From the NCBI GenBank assembly GCA_903879985.1, contig CAIRNR010000004.1, positions 96,762-160,761 on the forward strand: a DNA stretch of 64,000 nucleotides. The letters are read 5' to 3'. How positions within the stretch are numbered: the first letter of the stretch is position 1; each line of letters begins with the position of its first letter. Shown here one piece after another: positions 1 through 64,000 of the stretch. The DNA comes from an uncultured candidate division WWE3 bacterium. GTDB lineage: Bacteria; Patescibacteriota; WWE3; UBA101185; UBA10185. Made by a program: the position numbers and the translations under genes. The notes beneath the pieces were generated by a model. That model was not told the origin of the DNA. It did no database searches and saw only the letters and a list, made by a program, of their open reading frames with translations.

Positions 1-49
1 GTGCTGATTCTGTTTTCATGTTTTGATTATACAGTAACTGCCTTGTAGC

Positions 50-808
50 TTAATTCTCAAAGTATTTTTTAGTTATGGCAATAACAATACCGTATCGATT
101 TTCATTTGTTATGTTTTTAAGCAACTCCGGTAGACTGGGGAGATTTTGTTTTTCATACGTGGTTCCGGCAATACCAGAGGTTTCTCTTTGAGCATATTCG
201 ATATCTCCAAAGTCAGTAGTAGATTTTTCTACGAATTCTATTTGTATTGTTTGGTCATTCTTTGAATATCTTGCGACTGAAGAAGGTAGATTGGAGACAT
301 CGTACACACCTGTGCCGTTTAAACGTTTTGTCCCGTAAGACTTATCGTATACGTCCGCAAGATATTGCATTGGTTGGTTGCCATCTCGATCTGTATACGT
401 AGCTGTCCAACCTAGCTTATTTATATCTTTTTCAAAATTAAGTATTGTTTGTTTAAAATCGCCGTTGAAACCATAATAACTAGTGATTTTATAAGCACAT
501 TGACTTGCATAACCATCAGTTCTTTTCCAATTGCTTTCTCCACGATGACAGCGATCGTAAAAAGATGTTGTATATTCTTTAAGATATCCTAGTTTATTTA
601 TTTCACTAAAACTGTTGTTTATATCAGTAACTGTAGTGTTACGAGCAATTACAACTTTGCTGTTATTAGGATCTACGTTTGGTTTCATATTTCTCCATAG
701 ACCGTCGGCACCTCCATTTATGGCGAGAATTATAAGAACAACAGCACAAAAAGCTGCTACTGTAAGTATGCCTCCTAAAATAATAAGTATGTTAATAAAT
801 TTGTTCAT
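50..808 (-). CDS. Hypothetical protein with an N-terminal membrane anchor
   Basis: 252-aa ORF; hydrophobic N-terminal helix, then a soluble domain with one Cys pair. Confidence 0.7.
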   Translation of the reverse strand: MNKFINILIILGGILTVAAFCAVVLIILAINGGADGLWRNMKPNVDPNNSKVVIARNTTVTDINNSFSEINKLGYLKEYTTSFYDRCHRGESNWKRTDGYASQCAYKITSYYGFNGDFKQTILNFEKDINKLGWTATYTDRDGNQPMQYLADVYDKSYGTKRLNGTGVYDVSNLPSSVARYSKNDQTIQIEFVEKSTTDFGDIEYAQRETSGIAGTTYEKQNLPSLPELLKNITNENRYGIVIAITKKYFEN

Positions 809-817
809 ATATAATCT

Positions 818-2146
818 TTAAAGGTGATAAACCTGTGACCAAGCGCCTACTTTGCAGTCGTTAATCGTTCTCATTTTCCAATATCCTCCAAACCAACCTG
901 CTGGTGTGCCTACTCCAACGTTTTCATGTCCATCGTTTGCCATAATTAAATGGAAAGGCAAAATTATCGGTGCATATCCAAACTGAATTTCAATTTTATT
1001 GCCGCCTACCGCAGACCATGTTATAGCCTGCGTGCTAGGATTAAAAGAAGACCATGTTGGCAGTGGGGGTTTTACCGCTAAGCAACGTGTATCCTTTTTA
1101 AATGTTTTATGGGCTGCGCTGCTAGATTGCGGAGTATTAGTATCGTGAAGAATATCGCCAATATCAATCTGACTTAAGTAACCATCACCAAAGCCATCAT
1201 CAGTAATACCTCCTATTACATATATCGAATAGTCGTCTATTACATTTGTTGCAAAAGCCTCGGCCACTGGAAGCTTATTGCTACTGGTTGTCCAAGAGAC
1301 ATCTCCATCGCTTATTGTTCCGATATACACCCGATCGTTACGATCAAGATCCGTCCAACCTCCCATAGCGTATATGGTGCTTCCTTTTATTACGGCTGTT
1401 TCGCAGGAGACACCGTCTGGAAGATCGTTGTTGCTTGTGGTCCAAGTGACATCTCCGTTGCTTACAGTGCCGATATATATTTTATTACTGTGGTGACTAC
1501 CCGTTTCTCCGCCTATTAAATAAATTGTGTTACTGTCTAGAACACTAGCTGGATAAGCTAACGGTACCGGGAGATCCTGCGCACTTGTGGTCCATGTGAT
1601 ATCTCCATTATTTATAGTACCTAAATATACCTTTGCACTGTTACCCACACTATCGTTGCCGCCTATAAGGTATATAGTATTACCGTCTATTATGCTGGTT
1701 GCATTCGCCAGTACTACGGGAAGATTATTACTGCTTGTTGTCCAGGTTACGTCGCCATTGCTTATCGTGCCTATATAAACTTTGTTGAGAAATCCGTCTT
1801 CATTTAATCCACCTAAAAGATAGATTTTATTACCGTCTATTACACTTGTTGGAAAAGCTAAAACTGAAGGAGTAGTATGCGCACTAGTAGTCCATGTTAC
1901 GTCACCGTTGTTTATGGTTCCAATATATACAGCATCCGTGTAACTATCACCTATATAACCACCCATAAGATAAATATTATTTCCATATTTAACGCTTGTT
2001 GAATTGGATATCGATATTGGAAGAGTATTGGTGCTGGTAAACCATTGCACATCAGGGCTTTCGGCAAAGCAAGTGTGTGTAGCAAAAGTTAGAACAGAAA
2101 ATATAATTAGTAATGCGGGTATTAGACTAGCAGGTTTTTTAAGCAT
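818..2146 (-). CDS. Secreted Kelch-repeat beta-propeller protein with C-terminal FN3-like 'TFKKDTRCL' domain
   Basis: Signal peptide; about 6 repeats of ~50 aa (IYLxGG...VYIGTIxNGDVTWTTS...LP); C-terminus shared with ORFs at 24073 and 25701. Confidence 0.85.
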   Translation of the reverse strand: MLKKPASLIPALLIIFSVLTFATHTCFAESPDVQWFTSTNTLPISISNSTSVKYGNNIYLMGGYIGDSYTDAVYIGTINNGDVTWTTSAHTTPSVLAFPTSVIDGNKIYLLGGLNEDGFLNKVYIGTISNGDVTWTTSSNNLPVVLANATSIIDGNTIYLIGGNDSVGNSAKVYLGTINNGDITWTTSAQDLPVPLAYPASVLDSNTIYLIGGETGSHHSNKIYIGTVSNGDVTWTTSNNDLPDGVSCETAVIKGSTIYAMGGWTDLDRNDRVYIGTISDGDVSWTTSSNKLPVAEAFATNVIDDYSIYVIGGITDDGFGDGYLSQIDIGDILHDTNTPQSSSAAHKTFKKDTRCLAVKPPLPTWSSFNPSTQAITWSAVGGNKIEIQFGYAPIILPFHLIMANDGHENVGVGTPAGWFGGYWKMRTINDCKVGAWSQVYHL

Positions 2147-2252
2147 ACTCTATGTTTAATGTTAGTTATGTGGGGTGGTTAAGTCAATAAGGTTTTGGTT
2201 GTTTTGTGTAGCCAGCTAACACCTTGGGGTGATTATAGTATATATTATTTAT

Positions 2253-2912
2253 ATGGCAGAGTTCATGAAAATATTAGACTTTAATAATGTAAACGAAAAT
2301 GGTGGCATCGAGGATTTTCGTTCATATATTGGTCATCAAGAATCATTAGGAAAAATAGAATTGGGATTTGAGAGAAAAGAAGGCAGAGGCAAGGAATTTG
2401 TAAGAGTTACGCTCCAAAATGGAGAGGAGGCTCGTGATGTTGGTACATATTTTGCAAAACAATTCGTCCGTAAGGAAGATGCTTTAAAAGAAATAAAAAA
2501 ATGCTGGTACTTTGAGAAGTACGGTATTCCTGTACCAACAACGCATAGGTATGTTGAACAAGATGGTAAACACTATGTTGTTTATACAGACCTCACGGAT
2601 GGTGGAAAAAATGAAGTATGGTCAGGAAATAACCTTACCGAAGAAAAAAAACGCCCTAATTTAACAGAGGAACAATTTGAGGAAGTCGCGTATCAAATAA
2701 GAGATATTTCCGAAACGGCAGCTTCTAGAGACTTCCTTATAAATGGAGACGCCTATTTTATTGTTAAAAAACCTGATGGCTTAGTGAATGTAGTAGTGGG
2801 AGATCTTGGTTATGGTGTTTCCGAATATCCTGTTAGTTCAGAAATGTACGATGCTAAAAAAAATAATATGGAAGAAGCTGAATGGATAATTACGTGTATT
2901 AAAGGTGATTAA
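2253..2912 (+). CDS. Hypothetical protein, possible protein-kinase-like fold
   Basis: FAKQF, GIPVP, LINGD and VGDLG motifs in kinase-like order; start moved to the ATG at 2253. Confidence 0.55.
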   Translation: MAEFMKILDFNNVNENGGIEDFRSYIGHQESLGKIELGFERKEGRGKEFVRVTLQNGEEARDVGTYFAKQFVRKEDALKEIKKCWYFEKYGIPVPTTHRYVEQDGKHYVVYTDLTDGGKNEVWSGNNLTEEKKRPNLTEEQFEEVAYQIRDISETAASRDFLINGDAYFIVKKPDGLVNVVVGDLGYGVSEYPVSSEMYDAKKNNMEEAEWIITCIKGD

Positions 2913-2998
2913 GGTTGTTATCTGTACGTATTGGAAAGAAGCCGACCCGATTGTTGATGTAGCAACCAAGAACACTGACGTGTTACGATGCTACTTGT

Positions 2999-3274
2999 CT
3001 ACAGTCTACATCTTACTGTAAGCACTTTTTCTGCCCAACGAAGTCTTGTAAAGGGGTCTGAAATATTAGGTAAGCTTATACTTAAGTCTTTGAGTTGTTC
3101 TTTCAAAGCTAACTCGCTATCTGTCAATGTTGTTTTATCAAAATCTTTTATAGCGTGGGTAAGGAATTCACTTACAGAATCAGTGGGAAGTTGCTTATGC
3201 AAGTTTCCTGCAGCAGTTACTACCCTAAATAAGTCCATTTTTATCGAATTTAATATAAATTGTTTATCTCTCAT
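2999..3274 (-). CDS. Small helical hypothetical protein
   Basis: 91-aa ORF overlapping the stop of the upstream DUF5674-like ORF by 4 nt. Confidence 0.65.
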   Translation of the reverse strand: MRDKQFILNSIKMDLFRVVTAAGNLHKQLPTDSVSEFLTHAIKDFDKTTLTDSELALKEQLKDLSISLPNISDPFTRLRWAEKVLTVRCRL

Positions 3275-3510
3275 AATTCAAGGAAACGTTTAGTTAAACC
3301 TTCTAATTTATTCCTAACTTCAGCATCCATAATCTCATAAGTATTTTTGCCTAACGCAGGTTTATAGTTACTCATTGCCATATACTCTACTTCCTTTGTA
3401 CTAACTCTATATCCCCCACCATAAAGGTCTTCCTGTCTACTGCCACCTTGCACTAAGACTTCTTCGCAGTCAATATGGTATTCACCTCCCACAGCTAATA
3501 TTTCATTTTT
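3271..3510 (-). pseudogene. 5'-truncated DUF5674-family gene
   Basis: ILAVGGEYHIDCEEVL..GS.QEDLYGG matches DUF5674 as I recall it; the frame runs into the upstream gene and meets TAG with no suitable start. Confidence 0.55.
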
Positions 3511-3523
3511 ATGAAAATTAATT

Positions 3524-3916
3524 TTACTGGCTGGATGTGGAAGTTGGGTTGGCTAATTTAACAGGTTTCTGATCGTTTGGAAGTGATGGCCAGCGAATTG
3601 TTAAAAACAGACAATCTTCCTCAACCGTCCAGGAATGCGCAGTGCCCGAAGGATAAAAAGCATAATCACCTTCTTTTTCTAATGTGATTTTTTGATCGCC
3701 AAATATAAAAGTAAATTTTCCCTTAATTAATATGCCTAAAGAATGTGCTTCACTATTTTGAGCTACGACTTCCTTGTTTTCGCCCTTTTTGTGTACTCCC
3801 CACTTAATTTCAACATTACCTGTTTTAAAAGGTGAAGTATCTTCCATGAAATGACCCATAATCCATCCACGATGTGAAGGCGATTCTGTATTAAAGTTTC
3901 CTGTGGTTATATTCAT
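3524..3916 (-). CDS. Cupin-fold protein
   Basis: RGWIMGHF, EIKWGVH, GDY..Y..G..HSW, LTIRWPS. Confidence 0.75.
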   Translation of the reverse strand: MNITTGNFNTESPSHRGWIMGHFMEDTSPFKTGNVEIKWGVHKKGENKEVVAQNSEAHSLGILIKGKFTFIFGDQKITLEKEGDYAFYPSGTAHSWTVEEDCLFLTIRWPSLPNDQKPVKLANPTSTSSQ

Positions 3917-4010
3917 GAATATATTATAGCGCGGATATAGTATTTTTAAATGTTTGGCTGGAGTTGGTGTTTTTTGTTTGAAATTTAGCCAGTTTATGTC
4001 AAACTTAGTT

Positions 4011-4463
4011 ATGAACTATTTTCGAAAACTATTTGAAGCAGCATCAAAAGAAGAACCAGTAGAGCAACCAGCAGTATCAAGAGCTGAACTATTGCAAAAT
4101 GAAATGCTTACACTTACGCTTCGACGAGAACTACCTACCCGATTTGAATATAAGACATCTGAAGGTGAACACGTGGCAGTATGGTTTGATGCCCTTGGTA
4201 AGCAAACGGATGAGTTTAATCACGATAACTTCGATAAATTTTTAGATATTGGAAAATTCCATTTAATCCAGGAAAAGGATGATCATGATATGCAGGTTCT
4301 TATAAAATCTATGAGTCAACTGTTTGCTCGCGATTTAGGAACATGTGTAAAGATTAATGATCAATGGTTTGATGCAGAAGGTGCTATGGTAGATGCGGAG
4401 GACGCCGCTAGATTTGAGACAATGTTGAATGAACTTCCCCTAAGAAAATTGACAGTGGATTAA
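4011..4463 (+). CDS. Hypothetical protein
   Basis: Open frame with no recognisable motif; start uncertain. Confidence 0.6.
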   Translation: MNYFRKLFEAASKEEPVEQPAVSRAELLQNEMLTLTLRRELPTRFEYKTSEGEHVAVWFDALGKQTDEFNHDNFDKFLDIGKFHLIQEKDDHDMQVLIKSMSQLFARDLGTCVKINDQWFDAEGAMVDAEDAARFETMLNELPLRKLTVD

Positions 4464-4472
4464 GTAAAGTTT

Positions 4473-4546
4473 TGGCTGGGGGACAGGGATTCGAACCCCA
4501 ATAGTCGGGACCAAAACCCGAAGTCCTACCATTAGACGATCCCCCA
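4473..4546 (-). tRNA. tRNA-Gln(TTG)
   Basis: TGGGGGA/TCCCCCA acceptor, TCGGG-TTTTGGT-CCCGA anticodon arm, GGTTCGAATCC, encoded CCA. Confidence 0.95.
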
Positions 4547-4629
4547 TAAGTAAACACTCACAAAACTAACTCGGCAATTATATCACCGAAATACGCATAT
4601 AGCGCAAGCAAATCAGCAGCGTTTAAAAG

Positions 4630-5124
4630 TTACTTCACCACCGCCAACTCACTCATATCAAACGCTCTTTCATCAATCAAATTCCCAAACTCATCCAAAA
4701 CCCTCAATTTATAAAACTGAGGTCGCAGATTCACAACACTTCCATTAATCTCGTATAAAACATCCACTTTTTCATTAACATCACTGGCGTCGCCACTCAA
4801 AGTTATGTTTAAATCCTGGGCAAAATTAACAAATGGCCAGCTAGTTTTAAAGCTCACACTTGGGTTTAAAGTAGCCTTTTGGATCTTTCCTTGCTTTTCT
4901 GTAAGTCTCAGCATAAAGTCCACGCCGTACAACTTGTCCTTTGCTACCACATCGCTATTATCTTTAATAATCAATGGTGCTTCAGGTGCGGTTCCAGCCG
5001 TTAAGTTAGTTATAGTGTACTTAAGCTTTGGTGATGCATTTAAAAATAACAAATATATTCCAACTCCTAAAGCAAAAGCTCCGCTGGCTAACATTAATAT
5101 GGTTTTACGGCTATAGAATGTCAT
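4630..5124 (-). CDS. Membrane-anchored hypothetical protein
   Basis: N-terminal TM helix and beta-rich remainder. Confidence 0.65.
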   Translation of the reverse strand: MTFYSRKTILMLASGAFALGVGIYLLFLNASPKLKYTITNLTAGTAPEAPLIIKDNSDVVAKDKLYGVDFMLRLTEKQGKIQKATLNPSVSFKTSWPFVNFAQDLNITLSGDASDVNEKVDVLYEINGSVVNLRPQFYKLRVLDEFGNLIDERAFDMSELAVVK

Positions 5125-5158
5125 GCCACAATATTACCATTTTTGTTATAATTCATAA

Positions 5159-5866
5159 ATGATGCCTCAAATGTTTAAGGCTACCTTGAAGCAAAAAACG
5201 ACTTTATCTCCCAAAGCAACTGGACTGACCCTACAGTTAATTGAACCTACTAAAATTGAATTCAATCCCGGACAGTTTGTTAACTTAAAAGTTGCCGACG
5301 CTGTTTATAGGGCTTATTCAATTGCATCTCCGTGTGCACAACAAGATAAAATTTTCTTAATCGTTACAACAAGTCACGAAGGTGTCGGTTCTGAATATGT
5401 GCGAAATCTTCATATTGGCGACGAAGTTACGTTTATTGGGCCATCAGGAAAGTTGCATTTAAAAGAAAAACATTCTAAAGCTATTTATTTTTTCGCAACC
5501 GGTTCTGGTATAGCTCCATTTATTTCAATGCTTGAACAATTAGCATGTGATAATTATTCTGGAAAGATTCATTTGTTTTTTGGTGTTCGTCATCCAGAAG
5601 AAGTTTTATGTTTAGATGAATTAACAGGTTTAAAAAAACGTCTAAAGGATTTTACGATAGACTTTTATGTTTCTAATCCTCAAGATGATTTTATGGGTGT
5701 AAAAGGCAGGGTTACTGCGGCTATTCCAAATATTACCGATTTTAATGCGGACTTTTATTTATGTGGGCATCCTCAAATGGTCGAAGATGTTAACACTGCT
5801 TTAAAAGCTAAAGGTGTCCCCGACGAAAATATTATTTGCGAGGGTTTTACTAAGACCTTGAAGTAA
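5159..5866 (+). CDS. FAD/NAD(P)-binding oxidoreductase, ferredoxin reductase family
   Basis: [38 protein letters not shown] motifs. Confidence 0.9.
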
Positions 5867-8219
5867 ACTTCAACCTCAAGCTATTACTCACAACCGAAAC
5901 AGAACTTGCTGCCATAGCCATGCTTGCGATTATTGGTGACAACAATATGCCAAAGAATGGAAACAATATTCCGGCGGCTACTGGGATTCCGATGATGTTG
6001 TATCCAAATGCCCAGAAAAGATTTTGATTAATAATGCGTAGTGTTTTTCGTGAAAACTCCAGAGTATCTACAACTTTGTTTAAGTCACCGTTGATTATTA
6101 CAATATCGCCTGTTTCAATGGCTACGTCTGTTCCTGTTCCCATGGCGATACCGACATTGGCTTGAGCAAGCGCTGGTGCGTCGTTTATTCCGTCACCGAC
6201 CATTGCCACTACATAATTTTTATTTTCATATTGAAGTTGCTTAACTTTTTCAGCTTTCATTTGTGGTAGAACATCCGCAATAACTTTATCGATGCCAAGT
6301 TCTTTTGCAACGGCATTAACTGATATAGCATTATCCCCAGAAAGTATTCCGGTTAGTATTCCAAGCTTTTTAAGTTTGTTAATGGCTTCGCGTGAGCTTG
6401 GTTTTATTGTGTCCGAAATTCCAATAATTGCTGCTGCTTTATTTCCAACCGCAACTAACGAAACTGTTTGACCTTGTGCTCTAAGTTCGTCTGCTTTTTG
6501 GGATAGCTCTTGTGATACTTCTACATTTTTATTTTTTAATAAGCTGGCTGTGCCAATTAAAATATTATTGTTTTGAATGGTTGCTTGTACGCCTTGACCG
6601 GATATATCTTCAAACTTTTCTGGTTCTATACCGGTTGCCGACACATTTAAATAATTAACAACGGCTATAGCCAACGGGTGATGCGATTTCTTTTCAACAC
6701 TAAGCACAAAATTATTTACTTCAGCTTTTTCAAATCCATCAAAAACTTCAAACGTTTTTACTTGAGGTTTGCCAACGGTAAGTGTTCCTGTTTTATCAAA
6801 GAGAACAAAGTTTATTTTTCTGGCAGTTTCAAGAGCTTCGGCGTCTTTAATTAATATACCGTTTCGTGCAGCCAAACCTGTTCCAACCATAACTGCTGTT
6901 GGTGTTGCTAAGCCAAGTGCGCAAGGGCAAGCTATTATTAAAATAGTTGTAGCTATATAAACAGCTAACTGAATTGGACTTTGTCCTGCTAAGATTCCTA
7001 ATTGAGGTGCCACAAAAAACCAGAACAAAAAAGCAAGTGCTGAAATTCCAATCACAATAGGAACGAATACTGCAGAAACGCTGTCTGCGATTTTTTGGAT
7101 TGGTGCTTGTGTTGCCTGTGCGTCTTGAACCATTTTAACGATTTGGGCGAGTAAAGTTTTATCTCCAACTTTTGTGGCTTTAAACATAAACGTTCCAGAT
7201 GTGTTGATTGTTCCCCCAACCACGCTATCGCCAGCTTTTTTTTCGTTAGCAATCGGCTCACCTGTAACCATTGACTCATCTACAAAAGAATTTCCGCTCT
7301 CTACAATGCCGTCTACGGGGATTTTCTCGCCTGGTTTGATGATTATTACGTCCCCAACTAAAACTTGGGATATTGGTACAACAACCTCTGCGCTATTTCT
7401 AATTACTGTGGCATCTTTTGCTTGTAATTTTAGTAACGCTTTAATTGCGTCTCCGGTTTGTCCTTTTGAACGAGCCTCGAGTAATCGTCCAAGTAAGATA
7501 AAAAAAATGATAAAAACGCTGGCTTCAAAATATACTTGGGATTCTCCTGCTATACCTTTGAATAATGCCGGAAAAAATGTAACAACTGAGGAAAAAAGCC
7601 ATGCCGAAAAAGTTCCCAACGAAATAAGTGTATCCATATTTGAAGCGCCTACTTTTATAGCGGTTATTGCGGACTTAAAAATGTTTTTACCACCGATAAA
7701 TAACACGGGTGTTGCAAGTAAGAACTGAAGTATGTTTAGAATAGAAATTCTAAGTGGTATAACCGCGCATTCTTCAATACATGCGGGTTGAGGTAAGTTT
7801 ATGTAGCCAACTAAATCAGCTAACATCGGTAAACCAAGTTTCTCACCAAATGCCATCCAAAACATAATTAGTAAAAATGGAAAAAGTGCTATGCCTACAA
7901 AAGTTAATGTTTTTTTAAGGTTTTCGTATTCTTCCTTTTTCATCATTTCTGCGTGATTGTGCATATGTCCGTGACCGTCGTCGTGCATTTCCATATTTTT
8001 GTTATCTAAAAGTTTGTAATCCCCTACCCTTTCCACAGCTTTTTTTAAGTCTTCAAATGAAACTTTGTCTTTGTCATACTCAACCGCCATAGTTTCTCCG
8101 GCAAAGTTTACATATACTTTTGAAACTTCTGGAATTTTACAAACCGATCCTTCAATTAAAGCTTTACATGATGCGCAATGAGTTCCTATAACGGAAAATG
8201 TTTCTTTTACAATGCTCAT
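5850..8219 (-). CDS. copA: Copper-translocating P1B-type ATPase
   Basis: HCASC HMA domain, CPC, DKTGT, TGE, HP, GDGIND, YN and MxxSS motifs. Confidence 0.93.
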
Positions 8220-9541
8220 TAATTTACCTCCACTGTAACAGGAGGAACCATTCCCATGATACAAGTAATCTTAAAGGTTCCTTTTTTCTGTGGAGTGAAT
8301 TCGAATACATTTAATCCTTGATGCAAAGTAACTGAACCATCAAATAGTCCTCGACCTACTACTGTTGTTCCACAGCCGGTCATTCCATTGTTAGTAAAGT
8401 TCCATGTTACTGGAACACCTTGCTTTAATTGTACATTGTTTGGTGTGTATTCAAATCCACTTGCTTCCATAGTTAGTATCTGATTTGTTTTTATTATTGT
8501 GCTTTCTACTTGTTTCGTTTTGCTCATACTAGACTTTAGGTTGCTCAGGCTGGTAAATCCTAAAACATTAAATTGAGAGTTAATGTTAATAATTGCAAAA
8601 AATATGACCAGTATTCCGGCGGTATAGCTGAATACTTTTGAAAATGTGTGGTTTGCATAAAGTTTAACACTTGAAAAACTAATAAGGGCTAACATTGGTA
8701 AGGTACCAAGCGCGAAGCTTAATAACATGAGTGAGCTTGTCTTAAAGTCTCCAGTTGATAGTGCCAAGGTTTGTACAAGAATGGTAAAGCCGCATGGTAC
8801 AAAAAAGGTTAATGCTCCAACCAAAAATGGAAAATATTTTCCAGAAAAGTTGTTTTCTTTTGTTAAAAACTTTGGAGCTTGAATCTTTATTTTCTGTGCC
8901 CAAGATATATCGAGCATTTGTATTCCAAGCAAAAGCATTATTACAGAAACTATTATTGTGAAAACTGCAGTTGATTCTGCCGATAACTTAAACACGCTAC
9001 CGACTGTTCCTAACATTCCGCCAAGTACGGCAAAAGAAGCAAGTCTTCCGGTGTTAAACATTATAAAAGGTACGGCTTTATTACTTGTTTTATTGTTTTC
9101 GGTCCAAGTTTTAGAAAGAGACAACAGTATGCCTCCGGTTAGCGCCGCGCACGATGAAAGTCCCGCTGCAATTCCAAAAAAGAAGAATGCTGGTAGTGAT
9201 GATGTAGAACTTATTTGAAATTTACTTAATATTCCTATTTTTTCGTTAAGTATAAAAATTGCTGAAATTCCGGCCACAATAAATAGTGCTTTTCTAAATT
9301 CCGCAAATTTATTTTGTTGATGTGGAGTTGATGAAAATGTATAACCAAGGTCTTTAAATTCTGAGTTTAATTTTTCTATTGTTGGGATGTCTTTGGTGTT
9401 CTCGGCGAGGATCTCCACTTGTTTGGTAGATAAATGAGCTTTAACTTGCGATATTCCTTCATGTTTTCCAAGATTTCTTTCTATAAGATTTTCACAAGCT
9501 TTACAATGCATGCCTTTAACGTACAAAGTTGTATTTTCCAT
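8219..9541 (-). CDS. HMA + DsbD_2/TauE-like membrane + cupredoxin fusion protein
   Basis: MHCKAC, SSC, PCG membrane motifs and C-terminal C-x-MGM. Confidence 0.85.
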
Positions 9542-9560
9542 TTAGTTAAACCTCCTGTAA

Positions 9561-9827
9561 TTATTTATACTTATAAATTCCCATTAATTCTTTTACTAAC
9601 TTTTCTTTTTCACCATTTTGAGCTTGCTCTATTACGCAAGTTCCCAGGTGTTCTTCCATGATTTCAAGATCAAGATTTTTTAGAGCTTTTTGGACAGCTA
9701 GCGATTGCATGAGGATGTTAACGCAGTAGGTATCGTTGTCTATCATTTTTTCGATAGCACCAAGATGTCCTTTTATGATTTTTATTCTGTGAAGTATCTT
9801 TTGTTTTTTGCAGGTTTCGTGGTTCAT
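9561..9827 (-). CDS. csoR: Metal-sensing repressor, CsoR/RcnR family
   Basis: RIKIIKGHL, YCVNIL, HLGTC; heads the copper operon. Confidence 0.9.
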   Translation of the reverse strand: MNHETCKKQKILHRIKIIKGHLGAIEKMIDNDTYCVNILMQSLAVQKALKNLDLEIMEEHLGTCVIEQAQNGEKEKLVKELMGIYKYK

Positions 9828-9844
9828 AGGATTTCTTACATTTT

Positions 9845-9863
9845 AGTCCCCCCTATGGGGATA
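9845..9863. promoter_or_regulatory. Probable CsoR operator
   Basis: C-tract/G-tract pseudo-palindrome agtcccccctatggggata just upstream of csoR. Confidence 0.6.
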
Positions 9864-9945
9864 CATAAAAAGTTATCACATATAGATGGCCGGCGCAATA
9901 ATATGCTACAATGCTCCAAATAGACCTATAATAAAGGAGGAGAAT

Positions 9946-10167
9946 ATGGAAGGAAAAATAGTAATTCTTGAATTTATGGAATGGGTAAAGACACCTATAG
10001 GTAGTAAGGAAACTAAGAAGGTTTCAGAAATGGCCATATGTGCACGCAATTTTAACGAAGGTCAGACTGTAACTTATGGTGTCGCGGAATATGTGGTGCT
10101 TAAAGTAAACCACGATTTGAATGTGGACAAAACGTATGTCCAATTAATGCGAAAAGACTTGTTATAG
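9946..10167 (+). CDS. Small hypothetical protein
   Basis: Strong SD (aaggagg) before ATG 9946. Confidence 0.6.
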   Translation: MEGKIVILEFMEWVKTPIGSKETKKVSEMAICARNFNEGQTVTYGVAEYVVLKVNHDLNVDKTYVQLMRKDLL

Positions 10168-10176
10168 GAGCTTAAA

Positions 10177-10806
10177 GTGGCAAAGAAACAAAAATTTGAC
10201 TTCTTGTATTTTGATATTGGGAAGACGCTTTTTAATTACGATAACAGTATCGAGCGCATTTCCTCCAAACTGGGTATGGATCCCATCGTGTGCCAGAAGC
10301 TTTGGGAAATTGCTAACCCCGAAATGTATTTGGGGCATATGACCATGGCAACCTTTGAAAAATCTCTCACGGCTGTCTCCAAATACAAAGGCCCTGATTT
10401 TGACTTTATGGGACTCTGGATGGAGGGTTACACTTGTTTCCCTGGTATGTACCAGCTTCTTGTAGAGCTCACGGCGCATTATCGCATGGGCGTAATCAGC
10501 AACCTTTACGACGGGCAATTCAAAAAAGCAGAGGAAATGGATTTGCTTCCTGTAATAAATTGGGACGCACGAATTTTCTCACACGCCGCCCATATTGCCA
10601 AACCGGACACGCTTCTTTTCGAAATCGCGGAAATACGTGCACGGATCAAAACCAAAACCGATTTGTCACCAAATCGGATTTTGCTTGTGGATGACACTTT
10701 ACAAAACATTCGTGCTGCGCAAAACAGAGGATGGCAAGTTTATTTATTTAACCCTGATTATCCCGACGCCTGCGCTAGCGAGCTGAAAGAAATGCTACTT
10801 CCGTAA
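10177..10806 (+). CDS. HAD-family phosphatase
   Basis: FDIGKTL, ISN, KPD, VDDTLQN motifs. Confidence 0.85.
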   Translation: MAKKQKFDFLYFDIGKTLFNYDNSIERISSKLGMDPIVCQKLWEIANPEMYLGHMTMATFEKSLTAVSKYKGPDFDFMGLWMEGYTCFPGMYQLLVELTAHYRMGVISNLYDGQFKKAEEMDLLPVINWDARIFSHAAHIAKPDTLLFEIAEIRARIKTKTDLSPNRILLVDDTLQNIRAAQNRGWQVYLFNPDYPDACASELKEMLLP

Positions 10807-10855
10807 GTGCCAGGGTGAAAGTAAGAATACCAAAGCAGGTTATTGTTGAAAAACA

Positions 10856-11560
10856 CTAGCCTGCTATTTTTTTATTCTTTTCAATTTCTTCTTTAATCAA
10901 TGCGTCTACCAGTTCAGGATTTTTGCGCGCTTTATATTCAATAATCGTCGATGAGTGATGCGCTTTATGATAATCCCAGCCCGTCGACATTAAATATCTC
11001 TCGTGAAGTTCATGAAGTAAAACAAAATCCATTTCGCTGGCGGCTAAGTCATCATCAAGCCAAACTTCATCAAAAGGAACAAAATCGTAAACAAAATGAT
11101 GTCCACCTTCGGTGTAGTCTATAAAATATAAATCACGTACGATCTCTCCGTTAACAACAAAGACTTTAACAGCATCAAAACCTTTTAATTCTTTAACATA
11201 TAATTCTTTTTTAAATTCCTTTGGCTTTTTCTCTACCTTTTCAATTTTTTGCATAAACGCTGATCTTTTACGTTGTATAGCTTCTTTCGCGTCGGCTTTA
11301 ACTATCGCTTTTTCGTAAGGCATGCCCTGTTCCATTAGTAACCACTCTAAAAGCATGTGATCGATAAAATATGAATCTTCCGTTGGAGTTTTTTCGTAAT
11401 CTATCCAAAGTTCGTGTGTAGGAATAAACGGAAACCTAAAATGTTGGCCAAAGTTTGTAAATTCGGCGTCCATGTTGCTTCTAATATATTTGCCGTCAAC
11501 TCGCCAAACTGTGAAGCCATCTACTTCTTGAATTTTTTCTATGTAAGGTTTGTTGGGCAT
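10856..11560 (-). CDS. Protein with an internally duplicated putative metal-binding (HExxE-like) domain
   Basis: Two ~100-aa homologous halves (VDG..IR..FT/YT..G.H....FIP..E.W.D..H..E..LM..G..Y..A). Confidence 0.7.
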   Translation of the reverse strand: MPNKPYIEKIQEVDGFTVWRVDGKYIRSNMDAEFTNFGQHFRFPFIPTHELWIDYEKTPTEDSYFIDHMLLEWLLMEQGMPYEKAIVKADAKEAIQRKRSAFMQKIEKVEKKPKEFKKELYVKELKGFDAVKVFVVNGEIVRDLYFIDYTEGGHHFVYDFVPFDEVWLDDDLAASEMDFVLLHELHERYLMSTGWDYHKAHHSSTIIEYKARKNPELVDALIKEEIEKNKKIAG

Positions 11561-11566
11561 GATTAA

Positions 11567-12232
11567 TTATTTAAGAACTACAAAAGAATTTAAAAAAGTA
11601 TCAGCACCCTTTAACTCTTTTTCTTTAGACATTACTGAGACCATATAAATATAGAACATCGTGTCTCGTTTTTTGGCTATTAACATTCCTTTTGCGTAAA
11701 CATTGTTTGGGTAGTTGTATAACATAAAGTTTAGTTGACCGTTATATTTATTTGCGTCATACGTAGGTGGTTCCGTGGAATTGTAGTCCTGATTACCCAA
11801 AGTATTTTTTAATATTGTTTCCAATAAAGCTTGATTAATTTCTTTTTTAAATGGCATAGGATAACCGAATGTTGTGACGACATAGGACTCTTTTAATGTT
11901 CCAAAGGAATAGTCGTTTCGTAAAACGCTGGTATCAGGTGAAGTTATACGTTGTTGTTCGGGTTTTCCGTTGAAGTTTGCAGAGAACCCGTCAACATAGG
12001 ATGTGAATTTGTTATCGGAATCAATGGTTGTTGCTGGTGAACTTTCTGATGTGACTGTGCCTGCAGTGCTTAATTTATTTTCAGAAGTCGTATCAGTTGA
12101 TTTAAGGACCCCTTTAAAAGATAAATAGTCACGTAAGCCAAACGCTGCAAGAACTAAAACAACCACTACAACTAATGCGGAAGTCCAGTATTTAAGTGCC
12201 AGAGTTCTAATTTTAATTAGTTGTAGTCGCAT
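11567..12232 (-). CDS. Membrane-anchored protein, paralog of 12233..12955
   Basis: TM helix; shared KF.SYV..FS..FNG.P ... FLNSF C-terminal domain. Confidence 0.75.
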   Translation of the reverse strand: MRLQLIKIRTLALKYWTSALVVVVVLVLAAFGLRDYLSFKGVLKSTDTTSENKLSTAGTVTSESSPATTIDSDNKFTSYVDGFSANFNGKPEQQRITSPDTSVLRNDYSFGTLKESYVVTTFGYPMPFKKEINQALLETILKNTLGNQDYNSTEPPTYDANKYNGQLNFMLYNYPNNVYAKGMLIAKKRDTMFYIYMVSVMSKEKELKGADTFLNSFVVLK

Positions 12233-12955
12233 TTAATCAGTAAGTTCGAAGGAATTCAAGAAATTAGCAGCGCCTTTAGGTTCTTTATCGAATGACACAA
12301 CAGATACTATATATACAAAGAATTCGTTATCTCTGGTTCTGGTTACAAGCATACCTTTTATGTATTCGCCTCTTGTAGAGTTATACATTAAAAAGTGTAA
12401 GGTGCCGTTACCAAAATATGGATCAAAGGTTGTTGGTTCGGCAACTGTAAGGTTTTGCGTTGTTAAAACATTATTCAGTATGGAATCAAGAGATTCTTTA
12501 GTTATATCTTTTGTAGGAAGTGTTGGGTAAGTTAAAGCGATTATTGCGTAGTCATCACCCATATACGAAAGTGAATAATCCGTTCTTAATGCGTTAGAAC
12601 CTGGTGAAGCTACCTGGTTTTGTGTTGGTTCACCGTTAAAATCCACTGAGAATGAGTTAACATAGGACCTAAATTTTGTAGAACTGTCATCGGTTGAAAA
12701 TGCCGATCTAGTTGGTACCGGAGTGTCGGTTGGGATTGGGAAGTTTTCGCTAAATTTGTCGGCAACAACTTTTGGATCCTTAGAATCCACGGTTATAACT
12801 TTTGTTTTACCGTTAGCGTCTATTCCGACGATTTTGGTCTTAAAAGCGTCACTAAGTACAGTAAATCCGTAAAAACCTACGGCTATAAATACGACTACGG
12901 CTAAAATAATTAATACGGTAAAGGAATATAAAGTTACATTAGTTTTTTTGGTCAT
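12233..12955 (-). CDS. Membrane-anchored protein, paralog of 11567..12232
   Basis: Same shared domain as its neighbour. Confidence 0.75.
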   Translation of the reverse strand: MTKKTNVTLYSFTVLIILAVVVFIAVGFYGFTVLSDAFKTKIVGIDANGKTKVITVDSKDPKVVADKFSENFPIPTDTPVPTRSAFSTDDSSTKFRSYVNSFSVDFNGEPTQNQVASPGSNALRTDYSLSYMGDDYAIIALTYPTLPTKDITKESLDSILNNVLTTQNLTVAEPTTFDPYFGNGTLHFLMYNSTRGEYIKGMLVTRTRDNEFFVYIVSVVSFDKEPKGAANFLNSFELTD

Positions 12956-13004
12956 TATGTTTAAATGTTAACGGGTATTAGCCTATATGTAAATAACTTT
13001 GCGC

Positions 13005-13565
13005 TCACCAATGATACCTATCACAAATCACAGGCAAGTCAGGCCTACTAATTATTTCTTTCATTAAATCATCACTGCCTTCAACATATAATACGTCGTT
13101 ACCAGAAATAAATTGTTTTAGTTTCCCGTAAGTTTCCATTGAATAAAATCTTTGAGCACCATCTGTAAGTATGTCTGCGCCCAGCGACTTGTAATAATCG
13201 CTTAATTTTGGATTGCAAAATCCTATGGCGGTTTTAGCGTGTTCTTTTGCGTACTTAACCATTTCTTTTAGAATAATCCCTCCATAACCCATTTTTGGAA
13301 CAAAGGATATCAAAGTTGCCAATCCTAAAACTTCGAATTCTTTGTTATCGAAAACAATTTTTACGTTGTGAAATCTGGCAAATGCCGTAAATTTATTTGA
13401 AGAGTCCTATAGCATAAAATACAGTTTTTCCCAATCTTCGTTTTCCGGTAATGGTTTAATTACACTTTTTGAATTGAAGTGTTTTACTCGCGCATCATTA
13501 ATTATTTTGAGTTCTGGTTGCGTTAGCTCTTTGCCCGGTTTTATTTTAAGGGTGTATTCAGGCAT
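13005..13565 (-). pseudogene. GNAT acetyltransferase-like gene with one in-frame TAG
   Basis: ATG 13565 is in frame with ORF 13005..13322; single TAG at 13407-13409; KMGYG motif A. Confidence 0.65.
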
Positions 13566-13568
13566 TTT

Positions 13569-13973
13569 TTATAAACCTAATTTAGTAGCTATCAGGTATG
13601 TTACACAGGTTACTGTAGCCGATAACGATGTGCCCCATAATAGATCCACAAGTGTAACTATTAAGGGCCAGTTTTTAACGGTTGCTAAATTAGTTAGATC
13701 GTATGTTGAGTAAGTTGCTAATCCAAATAGTGCCCCCATTAAAACTGCCGATATCAATGAATGTTTAAGCAAGCTTGGCTCTATAACCAATAGAACAAGT
13801 CCCACAATAAATATTAAGTAAAAAATTAGCGCTGCAATTAAGTTTGGTTGTTCTGCCATTAAAAACCCAATGTGAGCTTTGTAAAATTTAGGAGCAACAA
13901 ATATAAGCCAGACAGAGTCTATTAGTAATAATACTGGTAAGGCGATGCCGTATAGTTTAAGAAAAGTTATCAT
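13569..13973 (-). CDS. DUF2177 family membrane protein
   Basis: D.VWL, YSTYDLTNLAT..NW..D..WG. Confidence 0.85.
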   Translation of the reverse strand: MITFLKLYGIALPVLLLIDSVWLIFVAPKFYKAHIGFLMAEQPNLIAALIFYLIFIVGLVLLVIEPSLLKHSLISAVLMGALFGLATYSTYDLTNLATVKNWPLIVTLVDLLWGTSLSATVTCVTYLIATKLGL

Positions 13974-14024
13974 ATGATTAAATGTTACTCCATCAGCTTA
14001 ATTATTTCATCACACTGAATTTAC

Positions 14025-14951
14025 TTATTGCGAAAATTTAGATCCATTAAGGCTTCCGTCATTATTGTAGCCTTTGCTTTCCCAAAAACCTTTGTAATTA
14101 GTATCACTTGATAATTCGATTTTAGTTATCCATTTTATCCACTTATAACCCCATTTCTGCTCGGCAACTAATTGAAAGGGAAAACCTCTTTCAGGTGGCA
14201 GTTCTACACCATTCAATATATATGCCAACATAATATTATTTTGAAGAACGTAGTCTAGTGGAAAGGAAGTTGAATAGCCGTCGGCAGCATAAAATATAAT
14301 AGTTGTAGCCTTGGGATCAATTTGTGAGTTTTTCAAAATGTCTTTAACCAATACTCCTTGCCATAAGGCCTTAACACTCCAACCTTCCACACAGTTGAGA
14401 GTTACTACTTTTTTGTAATTGGGTAAACCGACAATATCATTGTAACTATATGATGTCGGCGATGTTACCAAGCCACTTACTTGCAGTTTATAAGATTCTT
14501 TATTGATATACTGCACGCCTTTAATAGAATTTTCTCTAAAATCATTTACGGAACCCAACTTCTCTCCGTTATAATCATTAATTTCTACTGCCGAAAGATT
14601 TATAACCTGTTTAGATCTTAGGTAGTTCGAAAGTAAAAATAGTGCACTTCCCAAGAGAAAAATACTACAGATAACTATAAATGCACGAAAAATCGCATTT
14701 TTAGATAGTTGATAGTTTCCAATAAACGCTTTAACTAAACCTTCTCTCTTTAAAATAAGGTGTACAAGAATAAGTGCGGCTAAAATTATTCCGCTCCAAT
14801 CATGAATAACAGCTATTTTTGATGCTGGAAGGTAGTTATATATAAACAGAAAGTATCTTGCGAATTCCGGAAATCTTATGATGCCAGTGAATGCCAAAAA
14901 TAAAGTGTCGATAAACATACAAACTATACTAAGACGTTTAATAATGTGCAT
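14025..14951 (-). CDS. Molybdopterin-dependent oxidoreductase (sulfite oxidase/YuiH-like) with N-terminal membrane domain
   Basis: CVEGWS, DGYSTS, GFPFQL, WGYKWIKW, GFWE..GY; N-terminal H..SG...H TM pair. Confidence 0.85.
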   Translation of the reverse strand: MHIIKRLSIVCMFIDTLFLAFTGIIRFPEFARYFLFIYNYLPASKIAVIHDWSGIILAALILVHLILKREGLVKAFIGNYQLSKNAIFRAFIVICSIFLLGSALFLLSNYLRSKQVINLSAVEINDYNGEKLGSVNDFRENSIKGVQYINKESYKLQVSGLVTSPTSYSYNDIVGLPNYKKVVTLNCVEGWSVKALWQGVLVKDILKNSQIDPKATTIIFYAADGYSTSFPLDYVLQNNIMLAYILNGVELPPERGFPFQLVAEQKWGYKWIKWITKIELSSDTNYKGFWESKGYNNDGSLNGSKFSQ

Positions 14952-15016
14952 ACATTTATCTTAACATTTATATATTTTACAGGTTGCCAAATTAAACAAT
15001 ATGCTAAAATCTATAA

Positions 15017-15877
15017 ATGCAAGATCCTACACAATCTCAGTCTAAAACGTTGGTAGAAAAACTTAATGAGTGGGTAGATACCAATCAAGAAACACCTACA
15101 GGTGTCAGTTATAATACATATTCAACTAATACGCGTGGTAAAGATACAGAAGGTAGTTACCTAATATATTTTCCGCCAACTTATGAGAAAGATGTAAACA
15201 GAAGATATCCTGTTTTATTTTGGCTCCATGGTGGCAATGGAACAGCACGTGAAGGTGTTTGGGCGATTCAGAATTATTCCCGTGCCATTAACGAAGGTAA
15301 AATACCGGAAGTAATTATTGTTTCAGTGCAAGCCTTACCTATTGGCAGATATTTAAACTCAAAAGATGGGAAGCAACCTATTGAAGATGTCATTATTAAA
15401 GATCTTATTCCACATATTGATAGTACATACAGAACAATTACCCACAGAGAAAACAGGTGGATTGAGGGAATGTCTATGGGTGGGTATGGTGCGTTGAGAT
15501 TTGGATTTAAATATCCTGATTTATTCGGCGTGGTATCCGCAATTGCTCCAAGTATCTTGCGAAATCTAACTGAAGAACCCGAGGAAGTAGGCGTTTCGTT
15601 TGGAAATAGCCAAGAATATTTTGAAGAAGTTGGCCCTTGGCATATAGCGGAAGTAAACGCAGAAAAATTTTTACAAAATAAAAACAGATTAAGGATATTT
15701 ATAGGAGATAACGATATCAGGCTATTACAGTCAGTACGCAATTATCATCGATTATTATCGGATCTAAAAGTATCAACCGATTATAAAGAGATTCCAGGGG
15801 CAAATCATATTTATGCTGAGGTAGCCACAAATTGCGGTGACGAATTTTTCACTTTTTGGAAAACAGCTTTAAATTAA
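15017..15877 (+). CDS. Alpha/beta hydrolase, Fes-like esterase
   Basis: YPVLFWLHG, GMSMGG nucleophile elbow, GD.D, GANH. Confidence 0.88.
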   Translation: MQDPTQSQSKTLVEKLNEWVDTNQETPTGVSYNTYSTNTRGKDTEGSYLIYFPPTYEKDVNRRYPVLFWLHGGNGTAREGVWAIQNYSRAINEGKIPEVIIVSVQALPIGRYLNSKDGKQPIEDVIIKDLIPHIDSTYRTITHRENRWIEGMSMGGYGALRFGFKYPDLFGVVSAIAPSILRNLTEEPEEVGVSFGNSQEYFEEVGPWHIAEVNAEKFLQNKNRLRIFIGDNDIRLLQSVRNYHRLLSDLKVSTDYKEIPGANHIYAEVATNCGDEFFTFWKTALN

Positions 15878-15879
15878 TT

Positions 15880-15921
15880 TGGTGGGCCCAATAGGGGTCG
15901 AACCTATGACCTTTCGGATGT
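15880..15921 (-). pseudogene. 3' half of a tRNA-Val-like gene
   Basis: ACATCCGAAAGGTC-ATAGG-TTCGACC-CCTAT-TGGGCCC-ACCA; intact T arm and CCA. Confidence 0.65.
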
Positions 15922-15944
15922 GAGTCCATCGCCTCAATTAAATC

Positions 15945-16021
15945 TGGTGGGCGGTGCGGGGATCGAACCTGCGACCTTTCGGATGTAAACCGAATGCTCT
16001 AACCAGCTGAGCTAACCGCCC
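15945..16021 (-). tRNA. tRNA-Val(TAC)
   Basis: GGGCGGT/ACCGCCC acceptor; TTCGG-TTTACAT-CCGAA; CCA. Confidence 0.92.
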
Positions 16022-16031
16022 AGATTTAATT

Positions 16032-16064
16032 TAAACGAATGCTACCCAACTGAGCTAACTCCCC
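16032..16064 (-). pseudogene. 5' half of a tRNA-Val-like gene
   Basis: GGGGAGTTAGCTCAGTTGGGTAGCATTCGTTTA closely resembles the 5' half of the adjacent tRNA-Val. Confidence 0.6.
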
Positions 16065-16135
16065 AAATTGCACAATACTAAAGACATTTTACCAAGATTA
16101 TTTAAATTTGCACCATTTTCTGTTTAAATTAGAGT

Positions 16136-17089
16136 GTGGCAAGAAGAAAACAACGTGCTAAAGATAACGATTTTTTACTATTAACGCTTCCTTTTTTGGC
16201 GGTAGGAATTTTGACGTTTGTTTTTTTCTCCCAACGAGCCAAAATACAATTGCCAAATAGCCTTGCTGATATACCAAATACCCCTCTTATTGTTGAAAAT
16301 AAAATGTCCGCTGCCGATATAGAAGCTGCCAAAAAGATTCAGGGTATGCGGGATGACTTTGCTGTACTTTCTACTAAGATCAAGCAGGAAAGTGGCGTTT
16401 ACGGTTTGTATATTAAGGACGAAAATCGAAAAATTGATTTTAAATATAACGAATCAGGCGAGTTTTATGCTGCATCTCTATATAAATTGCCCATAGCTGC
16501 TGCAGCATTAAAAGCAATAGAAAAAGGAAAACTAACTAAAGATACAAAAATCACTTACCTACCATACGATTATTCTTCCGGTACAGGTGAAATTAACACA
16601 TATAATTATGGTATCGAACTGCGAACCGAAGATGTTTTAACAGAGCTTCTAAAAAATTCAGATAATACCGCTCAAAGCATGATTTTACGTCAGCTTGATT
16701 TTAACTACGTCGAGGATACATTTAGTGCGTTAGTTCCTGATCCAAAAACAAGCACATATTTTAGATACAACACTTCCACGGCCTATGAAGTAGGTTACGT
16801 TGTAGATCAACTTTACTTTGGAAAATATCTAAATAGTGATAGCAAAGTGTTTTTAAAGGACACGTTAATTGGTACATCTTTTGAGGATCGTATAAGTGCT
16901 TACTTAAAACCGGGCCTTAAGTTTTCTCACAAAATAGGAAGCTGGCCTGAAACATGGCACGATTGTGGTGTAGTATATGGCAAATACGATCAAGTTGTAG
17001 TTTGTTTAATGAGCACCAGTGCTCCGTATGAAAACTTTTTAAACGTGTCCAAGCAGGTTGGAGAATTTATTTCTAAATATTATGAGTAG
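16136..17089 (+). CDS. Serine hydrolase, class A beta-lactamase-like
   Basis: SLYK (SxxK), SDN and HKIG motifs; N-terminal TM anchor. Confidence 0.85.
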   Translation: MARRKQRAKDNDFLLLTLPFLAVGILTFVFFSQRAKIQLPNSLADIPNTPLIVENKMSAADIEAAKKIQGMRDDFAVLSTKIKQESGVYGLYIKDENRKIDFKYNESGEFYAASLYKLPIAAAALKAIEKGKLTKDTKITYLPYDYSSGTGEINTYNYGIELRTEDVLTELLKNSDNTAQSMILRQLDFNYVEDTFSALVPDPKTSTYFRYNTSTAYEVGYVVDQLYFGKYLNSDSKVFLKDTLIGTSFEDRISAYLKPGLKFSHKIGSWPETWHDCGVVYGKYDQVVVCLMSTSAPYENFLNVSKQVGEFISKYYE

Positions 17090-17375
17090 TACATTTCAAA
17101 GAACAATCGAAAATTTTGTATGTGAGAATTGCGGATACAGTGTTGAGGGAAATGGTTATACAAATCACTGTCCTAAATGTTTATGGAGCAAACACGTTGA
17201 TGTAAATCCAGGCGATCGTTTAAACGATTGCAAAGGTTTAATGAAACCAATTAGTTTTGAAATTAAAAATGGCGAAACTATTTTGTCACAGAAATGTGTG
17301 GTTTGCGGAGATGTTCGTCGCATAAAACTACTGCCAGGCGATAACACCGAAGTGCTATTTCAAATTGGCGTCTAA
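17082..17375 (+). CDS. RNHCP domain zinc-ribbon protein
   Basis: CENCG, TNHCPKCLWSKHVD..PGDR...C.G.M. Confidence 0.88.
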   Translation: MSSTFQRTIENFVCENCGYSVEGNGYTNHCPKCLWSKHVDVNPGDRLNDCKGLMKPISFEIKNGETILSQKCVVCGDVRRIKLLPGDNTEVLFQIGV

Positions 17376-17551
17376 ACAGGCCTAAAAACACCCTAAATAA
17401 CCATATAGTATACAAATAGGATATATGTGGTACAATGTTTTTGCTCTAGTGACGTTAGAAGTATTACGAGTTTGTCTCTTATGTATTTCCCGCTCCTTAG
17501 AGTTAGTTGTATGCAAGTATTTTATACAAAATCGAAGGGCGGTGATATTAA

Positions 17552-17827
17552 ATGACCAAATTATACGTGGGTAACTTATCCTATTCTATGACCGATTCTA
17601 CCTTAGCCGACGCTTTCGCCGCCTATGGAACAGTCGCTTCAGCTACTATTATAATGGATAGAGCTTCAGGAAGAAGTAAAGGTTTCGGTTTCGTCGAATT
17701 AGAAGATGACGCAGCAGCTCAATCAGCTATTAACGAAATGAACGGTAAGGATGTTGACGGACGCAAGATCTCAGTATCAGTCGCTAGACCTCAAGAAGAT
17801 AGACCAAGAAATAACTTCAGAAGATAA
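17552..17827 (+). CDS. RRM RNA-binding protein
   Basis: LYVGNL (RNP2) and KGFGFV (RNP1). Confidence 0.93.
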   Translation: MTKLYVGNLSYSMTDSTLADAFAAYGTVASATIIMDRASGRSKGFGFVELEDDAAAQSAINEMNGKDVDGRKISVSVARPQEDRPRNNFRR

Positions 17828-17851
17828 TCTCGTTACGCTTTGACGTCTGAT

Positions 17852-17883
17852 AAAAAGGCCGGGCTTTTTAGCTCGGCCTTTTT
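17852..17883. terminator. Bidirectional intrinsic terminator
   Basis: aaaaaggccgggc-ttttta-gctcggccttttt. Confidence 0.85.
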
Positions 17884-17890
17884 CGTTGTG

Positions 17891-18328
17891 TTAAAGTATA
17901 GCCTCTTCAAGACTTTTGGATGTACGACCAAAGAAGTATGGTAGCCATGGTTTATACGATTTATATATCTTCAAATACGTGAATATATCTATTACAAAAT
18001 TAATCAAAAATCCCAGGAACAAATAATAAATGCTGTTATGTGTAAGATAAGAAAGTATCAAGGCGATGCTTAAAAACTGAAAAGTATGAAAAATATATAA
18101 ATGTGGCCTATGAAGCCTAAACTCATGCCTAAAAAACTTTATCATTCCCGAATAAGTATGGTATTTAGCCAAATAATATAAAACGTGGTCAAGATCGATA
18201 ATAAACGAACCGGCAATTATTAGTATGGTTTGAGCGTATGAGAATCTGAAAAGTAAGGCTGCACCCAGTGGAGTTATGAAGTTTATCGCAAATTCGAGTA
18301 GGATTTTTTTGTTTAGTTTAGATAGCAC
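17891..18328 (-). CDS. YdjM-like membrane protein, putative metal-dependent hydrolase
   Basis: DLDH and FHT motifs; several TM segments. Confidence 0.65.
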   Translation of the reverse strand: MLSKLNKKILLEFAINFITPLGAALLFRFSYAQTILIIAGSFIIDLDHVLYYLAKYHTYSGMIKFFRHEFRLHRPHLYIFHTFQFLSIALILSYLTHNSIYYLFLGFLINFVIDIFTYLKIYKSYKPWLPYFFGRTSKSLEEAIL

Positions 18329-18366
18329 TTCTTTTATATTACTATAAACGATAGTATTCTAAAAAC

Positions 18367-18648
18367 ATGCTGCATTTTATATTGAGTGCAATAAGTCTTC
18401 CTTTTGAATTCCTCTTTGCCTTTCTCGTATTAGCTTTTCCCTACTATGTTGTTCGTCTTCTACTAGAAAGAGAGAATGCTCAAAAGAATAAGAGAGATTG
18501 AGACTTAAATGAAAAAGAGTATTGTTTATCTATGGATAAGAACGATTATTCTTCGATGCGTTTTGTTGTAGGTGCATGTTTTGGTGGCGGGCTTGCGCTT
18601 GTCATTCAAGTAATAAATCTTTTGCATTTAAATCCATTTATTAAGTAA
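18367..18648 (+). pseudogene. Possible small two-TM protein gene with in-frame TGA
   Basis: 94-codon frame with one TGA at 18499-18501; hydrophobic segments on both sides. Confidence 0.3.
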
Positions 18649-18696
18649 TAATATTCAAGCGTGAAAAGTTTAGTCACCTATAAGTAAGGGATTACA

Positions 18697-18772
18697 TGGT
18701 GGGAAGAGTGGGAGTCGGACCCACATAGCCGGTTTTTCAGACCGGTGCCGTGACCACCTTGGCTATCTTCCC
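18697..18772 (-). tRNA. tRNA-Phe(GAA)
   Basis: GGGAAGA/TCTTCCC; CCGGT-CTGAAAA-ACCGG; T-loop TCCGACT; CCA. Confidence 0.88.
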
Positions 18773-18775
18773 TTA

Positions 18776-18850
<75 letters not shown>

Positions 18851-18861
18851 ACGAATGCAAT

Positions 18862-18895
18862 GAGTGCGAGTGCGCGACGAAGTCGCAACTCTCGC
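18862..18895 (-). repeat. tRNA-leader hairpin element, copy 1
   Basis: GCGAGAG-TTGCGACTTCGTCGCG-CACTCGC-ACTC; related copy at 31191..31225. Confidence 0.7.
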
Positions 18896-18976
18896 GAACT
18901 ACAAAAGCTTACACATTATATTGATACCAGCCCAAAAAGTCCAGAAGCCAGCCTAAGAGGTACGTACATAGCTATT

Positions 18977-20680
18977 TTACCAGCTTCCACCGCCTCCGCC
19001 ACCACCACCGCCGCCTGAGAAACCCCCACTAAAACCACTGCCAAATCCGGAACTTGATCTTGTCGCTGTAGCAGCTTGCACAGTGTCTCCCATGGAGTGT
19101 GTGAATGCTGTAATCAATAACAAATTCTCACCGTCATACCAATCGGCTTTATATGTGGAGATATCTTTAAATTTGCCCACCCAGATCTTTTCGCATCCAA
19201 AGGCTGTTGCGTAAGGTAGCAACTTTTCAAAAAACATTTGATTTTGAGCCTGAAAATCTAATTGCTCGGTTTGAGAGGCTAAAAAGTTTTTCAGAGATAC
19301 TGCTTCGGAATATTTTTCTATACCTAAATCTGTGCGTCTAGCTGATTTACGACCCCAAAATATCGACAATATTGTTAAAGGTATGTTTAGACCAAAGTAT
19401 AAGGATAATACGCTTAAAGTAGTAAAGAACGTATCAACTGTTGAAGGATTTTCCTTATAGAAGCCGCGTGTTTTTAAATCCTTCAGAACTTCTTTTTTAT
19501 ACGTAACAATGCTGTCCGAAAAAGCTGTGGGTTTTTTCAAACTGTTCATTGAAACTGTATCACTGCCAAATATGCCTGCAAAAAGTTTTACTTCTTTATC
19601 ACCAATGCTTTCTCCAATTTCCAAATCTTTTATTTTTGTAAGGCTAATATCGTCGGTTCCTTTTTGAGTTATTTTCAAATAGCCCTTTTGAGCAAGCCAA
19701 ATAATAAGTGCCACGACATCTCTGTTATCCATTGTAGAGTCTATCAGCGCCCCTACTTCTGCAGGATTAAGAGGAACACCTTTGGCGTCATTAGGTGGTT
19801 GAAACCATGCAGCAACTATTTTCTGCTTTTTCTTTATATTCATTTTTTCGCTGATTATGCGAAACAGAACAAATCCCGGAATAAGTAAATACCAGATGAT
19901 TGATCCGATGCTAAATATAATAGTTTGTACAATTGTAAATGCGACGCCAGTGAGATCGTTTGATGGAACTGGTTCTATAACGGCGACTAATCCTTTTGGA
20001 AATCCTGCTACTGTTGATAGTCCCTCACCAACTGAAAGATCCGTTGCGGAATAATCGTATGTTCCAAATGCATAGCTTGAGGTGCAATCTTTGGCTTTAC
20101 TTCCGACCACTCCTGTGTAACAGGTTGTATTTGTATTTTGAGAAGAAACTGATTTGGGTAGTACTACTTCTGACGTTGCATATAAAATTGGAACTGTCCA
20201 ACCATTTCCTGTGGTATTCCAATAAAGTTCATCGTGGTCACTGAAATAGGTAATTGCTCCTGAAACAGTGTAGTTAATTACGTATGTGTGTAAGCCGGTA
20301 ATAGTTGCATTCGGATCACCAACTTTTAGTGTTATCTGTCCCCCACTTTGCTCTGTTGTGTATTTATATGGACGGCCATAGGAATCCGTAATTGAAGTAA
20401 CATCTATAGTTAGTTTGTATTTTTTGCCGTCACTATTTTGTTTTACGTAAGAAATATATCTGTAGATACCGTGTTTTTGTAAATTACCAAAATCGTAATC
20501 AATTGTTTCTGTAACTGCTATTGTTCCATCTGAGTTTACTTTTACTTGGGAATCAAAAGATGAAATATTTTCCGCCGGAGGAGTAAGTACATGCTTAGTC
20601 GTTTGCGCATATACAACATGGGAAGTAATCAAGGTAAAAAAAACAATACCAACGCTAAATGCGAATATTTTTAATTTCAT
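18977..20680 (-). CDS. DUF2207 family membrane protein
   Basis: HGIYR, DELYWN..G..W, LPYA.AFG and Gly-rich GGGGGSW tail. Confidence 0.9.
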   Translation of the reverse strand: MKLKIFAFSVGIVFFTLITSHVVYAQTTKHVLTPPAENISSFDSQVKVNSDGTIAVTETIDYDFGNLQKHGIYRYISYVKQNSDGKKYKLTIDVTSITDSYGRPYKYTTEQSGGQITLKVGDPNATITGLHTYVINYTVSGAITYFSDHDELYWNTTGNGWTVPILYATSEVVLPKSVSSQNTNTTCYTGVVGSKAKDCTSSYAFGTYDYSATDLSVGEGLSTVAGFPKGLVAVIEPVPSNDLTGVAFTIVQTIIFSIGSIIWYLLIPGFVLFRIISEKMNIKKKQKIVAAWFQPPNDAKGVPLNPAEVGALIDSTMDNRDVVALIIWLAQKGYLKITQKGTDDISLTKIKDLEIGESIGDKEVKLFAGIFGSDTVSMNSLKKPTAFSDSIVTYKKEVLKDLKTRGFYKENPSTVDTFFTTLSVLSLYFGLNIPLTILSIFWGRKSARRTDLGIEKYSEAVSLKNFLASQTEQLDFQAQNQMFFEKLLPYATAFGCEKIWVGKFKDISTYKADWYDGENLLLITAFTHSMGDTVQAATATRSSSGFGSGFSGGFSGGGGGGGGGGSW

Positions 20681-20736
20681 TGTTAAATTATATATAAAGC
20701 CTGCGGAAAAAAAAGGGACAGTAATAGCTAAATTAC

Positions 20737-20949
20737 TTATTTCTTTTTCTTTTTTGCTTTATACGTGCTAATGCCTAACAACGAATACACGCCACAATAT
20801 CCCACTACACCAGTTATTAGTAACATAGTACCAAGAACAGCTGCTACTAACTGAACTGTGCCTGTTAAGAAGAACGCAGCTAAGAATAAACTCGTTACTC
20901 CTGCTGTGGTACGTATTCCTCTATCAAAATTACTTTCATTTACTTTCAT
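20737..20949 (-). CDS. DUF2892 (YgaP-like) small membrane protein
   Basis: N...DR..R and TG..GYC..Y..LG motifs. Confidence 0.85.
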   Translation of the reverse strand: MKVNESNFDRGIRTTAGVTSLFLAAFFLTGTVQLVAAVLGTMLLITGVVGYCGVYSLLGISTYKAKKKKK

Positions 20950-21058
20950 TGTATTTCCCCTTAAATATTTACTTAATTAATGATACACATTTTTGTTATA
21001 CTCTGTATATACTTTGAAAACATATCAATGAAAGACTACACACTAAGGAGAGTGCACC

Positions 21059-21553
21059 ATGTCTTTTTCAAACGATTCCGTAAATGCAATTTGGAAAAGG
21101 TCTGGAGGGCCATTGGCAAAATGTTTTACATGCGGAAGAAAATGTGCCGATGGTTGGAATCTAGATGCAAGTCACATGGATCACACGAAAAATCATGATT
21201 ACGATGATCCTACGCGAGGTCAACTTGAATGTCTTTGGTGCCATCTGACCAGACACGTTAGATATTATTATGAGTATTGTTTAAAGGAGGATAGTTCTAA
21301 GAAAAGGTTGAGAGAAAATCGTTATATGTGTCATGCATTGGTTATGCGTATTTTAGCAGGAGAAGATCGGCATGAGCGCGGACCAGTACCAAGAACACAT
21401 AAAGAAATTAAGACAACAAGGAAAGAGCTTGTGGTTTTGATTGAAGCAGAGTTTAAAAAAGCAAGAAAAGCCGCGAAAAAGAATAACTTTAAGGAAAAAC
21501 CACTTATAAAGGCGGAGGAGAAAATCTTAGAACTTTGCTACATGATCCGTTAG
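21059..21553 (+). CDS. Putative HNH-like zinc-binding nuclease
   Basis: CFTCG...LDASH.DH...LECLWCH...H; SD-led. Confidence 0.6.
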   Translation: MSFSNDSVNAIWKRSGGPLAKCFTCGRKCADGWNLDASHMDHTKNHDYDDPTRGQLECLWCHLTRHVRYYYEYCLKEDSSKKRLRENRYMCHALVMRILAGEDRHERGPVPRTHKEIKTTRKELVVLIEAEFKKARKAAKKNNFKEKPLIKAEEKILELCYMIR

Positions 21554-21588
21554 GTTAGTTTTAGTTTAGCAGGTAATAGCTTTTGGCT

Positions 21589-22929
21589 TTATCTGCTTTT
21601 TTTGTTTTCGTCTGCCACAAACTTTATGACCCGATGTAAAGCTTCAACCATTTTTTCTTTATTATTAGTAAATGTCAGCCTATACCAATTGCCACAATCT
21701 TTTGGCATATCAAAAGCTTCCCCTGGTGCCAAAACAACGCCTGTATTAAAAAACATTTTCTTAAAAAAATCGTATGTAGTACCTGTGTGGTCAATTTTTA
21801 AACCCATGTTTATTCCTGCATCAGGTACTATTGCTTTAATGTATGGGGAGGCCTTAAGTTCGCTTAAAACTAAGTCTCTATAATCAATATATTCTGAAAT
21901 TGTTTCTTTTACTTCTCTAGTGTATTGAGGAAGTTCCTTGGAATAGTTGCCTATAATTTCAAATTCACGTGAGTTTTCTTTTTTTCTAGAATCATCTATA
22001 TCGTAACCGCCTTTCATTAATGTTCTTAGCAAAATATCTTTAACTATAAAATTATCAAAAACTGTGGGCGGACACGTATATGATGTGTCTACAATCAAGT
22101 TTAGTTCGTTCATTAATGCTTCACTGCCAAGAACATATCCCATGCGTATTCCAGGGGCTGCACGATCCTTAGAAAATGCTTTAACTCGTATTATGTAGTC
22201 TTGGTTTTGGTTAACAGACCCAATATTTGGTACCGGTTTAAAACCCATGTCGTAAAATATTTCGTCAACAATTATGTAAATCTTTTTTTCGTTAGAAAGT
22301 GTAACGAGTCTTTCAAGTTCGGTTTCACTAAAGAATTTTCCAAATGGAAAGCTTGGGTTGGTTAAAATAATAAAACGAGTTTCAGAATCAATACTATTTT
22401 CAATGTCTTCTATTGTTGGCAAAAATCCTCGATCTTCTTTACCACAAACCTTTACGATTTTAAATTTCTTCCAAAGTACTCCTTCGTATACAGGGTATGC
22501 TGGTTGGACCAAAATGGCGTTGCCTTTGTATTTATAATGCTGAAGTAATACTTTTAGCGACATGGAAAAACCACCAGTAGAACTAAGCACCATAGCCACG
22601 TTATTTTCGGTAAACCGATTGATACCTTGAATATAGTTTTCGTATTTGGCTATAACATCCCGAACAAAAGGATTTCCTAGCTGGTGTGTGTAGCTGAAAT
22701 AAGATTTTTTAACTGATTCACTTAAAACTTCTGTTAAACATGTGGGAATTGGAAACTCATCGCGATCTACGTCACCTCCACCAAGATGCATGTAAAACCC
22801 AAGTTGTTTTTGAATTTTTCCGGAATAGTCTAACCAATCCCTAATATATTGGTGATAGTATCGAAAAGCGTAAGGTACACGATTATCTAAAATCGTCGGT
22901 GTATAAGAACCTTTAAGAGGTTTATTCAT
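21589..22929 (-). CDS. PLP-dependent enzyme, aminotransferase class I/II (fold type I)
   Basis: P.YP.Y, NPSFPFG, VDEIFY, FSKD..APGIRMGY (PLP Lys), PG.AF, RLTF. Confidence 0.88.
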   Translation of the reverse strand: MNKPLKGSYTPTILDNRVPYAFRYYHQYIRDWLDYSGKIQKQLGFYMHLGGGDVDRDEFPIPTCLTEVLSESVKKSYFSYTHQLGNPFVRDVIAKYENYIQGINRFTENNVAMVLSSTGGFSMSLKVLLQHYKYKGNAILVQPAYPVYEGVLWKKFKIVKVCGKEDRGFLPTIEDIENSIDSETRFIILTNPSFPFGKFFSETELERLVTLSNEKKIYIIVDEIFYDMGFKPVPNIGSVNQNQDYIIRVKAFSKDRAAPGIRMGYVLGSEALMNELNLIVDTSYTCPPTVFDNFIVKDILLRTLMKGGYDIDDSRKKENSREFEIIGNYSKELPQYTREVKETISEYIDYRDLVLSELKASPYIKAIVPDAGINMGLKIDHTGTTYDFFKKMFFNTGVVLAPGEAFDMPKDCGNWYRLTFTNNKEKMVEALHRVIKFVADENKKSR

Positions 22930-22938
22930 GTTTAATTT

Positions 22939-24042
22939 CTAGTTAATTTGATCAAAGACCAGAGATTTATCCAAGTTTTTAGGATCCCTAATAAACGCTA
23001 TGGCCTCAGTTGTGCTTAAAATAGGAATTAAATATTTTTCACGTTCATCTAGGGCAACTCGTGGACAAAGTGTTGAAACTAAAATATCAAAATCTGTGCT
23101 ATTAATCGAATCAGAGTTAAAGAAATCTACCAGCACTATATCTGTTATGTATCCGCCTTTTTCATATTCTTTTTGAAGCTTTAATAATGATTCCATGCGA
23201 GATTGCCCAAACTTATTGCTGATTATAAAACCAACCTTTTTAGCTTTTTTAAGCTGCTGTTTGAGCGCTGTTAGTTTTGTTCTGTGTAGCTTCAGAAGTT
23301 TTTTATACTCATAAATATTCGTATCTCCTGACACCGGATCAAAGCATATAACATCTTTATGGGTAGCTAAAGACACAGGTAAAGCGTGAAAACCTCCGCC
23401 TTCAAACATTACAAACACGTCTACTTTGTCCATAACTTTTGTGGCCGAAGATGGATTACATCCTAAAACTTGACCTGCAAATCCAACGCGATCAGTACCT
23501 TTACCAACGAAAACATTTATACCTGCTGCGGTTAAAGCTTTTTTAGCTATTGGAACATTTTTAATATATTGAACTGAGCTTATTAATCCAATGTTTTCAA
23601 TTTTATTTTTACTTAAGTAAGCCACAGCTTTTGTAATTTGATCGTCGATACCGATTTTCATGTATAAAGGTACATAAACAACTTTAAATTTCTTTGGGAG
23701 AATTCTATTACTAATAGCAACGTTTCCAAAGTGAATTATTTTATTAATGCCTAATGTCTCGAATTGATAGTACTTAATGTCGCAAGCACCAAAGCAAGTG
23801 TCACCGGATAATATTATCTTTGTATTAAGAGATTTTTCCAGGTATGCGATTAAATCGTGTGAAAACTTTTTTAATCCTTCAGGGATTTCTAAGCCTACTA
23901 ATGCATCTTTTACAGTACCAAGCTCGGTTTTAATTCTATCTATTTCTAGTTCGTATTTGTCTAGGAAATCCTCAAAACTCTCGTAGTCGGGATGTAAACG
24001 ATTAACAAAAGGCTTAGAAGTATGATGATAAGGCTCAATCAT
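22939..24042 (-). CDS. dph2: Dph2/Dph1-family radical-SAM 3-amino-3-carboxypropyl transferase homolog
   Basis: IPEGL, GDTCFGACDI, IHFG, GQVLGCN, GGFH, K.GQ, LCPRVALD, PILS..E. Confidence 0.88.
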   Translation of the reverse strand: MIEPYHHTSKPFVNRLHPDYESFEDFLDKYELEIDRIKTELGTVKDALVGLEIPEGLKKFSHDLIAYLEKSLNTKIILSGDTCFGACDIKYYQFETLGINKIIHFGNVAISNRILPKKFKVVYVPLYMKIGIDDQITKAVAYLSKNKIENIGLISSVQYIKNVPIAKKALTAAGINVFVGKGTDRVGFAGQVLGCNPSSATKVMDKVDVFVMFEGGGFHALPVSLATHKDVICFDPVSGDTNIYEYKKLLKLHRTKLTALKQQLKKAKKVGFIISNKFGQSRMESLLKLQKEYEKGGYITDIVLVDFFNSDSINSTDFDILVSTLCPRVALDEREKYLIPILSTTEAIAFIRDPKNLDKSLVFDQIN

Positions 24043-24072
24043 TGGGTGTATTCTAGCACAAGATGTAAAGAG

Positions 24073-25089
24073 TTACTTAATGTTGTACCAACCGTCTGGA
24101 AACAACGAGTTTGAAACAGCCTCTCCGTATTCTCCTGTTTTACAATGGTTAATAGGTTGAAGCTTTATTTTTTGCCAACTTTGCACGCCTTGTAGAAATT
24201 CGCTTCCATCATTACTAACATTGGATATCTGCCATGGAAAGTTTCCTGTTCCGTCGTCTATTTTTATATTAACCTTATCAGCGCCATACTGTGTCCATGT
24301 AAGGAGCATTCCCGCTTTTCCTTCTTTTTGTGAGGATTGAAGTTTAATCCATGTTGGCGAATATGGCTTTTTCCAAAGGCAACGTGTATCTTTTTTAAAG
24401 GTTTTAACGTTTGCACTTGCACGTGATTCGGTCACTTCTCCCCAATATAAGCTTTGTGGATTGTTGAATTCTCCTTCTGAATTATTTAAGCCATTTAAAA
24501 TTGATGCGGTGTAGTTACCCGTGCCATCAGTTATGCCTACAGTTACTGGTTGAGAAAATTGATCGGGGTTATCGCCGTAGTTTAGTTGAAAATTTCCATT
24601 TGGATATAAAACTAATTCTGAGTTTACGCGTATAGAACTACCTAAAAAAGTATTTTCCCAACGTACAACAAATCTAGAAGAATTTGAATCAATATAAATG
24701 TCATCATTTGGGAAATCACCATTATATGTATCCATGTCAGCGTCGTTAACTAAGATTCTTTTAATTCCATCTGTATTATCCGTTATATCCATCTCATAGT
24801 TATCCATATTATCGTCATATCCTTCATCAGGTTGATCGCTAAAGGCAACGGATGAGTTTGATGTTACCCATATCTTATTGTAAGTTTTGCCATAAAAGGT
24901 AAATGGAAACGGAAGTGTGTATTCAAAAAATTCATCGTCTTCATGAAAATTTTGTGCTGTTCCCCCGGTAATAAATGATTGAGGTATTTGGTGTTCTACT
25001 GTGGTCTCATCGGCAGCATAGGCTAAAGGGCTAAGCGTGAAAACTGAAATTAGAGCTATGCTTAAAACGGCAGCAACTTTAATCTTCAT
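24073..25089 (-). CDS. Secreted NIDO-like domain protein with C-terminal 'TFKKDTRCL' FN3-like domain
   Basis: Signal peptide from ATG 25089; LPFPFTFYGKTY..IWV.SN; LYPNG.F...YG. Confidence 0.8.
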   Translation of the reverse strand: MKIKVAAVLSIALISVFTLSPLAYAADETTVEHQIPQSFITGGTAQNFHEDDEFFEYTLPFPFTFYGKTYNKIWVTSNSSVAFSDQPDEGYDDNMDNYEMDITDNTDGIKRILVNDADMDTYNGDFPNDDIYIDSNSSRFVVRWENTFLGSSIRVNSELVLYPNGNFQLNYGDNPDQFSQPVTVGITDGTGNYTASILNGLNNSEGEFNNPQSLYWGEVTESRASANVKTFKKDTRCLWKKPYSPTWIKLQSSQKEGKAGMLLTWTQYGADKVNIKIDDGTGNFPWQISNVSNDGSEFLQGVQSWQKIKLQPINHCKTGEYGEAVSNSLFPDGWYNIK

Positions 25090-25151
25090 AGCATAATAAT
25101 GATAAAGTTTTGCTGAGAAGTCAACATGATAGATGATGCTATAATTCAATT

Positions 25152-25718
25152 ATGACAAACCAAATAGGAAAACAAATAGCAAACGCAAATTTTGAGATTT
25201 ATTTCGAGGACAAATTCTCTAAAGTTAAGTTCACAGACTACATAGGAAAATGGTTAGTTCTTCTTTTTTATCCCGCTGATTTTACATTTGTATGCCCTAC
25301 TGAACTCAGTGAAGCGGCTTCCTTTTACGAACAGTTTAAAAACTTAAATGCTGAAATAATTAGCGTTTCCACCGACACTGTTTATAGTCATAAAGCCTGG
25401 CATGATTCATCTAAGGTTATAGCAACAATTTCCTATCCAATGGCAGCAGATAAAACCGGAGAACTTTGCAAAATGTTTGGTACCTATATCGAGGAAGAAG
25501 GTTTATCTTTACGCGGAACATTTATAATTGATCCGGACGGAAAATTAATTTCAAGTGATATTCACAGTAACGATATTGGCAGAAGCACCGAAGAAATATT
25601 ACGAAAATTACAAGCAGCAATTTATGTTAGAGAAAATCATGGTGAAGTTTGTCCTGCTTCATGGAAACCTGGTAAAGCTACACTAAAGCCAGGTGTGGAT
25701 TTAGTTGGAAAGATCTAA
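25152..25718 (+). CDS. ahpC: 2-Cys peroxiredoxin
   Basis: FYPADFTFVCPTE and GEVCPASW. Confidence 0.95.
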   Translation: MTNQIGKQIANANFEIYFEDKFSKVKFTDYIGKWLVLLFYPADFTFVCPTELSEAASFYEQFKNLNAEIISVSTDTVYSHKAWHDSSKVIATISYPMAADKTGELCKMFGTYIEEEGLSLRGTFIIDPDGKLISSDIHSNDIGRSTEEILRKLQAAIYVRENHGEVCPASWKPGKATLKPGVDLVGKI

Positions 25719-28409
25719 GTTATACCAGCCGTTAGGATATAAATCCAAAGAAAATGGATTGCCATAGTCACCTGACTTACAATGATTGATTGGTTTTATC
25801 ATAATTTTCTGCCAGCTTTGTACATTTGGCAAAAAAATATGGCCGTCATTAGCTGTGTCTGAAATTTTCCATGGATAGTTTCCTGTGCCGTCGTCTATTT
25901 TTATATCCATTTTATCTGCACCAAATTGAACCCAAGTTAAATTCATTCCTTGTATCCCGTTATTAGTAGCCGATGTAGCAGATATCCATGTGGTTGCTTC
26001 AGGTTTTTTCCATAAACATCTAGTATCTTTCTTAAATGTTATTGAATTTTGAGACTGAATGTTTGAATCATCTGGAGCTATTTCAATTGTATAAATGATT
26101 CCGCGGTTAGTTTCGCCTCCTTGACTGGTCATACCATATAATTTGTTGTTATAAAATTTTACAGATCCGTAAGGAAAAGCGCCTTCCACAGTACTACGCA
26201 CAAAATCATGTAATAGTTTAAAGTTTGTTCCATCAGTTTTGATCGAATAGATTACTCCAGCAGAACTACTACCTCCAAATACCGTAGTCCCATATATTGT
26301 ATCGCCCTCAATATAGAGTGGTCCAAACCAAGGAGTATTTCCATTATTAAGATCAGATGAAAAATCATGCAAATCCTTAAAGTTATTTCCATCAGTATCT
26401 ACAGAATATAGCGAACCTCCGGCTAACGCACCATCGTTAGAAGTAGTGCCATAAAGAGTATTACCTACAATTGCTAAAGCAGCTTGGGGACCGGTACCAT
26501 AACTAATGTTATTAAAATCGTGCACTATTTCAAAATCAGTTCCATCAGGATTTATAGAATATACTACACCTAAGCCTAATTCTCCGCCTCTTGCCGCAAC
26601 CCCAAATAATTTTCCTTGATACTCAACCAAACCACCAACCGGGTTATATCCATCTGCAGCATTATTATTTGCAAATGAATAAACTACCTCAAAGTTCAAT
26701 CCATTGGGATCAAAACGATACAATGTACCAACATCGTTAGCACCGCCAGAATAAGTAGTTCCATATAATTTATTGCTATAAAAAATTATGCTACCAAAAG
26801 GTTGTGCGCCATCTCCGACAAACGCACTAAATGAATGCAGAACTGCAAAGTTATTTCCGTCAATATCAACAGAAAAAATCGTACCATAAGGATTCACGCC
26901 ATCCATGTTATTTACACCATATATTTTCCCATTGTAAATTAGTGGATTTCCTTGTGGCATATCACCTTCACTAGCATCTATCATACTGTGAATCGCGCTT
27001 ACATGATTATTTGAAGGATCAAATGAAAATATTGCTCCCACATAATTAGTGCCGCCATATTCTGAAAAACCATATAAAATTCCACCTGATTCAGTAAGGG
27101 TACTTGTAGGATTAAAGCCATACTGAGACTCATCAGTAGCAAATGAATGAACCACGTTGTAGGTATAAGGGTAAGTTGTTACATTCACAGTATTTCCCGC
27201 TGAAACATCTTGATCTGTTAAAACATCGACTTGAACTCTATAGTTAACGCCGTTTATAAATGTTTCGACTACATGACAAGAAAATGTATAAGGATCAGAC
27301 CCTTCAAAAGTACATGAACCCATATTTGGTAAAACGTAATAAGAACTTGTATCCAAGTTATAAACAGAATATTTTACAGAGGTTACGTTACCTGCATTGT
27401 TATATCCGCTAATTGTTCCAACAATAGTGGGGTGTGTTTCTTGTGAAAGATCTGAATTGTGAACATTACTAACATCTATGTATGGTTGACCGGAATTTGT
27501 TCCATAATATCTTGCTACAAAATCAAGTTGATTGCCTTTTAATTCAGCTTTTGGAATTTTTACCTCGCAGGTTTGGTGTTTATAGCTAACTTTACTAGTA
27601 ATTCCAAAGGCGCATTTTCCATACGTATCAGTGTAGTCATCAATTCTATATTCTTTTTGTAATTCTGCTGTAGCCGGGTTTTGTGCAATAACTTTTAGCC
27701 AGTCAGAACCGTATTCGTTTGTATTATCACCTGTAATATCAAAGGCCATGTAAACATAATCAGAATCGTCTTTCATGTAAATATAAGTTTTAGCCGATGG
27801 ATGCCCTGTGGTTGAATAAAACATTGGTGAATAGTCGGCATCAACTTTTCCGTCAACCTCCGTAAGTAGTCCATCAACATTTAGCGATCCGTTATTTTTA
27901 AATGTGTACGATTGATAAGGTGTTCCCCAATCAGGAAATCTAAACGCATTTATTTCATACGATTCATATTGGTTTGCCTTTAGTGTTAAAACTGATTTAC
28001 CTTTACAAACACTCGGGATATTCCAAAGTAGTTCCACCGGCATATCATGATTAATAATAACGTTTTGGTCATCGGCACTGATATCGGCTAAAACGCTTTC
28101 GCCTGATTGTACATATTTTGCATACTCAGGTGTGATTGTTTTACCGCAAGCATCCAATTTTATTAAATCTATATCAGCGTAAGTTGTGTTCTCTTGGACA
28201 ATTTGAATTTTAACTTGTCCGTTTTTTGGTGTTACAACAAAGGTTTTTGTTTGATACGTGATTGTAAAAGGCTCCTTATAAATATCTGTCCATTTGCCGT
28301 CGGTTTCTTGTGAAATATTAAAAGTACCTTGTGCTGCTTTGACAGCGGGAAAAGAAAACAAAGCCATGATAAAAACTAATGCCAATGAAGCTCTCAGATA
28401 TTTAAGCAT
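25701..28409 (-). CDS. Large secreted protein with GloVer (Gloeo_Verruco)-type propeller repeats and C-terminal 'TFKKDTRCL' domain
   Basis: Signal peptide; repeated LYG.T..GG....G.IYSI..DG..F..LH.F units. Confidence 0.85.
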   Translation of the reverse strand: MLKYLRASLALVFIMALFSFPAVKAAQGTFNISQETDGKWTDIYKEPFTITYQTKTFVVTPKNGQVKIQIVQENTTYADIDLIKLDACGKTITPEYAKYVQSGESVLADISADDQNVIINHDMPVELLWNIPSVCKGKSVLTLKANQYESYEINAFRFPDWGTPYQSYTFKNNGSLNVDGLLTEVDGKVDADYSPMFYSTTGHPSAKTYIYMKDDSDYVYMAFDITGDNTNEYGSDWLKVIAQNPATAELQKEYRIDDYTDTYGKCAFGITSKVSYKHQTCEVKIPKAELKGNQLDFVARYYGTNSGQPYIDVSNVHNSDLSQETHPTIVGTISGYNNAGNVTSVKYSVYNLDTSSYYVLPNMGSCTFEGSDPYTFSCHVVETFINGVNYRVQVDVLTDQDVSAGNTVNVTTYPYTYNVVHSFATDESQYGFNPTSTLTESGGILYGFSEYGGTNYVGAIFSFDPSNNHVSAIHSMIDASEGDMPQGNPLIYNGKIYGVNNMDGVNPYGTIFSVDIDGNNFAVLHSFSAFVGDGAQPFGSIIFYSNKLYGTTYSGGANDVGTLYRFDPNGLNFEVVYSFANNNAADGYNPVGGLVEYQGKLFGVAARGGELGLGVVYSINPDGTDFEIVHDFNNISYGTGPQAALAIVGNTLYGTTSNDGALAGGSLYSVDTDGNNFKDLHDFSSDLNNGNTPWFGPLYIEGDTIYGTTVFGGSSSAGVIYSIKTDGTNFKLLHDFVRSTVEGAFPYGSVKFYNNKLYGMTSQGGETNRGIIYTIEIAPDDSNIQSQNSITFKKDTRCLWKKPEATTWISATSATNNGIQGMNLTWVQFGADKMDIKIDDGTGNYPWKISDTANDGHIFLPNVQSWQKIMIKPINHCKSGDYGNPFSLDLYPNGWYNLDLSN

Positions 28410-28452
28410 TAAGTAAATGATAGTTAATATGTGCGTATGTGTAAATGAAGAT

Positions 28453-29859
28453 TTATCGCTTTAGCTCAAGCTCACTAATCTTCTTAATAGAATCAACAAA
28501 TTCGCCTAAGTGACTTACTAAAATCACAGGACCTGCAAAGTTGTTTATGGTTTTAGCAATAACAGGGATATGTCTAAAGTTAATATGGTTAGTTGGCTCA
28601 TCTAAAATCAATAACCCTGGTTGTTGCAAAACAAATCGCGCGTAACAAAGTAATCCTTTTTGACCTTCGGATAATGTACCAATTTTGTTATTTAACATTG
28701 CGCCGTTTAATAAAAAAGCTGCAGCCGTGGCGTAAATTTTCTGACCTATTTTTTCTTGGGCTACAGAATACAACGAATCATAGCAGGTTTGATCAAAATC
28801 TAACTCTGAAAAATCCTGACTGTAATACCCTACTCTTATTTTTGGATTGATATCTGCAGCATCTCCGGTTAGCATCGCTTTTAACAAGGTGCTTTTTCCA
28901 ATTCCGTTTGGGCCTTTTATTAAAAGTCGTTCACCCTTAATAAGTTCACGTTCGATTGGGCGTTTGATTTTTATAACGTATCCTACAAATTCCTGAGATG
29001 GAATTGTAAAATCAGGAATAGTCTTATCTTCTTGGCGCATAACCACTAGTTCTTCACGGTCTTCGGCAATGTCTTCTCTAATTCTTCGAGCAAGGTGACT
29101 CATGGCAATACTTTTTCCACCAAGCCTGTTAACTTTTTCAAATCGTTCTTTAATACTTCGCTCAAGACGTGAGTTTAAAAATTGGTCCCTTTCTAGCTTT
29201 GCGGCAATTTCTTCCAAAACGTCAAAATAGTTACCGTCAAATTGTTCAACCTTTTTGGTATGACTATCAAGATTTAAAACACCCTCAGTAAAACTGTTTA
29301 AAAAGTCCGCGTCGTGCGAAATAACAATACAAGTTTTTTGATAGTTCATTAAAAAGTTTGTGATGTGCTCAATACCGTCTTTATCCAAGTTGTTTGTAGG
29401 TTCATCTAGTAGCAAAATGTCGGGTTTTGAAAAAATAGCGTACGCAAGCAAAAGTCGAGCTTTTTCGCCGCCAGAAAAGTGTCGCACCTTTTTGTCCATT
29501 GGCGCGTTAAAATTTACTGCGTTTAATACCTTAACAATTTCGCCTTCAATTCCAGCTTGTATGTCGGTAACTGCTGTTTTAAAAAAATCTACAACGCTGA
29601 GGTCAAGTCTTTCCTCAGGGATCATTTGTTCAGCAATTCCTACTGTAGCCGAGTCAGAAATGCTTATTTTGCCACTTGTAGGTTTAAGTTTGCCTAATAA
29701 CAACTTAAAAATTGTGCTTTTTCCTGCACCATTCTGCCCAATAATGGTTACAATCGAGTTTTTACGTACAGTTAAACTAGCCTCGTCTAAAAGAAGCTTT
29801 GTTTCGGAATATCCGAAGGAAACCTGATTAAATCTGATTATTACGTTATCTTCGTTCAT
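28453..29859 (-). CDS. ABC-F family ATPase
   Basis: Two NBDs (GQNGAGKS, GPNGIGKS; LDEPTN twice) and no TM segments. Confidence 0.9.
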   Translation of the reverse strand: MNEDNVIIRFNQVSFGYSETKLLLDEASLTVRKNSIVTIIGQNGAGKSTIFKLLLGKLKPTSGKISISDSATVGIAEQMIPEERLDLSVVDFFKTAVTDIQAGIEGEIVKVLNAVNFNAPMDKKVRHFSGGEKARLLLAYAIFSKPDILLLDEPTNNLDKDGIEHITNFLMNYQKTCIVISHDADFLNSFTEGVLNLDSHTKKVEQFDGNYFDVLEEIAAKLERDQFLNSRLERSIKERFEKVNRLGGKSIAMSHLARRIREDIAEDREELVVMRQEDKTIPDFTIPSQEFVGYVIKIKRPIERELIKGERLLIKGPNGIGKSTLLKAMLTGDAADINPKIRVGYYSQDFSELDFDQTCYDSLYSVAQEKIGQKIYATAAAFLLNGAMLNNKIGTLSEGQKGLLCYARFVLQQPGLLILDEPTNHINFRHIPVIAKTINNFAGPVILVSHLGEFVDSIKKISELELKR

Positions 29860-29947
29860 AGCAAGTAGCTATTGTACCAAATCTATGGGTTATTGGATAT
29901 TAAAAAGCGATAAATTAGGTTAAAGGTTTCGTATAAGCTTAGTTGCC

Positions 29948-30418
29948 TTATTCAGTGTAACGCAACAAAAAATCCGAATATTCCCTTAACTTAGAAGAAA
30001 GTACACTCTTATCTTGAGTTTTTAAGTAATCAAACAACATGGAGTATGTATCGTCTCTGTCTTTTTTAAGCGCCAACCATTCTTTTCTAAATTCAGGATC
30101 CTCATGCATATAGTTGCGAGCTAAAACGGTCATTTCGTTATCGTGATCGAATGAATCATACACACCATCAATCTCCCTGTTCAAAAATTCTGCCAAGAAG
30201 ATTACTTCACCTATTTCAGGAACTGAGGGATTCTGAGTTTCCTTAAGTTTAGTAATTTTTATTTCTAATCTTTCCAATAACGTGTGAAGATAGCCTTTAC
30301 TATCTACAATTCTAGATTTAACTAATTCAAGAGTTTTACCTTGAAGGTCTTCTTTAGAATAATTTTGCGTAGTTAAATCGTAAGCTTTTTTTTGGAATTC
30401 ATTTAATGTATTTTGCAT
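29948..30418 (-). CDS. Hypothetical helical protein
   Basis: Open frame; start uncertain. Confidence 0.6.
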   Translation of the reverse strand: MQNTLNEFQKKAYDLTTQNYSKEDLQGKTLELVKSRIVDSKGYLHTLLERLEIKITKLKETQNPSVPEIGEVIFLAEFLNREIDGVYDSFDHDNEMTVLARNYMHEDPEFRKEWLALKKDRDDTYSMLFDYLKTQDKSVLSSKLREYSDFLLRYTE

Positions 30419-30504
30419 GACTAAATAGTACGCGTTGCAGTTTCGCTGGTCCATAATTAATTTGATGGCCTATTAACGATCTAATGAGAATTTCGGGTAG
30501 TACT

Positions 30505-30870
30505 TCATCTTATAATCTGATGCTCAAACCATTGTTCTTGGAAATGAGTTGCTTTTTCTATTTCAGCGTCTGTAAGCTCAATGTTTTCTGGGACAACTAC
30601 CAGTTTGTCGTCATCATCTTTAAGTCTATGCACTATAGCTATAACTTTTCCTTTGGCCGTTTCTACGGGTTCATTAATACCTAGGAAATATGCGTCCAAA
30701 TCTTCCCCATCAGGTGCTTTAACGTCCTTTATATATCCATAATTTGCTTCATATTTGAACCCATGCTTTGGATGTAATGAACCCAATTGGCGGTCTATTG
30801 TAAGTTCAACCTCTTTACCTAGATATACCTCGGCTAATTTTAGGGATTCAGATTTTTGGATTTCATTCAT
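30505..30870 (-). CDS. Short inorganic pyrophosphatase (family I)
   Basis: NYGY, DGEDLD, DDKLV. Confidence 0.85.
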   Translation of the reverse strand: MNEIQKSESLKLAEVYLGKEVELTIDRQLGSLHPKHGFKYEANYGYIKDVKAPDGEDLDAYFLGINEPVETAKGKVIAIVHRLKDDDDKLVVVPENIELTDAEIEKATHFQEQWFEHQIIR

Positions 30871-30946
30871 AGTTGTATCTTATCAGAAAAGAGTCACTCC
30901 TACTTTGTTTAAGTGAAGAAATGTTGGTTTGTCATTGTTAAAACTA

Positions 30947-31032
30947 TGGTGGGCGAGACAGGACTTGAACCTGCACGGGTTTTACCCCATAACGACCTCA
31001 ACGTTACGCGTATGCCATTCCGCCACTCGCCC
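30947..31032 (-). tRNA. tRNA-Leu(GAG)
   Basis: GGGCGAG/CTCGCCC; TAACG-TTGAGGT-CGTTA; long variable arm; CCA. Confidence 0.93.
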
Positions 31033-31094
31033 ACGAACACTAGCGATTATATACAAAATTAGGCTAAATGACGAGCCTAAGTTTAACTTTAGTT

Positions 31095-31180
31095 TGGTGC
31101 CAGAGGTGGGACTTGAACCCACATATCCTTGCGGATACAGCCTTCTGAAGACTGCGTGTCTGCCATTTCACCACTCTGGC
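31095..31180 (-). tRNA. tRNA-Leu(CAG)
   Basis: GCCAGAG/CTCTGGC; CAGTC-TTCAGAA-GGCTG; long variable arm; CCA. Confidence 0.93.
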
Positions 31181-31190
31181 GCGAGTATTC

Positions 31191-31225
31191 GAGTGCCAGT
31201 GCGCGGACAAGGTCGCAACGCTGGC
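31191..31225 (-). repeat. tRNA-leader hairpin element, copy 2
   Basis: GCCAGCG-TTGCGACCTTGTCCGCG-CACTGGC-ACTC; related to 18862..18895. Confidence 0.7.
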
Positions 31226-31459
31226 TAAAAACTTAGGCTGACCATAAAAAAATCTTAAGATCAGCCCTTACCAAAATAATGTCATCGTCTCCCCGTTTTT
31301 TTACCTCGAGTATTTCCACTTCTGATTACTGCCGAATGTTCTATCTTTGAATTTCTGTAAACCAATTTCTGACGAACGCCTATGGTTTTACTTGCAGCAG
31401 CTTGATCACATTGTGGCAATTTAGTCGACATAAACTCTCCTTTGATAGATTTTCGTACA

Positions 31460-32086
31460 TCATAACATAAGAAGTTCGTTAGGTTTACTGATTATAAAAT
31501 CGGGATTAGATTGCTTTAATACTTGCTCACTATTTAGTCCCCAAGTTACCGAACAAGCGTGAATTCCGGCTTTTCTTGCGGCATCAATGTCGCGAGTTTC
31601 ATCACCAATATATACAGTTTCCAATGGGTTTAGATTATATTTTTTGAGAACACGCCTCAGTACTTTGTCTTTACCAAAAACATGAATTGAGCTGTCTACA
31701 AAGTCAAAGATTGGCATATTATTCTTTTCCAAAAACTTTTTCACAGGCTTTTTTCGACTGGATGTAACTATTCCAATAACACATTCAGCGCTTTTTAGGT
31801 ATTCTAAAGTTTCTTTCATATCAAAAACAGCTTCTGAATTTGGAATTTCTTTGCTTAAACCGTTTAAGAACAAAAACGTAAAATAGAATAGTTGAATTTT
31901 TGAAAGGTGTAATTGCGCGTAAAGATCACGCGAACTTAAATTTCTTATTTCCTCGATACTTGGTAAATCACCTTTTATAATTTTGTAGCGAGAATTAATA
32001 TCTTTCGCAACTGCCAACGACGTATACAACGTATTAGCAATAGTGCCGTCAAAATCAAAAATATAGTTTTTAAATCTTAAATCCAC
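31460..32086 (-). CDS. HAD-family hydrolase (Gph-like)
   Basis: FDFDGT, VTSS, K, YIGDETRD. Confidence 0.9.
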   Translation of the reverse strand: MDLRFKNYIFDFDGTIANTLYTSLAVAKDINSRYKIIKGDLPSIEEIRNLSSRDLYAQLHLSKIQLFYFTFLFLNGLSKEIPNSEAVFDMKETLEYLKSAECVIGIVTSSRKKPVKKFLEKNNMPIFDFVDSSIHVFGKDKVLRRVLKKYNLNPLETVYIGDETRDIDAARKAGIHACSVTWGLNSEQVLKQSNPDFIISKPNELLML

Positions 32087-32090
32087 AAGT

Positions 32091-32861
32091 TTAGTCTACA
32101 ACTTTTATGTCGACAGTTGTAATCTTTACAGGACTCACGGGTTTGGATTTTTCACCTTGAGGTTGATATGTAACTTCTGCTGTAGCGATTTTATCAACGG
32201 CATCCATACCTTTTGTTACTTTTCCAAAAATAACGTAGTTTTTGGGAAGAGCTGCATCTTTATGCATGATGAAAAACTGACTTCCGTTGGTATTTGCTCC
32301 TGCATTTGCCATAGCAACTGTACCTCTGGTGTATTCTCCATCAATAACTTCATCGTCAAATCTATAACCTGGACCACCTGAACCGGTACCTGTTGGGTCA
32401 CCGCCTTGGATCATAAATCCTGAGATAACTCTGTGAAATATTGTGTTGTCGTAGAATTTAACATTAGCTAAAGCTATAAAATTATTTACAGTATATGGAG
32501 TTTTACTGGCATTAAATTGAATTGTTATATCACCTGCGGTTGTATGCAAAACTGCAGAGTAAGTTTTTGTCTTATCTATTGTGAGTGGTGGCATAGTTTT
32601 TCCCATTGGATTAAATGGTATAACTTGAGCGGTACTTGGGCCTGAGGTAGAACTGGAATCTGGACTAGAAGTTGGCTGAATATCTGTTGGTGTTGGCATT
32701 TTTTGATCTCCTTGAGAAGTTAAATTAAGTAAATTATCTTGAGATGCGCTAGTTTGCTCCACTGAATTGGTTTCTTTTGGAGTAGTGCTCGCATTGTAAA
32801 TTAAGATTCCGCTTATGAGTAAAACTATTACGGTAAGAAATACTGCATGTTTCGTATTCAT
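32091..32861 (-). CDS. Membrane-anchored cyclophilin-type PPIase
   Basis: FHRVISGFMIQGGDP, MANAG.NTNGSQFF. Confidence 0.93.
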   Translation of the reverse strand: MNTKHAVFLTVIVLLISGILIYNASTTPKETNSVEQTSASQDNLLNLTSQGDQKMPTPTDIQPTSSPDSSSTSGPSTAQVIPFNPMGKTMPPLTIDKTKTYSAVLHTTAGDITIQFNASKTPYTVNNFIALANVKFYDNTIFHRVISGFMIQGGDPTGTGSGGPGYRFDDEVIDGEYTRGTVAMANAGANTNGSQFFIMHKDAALPKNYVIFGKVTKGMDAVDKIATAEVTYQPQGEKSKPVSPVKITTVDIKVVD

Positions 32862-33004
32862 AAGTAACTATTTTAGCACAAGAAATTAGTAAAAATAAAC
32901 GGGTGGGTTTGTAGCAATTCTGCGATATTTGACCTATAGCTGTAGTTGGTTTAAAATCGCTCCAATAGTTCAACCCAATTAAAAATGAAAGTGGAGGAGT
33001 TAAG

Positions 33005-33202
33005 ATGGCAACTTTAGGTGGAAAAGAATATAAGTGTAAGGACTGCGGGCAGATATCGTATGAGCAAAAATTGAAATCACAGAGAATTTGGAAAAAATCT
33101 CAGGTACTTGCCTGCTTATTTTGTGGCAGTAAAAATCTGAAACTCCAGGAAGTCACTAATGACTGGTGCCATTCTATAAAATGTATGATCGGCGGAAATT
33201 AA
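33005..33202 (+). CDS. Small zinc-ribbon protein
   Basis: CKDCG...CLFCGS; SD ggagg. Confidence 0.65.
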   Translation: MATLGGKEYKCKDCGQISYEQKLKSQRIWKKSQVLACLFCGSKNLKLQEVTNDWCHSIKCMIGGN

Positions 33203-33238
33203 ATAACCAGCAACAATATACAATTAAGGAGATATGCA

Positions 33239-33646
33239 ATGCTAGGAAAGGTCAGAAAGGGGTTTTTGTATGTTAAAATCCCCGGTTTCATATTAAACCG
33301 AAACCTAAAACATACGGCAACGTTATTTTTTGCACCATACGAAGATTTAAATGAAAAATCAAAAGGCACAATAATAACGATTGCGCTAATAAAGGATCAT
33401 GAGTGCACGAGATTCATTAATAGGTGGGATGTTGCACCTGGCTACGGACTTTTCAAAGGTAATGGAATGATCCGCAGAGCCACTGATGCGGACATTCAGG
33501 ATTTTTTGGAGGCACCAACAAAGGCGGCTTCTGTTTCTAATACGACCTGGGCAGAAAATGTGTCACGGTTAGTCGAGTTAGAAGCTGGAGAAAAGGAACG
33601 TGTAAAAAAAGTTGCTAGTGCCGTAAAGTTTGGGGTCGTGGTTTGA
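33239..33646 (+). CDS. Hypothetical protein
   Basis: SD aaggag; 135-aa ORF. Confidence 0.6.
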   Translation: MLGKVRKGFLYVKIPGFILNRNLKHTATLFFAPYEDLNEKSKGTIITIALIKDHECTRFINRWDVAPGYGLFKGNGMIRRATDADIQDFLEAPTKAASVSNTTWAENVSRLVELEAGEKERVKKVASAVKFGVVV

Positions 33647-33660
33647 AGTTTTTTAAGTTT

Positions 33661-33707
33661 AGAGCTCTCGTATTTTGCTAAAAGTTATATGCAAATACGG
33701 GAGCTTT
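33661..33707. terminator. Long hairpin, probable terminator
   Basis: agagctctcgtattttgc...gcaaatacgggagcttt. Confidence 0.6.
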
Positions 33708-33714
33708 ATTTTCA

Positions 33715-33789
33715 TGGTGAGGACGGAGGGATTCGGACCCTCGACAAATCGGTTAAGAGCCGATTGCTCTACCACTGAGCTACGTCCCC
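33715..33789 (-). tRNA. tRNA-Lys(CTT)
   Basis: GGGGACG/CGTCCTC; ATCGG-CTCTTAA-CCGAT; T-loop TCCGAAT; CCA. Confidence 0.9.
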
Positions 33790-33842
33790 AATCGAAACAT
33801 TATAATACCAAAATTGCGTAAAATGAAGTAAAATGGCGTCCA

Positions 33843-34895
33843 ATGGCAAACCAGATCAACTTTTTACAACCAAAAACCCGCGAAGCTAAGATCGAAGAGA
33901 TACTTAATCGCTACAATCAGCCGGAATACCGCCTTAAACAGGTGTTCGAAGCTATTTACAAAAAACACGTTAAAACCTACGACGAAATAACAACTCTTTC
34001 AAAGGAACTACGCGAAGATTTTAAAAACGAGCTTGGAGATATACTAACACTAAAACCGATCGCCATCACTACCGACGAATTTACCGAAAAAGTACTATTT
34101 GAAACTATCGACGGAAGCAAAATTGAGGCCGTAAAAATCAAATATAAAGATCACACCTCATTATGTGTTTCTTCACAAGCTGGTTGCGCATTAGGATGTA
34201 AATTTTGTGCTACAGGAACCTTGGGTTTTAGAAAGAACTTGAGTCCCGACGAAATTTGCGACCAACTTCTCTACTTCATTCAAAAAGGTGAAAAAATAGA
34301 TACGATCGTATTTATGGGTATGGGTGAACCTTTTGCTAACCCACAATTGTTTGACGCACTAGCCATGCTTACAGATCCAGATTATTTTGGATTAGGTCAA
34401 AGAAAAATTAGTGTTTCTACAGTCGGACTTATTCCCGGTATTCAAAGACTCGCAAAGGAATTTCCACAAATAAACTTAGCCTACTCATTACATTCGGCTT
34501 TTCACGAACAAAGAATGGAATTAATGCCAGTTGCCAAAGTTTACCCTGCCGAAGCAGTTTTTATTGAATTAAAAGATTATATTGAACAAACAAATCGAAA
34601 AGTTTTCATTGCTTACTTATTAATCAAAGGCGTTAACGATTCACCTGAACATGCTAAAGCACTGGCAGCTCTAATTAAAAAACAAGGTCCTAAGTCTTAT
34701 CTTTATCATATTAACTTAATTAAATTCCATGAAAGTGATGTTGTTAAAGGAATGAAAAAACCCGATGAAACAGCAGTTGAACGTTTTAGTACCGTTTTAA
34801 TGCATCGCGGAATAGCTTATACACTACGACAAAGTTTTGGTGAAGAAATTGACGCAGCTTGTGGTCAATTGTTTGCAAAGAATAGAAAAAAGTAA
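33843..34895 (+). CDS. Cfr/RlmN-family radical-SAM rRNA methyltransferase, Cfr-like
   Basis: CALGCKFC, MGMGEP, SLH, IDAACGQL. Confidence 0.92.
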   Translation: MANQINFLQPKTREAKIEEILNRYNQPEYRLKQVFEAIYKKHVKTYDEITTLSKELREDFKNELGDILTLKPIAITTDEFTEKVLFETIDGSKIEAVKIKYKDHTSLCVSSQAGCALGCKFCATGTLGFRKNLSPDEICDQLLYFIQKGEKIDTIVFMGMGEPFANPQLFDALAMLTDPDYFGLGQRKISVSTVGLIPGIQRLAKEFPQINLAYSLHSAFHEQRMELMPVAKVYPAEAVFIELKDYIEQTNRKVFIAYLLIKGVNDSPEHAKALAALIKKQGPKSYLYHINLIKFHESDVVKGMKKPDETAVERFSTVLMHRGIAYTLRQSFGEEIDAACGQLFAKNRKK

Positions 34896-34980
34896 AAAGG
34901 TGAAAACGCAGGCACATAGTTATTTGTGCGGGATAGAATTTTTTAGGTTCTAGTTTTCACATCTCCCATTTAAAACATAT

Positions 34981-35397
34981 TTAGGCTTTATTGGTGATGT
35001 TAGCCAAGAAATCCAGGTACCACTTTTGTAACTCGTTTCCCTGGGCATCTTTACCTGAAAACAAGGCTGTGTTGGCAACGTCAGCTAATTGCTTAACGCT
35101 GTCGGGATTGTTACGATCGAATGTGTCCGGGTCGTATCCAAGCGCACTGAACAATCTTCGCTGGGCCGTGGCGTCGAGTGTAACTTTGCCGGGTTTTATG
35201 GTTACGCCCTCAAACTGACATTCAGGTTTAAAACCATGTTCTGCGAGCCAACTAAGAGCCTGTTGAATTTTGTTGGCCTGCGTTACACCAATGATTCCCT
35301 CATTTTGATCCCTAACGATAACCGCGGCACAAATGGAACAAGCCATCTGTTCCATGAGCATAGGATTAACGCGTTGTCCTACAAGTATTTGGTACAT
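34981..35397 (-). CDS. Hypothetical protein with 'A..WL.EHG' domain
   Basis: SD aaggag before ATG 35397. Confidence 0.6.
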   Translation of the reverse strand: MYQILVGQRVNPMLMEQMACSICAAVIVRDQNEGIIGVTQANKIQQALSWLAEHGFKPECQFEGVTIKPGKVTLDATAQRRLFSALGYDPDTFDRNNPDSVKQLADVANTALFSGKDAQGNELQKWYLDFLANITNKA

Positions 35398-35408
35398 CTT
35401 GCGCTCCT

Positions 35409-35611
35409 TTAACCTGCAATAACTTTTGCGTTTGGAAAGCCATGTTCCTTGAGCCAGGCGATTGCTTTTGCCGGTTCTTTGGTTTCGACAATCATTGTAC
35501 CGGTATCCGAATTTGTGATGCGCGTATAACGTTGAGCGCAGCAGCGAATACAGCAGACATAAGCGTAGGAAGTTTTCCTCCAGCCTCAATGACTACTTCG
35601 TCTTCATTCAT
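35409..35611 (-). pseudogene. Frameshifted small paralog (AIAWLKEHGF)
   Basis: Removing one GC from atacgcgcatc joins MNEDEVV...NVIR to ITNSDTG...AWLKEHGFPNAKVIAG. Confidence 0.5.
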
Positions 35612-35837
35612 AACGAACCCCGTTTCTGGAAACCATATTTGCCGTTAAGCCGTTAGCCAAGAACCAATTTTCTGCCGTCTCGATGCTTTTAGCATAAAAC
35701 GAAATCGTTCTTGCGCCGGCGTGTTGAAAGATTGCACCTCTTTCCACAACAAGCGCAAAAGCCTTGAGCTCTTCATTTGAGAGCATGCGATTAAGCGAAA
35801 ACACAAATAAAAGCTTTCGTGTTGCTTTTTTAGCCAT
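35604..35837 (-). CDS. Small hypothetical protein
   Basis: SD aaggagg; upstream TATAAT; AENWFLANG motif. Confidence 0.6.
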   Translation of the reverse strand: MAKKATRKLLFVFSLNRMLSNEELKAFALVVERGAIFQHAGARTISFYAKSIETAENWFLANGLTANMVSRNGVRYE

Positions 35838-35899
35838 TTACTCCTCCTTATATTTATAAGATTTTACGAGATTATACTACTTGGGTTACAAAAAGTTTA

Positions 35900-36064
35900 T
35901 CTGGTGCGCCTGGAGGGAATCGGTCACCGGTTCTCGCTTGCTAGCTCGTCCGTCGACCCCGCCTCAGTCGCCTTCGCTCCTTGCGGCTTTCTCATCCCCT
36001 GGCGAAGACAGCTAGCTACCACCTTCGGTGATATCTACCTGTCTGGTGCGCCTGGAGGGAATCG
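35900..36064. mobile_element. att-like 23-bp duplication of the tRNA-Arg 3' end enclosing a palindromic ~120-bp insert
   Basis: tctggtgcgcctggagggaatcg at 35900-35922 and 36042-36064. Confidence 0.65.
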
Positions 36065-36119
36065 AACCCCCAATGACTTGTTCCGAAGACAAGTGCCTTA
36101 TCCGTTAGGCCACAGGCGC
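36044..36119 (-). tRNA. tRNA-Arg(TCG)
   Basis: GCGCCTG/CAGGCGC; CTTGT-CTTCGGA-ACAAG; GGTTCGATTCC; CCA. Confidence 0.93.
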
Positions 36120-36202
36120 ATAATTTAAATTACATACTAACTAACGTCACCATTATACACGTCAAACTAACACGCTAGCTACATACATGCTAAAATAATG
36201 CC

Positions 36203-36637
36203 ATGGAAAAGTTCAAAAAGATTTTGCCAATTATCTACGTTTTAACGTTGGTTTTAGGCGGACTTTATATAAATTCCGTACTTAAAGAGGGAAACCTAAC
36301 AGTAGGTACCAAGTCCAAACAAACCCAAGAAGAAGCGCACCCCGCGGTAGCGTATCTTGACGTAGAAGACGGTAAATCTGTAGTTACATACCGCGTACGC
36401 ATGGAAACTATCAATACAGTAAACGATTTATTGTTACAGCTACATGATAAAAATGGTTTTATGTTCGAGAAAATATCTTATACCTCGGGTACAGTTATAG
36501 ACTTAGTAAATGGAAAAACTGCCCCACAAGGTTACGCATGGAAACTATTTATTGGTGACAAAGACATTACCGGAAATATAGAAAACACTGACTTGATAGA
36601 CGAACAACATTACACTCTTAAACTACTCAAATCTTAA
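36203..36637 (+). CDS. Membrane-anchored DUF4430-like protein
   Basis: TM helix; Y..G..ID.VNG.....AW..F motif. Confidence 0.6.
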   Translation: MEKFKKILPIIYVLTLVLGGLYINSVLKEGNLTVGTKSKQTQEEAHPAVAYLDVEDGKSVVTYRVRMETINTVNDLLLQLHDKNGFMFEKISYTSGTVIDLVNGKTAPQGYAWKLFIGDKDITGNIENTDLIDEQHYTLKLLKS

Positions 36638-37801
36638 AGCTTCTATTGGATCTTTTTTACTAGCGTTAACGGCAGGATAAGTTCCGAACACCACACCAAC
36701 GGTTAACGAGAACCCCAAGGCCAATACAATAGCCCACCACGGCACTTCCGCCCGGACAAACGACTGGACTGCAAAGGTGGCTAACCAACCTAATCCTAAA
36801 CCAACCAGGCCGCCTAAAACGCTTAACAAAACTGACTCAATAACAAACTGTAAACCAATATTTCCAGACGTTGCTCCAAGTGCCTTTCTTAAACCAATTT
36901 CCCGCGTACGTTCGGTTACGGAAACAAGCATGATATTCATAATACCTATGCCTCCTACCAACAACGAGATTCCGGCAATAGCTCCCAAACCAACCGAAAC
37001 CATGCTCAAGATATTATTGATAGAAGTTAAAATATCTTTGGAAGAAAACACGGTAAAGTCATCTTTTTTTAAATCTTTCATTAAAATAAGTTCAGTTTCT
37101 TTAATAACTGTATCAACATCTCCGGCATTTTTTGTTTTTAAAACGATGCTACTTATATTTGTAAGGTTAAAGGCATTTTCTGTGGTTTTAATCGGCATGT
37201 AAATACGATCGTCAAAACTGCTTCCCTTAGACGCAACAGTACCAATGACTTGAAACGTTTCTTTTTCTACTTTAATTCTTTCGCCAATCGGACTTCGTGT
37301 ACCAAAAAGTTGCTTAACTACTTCAGATCCAAGTACGACAACACGCGCTTTAGCAGTATCTTCAGCATCTGTATAAAATCTACCTTTATCTACATTTAAT
37401 GCCCCTATATCAACTACAGACTGCGTAGTTCCAAAAATTGTAGATAGATAAGTTTTTGTTTTATATGTAGCATCTTTGGATAAACGTATTGATGGTGCGA
37501 TTGCTAAAACTTTATCGCTGGAGTTTAACTTAAGCAGGTCGTAATGTTTGTTTTCAAGTTTATTACTCGAATAAGCTTTGGAAGGATCGCCGGTTGTAAT
37601 TCCACCGGGACCTACAATTACTGTATTGGAACCTAATGCGCTAAATTGATCGGTGATGTAATTTTGAAAACCTTGAACTACTGAAACCAACGTAACAACA
37701 GAAAACACACCAATAATAACGCCGAGCATTGTTAAAAATGAACGTGCTTTATTTAAAAGTAATGCATTAATTGCTGTTTTTAGAGTTTCAAGTAGGTGCA
37801 T
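36623..37801 (-). CDS. MacB-like ABC transporter permease
   Basis: RSFLTMLGVIIG, GGIGIMNIMLVSVTERTREIGLRKALGA, DPIEALRFE. Confidence 0.93.
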   Translation of the reverse strand: MHLLETLKTAINALLLNKARSFLTMLGVIIGVFSVVTLVSVVQGFQNYITDQFSALGSNTVIVGPGGITTGDPSKAYSSNKLENKHYDLLKLNSSDKVLAIAPSIRLSKDATYKTKTYLSTIFGTTQSVVDIGALNVDKGRFYTDAEDTAKARVVVLGSEVVKQLFGTRSPIGERIKVEKETFQVIGTVASKGSSFDDRIYMPIKTTENAFNLTNISSIVLKTKNAGDVDTVIKETELILMKDLKKDDFTVFSSKDILTSINNILSMVSVGLGAIAGISLLVGGIGIMNIMLVSVTERTREIGLRKALGATSGNIGLQFVIESVLLSVLGGLVGLGLGWLATFAVQSFVRAEVPWWAIVLALGFSLTVGVVFGTYPAVNASKKDPIEALRFE

Positions 37802-37819
37802 ATAAGTTAATAAGGCTAC

Positions 37820-38494
37820 TTAATTTTCAACTACACAACCATCGTGCATAACTATTCGGCGTTGCGCGATTTTAGCTAAGTCTTCATCGTGAGTAACAAG
37901 AATAATAGTTTTACCCTGGGCGTTTAAATCCAAAAACTTTTTAACTATTTCGTCGCCTGTTTTCGAATCCAAATTTCCAGTAGGTTCGTCTGCCATTATT
38001 AGTGCCGGATCATTAACAAGCGCACGTGCAATTGCCACGCGTTGTTTTTGTCCACCAGAAAGTTCATTTGATTTATTGTGAATACGATTTTCCAAACCTA
38101 CCAACTTAATCATTTCCATAGTTTTGTCCATCCATTTTGACGCTGGAACATTGCTGTATTTTAGTGGGAGCATTACGTTGTCCAACACACTGGTACGCTG
38201 TAAAAGATTAAATGATTGAAAAACAAAACCGATTTCGTTGTTTCTAACTTTTGCTAATTGCTTTTCCTTAAGTCCTTTTGTGTTTGTTCCGTTAATAATT
38301 ACTTCTCCGGAGCTTGGCGTGTCTAGTAAACCTAAAATATGCATCAATGTGGATTTACCTGATCCCGACTTTCCTACAATCGCCACAAACTCTCCCTGAT
38401 TAATCAAAACAGACACACCTTTTAAGGCTTCTATTCTTTCTTCGCCTAAATCATATATTTTGTATACTTCTGTTGCTTGAATTATTGCTGACAT
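37820..38494 (-). CDS. LolD/MacB-type ABC ATPase
   Basis: GKSGSGKS, LSGGQKQR, ADEPTGNLD. Confidence 0.95.
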   Translation of the reverse strand: MSAIIQATEVYKIYDLGEERIEALKGVSVLINQGEFVAIVGKSGSGKSTLMHILGLLDTPSSGEVIINGTNTKGLKEKQLAKVRNNEIGFVFQSFNLLQRTSVLDNVMLPLKYSNVPASKWMDKTMEMIKLVGLENRIHNKSNELSGGQKQRVAIARALVNDPALIMADEPTGNLDSKTGDEIVKKFLDLNAQGKTIILVTHDEDLAKIAQRRIVMHDGCVVEN

Positions 38495-38510
38495 TTGATT
38501 TAACCTAATC

Positions 38511-39572
38511 CTAGTTTAGTATTTGCGCGTTATAACCATCATCGATTTTTGCGTCTTTTTGTGGCACAACAATTTGCTCGCTGATTGGAGTCTTAACTTC
38601 GGTATAAACATCGCCTTCTAAACCGGTTTCAATATATTGTTTGTACAATTTTTTATTTCTTACGACCCAAACGTATGGTTTTTGATCAATATCAAAGAAT
38701 ATTTCATCGGCCGTAAGAGCACTAACTTCCGTTTGAGTTGTTTGCAAAATTATGTAAGCATCACCGGTCATACCAAGCTTAATAGAATGTGCAGAATCTG
38801 GTGTAACGTTGATTTTAACTACAAAGTTATCAGTGGTTGAATCTGCGTATAAAGGTAAGGTGTTAACTTTTCCTTTAAAAGAAAATCCAACAAAAGAATC
38901 CAGCTTAACATCAACGTCTTGACCTTCTTTAAGCAAGCCATAGTCTTCCTGACCAACTTGAATTTCAAACATGACATCATTAAGATCGGCTAACTTAACA
39001 ATTGTTTCACCAGCTCCTGCAGTTTCGCCAGGGTCTTTTAATACGTCGACAATAGTTCCATCAAATGGCGCGTACAAAGATGAGTTACCAAGTAAAGCTT
39101 GTTGAGCATTATATGTTGCGTTTGCTTGAGCAACTTGCTCATTTAATTGGCGCAATTTATTTTGATAAGGTGTTTCACCTTTAAGGGCATCAACATTTTG
39201 AGCTTTTTGGTAAATAAACAGTTCACGTTGTCTCTCTAAAATATCTTTTGCACTTTTATATGCTTCAATAGTTTGAGATAGTGACGACGTGTCTAGGTAT
39301 GCAAGAGTTTGACCACGCGTAACTGTATCGCCTTTTTTTACATACACTTGTGAAATCTTACCCATTCCAGGAAATGACATATCCGATTGATTATTTGATT
39401 TTATAGTTCCACTAGCAGAAACCGTTCTTGTAACAACTTTGTTCTCTAGTTGAACCTTTGAAACTATTGTTGTAAGACTTTTTGGTTTAATAAAAAAGAA
39501 CCAGACTACAAAAGCAACAAGAATAATGGGTATGATTTTAAGTAATAATTTCCAAACGTTAAATTTCTTCAT
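38511..39572 (-). CDS. MacA-like membrane fusion protein
   Basis: TM anchor, lipoyl-like halves (V.KGD.V..GQ.LA; APFDG.I) and coiled coil. Confidence 0.9.
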   Translation of the reverse strand: MKKFNVWKLLLKIIPIILVAFVVWFFFIKPKSLTTIVSKVQLENKVVTRTVSASGTIKSNNQSDMSFPGMGKISQVYVKKGDTVTRGQTLAYLDTSSLSQTIEAYKSAKDILERQRELFIYQKAQNVDALKGETPYQNKLRQLNEQVAQANATYNAQQALLGNSSLYAPFDGTIVDVLKDPGETAGAGETIVKLADLNDVMFEIQVGQEDYGLLKEGQDVDVKLDSFVGFSFKGKVNTLPLYADSTTDNFVVKINVTPDSAHSIKLGMTGDAYIILQTTQTEVSALTADEIFFDIDQKPYVWVVRNKKLYKQYIETGLEGDVYTEVKTPISEQIVVPQKDAKIDDGYNAQILN

Positions 39573-39593
39573 ATTAAGTGATATTATTTTAGC

Positions 39594-39968
39594 ATGATTA
39601 ATATTTTTAAGTCACATCATCCTGTCCGACATGCCAAGAGTTTTAAATATGCTTTTGCAGGTATTTTTCATGCATTAATAAACGAACCTAATTTTAGGGT
39701 TGAGGTCGTTATAGTGTCGATAGTTGTAGCTGCGGGTTTGCGTGTGGGTCTATCAAACTTAGAATGGGCGATAATTGTTATTACAATGGGTTGGCTACTC
39801 TCAGCAGAAATGATTAATACCGTTGTTGAAGAAACGGTTGATGCATTTGTTCAAGAATTTCACGAAGCTGCAAAGATTATAAAGGATTTAGCTGCGGGTT
39901 ATGTGTTAATAACAGCATTTGTATCAGGATTCGTGATGCTTTTTATATTTTTTCCACACCTTTGGTAA
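39594..39968 (+). CDS. Undecaprenol/diacylglycerol kinase, DgkA family
   Basis: SFKYAFAG, EPNFR, AEMINT.VE..VD, KD.AAG. Confidence 0.9.
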   Translation: MINIFKSHHPVRHAKSFKYAFAGIFHALINEPNFRVEVVIVSIVVAAGLRVGLSNLEWAIIVITMGWLLSAEMINTVVEETVDAFVQEFHEAAKIIKDLAAGYVLITAFVSGFVMLFIFFPHLW

Positions 39969-40454
39969 AAATCTATCTGCGCAAATCAACAAAGTAAGAT
40001 ATAATCCGCCAAAAAAATATCCTGCTATAACATCCTGAACGTAATGTGCACCAACAAGCACACGAGATATTCCAACCAATGACACAAAATATATGCACAC
40101 AAGTCGCATAAGAGTTATTACCCAATAATTTACCTTTTTAAGTTTAAAAGTTAAGTAAAATACGAATCCCCAGAAAGCCGTATAAAAAACTACATGAGAA
40201 CTTGGAAAACTGTACATATCTCCCAACAAATATGGATTGTAATGAAACATCGGTGGGCGAGGTTCTTTAAAGATTAGTTTTAAAACCGTGGCGTATATAC
40301 CACTGGCAACTGAAAACAATAAAATAAAACCCTCACGAATATACTTTTCCTCTACTAAAAATAGAAAAAGGGCTAACGTTACAACTATTGGCAAAATTCT
40401 ACTGTCACCATAGTCACTAACTATTTTTATTTGATTGATAATAAAGGCAGACAT
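39924..40454 (-). CDS. PAP2-family phosphatase
   Basis: K......RP, SFPSSH, SR..GAHY..D. Confidence 0.88.
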   Translation of the reverse strand: MSAFIINQIKIVSDYGDSRILPIVVTLALFLFLVEEKYIREGFILLFSVASGIYATVLKLIFKEPRPPMFHYNPYLLGDMYSFPSSHVVFYTAFWGFVFYLTFKLKKVNYWVITLMRLVCIYFVSLVGISRVLVGAHYVQDVIAGYFFGGLYLTLLICADRFLPKVWKKYKKHHES

Positions 40455-40466
40455 CGGTTATATTAG

Positions 40467-42011
40467 CTAAAAACCTTGATCTTTAACTTCGGCTAATGTT
40501 CCGGTTTTCATTTGATAAATTCTTACCATTGCTACACCATCACGGGAAAAAGTATAGACTGGGTCATATTTTGAAGCCCAATAAAAGGCTTTATCGCTGG
40601 AAATAATGTCAGTATGACTTTGAGGGTTATTTATGTAAACATAAAACCCTGCTAAAGTTCCGTCTTTTTGTAAAGGTATAAAGTATCTGGTTATTGCCTC
40701 GCGCTCATTAGTTGTATAGGCAGTAACCTCAGGATGTGATGCAACAAAAGATTTAATACCATCCCAATTCCTATAATATGGAAAACCAAACAAACTTAAG
40801 TTATAAACGGGAGTTGGTTCAGGAAAATTCCAGATCAAAAACTTTTCTTGTGTCCACGGATACTCCTGAGAGTGATCGTCGAAAATAGCGTAAGCCTGAG
40901 CGGAAACAAACATAAAGATAGCAAATATGCCTAACATAAATATTATGTAAGCTGGTAACTTAGGTAAAACTTTAAAAATAACTTTTTCAATAAACAAAAC
41001 TCCCAATCCCATGATAACCATCAAAGGAATAATGTACGTGTAAATATGAGTTCCGGGAATAGAAATTAATTTTTCCATAAAGATGGCTGGAAGTGCCATC
41101 CAGGCAACAACTGCAATTACTGTATTTCTAAATCCAGAACTAAACTTAAAAGGTTCAAGTTTTTTAAAACGAATAAACTGCAGTGACAGAAAAAACGCGC
41201 CTAGTGCTAACAAAGCTGTATAAATATGAACTACGTAAATAGGCTGGTAAACTACAAACAAATATTTCGAACTTGATAACTTAGTATTAGCAGAACCTGT
41301 AACACGTCCCATCCAGTAATCTTTTGTAGCCTGTGAAAGTGTAAGTACAAAAGGAACGTAAAATGCCAACAACATTGCTCCGCTAATAGCCAAAGATATT
41401 ATTAAATGTTTCAAAAGTGATTTGTTCTCTTTCCACCACTTAAATAAAACGTAAAGAGCTAAGGGTGCAATAAAAACTCCGTCGTAATGAGAAAGTAATG
41501 AAATAGCCCAGAATATAAAACCCAAATAAATTCCGGAAATCTTAAACTTGTCCTCTTTCCAAGCCAATACAAACATATAAAGTGACAAAATCATAAATAC
41601 GATCGCTAAGGATTGATACTGAACTATTCTGGAAAAAGCGATTAAAAAACCGTTGGTAGCAAAGAAAAACGATGCATAAAAAGCAACACGTTCGTTCGTA
41701 AGTTTTTGAACTAATTTATAAAATGCCCAAACAGCAACAATACCCGCGATTGCAAAAGGCAGGCGTATTAAAAATCGGTTAGTGTAGTCGGCATTAATGA
41801 ATTTAAGCAAATAAGTAACAAAAAACTGAAGCGGCCCTTTGCGTTGATCCATTAAAAAACTAAAAAAGTTTTGACCTGGATCTGGGTAATACAAGGCTTT
41901 AATCTCATCTCCCTGATAATCGGAATAACCCAAGTTGTACAATCTTAAAAAAGTTGAAAGCAGAAGAATAGATAATAGGGGCAAACTTACTTTTTTGAAA
42001 TAAGAGAACAT
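40467..42011 (-). CDS. GT-C fold glycosyltransferase (ArnT/PMT-like)
   Basis: RLYNLG...DE, RLP, SR motifs and many TM helices. Confidence 0.8.
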   Translation of the reverse strand: MFSYFKKVSLPLLSILLLSTFLRLYNLGYSDYQGDEIKALYYPDPGQNFFSFLMDQRKGPLQFFVTYLLKFINADYTNRFLIRLPFAIAGIVAVWAFYKLVQKLTNERVAFYASFFFATNGFLIAFSRIVQYQSLAIVFMILSLYMFVLAWKEDKFKISGIYLGFIFWAISLLSHYDGVFIAPLALYVLFKWWKENKSLLKHLIISLAISGAMLLAFYVPFVLTLSQATKDYWMGRVTGSANTKLSSSKYLFVVYQPIYVVHIYTALLALGAFFLSLQFIRFKKLEPFKFSSGFRNTVIAVVAWMALPAIFMEKLISIPGTHIYTYIIPLMVIMGLGVLFIEKVIFKVLPKLPAYIIFMLGIFAIFMFVSAQAYAIFDDHSQEYPWTQEKFLIWNFPEPTPVYNLSLFGFPYYRNWDGIKSFVASHPEVTAYTTNEREAITRYFIPLQKDGTLAGFYVYINNPQSHTDIISSDKAFYWASKYDPVYTFSRDGVAMVRIYQMKTGTLAEVKDQGF

Positions 42012-42021
42012 ATTGGAATTA

Positions 42022-44061
42022 TTATAAACCATATACGTGGAGTTCGTTCATGGCACGAGTAACAGCAACAAAAGCTTTGCGCGCGGTATCAATGTTTTTT
42101 ACTTTATCCAAATTTAGGTCAAGAATATAAACCTTGGCAAATTCCAAACCCTTACAGTCCTCACTTCGCATAAGGTAAATTCCCTTTGGTATATAACGAA
42201 TTCGGGTTGTGCTATCAAGGCGTAACACCTGTTCATTGTCTAAACCCAGCCCTTCTGTAATTTTAGTGGCTTCCTCAAACAATTCGTCGTCTAAGCTAAT
42301 TACACCAATACTTTTATTTAAGTCTTTGGCGTCAGTTTCAATTTCTTTTTTAAATTTGGCCATTAACTCTTCTTTGGATTTAAATTTTTCAATAACAGGT
42401 TCTTCACCTTTTCGGTTAATAGACTTTGGCAAATATTTAGAAGTATATGGGCTCAATATTTTGCAGGCCAATTCGATTATTGGACGCGTACTTCTATAGT
42501 TAGTGTCAAGTTCAAACGTAGAAGCATTCTTTGCTTCCTGAATAACAGTTGTAATTTCTTCCCATTTGTCGATGCCATCTTGTTCAACCGACTGATTTAA
42601 GTCACCGAAAATAGCAAATCTTCCGCGCATAACAATTTTACTTAAAAACAAATATTCCAACACGCTAAAGTCTTGGCCTTCATCTGCCACGCAATATTCA
42701 TACTTTGGGAATTTGGTTATACCAACTAATTCTGTGTAGGCTGCTAAATATAATAATGTTTCTAAGTAGCCCATTTGTCGTTTGGTATTTAGTTTCATGT
42801 CACGTATTAACGTTGGCAAAGCCTTTTGTTTTATTTGTGTGCGCAAATCACCTAATCTTTTTACCAATGAACGAATGGTTTTTATGTTTTCTTTATACAA
42901 ATACGCTTTAATAGAACCAGAACTTACTTCCTTTAACATATCTTTTTGCATAATTAACTCTTCTTCAATATCGTTTGTGGCCTCGTTTAAATTCTCGTAT
43001 GGAGTTGCTGTTTCAATATATTTAAAACCACCAAATGACGCATATTCAGGATTAGAAAAGATGTCGCTAATTTTATTTCGATAAACGTCGTGAATTTGCT
43101 GAACTTTTTTAGTGAACTCTTTTATTTTTGCCATATCAAATACTGTTGTGTCTTGCCCCTTGTTTAAATCCATTTGGATATCAAGTTCTTCTCTAAAAAC
43201 AATATGAACAATAAGTTCGCGCAAAGTTTTGTAGTTAATGTCAAAAATTCCAAGTTTTGGAAAAAGCGTAGAAAGATAGCCAACTAGTATTTGATTTTTT
43301 GCTACCAAAATAGAGCGTTCCGGATGAATTAATGTTGGATAGTTAAAAAATATATGTGCCAGTTTGTGAATAGCAACTGTACTTTTTCCACTACCAACAC
43401 AACCTTGAACAATACAAACTTGTCGTGGATCGGCTTCGATAATGTCCATTTGTGAAATCTGAATTGTTTCAATAATATCTTCCAAAACACCGCCGGTTCT
43501 ACTTTGAATTTTTTCAATGATAATTTCGTTTTCATCAAGTTGAATATCATTGTTATAAAACTTTACTAATTCTGCATTTTCAACTTCATAAGTTCGCTTT
43601 AATGTTAAATCGCGTTTTTGCATGCCGTCAGGAGTATCGTACATAACGTCTTTTTGAGGGTAGCGGTAGCGGTAATAAACAGTAGCAACCTTTGCGCGCC
43701 AGTCTATAACAACAGGCTCTTTTTCGGTGTAACCAAACTTACCAATATAAAAAGGTCGATTAACTTTATCGGCAGCATCCTTTAAATCAATTCGGGCAAA
43801 GTAAGGTTCCTTCATCAAAAAATCCAACTCTTCCATACGTTTAAATCTATCTTTTAAGTTGAGTGATTGGTTTTTATCGTGAAGTTGCTCTAAAAATATT
43901 TCAAAATCAGCGCCGTACTCAGTTTCGCGAAGCTCTTTTAGACGATCTAGGTTAGTGTCGCCTACAGCAATAAGGCCTTCTTCAAGAGTCGCCTTTGCAA
44001 GTTTGATCTTAGTAACAACTTTTTCTAAATGTTGTCGTTCTTCCTTTAAAATTTCGTCCAT
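42022..44061 (-). CDS. HelD-like SF1 ATPase (RNA polymerase recycling factor family)
   Basis: PYFARID, YIG, IDWRA, QG..GSGKS.VAIH, DEGQD, GD.NQ, NYRST, KGLEF, VA.TRA. Confidence 0.85.
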   Translation of the reverse strand: MDEILKEERQHLEKVVTKIKLAKATLEEGLIAVGDTNLDRLKELRETEYGADFEIFLEQLHDKNQSLNLKDRFKRMEELDFLMKEPYFARIDLKDAADKVNRPFYIGKFGYTEKEPVVIDWRAKVATVYYRYRYPQKDVMYDTPDGMQKRDLTLKRTYEVENAELVKFYNNDIQLDENEIIIEKIQSRTGGVLEDIIETIQISQMDIIEADPRQVCIVQGCVGSGKSTVAIHKLAHIFFNYPTLIHPERSILVAKNQILVGYLSTLFPKLGIFDINYKTLRELIVHIVFREELDIQMDLNKGQDTTVFDMAKIKEFTKKVQQIHDVYRNKISDIFSNPEYASFGGFKYIETATPYENLNEATNDIEEELIMQKDMLKEVSSGSIKAYLYKENIKTIRSLVKRLGDLRTQIKQKALPTLIRDMKLNTKRQMGYLETLLYLAAYTELVGITKFPKYEYCVADEGQDFSVLEYLFLSKIVMRGRFAIFGDLNQSVEQDGIDKWEEITTVIQEAKNASTFELDTNYRSTRPIIELACKILSPYTSKYLPKSINRKGEEPVIEKFKSKEELMAKFKKEIETDAKDLNKSIGVISLDDELFEEATKITEGLGLDNEQVLRLDSTTRIRYIPKGIYLMRSEDCKGLEFAKVYILDLNLDKVKNIDTARKAFVAVTRAMNELHVYGL

Positions 44062-44062
44062 T

Positions 44063-44785
44063 CTATTTAAAATCCTTTTTAGCAATTAAAACTACGAATT
44101 CGCCCTTAAACTTATTCTGCTTACCACTAAATTGTGTAATAAGCTCAGACACTTTACCGCGCTGTAACTTCTCATACATTTTTGTCAGGTCATTTGCTAA
44201 AACAACATAACGATCGCCTAACGCTTCTGAAATTTCGTCTAACATTTTACCAATTCTAAAGGGAGATTCATATATGATGATTGTTGTATCAAGCTGGCCA
44301 TATTGTGTTAAAAGATTTTTGCGTTGTGTAGAAGACTTAGGTAGAAAGCCTAAAAACGTAAATTTATCTGTTGGAAGTCCACTAATCGATAAAGCAGAAA
44401 TAATGGCAGATGGTCCGGGAATACTCACTATCTCGTAACCTTCATCAGCTAATTGGGAAACAAGTTTAAAGCCGGGATCGGAGATTACCGGTGTACCGCT
44501 GTCTGAAACTATAGCTAAATCCTGACCAGCATTTAGTATATCTTTAACTTGTGGGTAAATTCTGTCGTGATTTTGATCTCGATATGAAATTTGTTTATTT
44601 TGAATGGAGTATTTTCTAAAAAGCTTGTCGGTTTCGCGCGTATCTTCGGACAAAACTACTGAAACATTTTTTAAGGTGTTTAAGGCACGTACAGAAAAAT
44701 CATCCAAGTTTCCAATGGGTGTTGCGACTACATATAACTTGCCTTTTTTAAGGACCGGCGAATCCATCGAAGGTGATGAATACAT
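44063..44785 (-). CDS. rsmI: 16S rRNA C1402 2'-O-methyltransferase
   Basis: LYVVATPIGNL, EDTR, SDSGTP.ISDPG, YESP.R, LTK.YE. Confidence 0.95.
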   Translation of the reverse strand: MYSSPSMDSPVLKKGKLYVVATPIGNLDDFSVRALNTLKNVSVVLSEDTRETDKLFRKYSIQNKQISYRDQNHDRIYPQVKDILNAGQDLAIVSDSGTPVISDPGFKLVSQLADEGYEIVSIPGPSAIISALSISGLPTDKFTFLGFLPKSSTQRKNLLTQYGQLDTTIIIYESPFRIGKMLDEISEALGDRYVVLANDLTKMYEKLQRGKVSELITQFSGKQNKFKGEFVVLIAKKDFK

Positions 44786-44789
44786 CTGA

Positions 44790-45905
<1,116 letters not shown>

Positions 45906-45939
45906 CAACAAGGATACCTTTTTAGACACGAACTTTTAT

Positions 45940-46359
45940 CTATTCTTGAGGCAGTAGCTCCAAAACCTCAGCTATATTCATCCATTTTTCAGTTTTCGGA
46001 TTGTAGTACGCCAGATATGCACAGCCATTGTTGAATGAAACCAGGTCTGCGTGTGAGTAGGCCTCGCCGTATACAATTTTGCCCATTCTGCGACAATCGT
46101 GACGCTTTGCTGCCTCCGGGCTTTTAAAAACATTCACAAGCACGTATGGGCGATTATCGTTTTCAAAACGCTCGGCACGAATATAAATCGGTTCGCCACT
46201 GCGCCGACGAATCAAGTGGCCATCATATGAATGGACTCTGCCACATTTTGCGCAAGGAAATACCGTGGTACAGCTCATGCAACCTGTTTGCAACGCGGCG
46301 CTTATGGTAAAATCAATCAAGCCCTCGCACTGCGCGACCCTACACTTAACAGCAGGCAT
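45940..46359 (-). CDS. Zinc-finger hypothetical protein, paralog B
   Basis: C...C.G / PC.KCGR.H; SD before ATG 46359. Confidence 0.65.
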   Translation of the reverse strand: MPAVKCRVAQCEGLIDFTISAALQTGCMSCTTVFPCAKCGRVHSYDGHLIRRRSGEPIYIRAERFENDNRPYVLVNVFKSPEAAKRHDCRRMGKIVYGEAYSHADLVSFNNGCAYLAYYNPKTEKWMNIAEVLELLPQE

Positions 46360-46373
46360 TTTTTGCTCCTTTT

Positions 46374-46775
46374 TTACACCACATCTTTGAATACCAGTAC
46401 GGCGATATCTTTTGAAACCCACGTATTATTCGCGGGATTAAAATATCCGGCCATCTGGCTATTGGTAGCAAACAGCAACAGTTTGCTATGGGTATGCGAC
46501 TCGCCTACAACCTTGCCCAGCTTAGTATTGTGGACCATTGCAGCTTGCTCAGTTTCAAAAAGCCACATAACAATAGCAGGGCCGTTCTCTGGAACCAGCT
46601 TTTCACCACGAAGATATAACATCTTTCCTTGGCTATCAAAGGCAGGACTATCATCGACAATCCTATGTAGCCGGCCGCATTTTGAACAGGGATGTAAAGA
46701 TTGCATCCCATATGAATACGTGATCGCAGTGTCCAGAAGACCATTGCAACCAAAAACTTTGCAACTCCGTAACAT
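46374..46775 (-). CDS. Zinc-finger hypothetical protein, paralog A
   Basis: Same motifs as its neighbour; SD before ATG 46775. Confidence 0.65.
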   Translation of the reverse strand: MLRSCKVFGCNGLLDTAITYSYGMQSLHPCSKCGRLHRIVDDSPAFDSQGKMLYLRGEKLVPENGPAIVMWLFETEQAAMVHNTKLGKVVGESHTHSKLLLFATNSQMAGYFNPANNTWVSKDIAVLVFKDVV

Positions 46776-46973
46776 TTTTTCTCCTTTCACTAGATTTCTT
46801 TTACGGCATTCTAGTTTAAAGTGAATCTGTCGTCAAATAAGCAAATACTTACCTTGAAAACTAACCAATATCCTGCCATAATGAACGTGACTCACAAGGA
46901 GAGCCGATCCCAACCAACTAACAAAAATAAACAACATTGATAAACATAAATTATGTTGTACTATCGGCCCACC

Positions 46974-48374
46974 ATGTTTAAACGTATGGAAACAGAGGCA
47001 ATAATAAAAGCTAAAGAACTCGCTTACAAAGTGCATGAAAACCATTTCAGACTTTCAGGCGAATCATATTTTGACCACGCAAGCAGGGTTGTTGATCTAT
47101 TGCAGGAAACAGGCATTAACGACGAAGAAACCCTAATAGCAGCATATTTTCATCACGCACTTGATGTAGCACCAAAGAACTATGATTTAATTCATAAAGA
47201 ATTTGGTGAAAACGTTGCAAACATCGTCAAAGAATACAACGAACTTTCGGGCGGAAATATCAGTTCAATAGACCCAAATACAAACGGCGACACTATAGTT
47301 CAAACTTATTTTAACCTGATAAAAAACCAAAAAACTTTAATAATTAGGTTGGCTGATAAAGTTGATAATATAAAGTCGGTATACACTCTTCCTAAAGTAA
47401 TGGCAGATAAAGTAGCTCAAAAAGCACTTTTACTTTACTCCCCTATTTCTCAATTACTTGGAATCGGTAAATTTACAAAAGTACTCGAAGATCAGGCACT
47501 TAAAATTCTCAATCCAGGGGAATATTACAAAATTGTGCATTATGTTGAAGATAAACTACCAGAAATCCAAGATACTCTCAAAGACACTTCTCAATTTATA
47601 AAAGAAATCTTGGCAGAAAAAGGTATTAAGGCCAAGGTTGAACATAGGGTTAAGCACGTGTATTCAATCCATAAAAAGCTTTTAACATTAATTGCTGAAG
47701 GAAAAGCTAAAGATTTGTCAGGAGTTTACGATATTGCTGCTATGCGTGTTTTGGTAAATACAGTTGAAGAATGCTACGCAGTTGAAGGCATATTAAAGCA
47801 AATCTGGGACGACAGCGCAGGCAAACGTGACGATTACATCACACATCCTAAACCAAGTGGTTATAAAAGTTTGCATAATACTTTTCAAGTAAAACCTGGA
47901 TTTATGCTTGAAATTCAAATAAAAACACATCAAATGCACGAGGAAAATGAATTTGGTGTAGCAAGTCATACTTTTTATAAAACTGGAGAAACCTTAAAAA
48001 AGAAAATGTTCGCAAATCCTAACTGGCTAAAAGAGATTAACTTTGGGATAAATCGTGCAGCTATAAAAATTGATCAGTTTACGGATAACGTTTATGTCTT
48101 TACCCCTAAAGGGGATATTAAAGAATTGCCACGCGGCGCTAACTTAATAGATTTTGCGTATTACGTTCATAACGATTTAGGAAATAGCTGTATTGGCGGT
48201 GTTGTAAACGGCGAGCTTCAAAAACTAACTTATGAACTTCAAGATGGGGATCGTGTGGAAATAAAAACTTCTAAAAATAGAAAGAAACCAAGTCCCGACT
48301 GGGAAGACGTTGTTAAAACAAAACGCGCCAAAGATGAAATTCGAAGATCGCTAAAGGAAGTTATGCAGTATTAA
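46974..48374 (+). CDS. RelA/SpoT homolog (HD-like + synthetase + TGS)
   Basis: R.SGE.Y..H, R.K..YSI..K, DYI..PKPSGY.SLH, EIQI.T, VFTPKG, DFAY.VH. Confidence 0.9.
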   Translation: MFKRMETEAIIKAKELAYKVHENHFRLSGESYFDHASRVVDLLQETGINDEETLIAAYFHHALDVAPKNYDLIHKEFGENVANIVKEYNELSGGNISSIDPNTNGDTIVQTYFNLIKNQKTLIIRLADKVDNIKSVYTLPKVMADKVAQKALLLYSPISQLLGIGKFTKVLEDQALKILNPGEYYKIVHYVEDKLPEIQDTLKDTSQFIKEILAEKGIKAKVEHRVKHVYSIHKKLLTLIAEGKAKDLSGVYDIAAMRVLVNTVEECYAVEGILKQIWDDSAGKRDDYITHPKPSGYKSLHNTFQVKPGFMLEIQIKTHQMHEENEFGVASHTFYKTGETLKKKMFANPNWLKEINFGINRAAIKIDQFTDNVYVFTPKGDIKELPRGANLIDFAYYVHNDLGNSCIGGVVNGELQKLTYELQDGDRVEIKTSKNRKKPSPDWEDVVKTKRAKDEIRRSLKEVMQY

Positions 48375-48388
48375 CTTGCACCACGCAA

Positions 48389-49705
48389 CTAAGCCGCGAT
48401 CTCTTCGATTGTGGCACCAAGTTTACGATAAACATCTATAATTTCGGGATAACGTCTTTTAATAACTTCCCAACTTTCAATTTTTGTTTCAACAGGATCT
48501 GCAAGTGCTGCCAAAAATATAGCTTGCGCCGCCTGAATTATTGAAGGTGAAACTACTTTTCCTCCAGTGAAATTAATAGGCCCTGTAACAATAACCCTTT
48601 GTGGATCAGCCATGAATATGTTTGCACCCAAAACGTTTAACTCGCGAATAAAGTCTAAGCCTGTTTCGTACATCCAGTTTTGAATCAAAGTTTTTCCATG
48701 GGTTTTGCAAGCTAACGTAACCACGCTTGGCAAAGCATCAACGGGAAACCCCGGCCAAGGTCGTGGAGAAACTTTTGGTAAATCATCGCCTGCCAAAGGA
48801 AAACCCGATTCAGCACAGTTAATCACTAGATCTTTAGTACCATCTATAATTAAATCTTCGCCACTAGTGGTTATGCCGATATTCCATTTTTGAAAAAATT
48901 GAACAAGTCCTCCGGAAACCCTTGGAATGTTTGCTCCCTTAACAACTAATTTACCTTTGGTAATAGCAGTGGCAATAATAATTCCGGCAATATCAATTTG
49001 ATCAGGCTCAGGAATAAATGTTGCGCTAGCAAATACGTTTTTACCCGTGATACAAAGTTTATTTGATTCTAAACCAGAAACAGTTGCACCCATTTCCTCA
49101 AGCAATTTAATTAGCTGCGTAACATGCGGTTCAGCGGCGGCTTCGGTAATATCAAATTCTGCTTCACAACCAGCAGCGTACATAGCGATATTTTCTGTAG
49201 CTGTAACACTTGCTTCCATCATCCAAATAGAATAGTGCTTAAGTAATGGAGTTGTGCGTTCGAAGTTTGCAAAACCGTCAGATATTTCTGTAGTTACACC
49301 AACTTTAGCAAAAGCATCAATATGTGCAGCAATAGACCTTCTGCCTAAAACACATCCGCCAGGTAAAGGAATGCGAGCTTTACCAAAGCGCGCCAACAAC
49401 GGACCGGCGAACAAAATTGAAGATCGCATAGCATTTCCATTTATGCTATCGATTTCATACGTTTTTATGTTTTTGCAATTAACGGTTATAAGCGAAAAGT
49501 CGTGATCGTCGACCTCGGCGCCAAGAATTCTTAAAGCGTCAAGCATTCGCACAACATCTGTAGATTTTGGAAGATTATGATAAGTGACTGTATCTGAGGT
49601 TAAAACACTGGCAGCAAGTGCCGGTAACATAGCATTTTTGTTGGGAACAGGAGTTATTTCACCAGAAAGTTGTTTTCCACCCGTAATTTTAAGAATATTG
49701 GGCAT
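48389..49705 (-). CDS. murA: UDP-N-acetylglucosamine 1-carboxyvinyltransferase
   Basis: KNA.LP, PGGC.LG.R, SVTATEN, EPHV, P.PGFP.D. Confidence 0.92.
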   Translation of the reverse strand: MPNILKITGGKQLSGEITPVPNKNAMLPALAASVLTSDTVTYHNLPKSTDVVRMLDALRILGAEVDDHDFSLITVNCKNIKTYEIDSINGNAMRSSILFAGPLLARFGKARIPLPGGCVLGRRSIAAHIDAFAKVGVTTEISDGFANFERTTPLLKHYSIWMMEASVTATENIAMYAAGCEAEFDITEAAAEPHVTQLIKLLEEMGATVSGLESNKLCITGKNVFASATFIPEPDQIDIAGIIIATAITKGKLVVKGANIPRVSGGLVQFFQKWNIGITTSGEDLIIDGTKDLVINCAESGFPLAGDDLPKVSPRPWPGFPVDALPSVVTLACKTHGKTLIQNWMYETGLDFIRELNVLGANIFMADPQRVIVTGPINFTGGKVVSPSIIQAAQAIFLAALADPVETKIESWEVIKRRYPEIIDVYRKLGATIEEIAA

Positions 49706-49749
49706 ATAAAGAACTAGCAAGTGCAATTCAACGTTTAATACGCGAAAAC

Positions 49750-49926
49750 TTACTTAAGTCTTTGAATTTCTTTGTGAAGAGTATGCTTCTTTAAACTAGG
49801 GTTATACTTCATTATCTGAAGCTTTTCAGTAGTGTTTATTTTGTTCTTTTGGGTAACGTAGGTTCTTCGACCAGTGACGGTACATTCAAGTCCAATTATT
49901 AATCTGTTGCCTTTTTTCTTTGCCAT
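49750..49926 (-). CDS. rpmG: 50S ribosomal protein L33
   Basis: MAKK..R.II.LEC, Y.T.KN..N..EKL..MKY.P....HT.HKE. Confidence 0.95.
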
Positions 49927-49986
49927 GTATTGCAATATATTATAAAATCAATTAAATTTCAACTATCTGTTTTTTTAAAGGAACCT

Positions 49987-52452
49987 ATGGAAAACTACGA
50001 TCATAAAAATATTGAGAATAATTGGAAGGAAAAATGGTATAAGGACAACATATACGAGGCAGTAGACTTTTCCCCGAAACCAAAAAAATACATATTAGCT
50101 GAACTTCCATATCCTTCAGGTAGAGCTCTACATATAGGTCATGCAATGAGATATACCGTTCCTGAGGTTTATTCTAGATACTTAAGAATGAAAGGCTTCA
50201 ATGTGCTTTTCCCTATGGGCTGGGACGCTTTTGGACTTCCAACCGAGGGTTATGCCATAAAAGCAAACAAAACTCCTCAGGAAGTCATTCAGGAGCTTGG
50301 AACCAACTATAAAGCAGCTATGCAGGACATGGGTTACGGAATCGATTGGAATCGTGAAATAAACACAAGTGATCCTAAATATTATAAATGGACTCAATGG
50401 CTTTTTCTTAAGTTTTACGAAAACGGACTCGCAGAACCAAAAGAAATGCCCGTTTGGTGGTGCCCGGAGCTTGGTAACTTAGCCGACGAGGAAGTTTTAA
50501 CGGCAGCCGACGGCGGTAAAGTATCAGAGCGTGGTGGCTACAAGGTAGAAAAGAAAATGTATAAGCAATGGGTATTAAAGATGCCTATGTATGCTGAAAA
50601 GCTAATTCAAGGCTTAGACGACACCGATTTCCCTGACTATATAAAAACAGCTCAAAAGAACTGGATCGATAAAAAAGTTGGAATCAACATTACGTACAAT
50701 ATCGAAAACTCTGACGAAACAGTAATAGTGTTTACCACGCGTCCGGATACTAATTTTGGTGCCACCTTCATCGTTTTAGCTCCTGAAAGCGACATAATCA
50801 GCAAAATCACAAGTGCGGAGCAAAAAGCAGCCGTTGATGAATACGTGGAAAAGGCCAAAAACAAAAGCGATATGGAGCGAATCGTTGAAACTAAAGTTAA
50901 AACAGGTGTCTTTTTGGGTGCTTATGCTATTAATCCTTTAACGACTTACAAAATGCCAATTTATGTAGCTGACTATGTATTGGGAAGCGTTGGCACAGGT
51001 GCAGTAGTTGGTGTTCCCGGCCACGATATGCGAGACTTTGAGTTCGCACAAAAGTTTAATATTCCGGTTATACGCGTAGTAGTTGGCAAAGACGGCGACA
51101 AATCTGACATTACAACCGCATCACAAGTAAACGAATCTGACGGAACAATGATTAACTCCGCATTTTTAGACGGAATGGACATTCACGATGCTACAGAAAA
51201 AATAATGGACTACCTTGAAGAAAAAGGTTGGGGCAAACGCACAGTTACATACAAAATCCGAGATTGGGTATTTGCCAGACAAAGATACTGGGGCGAACCT
51301 ATTCCGGTTGTATACAAAGAAAATGGCGAAATAGAAGCTATTGTAAAAACCACGGACGTCGAAGGCGTTAAAAAGAAACTTCCGCTGGAACTTCCTTATA
51401 CAAAAGACTTTAAACCCCAATCAGATGGGTCATCTGCACTAGCCCGCATGGATGATTGGTTAAATACAACTGACAGTGAAGGTAAACCGGCCAAACGTGA
51501 AACTCAGACAATGCCGACTTGGGCAGGTTCAAACTGGTACTTCATCCGCTACATCGATCCAAAAAACGACGAAGTATTTGCTGATTTTGAAAAAATGAAA
51601 TATTGGTTACCGGTCGACAAATATTATGGCGATCCCGGTCATACAACAATGCACCTACTATACTCAAGATTCTGGTACAAATTCTTTTACGACCTTGGTT
51701 TAGTACCAACAACCGAACCTTATAAATACAGAATGACCGGCGGTTTATTACTTGGACCTGACGGACAGAAAATGTCTAAGTCCAGAGGAAACGTTGTAGA
51801 ACCAGGAACTTTAATTGAACAATTCGGTGCTGATACCGTAAGAATGACCTTATGTTTTATTGGTCCATATGAAGACACATATCCTTGGAACGAAAATAGC
51901 GTTAAAGCTGTTCATAAATTTATAAATAATATTTACGCACTTAAAGCTAAAGTTAACGGGAAAGAGTCATCACTAGAAACACAAAAGATGTACAACAAAA
52001 TGATTAAGAACGTTACAGGCATGGCCGAAAACTTAAAGATGAATACAGCCGTAAGTGAATTTATGATCTTCGTTAACGCACTTAAAAAAGAAGAAAACAT
52101 TAATATTGAAATCTGGAAAGGTTTTACCAAAGTTCTAGCTCCATTTATTCCTTTTACTGCCGAAGAATTATGGCAAGAAGCAAATGGCTTTACAGAGTGG
52201 AAAAAGGAAAACAGTGTTCATTTACAAGAATGGCCAACCTATGACGAAAAATTAGCAACTGAAAATCTGCTAAAAATAGCTGTTCAAATTAACGGCAAAG
52301 TAAAAGATGAAGTTGAAGTTTCACTGGCCGAATCCGAGGATTCAGTTAAAACAAAAGTACTAGCAAGCGAAAAAGTTAAAGCCGCACTTGGCGAAAACAC
52401 AATTAAGAAATTTATTTACGTCCCCGGTAAAATCGTAAACATCGTAGCATAA
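49987..52452 (+). CDS. leuS: Leucine--tRNA ligase
   Basis: PYPSG.ALHIGH, FTTRPDT editing domain, RQRYWGEPIP, KMSKS. Confidence 0.97.
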   Translation: MENYDHKNIENNWKEKWYKDNIYEAVDFSPKPKKYILAELPYPSGRALHIGHAMRYTVPEVYSRYLRMKGFNVLFPMGWDAFGLPTEGYAIKANKTPQEVIQELGTNYKAAMQDMGYGIDWNREINTSDPKYYKWTQWLFLKFYENGLAEPKEMPVWWCPELGNLADEEVLTAADGGKVSERGGYKVEKKMYKQWVLKMPMYAEKLIQGLDDTDFPDYIKTAQKNWIDKKVGINITYNIENSDETVIVFTTRPDTNFGATFIVLAPESDIISKITSAEQKAAVDEYVEKAKNKSDMERIVETKVKTGVFLGAYAINPLTTYKMPIYVADYVLGSVGTGAVVGVPGHDMRDFEFAQKFNIPVIRVVVGKDGDKSDITTASQVNESDGTMINSAFLDGMDIHDATEKIMDYLEEKGWGKRTVTYKIRDWVFARQRYWGEPIPVVYKENGEIEAIVKTTDVEGVKKKLPLELPYTKDFKPQSDGSSALARMDDWLNTTDSEGKPAKRETQTMPTWAGSNWYFIRYIDPKNDEVFADFEKMKYWLPVDKYYGDPGHTTMHLLYSRFWYKFFYDLGLVPTTEPYKYRMTGGLLLGPDGQKMSKSRGNVVEPGTLIEQFGADTVRMTLCFIGPYEDTYPWNENSVKAVHKFINNIYALKAKVNGKESSLETQKMYNKMIKNVTGMAENLKMNTAVSEFMIFVNALKKEENINIEIWKGFTKVLAPFIPFTAEELWQEANGFTEWKKENSVHLQEWPTYDEKLATENLLKIAVQINGKVKDEVEVSLAESEDSVKTKVLASEKVKAALGENTIKKFIYVPGKIVNIVA

Positions 52453-52483
52453 AAAAAGCCTAGGGTTTAAGTTCCTAGGCTTT
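52453..52483. terminator. Bidirectional intrinsic terminator
   Basis: aaagcctaggg...cctaggcttt. Confidence 0.8.
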
Positions 52484-52504
52484 AATTATTATTCTAATCC
52501 AAAA

Positions 52505-53362
52505 TTACTTTAAGTAGAACGAAACTGACACAGTCTTGTACACATCTGATGAACCGGCTTCAATTGGAATTCCAGCGCCACCACCTGCGGTTACAACTTT
52601 GTCGTACATCATTGGATAAGGTGTTGGATATTCACTACTACCTTCGGACATGCTGGCAACTTTTCCTACTGTTCTTCCTGTATTCATCGCCATAGCCTCG
52701 GCTTTAGCACGAGCGTCTGCAACTGCTTCCTGCAAAAGTTTGTTGTCATTAACGGTTGTGTTATCAACTCTTAAGTTTGGACCATACATCGAAGCATTAT
52801 CGACACTAGACATTAACTTTGTTAAATCTGCTGATTTAGTAAGGTCTCTTAAAGTTACATTTACTGTATATGTAGCAGACCAATCACCTTTTTGATATTT
52901 GGTTAAACCTGCATCTAAATATGCTGTATCTTGCTGATAAACATTAAAGTTGGTTGTTTGAACATCTTCTGCGGGCAGACCAAAATCGTTAAGCTGTTTT
53001 ACAACAGTGGAAGCTTTATCACTAACATCTTGAACAGCTAGGGATTTATTGGCGTTTGTAGAAGTAATAGTTAACGAAAAATCTGCAACTTGATTCTTAA
53101 CACGTGTTTGAGACTTTCCGGACACTGTTATTGTGTTTTTTACTTGAGAGTCTTTGTAGTACCAAGTACCTACAACAGCGGCTACAACTAACAACACAGG
53201 TACTAAAATCATCAGCAAAGGAGACTTCCTTTTGCAGCAATTTTCGTGCATATCACATTTATCATGATCGTGGCCTCCGTGGTGGTGATCATGCATATGC
53301 TCGTGCTCAACTTCTGTACTTACTGGCGAACTTATAGGGGCTTCAGTTTGTGAATTTTTCAT
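52505..53362 (-). CDS. SIMPL (DUF541) domain protein with His/Cys-rich N-terminus
   Basis: ITVSG, DVQT, AV.DARAKAE.MA...G..VG; TM helix after a His tract. Confidence 0.85.
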   Translation of the reverse strand: MKNSQTEAPISSPVSTEVEHEHMHDHHHGGHDHDKCDMHENCCKRKSPLLMILVPVLLVVAAVVGTWYYKDSQVKNTITVSGKSQTRVKNQVADFSLTITSTNANKSLAVQDVSDKASTVVKQLNDFGLPAEDVQTTNFNVYQQDTAYLDAGLTKYQKGDWSATYTVNVTLRDLTKSADLTKLMSSVDNASMYGPNLRVDNTTVNDNKLLQEAVADARAKAEAMAMNTGRTVGKVASMSEGSSEYPTPYPMMYDKVVTAGGGAGIPIEAGSSDVYKTVSVSFYLK

Positions 53363-53428
53363 ACATAAATAGTAGCATAAAAATAGTTAATTACTGCAAG
53401 CGAGTCTTTATGATGATAGAATCAAAGT

Positions 53429-54193
53429 ATGAGCTTAGTTAAGACACCTCAGCAAATAGAAATAATGCGCAAAAACGGGAAAATACTCGGAAATATTCTT
53501 GTGGAACTAAAAGAAATGATAAAACCCGGTTTAGACGCGTGGGATTTGGAACTTAAGTTTATAGAGTTGTGCAAAAAGAATTCCGTGAATCCTTCGTGCA
53601 AAGGTTATAGACCTTATTACCTTCCGCCTTTCCCAACGGGTCTTTGTGTAAGTGTAAATACTCAGTGCGTGCATTGTTATCCAAAAATGGGACAAATACT
53701 TAAAGAAGGAGATTTAATCACTGTGGATACAGTAATAGATGCAAAAGGATTGTTCGTAGACAGCTCATTTGTAACAACAGTAGGTGAAGCTTCTGAACTA
53801 AAACAAAGATTAGTTAAAACAAGCTACGACGCGTTGCAAAAAGCATTGAAAGAAGCTAAAGCAAATAAACGTATTGGAGATATCGCAAACGCACTTCAAA
53901 CAACAGCCTATAAAAATAAATTAAATGTTTTGGAAGATTACGCAGGTCATGGAATAGGAACCGAGATGCACGAAGATCCCGAAGTACCTTGTACCGGAGA
54001 TCCAAACACAGGATTGAAACTTAAAGACGGAATGATAATTTGCATTGAGTCATTAATATGCACAGGAGAATCAGATGTGAAGTATCAAAACAGCTGGGAG
54101 ACGATAATGCGCGATGGAGGATTTTTTGGGCAGTTTGAACATACCGTTTTGATAAAAGAAGGCGGAAATGAGATACTTACACTGCCTGACTAA
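53429..54193 (+). CDS. map: Methionine aminopeptidase type I
   Basis: C.SVN..VH, D...D, GHGIG..MHEDP, E, FEHT. Confidence 0.93.
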   Translation: MSLVKTPQQIEIMRKNGKILGNILVELKEMIKPGLDAWDLELKFIELCKKNSVNPSCKGYRPYYLPPFPTGLCVSVNTQCVHCYPKMGQILKEGDLITVDTVIDAKGLFVDSSFVTTVGEASELKQRLVKTSYDALQKALKEAKANKRIGDIANALQTTAYKNKLNVLEDYAGHGIGTEMHEDPEVPCTGDPNTGLKLKDGMIICIESLICTGESDVKYQNSWETIMRDGGFFGQFEHTVLIKEGGNEILTLPD

Positions 54194-54215
54194 TGCCCTT
54201 TAGTCTGCTCATACC

Positions 54216-55316
54216 ATGACATTAAAAGATATCTTAACCGGAAAAGCCACGCAAAACAGCCTTGATCGCAAGGTTTTCTCTTTATTGGCCACATTTTTGG
54301 TCATAATAGCACTGTTTGTTATAGCTGGATTTTTGTTCCCAACGGCCGTTTCCATCATTTTAAACATCTTTTGGATGGTGCTTTTAACCTCGGCAGTGAT
54401 CTTTTTTGGCCTTGGAATCCTCGTTATATTGGGTATGCGTAAGGAAGTTAGCCGAATACTAGATATATTGCTCGAAGGCTCCCTTACTTTTATCGACTTT
54501 TTAGACTTTTTAAGAAGCCTTTGGCACAAGTTTTTACAATTGCTTAGAGAGTTTTTAATCTTTGCCGCTCCAATATTTTCATACATAATTGCAGGTTTAA
54601 TATATGTTCTTTTGCTAATCATTTATAAAACTGTAGGTAAAAGCAATGACGTTACAATTTTAACTATAGTCATAACCGTAGTTGCAATCGCACTTTTTGG
54701 AATAATCAGTAAACCAGAACCAAATGCAGCAGAACCAACAAAGTTTGCTCAAATATTTTTTAAACGTTTTAAAAACGGATTAGTAGACAGTTCGGAAGTA
54801 ATTTTATTCGTATTCTTCTTAACAATGGATAGCACTAACCTATTCTTTTTACCCGCAAACTTAAACGTAGTACTTCATGCAAAAATATATGGCTATGACC
54901 TAATGCAAAGAAGTTTTGTTTACGATCATAATATTTGGACAACTTTAAACTTAATAGTAACAACCGTCACAATAGAAATTTTGAGAAATATCATTAGAAT
55001 ATTTGCTTTGGCCCGCAGATATTACCTAGATCAATCCCGCGAATTTGGTTACGAAGATAAACACGGAACCCTTTACTTAATAAAAGAAGCTATAAGACAA
55101 AGCTTTAACGAGTCAAAAAATGATTTAATAAAATTCGTTACGTTTAACACAGTTTTATTTGCAGTGTTCTTACTTTTCCCAAGACTTAAAATATTAACTT
55201 TAGCTGTAGCAAGTGCTACAAACTTAATACTTGATATTGCAATTATGTCCAGACTTACAGCTAGCAAAGGTCAAGACTTAATATCAAGATCACTAGCAAA
55301 GCTATTTAAACTTTAA
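54216..55316 (+). CDS. Polytopic membrane protein of unknown function
   Basis: 366-aa ORF with many TM segments. Confidence 0.7.
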   Translation: MTLKDILTGKATQNSLDRKVFSLLATFLVIIALFVIAGFLFPTAVSIILNIFWMVLLTSAVIFFGLGILVILGMRKEVSRILDILLEGSLTFIDFLDFLRSLWHKFLQLLREFLIFAAPIFSYIIAGLIYVLLLIIYKTVGKSNDVTILTIVITVVAIALFGIISKPEPNAAEPTKFAQIFFKRFKNGLVDSSEVILFVFFLTMDSTNLFFLPANLNVVLHAKIYGYDLMQRSFVYDHNIWTTLNLIVTTVTIEILRNIIRIFALARRYYLDQSREFGYEDKHGTLYLIKEAIRQSFNESKNDLIKFVTFNTVLFAVFLLFPRLKILTLAVASATNLILDIAIMSRLTASKGQDLISRSLAKLFKL

Positions 55317-55331
55317 AAAGAAACTGCCCAT

Positions 55332-55814
55332 ATGCGCGACACATTAATCAGAAAAAGCCAAAATAATCATATGACAATCCACGTTTTGCTAGGGATTATC
55401 TGCGGATTACTTGTAGAAAGACTTTACCCAAGCGAAGAAGCCAAAAAATTAGTTTTAATTGGTGTGCTTGGAAACATTTTTCCTGATGGCGATCACTTGT
55501 TATATTGGTTTTACTATGGAAGAAAAACTGAATATTCTAAAATGGTTAAACAGCTTTTGCGAAAATTCAAACTACGTGGCGTTTGGCGTTTTTGCACAAA
55601 TAATCACAAAGAACTAACGTCCTTATATTCACACAATTTAGCAGCACCATTACTTACGTTTGTACCATTTTTGTATTTTCAAAATAACGACACACACATT
55701 TACTTACAAATATTCTTACTTTCTTGGACTGTTCATTACATATACGACATCCTAGAAGACTTGCTTATGCTTGGTCACTTAAACCCTAACTGGTACTTTC
55801 ATTTTAAAAAATAA
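55332..55814 (+). CDS. YdjM-like membrane metal-dependent hydrolase
   Basis: H..G, PDGDH, SHN, HY..D motifs. Confidence 0.7.
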   Translation: MRDTLIRKSQNNHMTIHVLLGIICGLLVERLYPSEEAKKLVLIGVLGNIFPDGDHLLYWFYYGRKTEYSKMVKQLLRKFKLRGVWRFCTNNHKELTSLYSHNLAAPLLTFVPFLYFQNNDTHIYLQIFLLSWTVHYIYDILEDLLMLGHLNPNWYFHFKK

Positions 55815-55827
55815 TCCCTCTAGTATC

Positions 55828-55843
55828 TTCGGTATTCTTTCGT
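55828..55843 (+). promoter_or_regulatory. Putative SOS (LexA) direct-repeat box
   Basis: TTCGG-tattct-TTCGT upstream of rarA; same pattern upstream of the dinB operon. Confidence 0.55.
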
Positions 55844-55872
55844 GTTTTAATAAATTAGCGTAAAATATTTTA

Positions 55873-57123
55873 ATGGATACAAACAAACCTTTAGCGGAAA
55901 TTTTGCGCCCGCAAAACTTAGCCGATTTTATTGGCCAAGATAAAATAGTTGGTAAAGAAGGAATTATTTCTAAACTACTTGAAGGTGTTGGTGATACAGG
56001 ATTTTTCCCTTCACTCGTTTTTTGGGGACCACCAGGCACCGGTAAAACTACACTGGCAAGAATAATTGCCTACACGCTTAACCGACCATTCTTTGAATTT
56101 TCGGCGGTAAATGCATCGGTAAAGGAAATAGAAAAAGCGATTAATGAAAGTACAGCACACAGCGCATCAAAAAAAACATTAACTCTATTAGAAGATCCAA
56201 ATATTTCAAAATCAACAAAAATTGGAAAACCAGTTGTATTTATAGACGAAATTCATAGGTTTAATAAAGCTCAACAAGATGCGTTATTGCCACAAGTTGA
56301 AAGTGGCCGAATTACACTGATTGGTGCTACAACGGAAAATCCTTCGTTTGAAGTTATTTCGCCACTTTTATCCCGTTGCAGAGTGGTTGTGTTAGCACAA
56401 CATACAGAAGAGGATTTAGATAAAATTATTGAACGCGGGGCCAAGCATTTAAATGTAGAGCTCGGAAAAGAAGGACGTAGGTTTTTAGCGACAGCATCAA
56501 ACGGTGACGCACGCGTAGCACTAAATGTATTGGAAATTGCATCAAATTTAAATAAAAGCGGAAAACTTGAAGTTAAAGACCTAGAAACTGCGTTGCAAAA
56601 AGAACAGCTGGCATTTGATTTAAAAGGTGAAGAATTTTACAACACAATTTCGGCACTTCATAAATCAATGAGAGGCTCAGATCCAGATGCGGCACTTTAT
56701 TGGCTGGCACGTATGTTAGAAGCCGGACAAGACCCGTTATACATAGCCAGACGCGTTATTAGGTTTGCATCCGAGGATATTGGCCTTCGCGATCCACAAG
56801 CGCTGATTTTGGCCGTAGCGGCTTTTAACGCATGTGAAAAACTTGGAATGCCTGAATGTAATTTAGCTTTGGCTGAAGCTGTTGCTTACTTGGCTAAATC
56901 TCCAAAAGATAATCGACTCTATATTGCATATGGAAAAATTGCTGAGGATGTTAAAACGTTTGGAAACTTGCCTGTACCTCTTCATATTAGAAACGCGCCA
57001 ACAAAGTTAATGAAAAACTTGGGATATGGTAAGGATTATAACTATTATCACAGTCCAAAAGGTGAGAAGTTGCCTGATATTGAGTATTTGCCGGATAAGT
57101 TAAAGGGTAAGAAGTATTTATAA
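55873..57123 (+). CDS. rarA: Replication-associated recombination protein A (MgsA)
   Basis: PLAE..RP, GPPGTGKT, DEIHRFNK.QQD, ISALHKSMRGSD, ASEDIG. Confidence 0.96.
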   Translation: MDTNKPLAEILRPQNLADFIGQDKIVGKEGIISKLLEGVGDTGFFPSLVFWGPPGTGKTTLARIIAYTLNRPFFEFSAVNASVKEIEKAINESTAHSASKKTLTLLEDPNISKSTKIGKPVVFIDEIHRFNKAQQDALLPQVESGRITLIGATTENPSFEVISPLLSRCRVVVLAQHTEEDLDKIIERGAKHLNVELGKEGRRFLATASNGDARVALNVLEIASNLNKSGKLEVKDLETALQKEQLAFDLKGEEFYNTISALHKSMRGSDPDAALYWLARMLEAGQDPLYIARRVIRFASEDIGLRDPQALILAVAAFNACEKLGMPECNLALAEAVAYLAKSPKDNRLYIAYGKIAEDVKTFGNLPVPLHIRNAPTKLMKNLGYGKDYNYYHSPKGEKLPDIEYLPDKLKGKKYL

Positions 57124-57219
57124 AGCACATTAGAAATTGCGCCGCGATCATCTACGAAAAAAGAAAACCCGCAGAGTGTATAAATACAAACTACGGGTTT
57201 CAATGATGAAAAATCCTGG

Positions 57220-57666
57220 TTATGGGCAATACACAGGGTCTCCCGGTTTCGAAATCTTGTCCAAATAGGCGGCAACCTCCTCAGGACTTAAAATCGAGAT
57301 TATATAGATGACCGATTTACCTTGAGTTAACGAGCGCGTAACCCTTGCTTTTACATAGATTTTTTCCGCGTTCTTCATAGCACCTGACCAAACACCCAGG
57401 AACATTCTCGGATAAGTTATATCGGCATTGCCATGAACAAAGTCTGTGTATTCCACAGGTGTCGCACTGGCAAAACCAAAAGCGTCAAACTGTACGTCCG
57501 TGAGGTGCAATACAACAAAAGCTGGTTGCACATAACATTTGGGTAAATTGCTGGATGCAAATACGTCGTCCCATAAACCGTAAATACCCCCACCGACAAA
57601 AACTAAGACACCAATAAGTATCAAAACCAACGCGCCCATTACGAGTTTTTCCGAAAACCGTGCCAT
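57220..57666 (-). CDS. Membrane-anchored hypothetical protein
   Basis: Strong SD and N-terminal TM helix. Confidence 0.6.
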   Translation of the reverse strand: MARFSEKLVMGALVLILIGVLVFVGGGIYGLWDDVFASSNLPKCYVQPAFVVLHLTDVQFDAFGFASATPVEYTDFVHGNADITYPRMFLGVWSGAMKNAEKIYVKARVTRSLTQGKSVIYIISILSPEEVAAYLDKISKPGDPVYCP

Positions 57667-57747
57667 TTTTCCTCTCCTCCTTTAGTTTATTTTACTAAGC
57701 TGCGAACATTGTACCCGTCACTATAGGGCAAGTCAAAAACGTATAAC

Positions 57748-59004
57748 TTACTCAAGATCCTTAACGCCACCAAACGAAATCCTATCCTGGACATACTTAA
57801 CCGCATCAATCAATCGCCCGGGCGTTATAACAAACTCACCAAACTTATCATTAATATTATCCAAAGCATCATTTAAACGTTCTTTCTTTTCAACGTCCTC
57901 AAACATATCCATTTGAGCACAATCACTTTTAACCAAATCAAAACAAGACTCGGCTAACAAAGCCACGGGTTTTCCTTTATACGGAGACTTACACAAAATC
58001 CTAAAAACTTCTTTGTAAATATCGCGAGAATCAAACAACGCTTTGCCAACAACATGTCCATGATGCCAAAAACTTCCGTCACGATAAGTTACAGATACAT
58101 GAATTCCTTTTGTTTTATACGAAGCTTTTCGCAAACGCCGCGCAGTTTTATCTACCAACTTATACATAATAGGAGCCAAGTCTTCCATTTTAGAAAAAGG
58201 TTTTGGTAGTGCGTAAGAATTACCATAACTATGGCGACCAAACTCAACGTCATCAATTTCCCAGCCGTGCAAACGCAAATACCAATGATAGCCAACAATA
58301 GAATGGAAGGCCTGTTGCAACGCCACCGCGTCGGCGTTATAAAAATCCATAACAGAGTAAATATTATATGCACCAAGCCGGGCAGCATTGTGACGTTTAA
58401 TCCCGCATAAATCCATCAATTCCATACCAGAAAAAATCTGCAAATAATTATCCTTGTGTATTTCCACTAAACCATCTGGCTTTTGCAAACCTGATGCAAC
58501 CTTGGCCAAATATCTATTAGGACCAATCCCAATTGAAACGGTAATGTAATCCCCTACTTCCTTTTTTATTCTCTGTTTAATTTCTAAAGCGACATTTGTA
58601 ATACCGCGGGAAAGTGACGGGAAACCTTCGAGATCAATAATAAATTCATCGATTGATTTTGGAATAACTACACTGCTGTAAGTTTGTAACAATGCTTTTA
58701 ATTTTAAATGAACGTCTCGATATTTTTGGGGATCAGGTGTGAGAACAGTTAAGTTGGGGCATAATAGTTTTCCTTCCTTAACATGCATGCCAGTTTTAAC
58801 ACCCAAACGTTTAGCGTCATAAGATGCGGCCAATATACAACCGTTTGGCGTGTTGTAGGCAGCAACGGCAACTGGTTTACCACGCAAAAGCGGATTCGCT
58901 TGCTGTTCAATAGTGGCAAAGCACGAGTTTATATCCATAAGCATTATGGTCGCGGGCTTTGGGTTAAAAGGTAAGTTGTTTGGGTGGTTTTGAGGTGTCC
59001 ACAT
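57748..59004 (-). CDS. dinB: Y-family DNA polymerase IV
   Basis: DINSCFA.IEQ, AASY.AK..GVK.GM, SIDE, AK.AS...KPDG. Confidence 0.93.
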   Translation of the reverse strand: MWTPQNHPNNLPFNPKPATIMLMDINSCFATIEQQANPLLRGKPVAVAAYNTPNGCILAASYDAKRLGVKTGMHVKEGKLLCPNLTVLTPDPQKYRDVHLKLKALLQTYSSVVIPKSIDEFIIDLEGFPSLSRGITNVALEIKQRIKKEVGDYITVSIGIGPNRYLAKVASGLQKPDGLVEIHKDNYLQIFSGMELMDLCGIKRHNAARLGAYNIYSVMDFYNADAVALQQAFHSIVGYHWYLRLHGWEIDDVEFGRHSYGNSYALPKPFSKMEDLAPIMYKLVDKTARRLRKASYKTKGIHVSVTYRDGSFWHHGHVVGKALFDSRDIYKEVFRILCKSPYKGKPVALLAESCFDLVKSDCAQMDMFEDVEKKERLNDALDNINDKFGEFVITPGRLIDAVKYVQDRISFGGVKDLE

Positions 59005-59039
59005 AAATTTTTAGCGCCAAGCCGCACTACAGGGGCGAC

Positions 59040-59300
59040 TTAGTCGGCCTCCCCATCAGAAATCTCCTCAACAATCCAAGATAAAGAATCGGTATTAAAT
59101 AAAATCTTAAAATATAACGTGGGGCTTGCTACCGAAAACACATGCATCATCGTTTTTCCTTGTCGATACGAATGATGATAACCAAAAATAGTAACTTTGT
59201 GCTGGCGACCTTCCCACAACAGCGAGTGTGGCGCAAATATGCGTGTTTTATGGTTATAAATACATTGGACTGTTGTGGGAGTTTGGAGTTTTTGTAGCAT
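59040..59300 (-). CDS. Small beta-rich protein upstream of dinB
   Basis: 86-aa ORF with P....W.GR and F.....W..E motifs; probably co-transcribed with dinB. Confidence 0.7.
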   Translation of the reverse strand: MLQKLQTPTTVQCIYNHKTRIFAPHSLLWEGRQHKVTIFGYHHSYRQGKTMMHVFSVASPTLYFKILFNTDSLSWIVEEISDGEAD

Positions 59301-59313
59301 GTACTAATAATAC

Positions 59314-59329
59314 CCGAATAAGACACGAA
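59314..59329 (-). promoter_or_regulatory. Putative SOS (LexA) direct-repeat box
   Basis: Minus strand TTCGT-gtctta-TTCGG next to a TATTAT -10 element. Confidence 0.55.
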
Positions 59330-59373
59330 GGTGAAGAGGTGTTTGTGTTATCGAGTATAATAAAAAAAGTAAT

Positions 59374-60330
59374 ATGCAAGACGAATCAAAAAAGTTAAAG
59401 AAAACAATATCCATCGTATCACCAGCGTACAACGAAGCCGAAAATGTTTCATTAATGGCCAAAGAAATTCTTGAAGTTATTAAAAAGCTTGAAGATAAAT
59501 ATGATTTTGAAATAATTTTTGTCGACGACGGCAGCGATGATGAAACATGGAACAATATTATGGAATTAAATAAAAACGATCCTCGCGTGAAAGGCCTAAG
59601 CTTTGCCAGAAACTTTGGACATCAAATAGCACTTACGGCAGGTTTAGACGCAACAACAGGTGATGCCGTAATATATTGCGACTCCGACCTACAACACCCA
59701 CCAGAATTATTTAAAGAAATGATTAAAAAATGGGAAGAAGGCTTTAAAGTTGTACATACAGTAAGAACATCAACAGATAGTGAACCACTCAGCAAAAAAG
59801 TAATGTCAAAAGCTTTTTATAGATTTATTAACATGCTGTCTGATGTACGAATCGAGCAAGACATGGCCGACTTTAAACTTTTGGATCGCACAGCACTAGA
59901 TAAATTAAACTCTATGCGAGAACACAACAGATTTTTACGAGGAATGGTGCCTTGGATTGGTTATAAACCGGCATATGTAAAATTTATAGCACGCAAAAGA
60001 ATTCACGGTAAACCTTGGTACTCCTTTAGGAAAAACTTAACTTTTGCAAAAACAGGCATACTATCTTTTTCTGTAAAACCACTGAAGTACATTGGATATT
60101 TAGGATTGTTCTTAATGTCTACATCTGTTTTGGCGATTTGTGTCGGGTTGGCAATGTCAGTTATTACAAAAGGATGGTACTTTTCTCCAAACGTCACACT
60201 AACTTTGTTTAATACTTTTTTGATTGGCGTTGTTTTAACCAGCTTAGGAATTATGTCTTTATACTTAAGCTATGTTTATTACGAAGTTATTGGAAGACCT
60301 TTGTATATTATTTCAGATAAAACTCCATGA
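59374..60330 (+). CDS. GT2 polyprenol-phosphate glycosyltransferase (GtrB-like)
   Basis: PAYNE, DDGS.D, RNFGHQ.A..AG, DSDLQHPP, two C-terminal TM helices. Confidence 0.92.
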   Translation: MQDESKKLKKTISIVSPAYNEAENVSLMAKEILEVIKKLEDKYDFEIIFVDDGSDDETWNNIMELNKNDPRVKGLSFARNFGHQIALTAGLDATTGDAVIYCDSDLQHPPELFKEMIKKWEEGFKVVHTVRTSTDSEPLSKKVMSKAFYRFINMLSDVRIEQDMADFKLLDRTALDKLNSMREHNRFLRGMVPWIGYKPAYVKFIARKRIHGKPWYSFRKNLTFAKTGILSFSVKPLKYIGYLGLFLMSTSVLAICVGLAMSVITKGWYFSPNVTLTLFNTFLIGVVLTSLGIMSLYLSYVYYEVIGRPLYIISDKTP

Positions 60331-61151
60331 ATAATGAACCATTAGTTAGTGTTGTAATGCCAGCATATAACGCCGAAGAATATATTGGTGAAGCTATTGA
60401 AAGTATTTTGGCACAAACATATAAAGACTTTGAATTTATTATTGTCGACGACGGAAGCAAAGACAGAACCAAAGAGATAATTAATGAATACACAAAAAAA
60501 GATAATCGCATAAAAGTGTTTGTACAGGAAAAGAATTTGGGGATTAGTGCTGCGTTAAATAGAGGTATTAGTGAGGCTAAGGGAAAATATATTGTACGGA
60601 TGGATACGGACGACTACAGCTACCCTACGCGTATTGAAACTCAAGTTAATTTTATGGAAACACATCCTAAAGTTGTGGTATCCGGAGCAGCGATACAAAT
60701 CTGCGATGAAAAATTGAATTTATTACATGTGCGAACATATAATCCGACCGATAAAGCTATAAGAAAAAATATTTTCAAATATAATCCATTCGCCCACCCA
60801 GCTACTATTTGGCGCAAAGAAGAATTGATAACCGCCGGTGTATATAACAAAGATTTATGCGACGTTGAAGACTATGATTTATATTTTCGAGTCGGTAAAT
60901 TAGGTGAATTTTACAACTTGAACGATATATTATTAAAGTATAGACAGTCTTCCAAGGGTATTTCGCAGACTAAGGCCAAGAGGCAACAAAAACTGACACT
61001 TTATATCAGAATAAAAGCAATATTTGAGTATGGTTACAAAATGTCGTTAAGTGATAAAGTTTACTTCGCTATGCAACTGATAGCTACAGTATTCTTACCT
61101 GCAAAATTAATCTACAAATTATTTTTCCTATTTAGAAAATTCTTTAGATAA
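60327..61151 (+). CDS. GT2 glycosyltransferase
   Basis: VSVVMPAYN, DDGS, MDTDD, HP, EDYDL. Confidence 0.92.
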   Translation: MNNEPLVSVVMPAYNAEEYIGEAIESILAQTYKDFEFIIVDDGSKDRTKEIINEYTKKDNRIKVFVQEKNLGISAALNRGISEAKGKYIVRMDTDDYSYPTRIETQVNFMETHPKVVVSGAAIQICDEKLNLLHVRTYNPTDKAIRKNIFKYNPFAHPATIWRKEELITAGVYNKDLCDVEDYDLYFRVGKLGEFYNLNDILLKYRQSSKGISQTKAKRQQKLTLYIRIKAIFEYGYKMSLSDKVYFAMQLIATVFLPAKLIYKLFFLFRKFFR

Positions 61152-61153
61152 TA

Positions 61154-63295
61154 TTATTGTTGCAGTTGCTTAATATTTATATGTTCACTATCAGACCATA
61201 AATCAAAAGAGGTTGAAAGTGCACCAATATTAATTAAGTTATTAATACTTTTAGATATATCAAAAGTATTTTCCACGGGTTTTATATCATAAGTTGCATT
61301 CTTATTTGTTGATGCCGAAATACAATAAATATCGTTAGCTTTCTTGTTAACAACGTGATCAACCAGAATAGTCCGCGAAGAAATATCCGGTAAATATTGG
61401 AAACTATACGTCCCTAAAATATTCTTATCTGCCACAAGATACGAACCCTTTACACCAGTAAGCTCATAAATAGAATCAAAATTTCTAAAAAATTTAGAGG
61501 ATATAGGTAAATTAAATGTCTGAACAAAACCTTTAAGCACCTGCTCAGCAGTACATCCCGGATAATTTATCAGAAGCTTTTTATCCGTTAATATCTTCCC
61601 ATCTACACTAGAAAAGTTTTTGACTAGAGATACGTCTTGATTGTTAGGATTTTCTTTACAATCAACAAATAATTTAAAGTTTACGGATTCGGCACTAAAT
61701 TGATTAATATCTTGCACAAAAAAGACAGAGGTCGGTACCGAACTTTTTAAGACATCTCTAAGTTTAGAAGAGTTTATCAACGAAAGCAGTGTTAATTTCT
61801 TGTCGGTATTAACAACATAATAATTGGCCGTTGAAAGATCAAAATTAATATTGTCCGGATTGATATTATGAATGCGGCTAAAATATGGGTTAAATATCAT
61901 GTAAGAATCCGCAAACAAAGAATCATTTTTTGGTGATTGAATTATGTAATCGGCCGAGAATACATTTTTAGGTAAATCTACATGCGTTGGTAAATAAAAA
62001 CTATCACGCATAAGTGTCACTTTTTTATAAACTGTTATATTAGGCTTATTAGCTAGCGTCCACCCAAACAAAGCTAACGGGATCAATACAAGTCCGACGT
62101 ACAATCGGTAACGTGCTGCGCGTGTTATTAAAAAAGAATTTTTTGGTATAAGTTCTAATATTGCGGCTAGAGCAAAGAAAATACTTCCTGTACTAATATC
62201 AGTAAAGATAATGGCAATAATGCTAGTAAGTATAAGGATACATTGAATTGTAAGGACCAATGCAGCATTTACCCGAATTTTTGTAGTTTTTCCTATTGCT
62301 ACATCTACTACTTTTACAAAGTCTACCAAGTACAGTGCTATAAAGAAAAACACCGCTATCAGAATATATAAATAAAATAGCAAATACTTTATGTCTATAT
62401 TTGTAAATGCAGTTGTAATGCTCTGCATACTAAGCTTTGATCCCAAATCAATATGATGTACCGTAGCGATAATAAGCAAAAGCATAAGTACAATGGCACA
62501 AAGTAATGAACAATACACATTTATCCAACGATATGTCGTTAAAAACGAAGAAACTTTTAACCAAATACTGTGATAATAACTACGTCTAAATAGAAACTTT
62601 TTATCATTTTTAAAATCTCTGAAAATTCCATTGAATACAGTTAATATTAATATAATTACTGCCATATATATAAGAATATGAGAAAAATAGTTAGAAAAAT
62701 TCATAAGTAAGTTATAGTGCGTAGCAGACTTGTCTACATAATTCTTTTTTATATTAGAAACATTATTTATGATTGAGGAATTACTATTATCAAAAGAGGA
62801 TAAATATTTAATTAGCAATTCTCGATACTGTGGTACAAATAATAGGCTCTCTGGCAAATATATAGTGTTAACCCCTAGAAAAGTTGTTCTATAGATATTA
62901 AGCTTAGTAGCAGTCAAATCGGCAGTTCCTATATCAACTAATTTTGTAGGCAAAGAAATAGCATTTCTTTCTATTACAGCATCGGGTGTACATAAAAATT
63001 TGGCGTCTACGTATGAATTATCACAAATTACAAACATAGTATTGTACCTGGGGATAGCTGATAACAGATACGTATCCTTTGGATTAAGTTGTGTAGTGAA
63101 AACCAAAAGGTTATCCACTGTGACATCTAGCGTACCAGCTTTAACTGAATCATACGTGTTAACACGAATACCTAAATCTTCAAAGACATTTTGATAATAT
63201 ATATTCCTAGTTTGCGCATAATTTTTAGTAATTACACACTGCATAAGAATAAAGAAAATTATTAGTTTAATTTTTAGTGGCACGTTGTTTTGCAT
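61154..63295 (-). CDS. Large membrane protein of unknown function
   Basis: Signal peptide and central TM bundle; very AT-rich. Confidence 0.65.
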   Translation of the reverse strand: MQNNVPLKIKLIIFFILMQCVITKNYAQTRNIYYQNVFEDLGIRVNTYDSVKAGTLDVTVDNLLVFTTQLNPKDTYLLSAIPRYNTMFVICDNSYVDAKFLCTPDAVIERNAISLPTKLVDIGTADLTATKLNIYRTTFLGVNTIYLPESLLFVPQYRELLIKYLSSFDNSNSSIINNVSNIKKNYVDKSATHYNLLMNFSNYFSHILIYMAVIILILTVFNGIFRDFKNDKKFLFRRSYYHSIWLKVSSFLTTYRWINVYCSLLCAIVLMLLLIIATVHHIDLGSKLSMQSITTAFTNIDIKYLLFYLYILIAVFFFIALYLVDFVKVVDVAIGKTTKIRVNAALVLTIQCILILTSIIAIIFTDISTGSIFFALAAILELIPKNSFLITRAARYRLYVGLVLIPLALFGWTLANKPNITVYKKVTLMRDSFYLPTHVDLPKNVFSADYIIQSPKNDSLFADSYMIFNPYFSRIHNINPDNINFDLSTANYYVVNTDKKLTLLSLINSSKLRDVLKSSVPTSVFFVQDINQFSAESVNFKLFVDCKENPNNQDVSLVKNFSSVDGKILTDKKLLINYPGCTAEQVLKGFVQTFNLPISSKFFRNFDSIYELTGVKGSYLVADKNILGTYSFQYLPDISSRTILVDHVVNKKANDIYCISASTNKNATYDIKPVENTFDISKSINNLINIGALSTSFDLWSDSEHINIKQLQQ

Positions 63296-63668
63296 AAAAT
63301 ATTTCACCAAGCACAGCTAACACAAGTGTTATATACATTAGTTTGGCAGGAAATTGAGTAAATTCTCTATAACCTAAAAACATTGCAATAGCGGAAATAC
63401 TTAAAAGTATTATTGAAATAAAATATAAATACTGTTTAAACAAAATTATGAGTAAGAAAATAATACCAACACAAAGTGAAATAATTGCCGTCGCATATAT
63501 CACCGATATCCCAGAATACCAGACAATTATAAAAATGTTCAGCAACGCCAATAATCTCGTAAGGTAAACAGTATTAAAATTTCTAAAGATAGCTTTACCG
63601 GACCTTAATACCAAAAGTATATATATTGCGACTTCGATAAATATAATAATAAATTTAGTTATTTCCAT
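63267..63668 (-). CDS. Small polytopic membrane protein
   Basis: Very hydrophobic 133-aa ORF. Confidence 0.6.
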   Translation of the reverse strand: MEITKFIIIFIEVAIYILLVLRSGKAIFRNFNTVYLTRLLALLNIFIIVWYSGISVIYATAIISLCVGIIFLLIILFKQYLYFISIILLSISAIAMFLGYREFTQFPAKLMYITLVLAVLGEIFYAKQRATKN

Positions 63669-63670
63669 AA

Positions 63671-64000
63671 TTATTTTATTAAATAAATTAATGCACCATT
63701 CTTACTTACAGGAATACCGTAATGTAAATTCAAATACATTGTTAAATCTTGTACTCGATTAATTGCAGCATTTTCAGCATGTACTTTACTCAATAGATCC
63801 GCTGAAATATTTCTCGGATAGTATACTAAAAGATTTATATTATGTTCCTTCAGAAACAGAGAATTGACATCGGCGTGGAATAACGAAGGAATTAATTGGT
63901 CCGGCTGCAATGCTAAATCTTTATTATAGTTGTCTACAGGATTATTAAGATTAACGTGAGAAACCCACCCCCAAAATATGGAATAATAGTCACCTTTTGG
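63671..64000 (-). CDS. C-terminal part of a CDS running off the window
   Basis: Frame is open from 64000 (PKGDYYSIFWGW...) to the stop at 63671. Confidence 0.6.
   Translation of the reverse strand, partial: PKGDYYSIFWGWVSHVNLNNPVDNYNKDLALQPDQLIPSLFHADVNSLFLKEHNINLLVYYPRNISADLLSKVHAENAAINRVQDLTMYLNLHYGIPVSKNGALIYLIK

Follow-up and report, generated by a model that had tools for sequence, protein, structure and literature searches.

Short hairpin units that copy the start of the adjacent tRNA gene in a WWE3 bacterium and may be miniature DNA inserts

We analysed a 64,000-nt stretch of DNA (the window) from an uncultured candidate division WWE3 bacterium, in which tRNA-Gly(GCC) and tRNA-Leu(CAG) are each directly preceded by a 45-nt unit carrying a copy of the start of the tRNA gene behind it. 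These units are best explained as miniature, non-autonomous DNA inserts that sit just where conserved genes begin or end, mostly after nt 7–9 of a tRNA, a reading to which we give a probability of roughly 0.55. An earlier note on this DNA had suggested, as one of two options, a miniature mobile element that targets tRNAs and copies the target it lands at, and most of the evidence agrees with that suggestion.

Both window units lie on the minus strand and share one order: the first 5–8 nt of the tRNA in direct copy, then an inner hairpin, then the same bases inverted and imperfectly copied, and finally a small hairpin as the tail, which abuts the tRNA. The features of the two loci are as follows.

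18697–18772: tRNA-Phe(GAA), following tRNA-Gly(GCC) after a 3-nt gap
18776–18850, minus strand: tRNA-Gly(GCC)
18851–18895, minus strand: Gly-GCC leader unit, whole 45 nt
18851–18865, minus strand: tail of the Gly unit, by inspection forming on the plus strand a hairpin with a GCA triloop and tandem G.A pairs
18866–18872, minus strand: inverted copy of tRNA nt 1–7, mismatched at pair 6
18874–18886, minus strand: inner hairpin of 5 bp with a 3-nt loop (GAA on the plus strand)
18888–18895, minus strand: direct copy of tRNA-Gly(GCC) nt 1–8, 19 nt past the −10 hexamer
18915–18943, minus strand: sigma-70-like promoter, score 10/12, with its −10 hexamer at 18915–18920
30947–31032: tRNA-Leu(GAG)
31046–31080, minus strand: terminator-like hairpin overlapping the promoter-like site of tRNA-Leu(GAG)
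31095–31180, minus strand: tRNA-Leu(CAG)
31181–31225, minus strand: Leu-CAG unit, whole 45 nt, directly before tRNA-Leu(CAG)
31181–31194, minus strand: tail of the Leu unit
31195–31201, minus strand: inverted copy of the Leu unit
31203–31216, minus strand: inner hairpin of the Leu unit
31219–31225, minus strand: direct copy of the Leu unit

The earlier note had placed hairpins of 34–35 nt 11 nt (Gly) and 10 nt (Leu) upstream of the tRNAs. Both were found at exactly these positions, as parts of the 45-nt unit that abuts the tRNA, and both fold as hairpins (RNA z −2.9 and −2.5). Global alignment of the two gave 29 of 35 identical positions, as described before, and the change from G-C to C-G at pair 3 of the outer stem is present. 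The arms generally follow the adjacent acceptor stem, except that the Leu 5' arm agrees with its tRNA over 5 nt and differs at position 6. The Gly inverted copy has two possible partners, the upstream copy or the 5' strand of the tRNA itself, and the Gly inner hairpin is identical to that of a unit at tRNA-Thr(TGT). The tail hairpin of the Gly unit was left unfolded by the nearest-neighbour model on both strands. The −10 hexamer reported upstream of the Gly copy was recovered within the sigma-70-like site, just beyond the end of a DUF2207 gene (18977–20680), and no promoter-like site was detected immediately upstream of the Leu unit. Since a terminator-like hairpin and a separate promoter-like site stand between the two Leu genes, these need not share a transcript, and the description of each unit as preceding the first gene of a tRNA pair is weak for Leu.

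Identities of at least 23 of 34 were found at just three places in the 1.01-Mb genome, namely the two window copies and the Thr-TGT copy (27 identities), while the best scores in three 2-mer shuffles of the 715-kb contig were 22–25. The core occurs in this genome only before tRNAs starting with GC(C/G)A(G/A)AGT, so that the earlier wording, 'whichever tRNA it precedes', was too broad for this core; all four tRNAs with this start carry some unit. The covariance-model scan that had been proposed yielded further copies, at non-random loci and with stems that track the neighbouring acceptor stem. Model R1, built from 13 units and searched in 134 genomes, gave 37 matches, 36 of them at tRNA 5' ends and the remaining one in the 16S-23S spacer of this genome. 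These matches, which include new hosts (Met, Gly-CCC and Thr-CGT) whose arms each fit their own tRNA, indicate that the tracking claim holds. Of 11 loci outside the R1 training set, 10 yielded a tRNA preceded by a copy of its own first 7-mer, and the inverted copy agreed at 6–7 of 7 positions in all ten. As a test of tracking this is imperfect, the own tRNA 7-mer being strictly the best match in 20 of 38 units and in six of ten held-out units. Covariation was detected in both stems, with 6/12 pairs changed on both sides and a score reached by none of 500 shuffles; p values are overstated, because the units are related to each other and the loci are enriched for three tRNA types.

The presence of units at orthologous tRNAs is patchy: 10/31 for Gly-GCC, 2/34 for Leu-CAG and 6/18 for Thr-TGT, all six of the last in one genus. 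Filled and empty Gly-GCC sites occur inside a single genus (genome G113 filled, G110 empty). Units stand singly or in tandem stacks of up to three, some letter-identical and others mosaic, and 5' units span 33–90 nt with no gene inside. In filled sites the −10 hexamer (present in 8/12) lies a median of 12 nt before the first copy, and in empty sites (present in 15/20) a median of 11 nt before the tRNA. The first copy thus occupies the tRNA start position of empty sites, with the intact tRNA further on. The copy at 18888–18895 is probably the displaced former 5' end of tRNA-Gly(GCC).

An assembly artefact was ruled out, as both units are spanned, without a single difference, by contigs from run X1 (possibly the source) and from run X3, which belongs to another study. 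No joint skipping a unit was seen in the contigs of four of the five sequencing runs listed, a result uninformative on absence because contigs drop rare variants. Neither model R1 nor the longer core described below was found outside this class (150 and 401 genomes of the phylum, respectively, with filters that lose weak matches). An exact 18-nt core gave 38 loci in the species collection, none with a tRNA, which is near chance and uninformative; a 16-nt core pattern gave three matches beyond this genome in the 134 class genomes, none at a tRNA, the core being too variable for exact patterns. Viral contigs gave 14 and 2 pattern matches, none with a tRNA or the flanks of the family. A literature search covering few subscription journals returned no description of such a layout.

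Related elements extend beyond tRNA 5' ends. A second, longer core was found at the 5' ends of tRNAs, upstream of the L29, S14 and NusA genes and, in reversed orientation, at the 3' ends of tRNAs; it also stands behind tRNAs in the opposite polarity, a point against the DNA-insert reading. Targets unrelated to one another, such as the AT-rich starts of ribosomal-protein genes, carry the same cores and tails. One mirror-type element lies within the window:

35902–36043, minus strand: element behind tRNA-Arg(TCG), with an imperfect inverted copy of the T-arm (about 35989–36003), hairpins and, at 35902–35922, the 3' end of the tRNA copied exactly over 21 nt

Exact 19- or 21-nt 3'-end copies stand behind folded inserts at 8 of the 46 tRNAs of this genome, and one such copy closes a serine-recombinase island of 4.3 kb at Pro-TGG, on the side away from the tRNA. 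Two other arrangements were observed: Ala-GGC is preceded by a plain 31-bp duplication with a hairpin, and split tRNA halves stand on both sides of tRNA-Val(TAC) within the window.

The triloop letters switch strand with the side of the gene: triloops of the forms TN(C/T) and (G/A)NA were counted at 11:2 among 21 5' units and 3:14 among 28 3' units (Fisher p 6e-4, overstated for the reasons given above). GNA loops are a DNA mini-hairpin motif (PMC13037366). On the transcribed strand the tail could pair as pyrimidine mismatches only. Whole-unit folding energies of 40 units did not favour the antisense strand (antisense better in 15 and sense in 25 as RNA; 22 versus 16 as DNA), and mismatch types gave no strand preference.

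Under the DNA-insert reading, the insert would enter, or be recognized, as folded single-stranded DNA, on the strand reading away from the gene, and insertion would leave the old 5' end upstream while restoring an intact gene. The excised unit may be a dumbbell, in which the copy is paired to the inverted copy and two mini-hairpin loops serve as caps. Retargeting could proceed stepwise among tRNAs with similar starts, the inverted copy adjusting afterwards. The insert might be tolerated in the pre-tRNA leader because copy and inverted copy would pair first in transcription, hiding each other, and RNase P would remove the leader. As to a partner enzyme, this genome was found to contain neither a Y1 transposase nor a GIY-YIG gene beside a tRNA, and inspection by eye of the 31 rows retained for the longer core revealed no nuclease-like ORF alongside. 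A counterpoint to the DNA-insert reading is the constant 7-bp plus 5-bp geometry, which could stem from RNA selection. A far-reaching version of the proposal, which we put forward only tentatively, is that the units form a new class of enzyme-mobilized DNA elements of about 45 nt: single-stranded dumbbells, with the target-sequence stem as a reprogrammable guide, that would insert after tRNA nt 7–9 and at other gene starts, restore the gene, and then provide two competing pre-tRNA folds able to alter RNase P processing.

The predicted folds of the transcript bear on another reading, in which the unit is a functional RNA leader whose pre-tRNA hairpin sets RNase P processing via strand swap, as a folding guide or as a decoy. 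The swapped fold was predicted for Gly (P 0.98) and Thr (P 0.99), 3–4 kcal/mol below the native fold, and in 21 of the 37 units folded. The strand swap proposed earlier is thus predicted for Gly and Thr but not for Leu, for which the native fold prevailed (P 0.96, swap P 0.03), as it did in 14/37 units. Furthermore, any direct-inverted-direct layout is expected to give a swap, and tertiary contacts within the tRNA are not represented in the energy model. In favour of an RNA leader, the Gly unit sits between a promoter-like site and its tRNA, the geometry is conserved with covariation, the genome contains an RNase P RNA-like gene (scoring below the Rfam cut-off), and a synthetic riboswitch (PMC7897497) shows that leader pairing can control RNase P. 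However, most orthologous sites lack a unit, presence varies within a genus, related cores stand before protein genes and reversed behind tRNAs, and the tail offers the transcribed strand pyrimidine mismatches only. The idea of a conserved processing switch or decoy in the earlier note is further disfavoured by the free replacement of the inner hairpin, by the model match in the rRNA spacer, and by the loop letters, which on the other strand match DNA mini-hairpins. We consider an RNA leader unlikely.

Slightly less likely again is an origin that needs no dedicated enzyme, in which replication template switching generates the direct-inverted-direct triplication, slippage generates the tandems, and the loop cassettes spread by gene conversion among tRNA genes whose starts look alike. 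Template switching can yield reverse-complement arms and compensatory changes (bioRxiv 10.1101/2021.04.15.439925), adjacent units are identical, the tRNAs hosting this core have near-identical 5' ends, and no partner gene appeared among the inspected flanks of the longer core and of Y1 loci; the plain duplication before Ala-GGC also fits. However, template switching predicts perfect inverted copies, whereas pairs 2 and 6 are repeatedly mismatched (each in 8 of 30), and units at Gly, Leu and Thr have one mismatch letter in common. Cores and tails are also shared by unrelated targets, among them the ribosomal-protein gene starts, which are AT-rich and therefore offer little homology for conversion.

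Collapsed pseudo-tRNAs, in which the upstream copy of a tandem-duplicated tRNA lost its body and had its acceptor strands joined by a hairpin, are improbable. In their favour, the inverted copy and next two bases equal the tRNA 3' strand, discriminator and C74 in many units, and split tRNA halves stand around tRNA-Val(TAC). Against them, the internal hairpins are common to different tRNAs and genomes and not derived from each host tRNA, and the layout recurs at non-tRNA targets, of which the protein-gene cases already weaken this origin.

If mobile, the units would rank with the smallest insertion elements whose arms match the target, and would imply a recombination or nicking activity in streamlined genomes, perhaps reprogrammable by changing seven bases. 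The units place a competing acceptor strand into essential pre-tRNAs, and the filled and empty alleles, together with the swap and no-swap predictions, provide a natural series for RNase P versus self-complementary leaders. If enzyme-free, the units would show template switching and conversion remodelling the edges of essential genes in these bacteria.

Among known systems, a conserved cis-regulatory tRNA leader differs in its retention at orthologues, which the counts given above (10/31, 2/34 and 6/18) do not display. The tRNA-linked repeats of E. coli (rtT/TLR) are repeats of tRNA pieces beside tRNA genes, on the 3' side. The 5' units precede the gene, and with Rfam covariance models the units gave zero matches, even when E values as high as 10 were allowed. 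The units may also resemble integron attC sites and IS200/IS605 guide pairing, in which the substrate is a folded single strand of defined polarity whose unpaired positions are fixed while its terminal loops vary; in attC the arms are not copies of a host gene, whereas the arms of the present units are. Integrases leave attL/attR duplications of tRNA ends. The units resemble these in combining an intact tRNA with a displaced piece of its end that occupies the former position, as judged by promoter spacing relative to empty sites, and the 19- and 21-nt 3' copies, including that at the Pro-TGG island, fit as well. In contrast, the duplication in the 5' units is limited to 7–9 nt at the 5' end and comes with an inverted copy, and at 33–90 nt these units are gene-free; no integrase gene lies between their copies, and a serine recombinase was found solely within the 3'-type Pro-TGG island.

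With acceptor/T-arm minihelices, with t-elements and with the synthetic riboswitch acting on RNase P (PMC7897497), the units share a coaxial hairpin of 7 bp plus 5 bp in the pre-tRNA leader, able to pair with the tRNA. This helix of about 12 bp is like an acceptor plus T-stem, with 90.7% of cells paired in nine units, and is followed by ACTC or GCTC. The unit hairpin is a partial minihelix only, because the T loop and 3' RCCA are missing; its loop is 3 nt, and orthologous conservation is absent.

The NTS/SRM hairpin repeats of Ssn nucleases are imperfect, directional DNA hairpins of 20–50 nt (PMC11893778), a description that fits the units as well. In relatives, 13 of the 51 loci viewed with small single-domain GIY-YIG genes lie at tRNA/tmRNA genes, and 2 of these 13 adjoin tandem-GA-type elements; the small GIY-YIG gene of this genome is without such repeat flanks. 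The degenerate SRM pattern matched once in the genome, off-unit, and in 1 of 452 tRNA flanks, and the word 'tRNA' does not occur in the main text of PMC11893778. The tRNA-side GIY-YIG cassettes mostly carry another hairpin and longer tRNA fragments. A GIY-YIG gene joined to a 3'-type element with tandem-GA hairpins was seen at locus L185 only, and locus L092 nests both kinds; the best 30 GIY-YIG loci are mostly of a class away from tRNAs.

REP, BIME and REPIN sequences are short, ORF-less imperfect palindromes, patchy and clustered, that are thought to be mobilized in trans through single-stranded hairpins by RAYT (Y1 HUH) transposases (PMC3733652). This genome (97.8% complete) gave no PF01797 match, and tail or longer-core motifs were present in none of 25 Y1 loci (25 of the 46 matches listed). 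The present units are also short, ORF-less, patchy and clustering imperfect palindromes. REP arms are constant, with a terminal GTAG or CGTC tag, whereas the unit ends are bases of the host tRNA, change with the host, and duplicate the target.

The two elements that the earlier note had placed in front of a tRNA-Gly(GCC) and a tRNA-Leu(CAG) gene were both borne out on the minus strand upstream of these genes, and are identical at 29 of 35 positions. Each belongs to a unit of 45 nt:

18851–18895, minus strand: unit in front of tRNA-Gly(GCC)
31181–31225, minus strand: unit in front of tRNA-Leu(CAG)

Contigs of two studies span both units, with zero differences. In a search of the source genome (1.01 Mb, 8 contigs, 97.8 % complete), one further place showed at least 23/34 identities, namely, a copy upstream of tRNA-Thr(TGT), with 27/34 identities compared with a shuffled-sequence maximum of 22–25. 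The Gly, Leu and Thr-TGT elements each start exactly 45 nt 5′ of their own tRNA, and the arm of the Thr-TGT element is the start of the Thr tRNA, indicating that acceptor tracking extends to a third tRNA. At least six of a tRNA's own first bases recurred within 120 nt upstream for 8/46 tRNAs (2000 shuffled pairings: mean 1.2, maximum 7). The same layout, with a second, longer inner type (the longer core), was found at Pro-TGG, Pro-CGG and Thr-CGT; tandem double units occurred at Thr-CGT and Thr-TGT; and, by reading, all four source-genome tRNAs starting with GC(C/G)A(G/A)AGT carried a unit.

Other arrangements were seen close to tRNA genes of the source genome (G000; C6 and C7 are its contigs). 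A strong hairpin lies at window positions 31236–31266 (minus strand), 10 nt upstream of the Leu unit, where no promoter-like site was found. Two tRNA-Glu genes (G000:C7:24486 and C7:284597) have in common a leader of approximately 45 nt without a copy of the tRNA start, while at tRNA-Ala(GGC) (G000:C7:555556–555642) a 31-bp direct duplication, comprising 18 nt of leader and 13 nt of tRNA, flanks a hairpin. At window 15880–16064 (minus strand), tRNA-Val(TAC) lies between a diverged Val 5′ half (~16028–16064) and 3′ half (~15880–15921), and looks as if it were nested inside an older Val tRNA copy.

A unit opens with T, which repeats the start of the tRNA in direct orientation. Two bases without a partner separate T from a 5-bp hairpin, and a single unpaired base separates this hairpin from T′, an imperfect inverted repeat of T. 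A short tail then leads into the tRNA; T′ is flanked by two T copies and could pair with either. In an alignment of nine units from which the tail was left out, 90.7 % of cells were paired, both-side changes were found at 6/12 pairs, the covariation score was matched by 0/500 shuffles and slid controls paired at 33–49 %, although these figures overstate the covariation because the structure was derived from the same sequences, which are related. Pairs 2 and 6 most frequently lack pairing. The Gly and Leu units have the pair-6 mismatch in common, suggesting that their arms are related by descent and were not copied anew from each tRNA.

We scanned genomes of the class with a covariance model trained on 13 units. 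Five matches were detected in the source genome and 37, at E up to 0.05, in the class, from 24/134 genomes, and 36 of the 37 were located at tRNA 5′ ends; 12 of these 36 were read directly and the others placed by coordinates, and many belong to the training set or sit in tandem with one of its members. New hosts include Met-CAT (with three different acceptor stems), Gly-CCC and Thr-CGT, together with more Val-CAC and Thr-TGT loci. Outside the training set, the tRNA had its own 7-mer upstream at 10/11 loci, one of these 10 being identical to a training unit. The inverted copy matched the own 7-mer at 6–7 of 7 positions in all 10, and in 6/10 none of 11 other 7-mers scored as well; in a set analysed earlier, the own 7-mer outscored every other in 20/38 units and exceeded their mean in 10/13 classes. 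Further copies thus exist beside tRNAs, and the claim of the earlier note that the stem tracks the adjacent acceptor stem holds: the unit feature is real, and so is its tracking of the neighbouring tRNA. When 150 genomes sampled from the phylum were searched with this model, it gave zero matches beyond the class.

The sole non-tRNA match of the model was in the 16S–23S spacer of the source genome, 113 nt before the 23S match. It is a unit-like hairpin (4769–4815 of the fetched locus L558; G000:C7:528768–528814), followed directly by a word which we take to be boxA-like. The spacer is approximately 3.5 kb long and contains a tRNA-Ile on the opposite strand.

The longer core occurred 18 times in 13/134 genomes. 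It was located at the 5′ ends of tRNAs, in reverse orientation at the 3′ ends of Ala tRNAs, and in the L16/L29 and L5/S14 gaps, where the bases leading to the start codon were repeated and inverted likewise. A metagenome scan (at least 118 loci) and two viral scans together gave at least 136 matches to this pattern. Of these, 31 rows were kept on the basis of their flank letters or the proximity of a tRNA; they map to gene boundaries or to the ends of tRNAs, and one precedes nusA.

For the relatives, 86 family genomes supplied the 30 best loci of each of three tRNAs, and five near-complete genomes supplied 30 tRNA loci each; pooled with the source genome and earlier loci, these gave 452 distinct tRNA flanks. 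Outside the source genome, a copy of the own prefix (7–17 nt) was present at 10/31 Gly-GCC, 2/34 Leu-CAG and 6/18 Thr-TGT loci, two Gly loci that were degenerate by eye being scored as empty; in six broadly sampled genomes, it was present at 12/208 tRNAs, compared with a shuffled mean of 1.1. An own-prefix copy was found in 16/20 rows with the tail, which was defined independently of the tRNA, versus 29/432 of the other rows; the rows are not independent. Inner hairpins vary from genome to genome. Stacks of one to three Thr-TGT units were found in one genus, some identical and others mosaic. By reading, empty Gly-GCC sites often follow the same glycine-rich gene end. The median distance from the −10 hexamer was 12 nt to the first copy at sites filled by a unit (hexamer in 8/12) and 11 nt to the tRNA at empty sites (hexamer in 15/20, six from one genus). 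We consider a family of small, non-autonomous DNA inserts located at the edges of genes the most likely reading, with a probability of roughly 0.55.

A functional RNA leader ranks second and appears unlikely. The strand swap with the tRNA envisaged in the earlier note was reproduced in predicted RNA folds for Gly and Thr, but not for Leu; among 37 units, the predicted fold was swapped in 21 and native in 14, a split that would be expected from the layout alone. The leader hairpin, at approximately −16 kcal/mol, could form during transcription, before the tRNA exists.

Some features of the tail and the triloops suggest a fold of the DNA strand. Folding the tail on the transcribed strand would require two pyrimidine mismatches; on the opposite strand, 15/20 tails have tandem G·A pairs around a purine-N-A triloop. 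The GCGNAGC mini-hairpin motif is specific to DNA. According to PMC13037366, such mini-hairpins, which contain a sheared G–A pair, form a DNA motif of unusual stability. Triloops of TN(C/T) versus (G/A)NA were counted in perfect stems of at least 4 pairs, after removal of 45 all-N artefacts, as 11 : 2 of 21 in 5′ units and 3 : 14 of 28 in 3′ units (P = 6e-4), and this inversion indicates that, on either side of a tRNA, the GNA strand is the one reading outward. However, whole-unit folding energies favoured neither strand, the Gly tail had no fold in the energy model, a simple 3-bp fold is likewise available to the Leu tail, and the longer core is in the opposite polarity in some 3′ elements, all of which count against the DNA-strand reading.

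Enzyme-free triplication of the tRNA start with conversion ranks third and is doubtful. The fourth reading, collapsed tRNA copies, is highly improbable, and the longer-core sites between protein genes count against it.

Mirror elements were found behind tRNA 3′ ends. In the source genome, eight tRNAs are followed by a folded insert and then by an exact repeat, 19 or 21 nt long, of their own 3′ end. For seven of them this repeat lies no more than 160 nt away; for the eighth it lies at a distance of 4.3 kb, at the far end of an island with a large serine recombinase. One of these elements lies in the window:

35902–36043, minus strand: folded insert behind tRNA-Arg(TCG), with an exact 21-nt 3′-end copy

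Close relatives of this insert lie behind Leu-TAA, Ser-CGA and the Pro-TGG island, and the Ala-CGC 3′ element carries the longer core reversed. In the 4.3-kb Pro-TGG island, a 557-aa large serine recombinase (348–2021, minus strand, of locus L044, from G000:C6) takes its last codons from the antisense of tRNA-Pro(TGG), and at the other end a 67-aa frame runs across the tRNA 3′ copy. The 3′ trailers of tRNA-Ala(TGC) (G000:C7:528612) and tRNA-Val(CAC) (C7:101746) both contain a related hairpin.

For the DNA inserts that we favour, no partner enzyme was identified. The source genome gave two GIY-YIG matches, neither beside a tRNA, four tyrosine-recombinase and three serine-recombinase matches, and no Y1 transposase; unit motifs were found in 0/25 inspected Y1 flanks. 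One tyrosine-recombinase gene (G000:C7:350068–350556) lies approximately 0.9 kb from two tRNA-Met genes, and several relatives have unit stacks in front of the second Met gene. In relatives, 13/51 inspected GIY-YIG loci were beside a tRNA or tmRNA gene, and in most of these the hairpin was of another type. At locus L185, the GIY-YIG gene lies between Ser-GCT and a 3′-type element with tandem-GA hairpins, and at L092 both kinds are nested at Gly-GCC. Small GIY-YIG genes at L092, L194–L200, L185, L167 and L187 lie between a tRNA 5′ fragment and the intact tRNA, or behind a tRNA or tmRNA.

Our literature search turned up no account of hairpin units at tRNA 5′ ends whose arms match the target. Although the units fail at least one defining test each of REP-type, SRM-type and tRNA att systems, they behave like REP-type or SRM-type hairpin repeats, as PMC3733652 and PMC11893778 describe them, crossed with tRNA att duplication.

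Follow-up and report, generated by a model that had tools for sequence, protein, structure and literature searches.

In the nicotianamine and staphylopine routes, transfer of SAM-derived 3-amino-3-carboxypropyl (ACP) is followed by a tailoring enzyme, and the chemistry is a polar N-alkylation carried out by a methyltransferase fold. The archaeal Dph2 homodimer (PDB 6BXN, 6Q2D, 3LZD; TIGR03682) works with an ACP radical, and the single substrate of Dph2/Dph1 given in the accessible parts of the literature is the EF-2 histidine. The diphthamide pathway is treated as archaeal/eukaryotic in the available text of PMC6143161 and PMC3541065. No report of a bacterial Dph2 was found in the mostly open and partly accessible literature on Dph2/diphthamide in bacteria, Patescibacteria, CPR/WWE3 or gene clusters; the supplements of PMC6143161 could list stray bacterial homologs. 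Among the PLP enzymes, PseP (PDB 8K3H) and GntC are both described with gamma-elimination chemistry in the accessible portions of PMC13518217, PMC10491745 and bioRxiv 2023.03.21.533663.

A Dph2-fold gene and a fold-type I PLP gene were analyzed here in the window, which is the whole 64,000-nt stretch of DNA from an uncultured WWE3 bacterium. The source genome (G000) is 1.01 Mb in 8 contigs and 97.8% complete, and a relative from the same family (G016) is a single contig, 94% complete. The features of the locus are as follows.

21589..22929, minus strand: fold-type I PLP enzyme, 446 aa (PF00155, E 7.5e-34)
22939..24042, minus strand: Dph2-fold non-canonical radical-SAM enzyme, 367 aa, of a bacterial (WWE3) clade (HMM, AF2, Foldseek, tree)
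23065..23067, minus strand: Cys326, [4Fe-4S] ligand 3, adjoining R328 of the SAM pocket; invariant
23458..23460, minus strand: Cys195, [4Fe-4S] ligand 2; invariant
23782..23784, minus strand: Cys87, [4Fe-4S] ligand 1; invariant in clade and outgroup
23959..24042, minus strand: N-terminal extension of about 28 aa, with the motif Y5-H6-(H/Y)7-T8-x-(R/K)10 at 24013-24030
24050..24058, minus strand: extended -10 element with a leaderless-type start (from sequence; layout common in the source genome)

The Dph2-fold enzyme and its remodelled residues

The original prediction placed a 367-aa Dph2 with three cysteine motifs 9 nt upstream of the PLP gene, and the ORF coordinates agree with this. The motifs CFGACD, GQVLGCN and LCPR supply C87, C195 and C326, one cluster cysteine per domain. 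The protein scored 236.3 bits against TIGR03682, over the cut-off of 202.8, and matched PF01866 with an E value of 4e-55. Its AF2 model (pLDDT 88.9) was used as the Foldseek query; TMq reached 0.75-0.82 to archaeal Dph2, the next matches were at 0.25 or below, and high TM values were obtained to Dph2 structures only. The SAM pocket of CmnDph2 is formed by G158, H180, Q237, V265, R285, D289 and D290, as given in the accessible part of PMC10669111. These residues align to G194, H219, Q280, F308, R328, D332 and E333, five of the seven being identical and two conservative. The fold, the three-Cys cluster and the SAM pocket are thus shared with the archaeal homodimer, and so is the Arg (R328 here) to which guidance of the ACP radical is ascribed. 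The intact cluster and SAM-pocket residues indicate that SAM cleavage, yielding an ACP radical and MTA, is a likely activity of the enzyme, and a functional ACP enzyme with a target other than EF-2 is highly probable.

The -10 element, TGCTAGAAT, ends 7 nt before the Dph2 ATG as first described, and a -10-like element lies at a comparable distance in G016 and in a third locus, L005. A TAnnnT sequence was found 5-8 nt upstream of 181 of 481 long ATG ORFs in the source genome. Because this layout is common here, the element backs the Dph2 start codon and is nothing special.

Five Dph2 relatives were found at 44-64% identity, after which identity falls to 34% or less; a profile search brought two further members, giving a clade of 8 sequences. 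A quick ML tree was built from the 8 clade members, 40 of 80 genome-contig loci and 22 protein matches (70 rows in all). In it, this clade is split off by a branch of length 0.83 with a support of 100, and no archaeal sister was identifiable. The nearest ortholog is encoded by G016, and its protein cluster is labelled candidate division WWE3. The host or locus is known for just three clade members, so that a bacterial origin is established for WWE3 and presumed for the others.

Residue comparison was performed against an outgroup of 92 representatives, selected from 176 at less than 70% identity. The cluster and SAM residues are retained in the clade, except in P0007, where R328 and D332 are lost. 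Unlike archaeal Dph2, the clade carries replacements at H107 (92/92 in the outgroup, Asn in 8/8 clade members), G214 (97% of the outgroup, Glu in 8/8) and Q52 (95%, Glu in 6/7); R257, present in 89% of the outgroup, is retained in only 1/8. G222 is also replaced, by Pro or Ser, and the replacements are mostly to one fixed residue per position. This residue pattern would be expected if the acceptor had changed while the radical chemistry stayed as it was.

The N-terminal extension, noted in the original prediction, is real and conserved. All 7 full-length clade members start with Y-H-(H/Y)-T-x-(R/K), and Y5, H6 and T8 are found in each of them, including P0224, which is only 36% identical. Among the 92 outgroup representatives, Y5 and H6 occur in none and T8 in 1%. 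The motif was not found elsewhere in the source proteome, and residues 1-12 have pLDDT values below 50 in the monomer AF2 model. The invariant and flexible tail raises self-modification as an explanation, in which His6 would be the acceptor in a fused precursor and the PLP enzyme would act on the released or exposed ACP-His. Borosin-like logic provides a model for such a fused precursor. The Dph2 chemistry is also tuned to His C2, as stated in the accessible text of PMC3541065. However, the tail motif is unlike the EF-2 loop, no conserved protease lies nearby, a one-turnover enzyme would yield little product, and a lid function accounts for the conservation equally well. Self-modification is considered unlikely.

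Diphthamide partners and SAM synthesis in the host

The lack of dph5, dph6 and EF-2 genes, first noted for the window, extends genome-wide in the source genome. One EFG_IV gene each is present in the source genome and G016, with the ordinary bacterial loop FHEVDSSE/YHEVDSSE, and the H-R-G-G/P-x-Q motif is absent from the proteome. The sole TP_methylase of the source genome is RsmI, so there is no dph5; G016 has one PF00590 match of similar size. Dph6 (PF01902) was found in neither of the two genomes. These absences, together with the PLP-enzyme operon and the conserved His tail, set the WWE3 enzyme apart from archaeal Dph2.

The ancestral Dph2 reaction is a protein modification, and the target here could likewise be a protein, whether EF-G, as a bacterial translation factor, or another one with a suitable His. 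The linked RsmC-like methyltransferase, whose NPP(F/L)H motif is of the amine-directed type, could then act in a Dph5-like manner. The ordinary EF-G loop and the missing EF-2-type motif argue against this, as do the loss of the conserved Arg257 and the occurrence of the methyltransferase without Dph2 in three genomes. A protein target of this kind is improbable.

No SAM synthetase of either type was found in the source genome or G016. MetK occurs in 2 of 86 family genomes, neither one a Dph2 genome; since it is missing in 84/86, its absence is a lineage trait that is not special to the two Dph2 genomes. SAM-using RsmI and 2-8 radical-SAM genes are retained in all five family genomes tested. 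With these genes kept and MetK so rare, SAM must be scavenged in the MetK-less family genomes. An RlmN-like radical-SAM methyltransferase gene also lies in the window at 33843-34895 (+); it is present in G016 and was not found in the G014 sequence examined.

The PLP enzyme and the recurrence of the pair

The PLP enzyme retains K254, D222, R262, R417 and Y80, corresponding to the Asp, Lys, two Arg and Tyr of class I aminotransferases; R417 is the carboxylate-binding Arg. An insertion is present around residues 295-330. At the two positions where Asn and Tyr ordinarily bind PLP 3'-O, the enzyme has F194 and F225. In aspartate aminotransferase, loss of such ligands impairs transamination. F194 was found in 11 of 150 aligned matches, all from this PLP family, and Asn in 138. 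In GntC the equivalent ligands are N158 and Y189, according to the accessible part of bioRxiv 2023.03.21.533663. Plain transamination, one option in the original prediction, is less likely because both canonical ligand positions are Phe, and the protein is no standard aminotransferase.

The best PDB sequence match of both the protein and its family profile was the SAM gamma-lyase PseP (8K3H; E 8.9e-41), the only one among the PDB matches listed that aligned over profile positions 47-439. The similarity to SbzP/PseP is near full-length, including the insertion, the catalytic Lys and an aromatic residue at the F457 position: PseP F457 corresponds to Y77, which is Tyr in 8/8 alignment rows and 11/12 family members. 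PseP R466 corresponds to N86, and Y699 to F323 in an alignment-dependent way. The four Dph2-linked PLP enzymes form a clade (support 95) with Asn or Asp at the R466 position, where the 8/8 other family members have Arg or Lys, and this loss is one event on the tree. Because the Arg is lost in the Dph2-linked subclade, the comparison suggests a substrate other than SAM for these enzymes.

Several observations speak against membership in SbzP. The NAD-binding F413/Y418 motif (D-L-Y-G in P0089 and most SbzP-like rows) is absent from the PLP enzyme (P0002), and R466 is replaced. In a quick tree of 62 rows, the PLP family (12 rows, support 99) and the SbzP-like clade are separate from each other, and both lie outside the generic aminotransferase group. 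Fold searches by Foldseek and VIA put ordinary aminotransferases first; PseP ranked 10th in Foldseek, a near tie, and was not among the VIA best 50. The top NCBIfam match was GntC (NF041364), an enzyme of the GntC/VioD gamma-elimination type, but no guanitoxin-type context is found here. The score of 150.7 bits is far under the cut-off of 415 and does not support assignment as a GntC cyclodehydratase.

The pair recurs. Dph2 and PLP genes are adjacent in the window, in G016 (with a 4-nt overlap) and in L005, and a fourth pair is inferred from P0005 (Dph2) and P0059 (PLP), both on contigs of 11,483 nt. The loci read directly number three, two of them from one family. The PLP family is not Dph2-specific, since close relatives occur with no detectable Dph2 partner, namely in G003 (truncated) and at a Nomurabacteria locus. 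For three further relatives, P0060-62, no clade Dph2 lies on a contig of equal length. A related PLP domain was also observed in P0071, a 1390-aa protein in which it is fused to a STAND-like NTPase and HEAT repeats. In another bacterial family of this class (L198, L199 and L200, in G060, G499 and G501), annotation by eye shows a class I aminotransferase fused to a MurE-like ligase in the cell-wall cluster.

The distribution is very patchy. Dph2 is found in 2 of 86 family genomes; of the 401 sampled from the phylum, the source genome itself is the one that has it, and full PLP orthologs are found in 2 of 134 class genomes. The L005 PLP gene (4258-5582) is frameshifted near codon 40-46, and P0007 looks damaged. 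These features could point to a horizontally acquired relic with no coupled function. Against this, the cluster mates of the L005 PLP gene are full-length (441 aa), and the Dph2 enzymes form a deep, 8-member clade whose ligands are intact. Identity between the source genome and G016 is 64%/66% for Dph2/PLP, whereas 517 shared genes have a median of 52%, and the saturated pS (0.87/0.81) with low pN (0.24/0.22) indicates that both genes are old residents under purifying selection. The GC3 values are host-like, at the 21st and 28th percentile of 487 ORFs. A relic is very improbable.

A chimera with archaeal DNA had also been raised at the outset. The locus is no chimera, because the window GC is even, GC3 is host-like, and the orthologous pair also occurs in G016, a same-family genome made up of one contig.

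Two other proteins were observed along the way. A 471-aa protein of the source genome (C7:10800-12215) is 79% identical to its G016 counterpart (median 52%) and was not found in G014. A 164-aa ORF at 21059-21553 (+) of the window is convergent on the PLP gene; it has two CxxC pairs and His residues, looks HNH-like by eye, and gave no Pfam/NCBIfam match.

The linked importer and the proposed pathway

All three Dph2-PLP genomes or loci carry a YkoE-like ECF importer and the RsmC-like methyltransferase, adjacent to the pair in two and 70 kb off in the source genome. The order in G016 is zinc ribbon, Dph2, PLP, 84-aa ORF, ECF S-A-T and a convergent methyltransferase, and in L005, on a single strand, it is ECF S-A-T, Dph2, PLP, methyltransferase and a Cys-rich ORF. 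The S, A, T, small ORF and methyltransferase orthologs of the source genome are located at C4:43.7-48.4 kb. ECF-S is found in 4 of 86 family genomes, both Dph2 genomes among them (naive p 0.0016, which exaggerates the link, as related genomes do not count independently), and in 1 of 401 phylum genomes sampled, again the source genome. The methyltransferase gave 8 matches among the 86 family genomes, 5 of them strong. ECF and methyltransferase occur without Dph2/PLP in G014, G019 and G075; Dph2-PLP is seen only with the ECF-methyltransferase module, and the reverse does not hold. In the source genome the module has GC3 values at the 94th-96th percentile and may be a separate acquisition. A single inherited unit is less convincing because the ECF genes there lie 70 kb off, are more divergent and are GC3-richer.

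The S component scored 48.8 against PF09819 (cut-off 25.2) and matched PDB 5EDL with an E value of 4.7e-11. Like the group I thiamine/HMP importer YkoEDC (5EDL), the module combines a PF09819 S component with a double-ATPase A and a T component in one operon. It differs in the linked methyltransferase and 80-90-aa ORF. No Rfam riboswitch, including the TPP type, was found in L004, L005 (which reaches only 154 nt upstream) or L002. A Gottesmanbacteria genome has an S component of 34% identity flanked by a PRTase gene and an amidohydrolase gene, the latter presumably adenine deaminase-like by its motifs. This placement of a related S component hints by analogy at an adenine-type ligand. No report was found in the literature on ECF transporters with SAM.

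Further details of the module were observed. The YkoE-like ECF operon is tied to the two-domain RsmC-like methyltransferase in the source genome (C4:43738-48400, L179), G014, G016, G019 and G075. In 4 genomes, the interval that separates the ECF S gene from the A gene holds a hairpin with a T-run, as seen by eye. In G014 and G019, ECF-S has a gene of the kanamycin-nucleotidyltransferase type directly upstream (L180 7603-8367; L181 7586-8350). The conserved 80-90-aa ORF accompanies the module in 3/5 family genomes, has no Pfam or Atlas match, and is found at these positions.

Source genome C4:45120-45359: 80-90-aa ORF
L004 10526-10780: 80-90-aa ORF
L182 8977-9249: 80-90-aa ORF

The importer allows the locus to be read as a SAM-import island, where SAM comes in through the ECF and is used by Dph2, the PLP enzyme and the methyltransferase, each for its own purpose. 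Elimination of MTA from SAM, in a Mur24/SbzP-like manner, would be the work of the PLP enzyme, and the target of Dph2 would be an unrelated protein or RNA of the cell. The lack of MetK in both Dph2 genomes, the PseP match with its aromatic Y77, and the Gottesmanbacteria ECF context are in line with this. However, 82/86 family genomes have no ECF, nearly all family genomes do without MetK, and the five tested keep their SAM-using genes; moreover, the PLP family is not sister to the SbzP-like enzymes, PseP is not preferred in the fold searches, and the R466 equivalent is lost exactly in the Dph2-linked enzymes. Independent SAM consumption is doubtful.

Because the enzyme is bacterial and intact, has no EF-2 target, and belongs to a conserved pair, an ACP pathway other than diphthamide synthesis explains the locus best. 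To this extent the original proposal of a new pathway held; its target and its PLP reaction are putative. In the two-step pathway favored here, to which a probability of roughly 0.4 is given, a small imidazole or other heteroaromatic compound would receive ACP from Dph2, and its new amino-acid arm would then be processed by the PLP enzyme. Dph2 would first cleave SAM to the ACP radical and MTA. The radical would then add to a small imidazole or heteroaromatic amine, with free histidine or a short His peptide as the first candidates. The acidic E52/E214 may hold this small basic substrate and the His tail may cover it, which would close off the large EF-2 cleft. For the ACP arm, elimination, decarboxylation or cyclisation by the PLP enzyme is more likely than plain transamination, and the YkoE-like ECF may bring in SAM or the acceptor. 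A small product is favored because the fold-type I PLP active site takes free amino acids.

The product would be a small modified amino acid. Nicotianamine and staphylopine chemistry suggests by analogy that it could chelate metal. The likeness lies in a SAM-derived ACP group and a second enzyme near a transporter; the difference is that a radical C-C enzyme is predicted here, and the score against TIGR01265 was 105.6 with a cut-off of 292. Profiling against G014 gave 79 acceptor candidates, none an evident target, a comparison confounded by a gap in G014. No conserved electron donor or exporter was found at the loci examined.

The locus is real, rare and unexplained by known pathways, and there is a fair chance that it encodes a new one. 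The fuller statement falls just short of an even bet: this would be the first Dph2-fold enzyme outside diphthamide synthesis, an ACP transferase on free histidine or its own His tail, joined by the atypical PLP enzyme and by an ECF that imports SAM to make a new SAM-derived amino acid in a MetK-less bacterium. If true, ACP-radical chemistry can be redirected by the same core with a remodelled conserved surface, and the enzyme would be ready for use as a biocatalyst in the C-C aminobutyrylation of heteroarenes. The pathway would be a rare specialised biosynthesis in a CPR bacterium, and the linked ECF a testable candidate route to SAM or related adenine compounds in MetK-less CPR cells.
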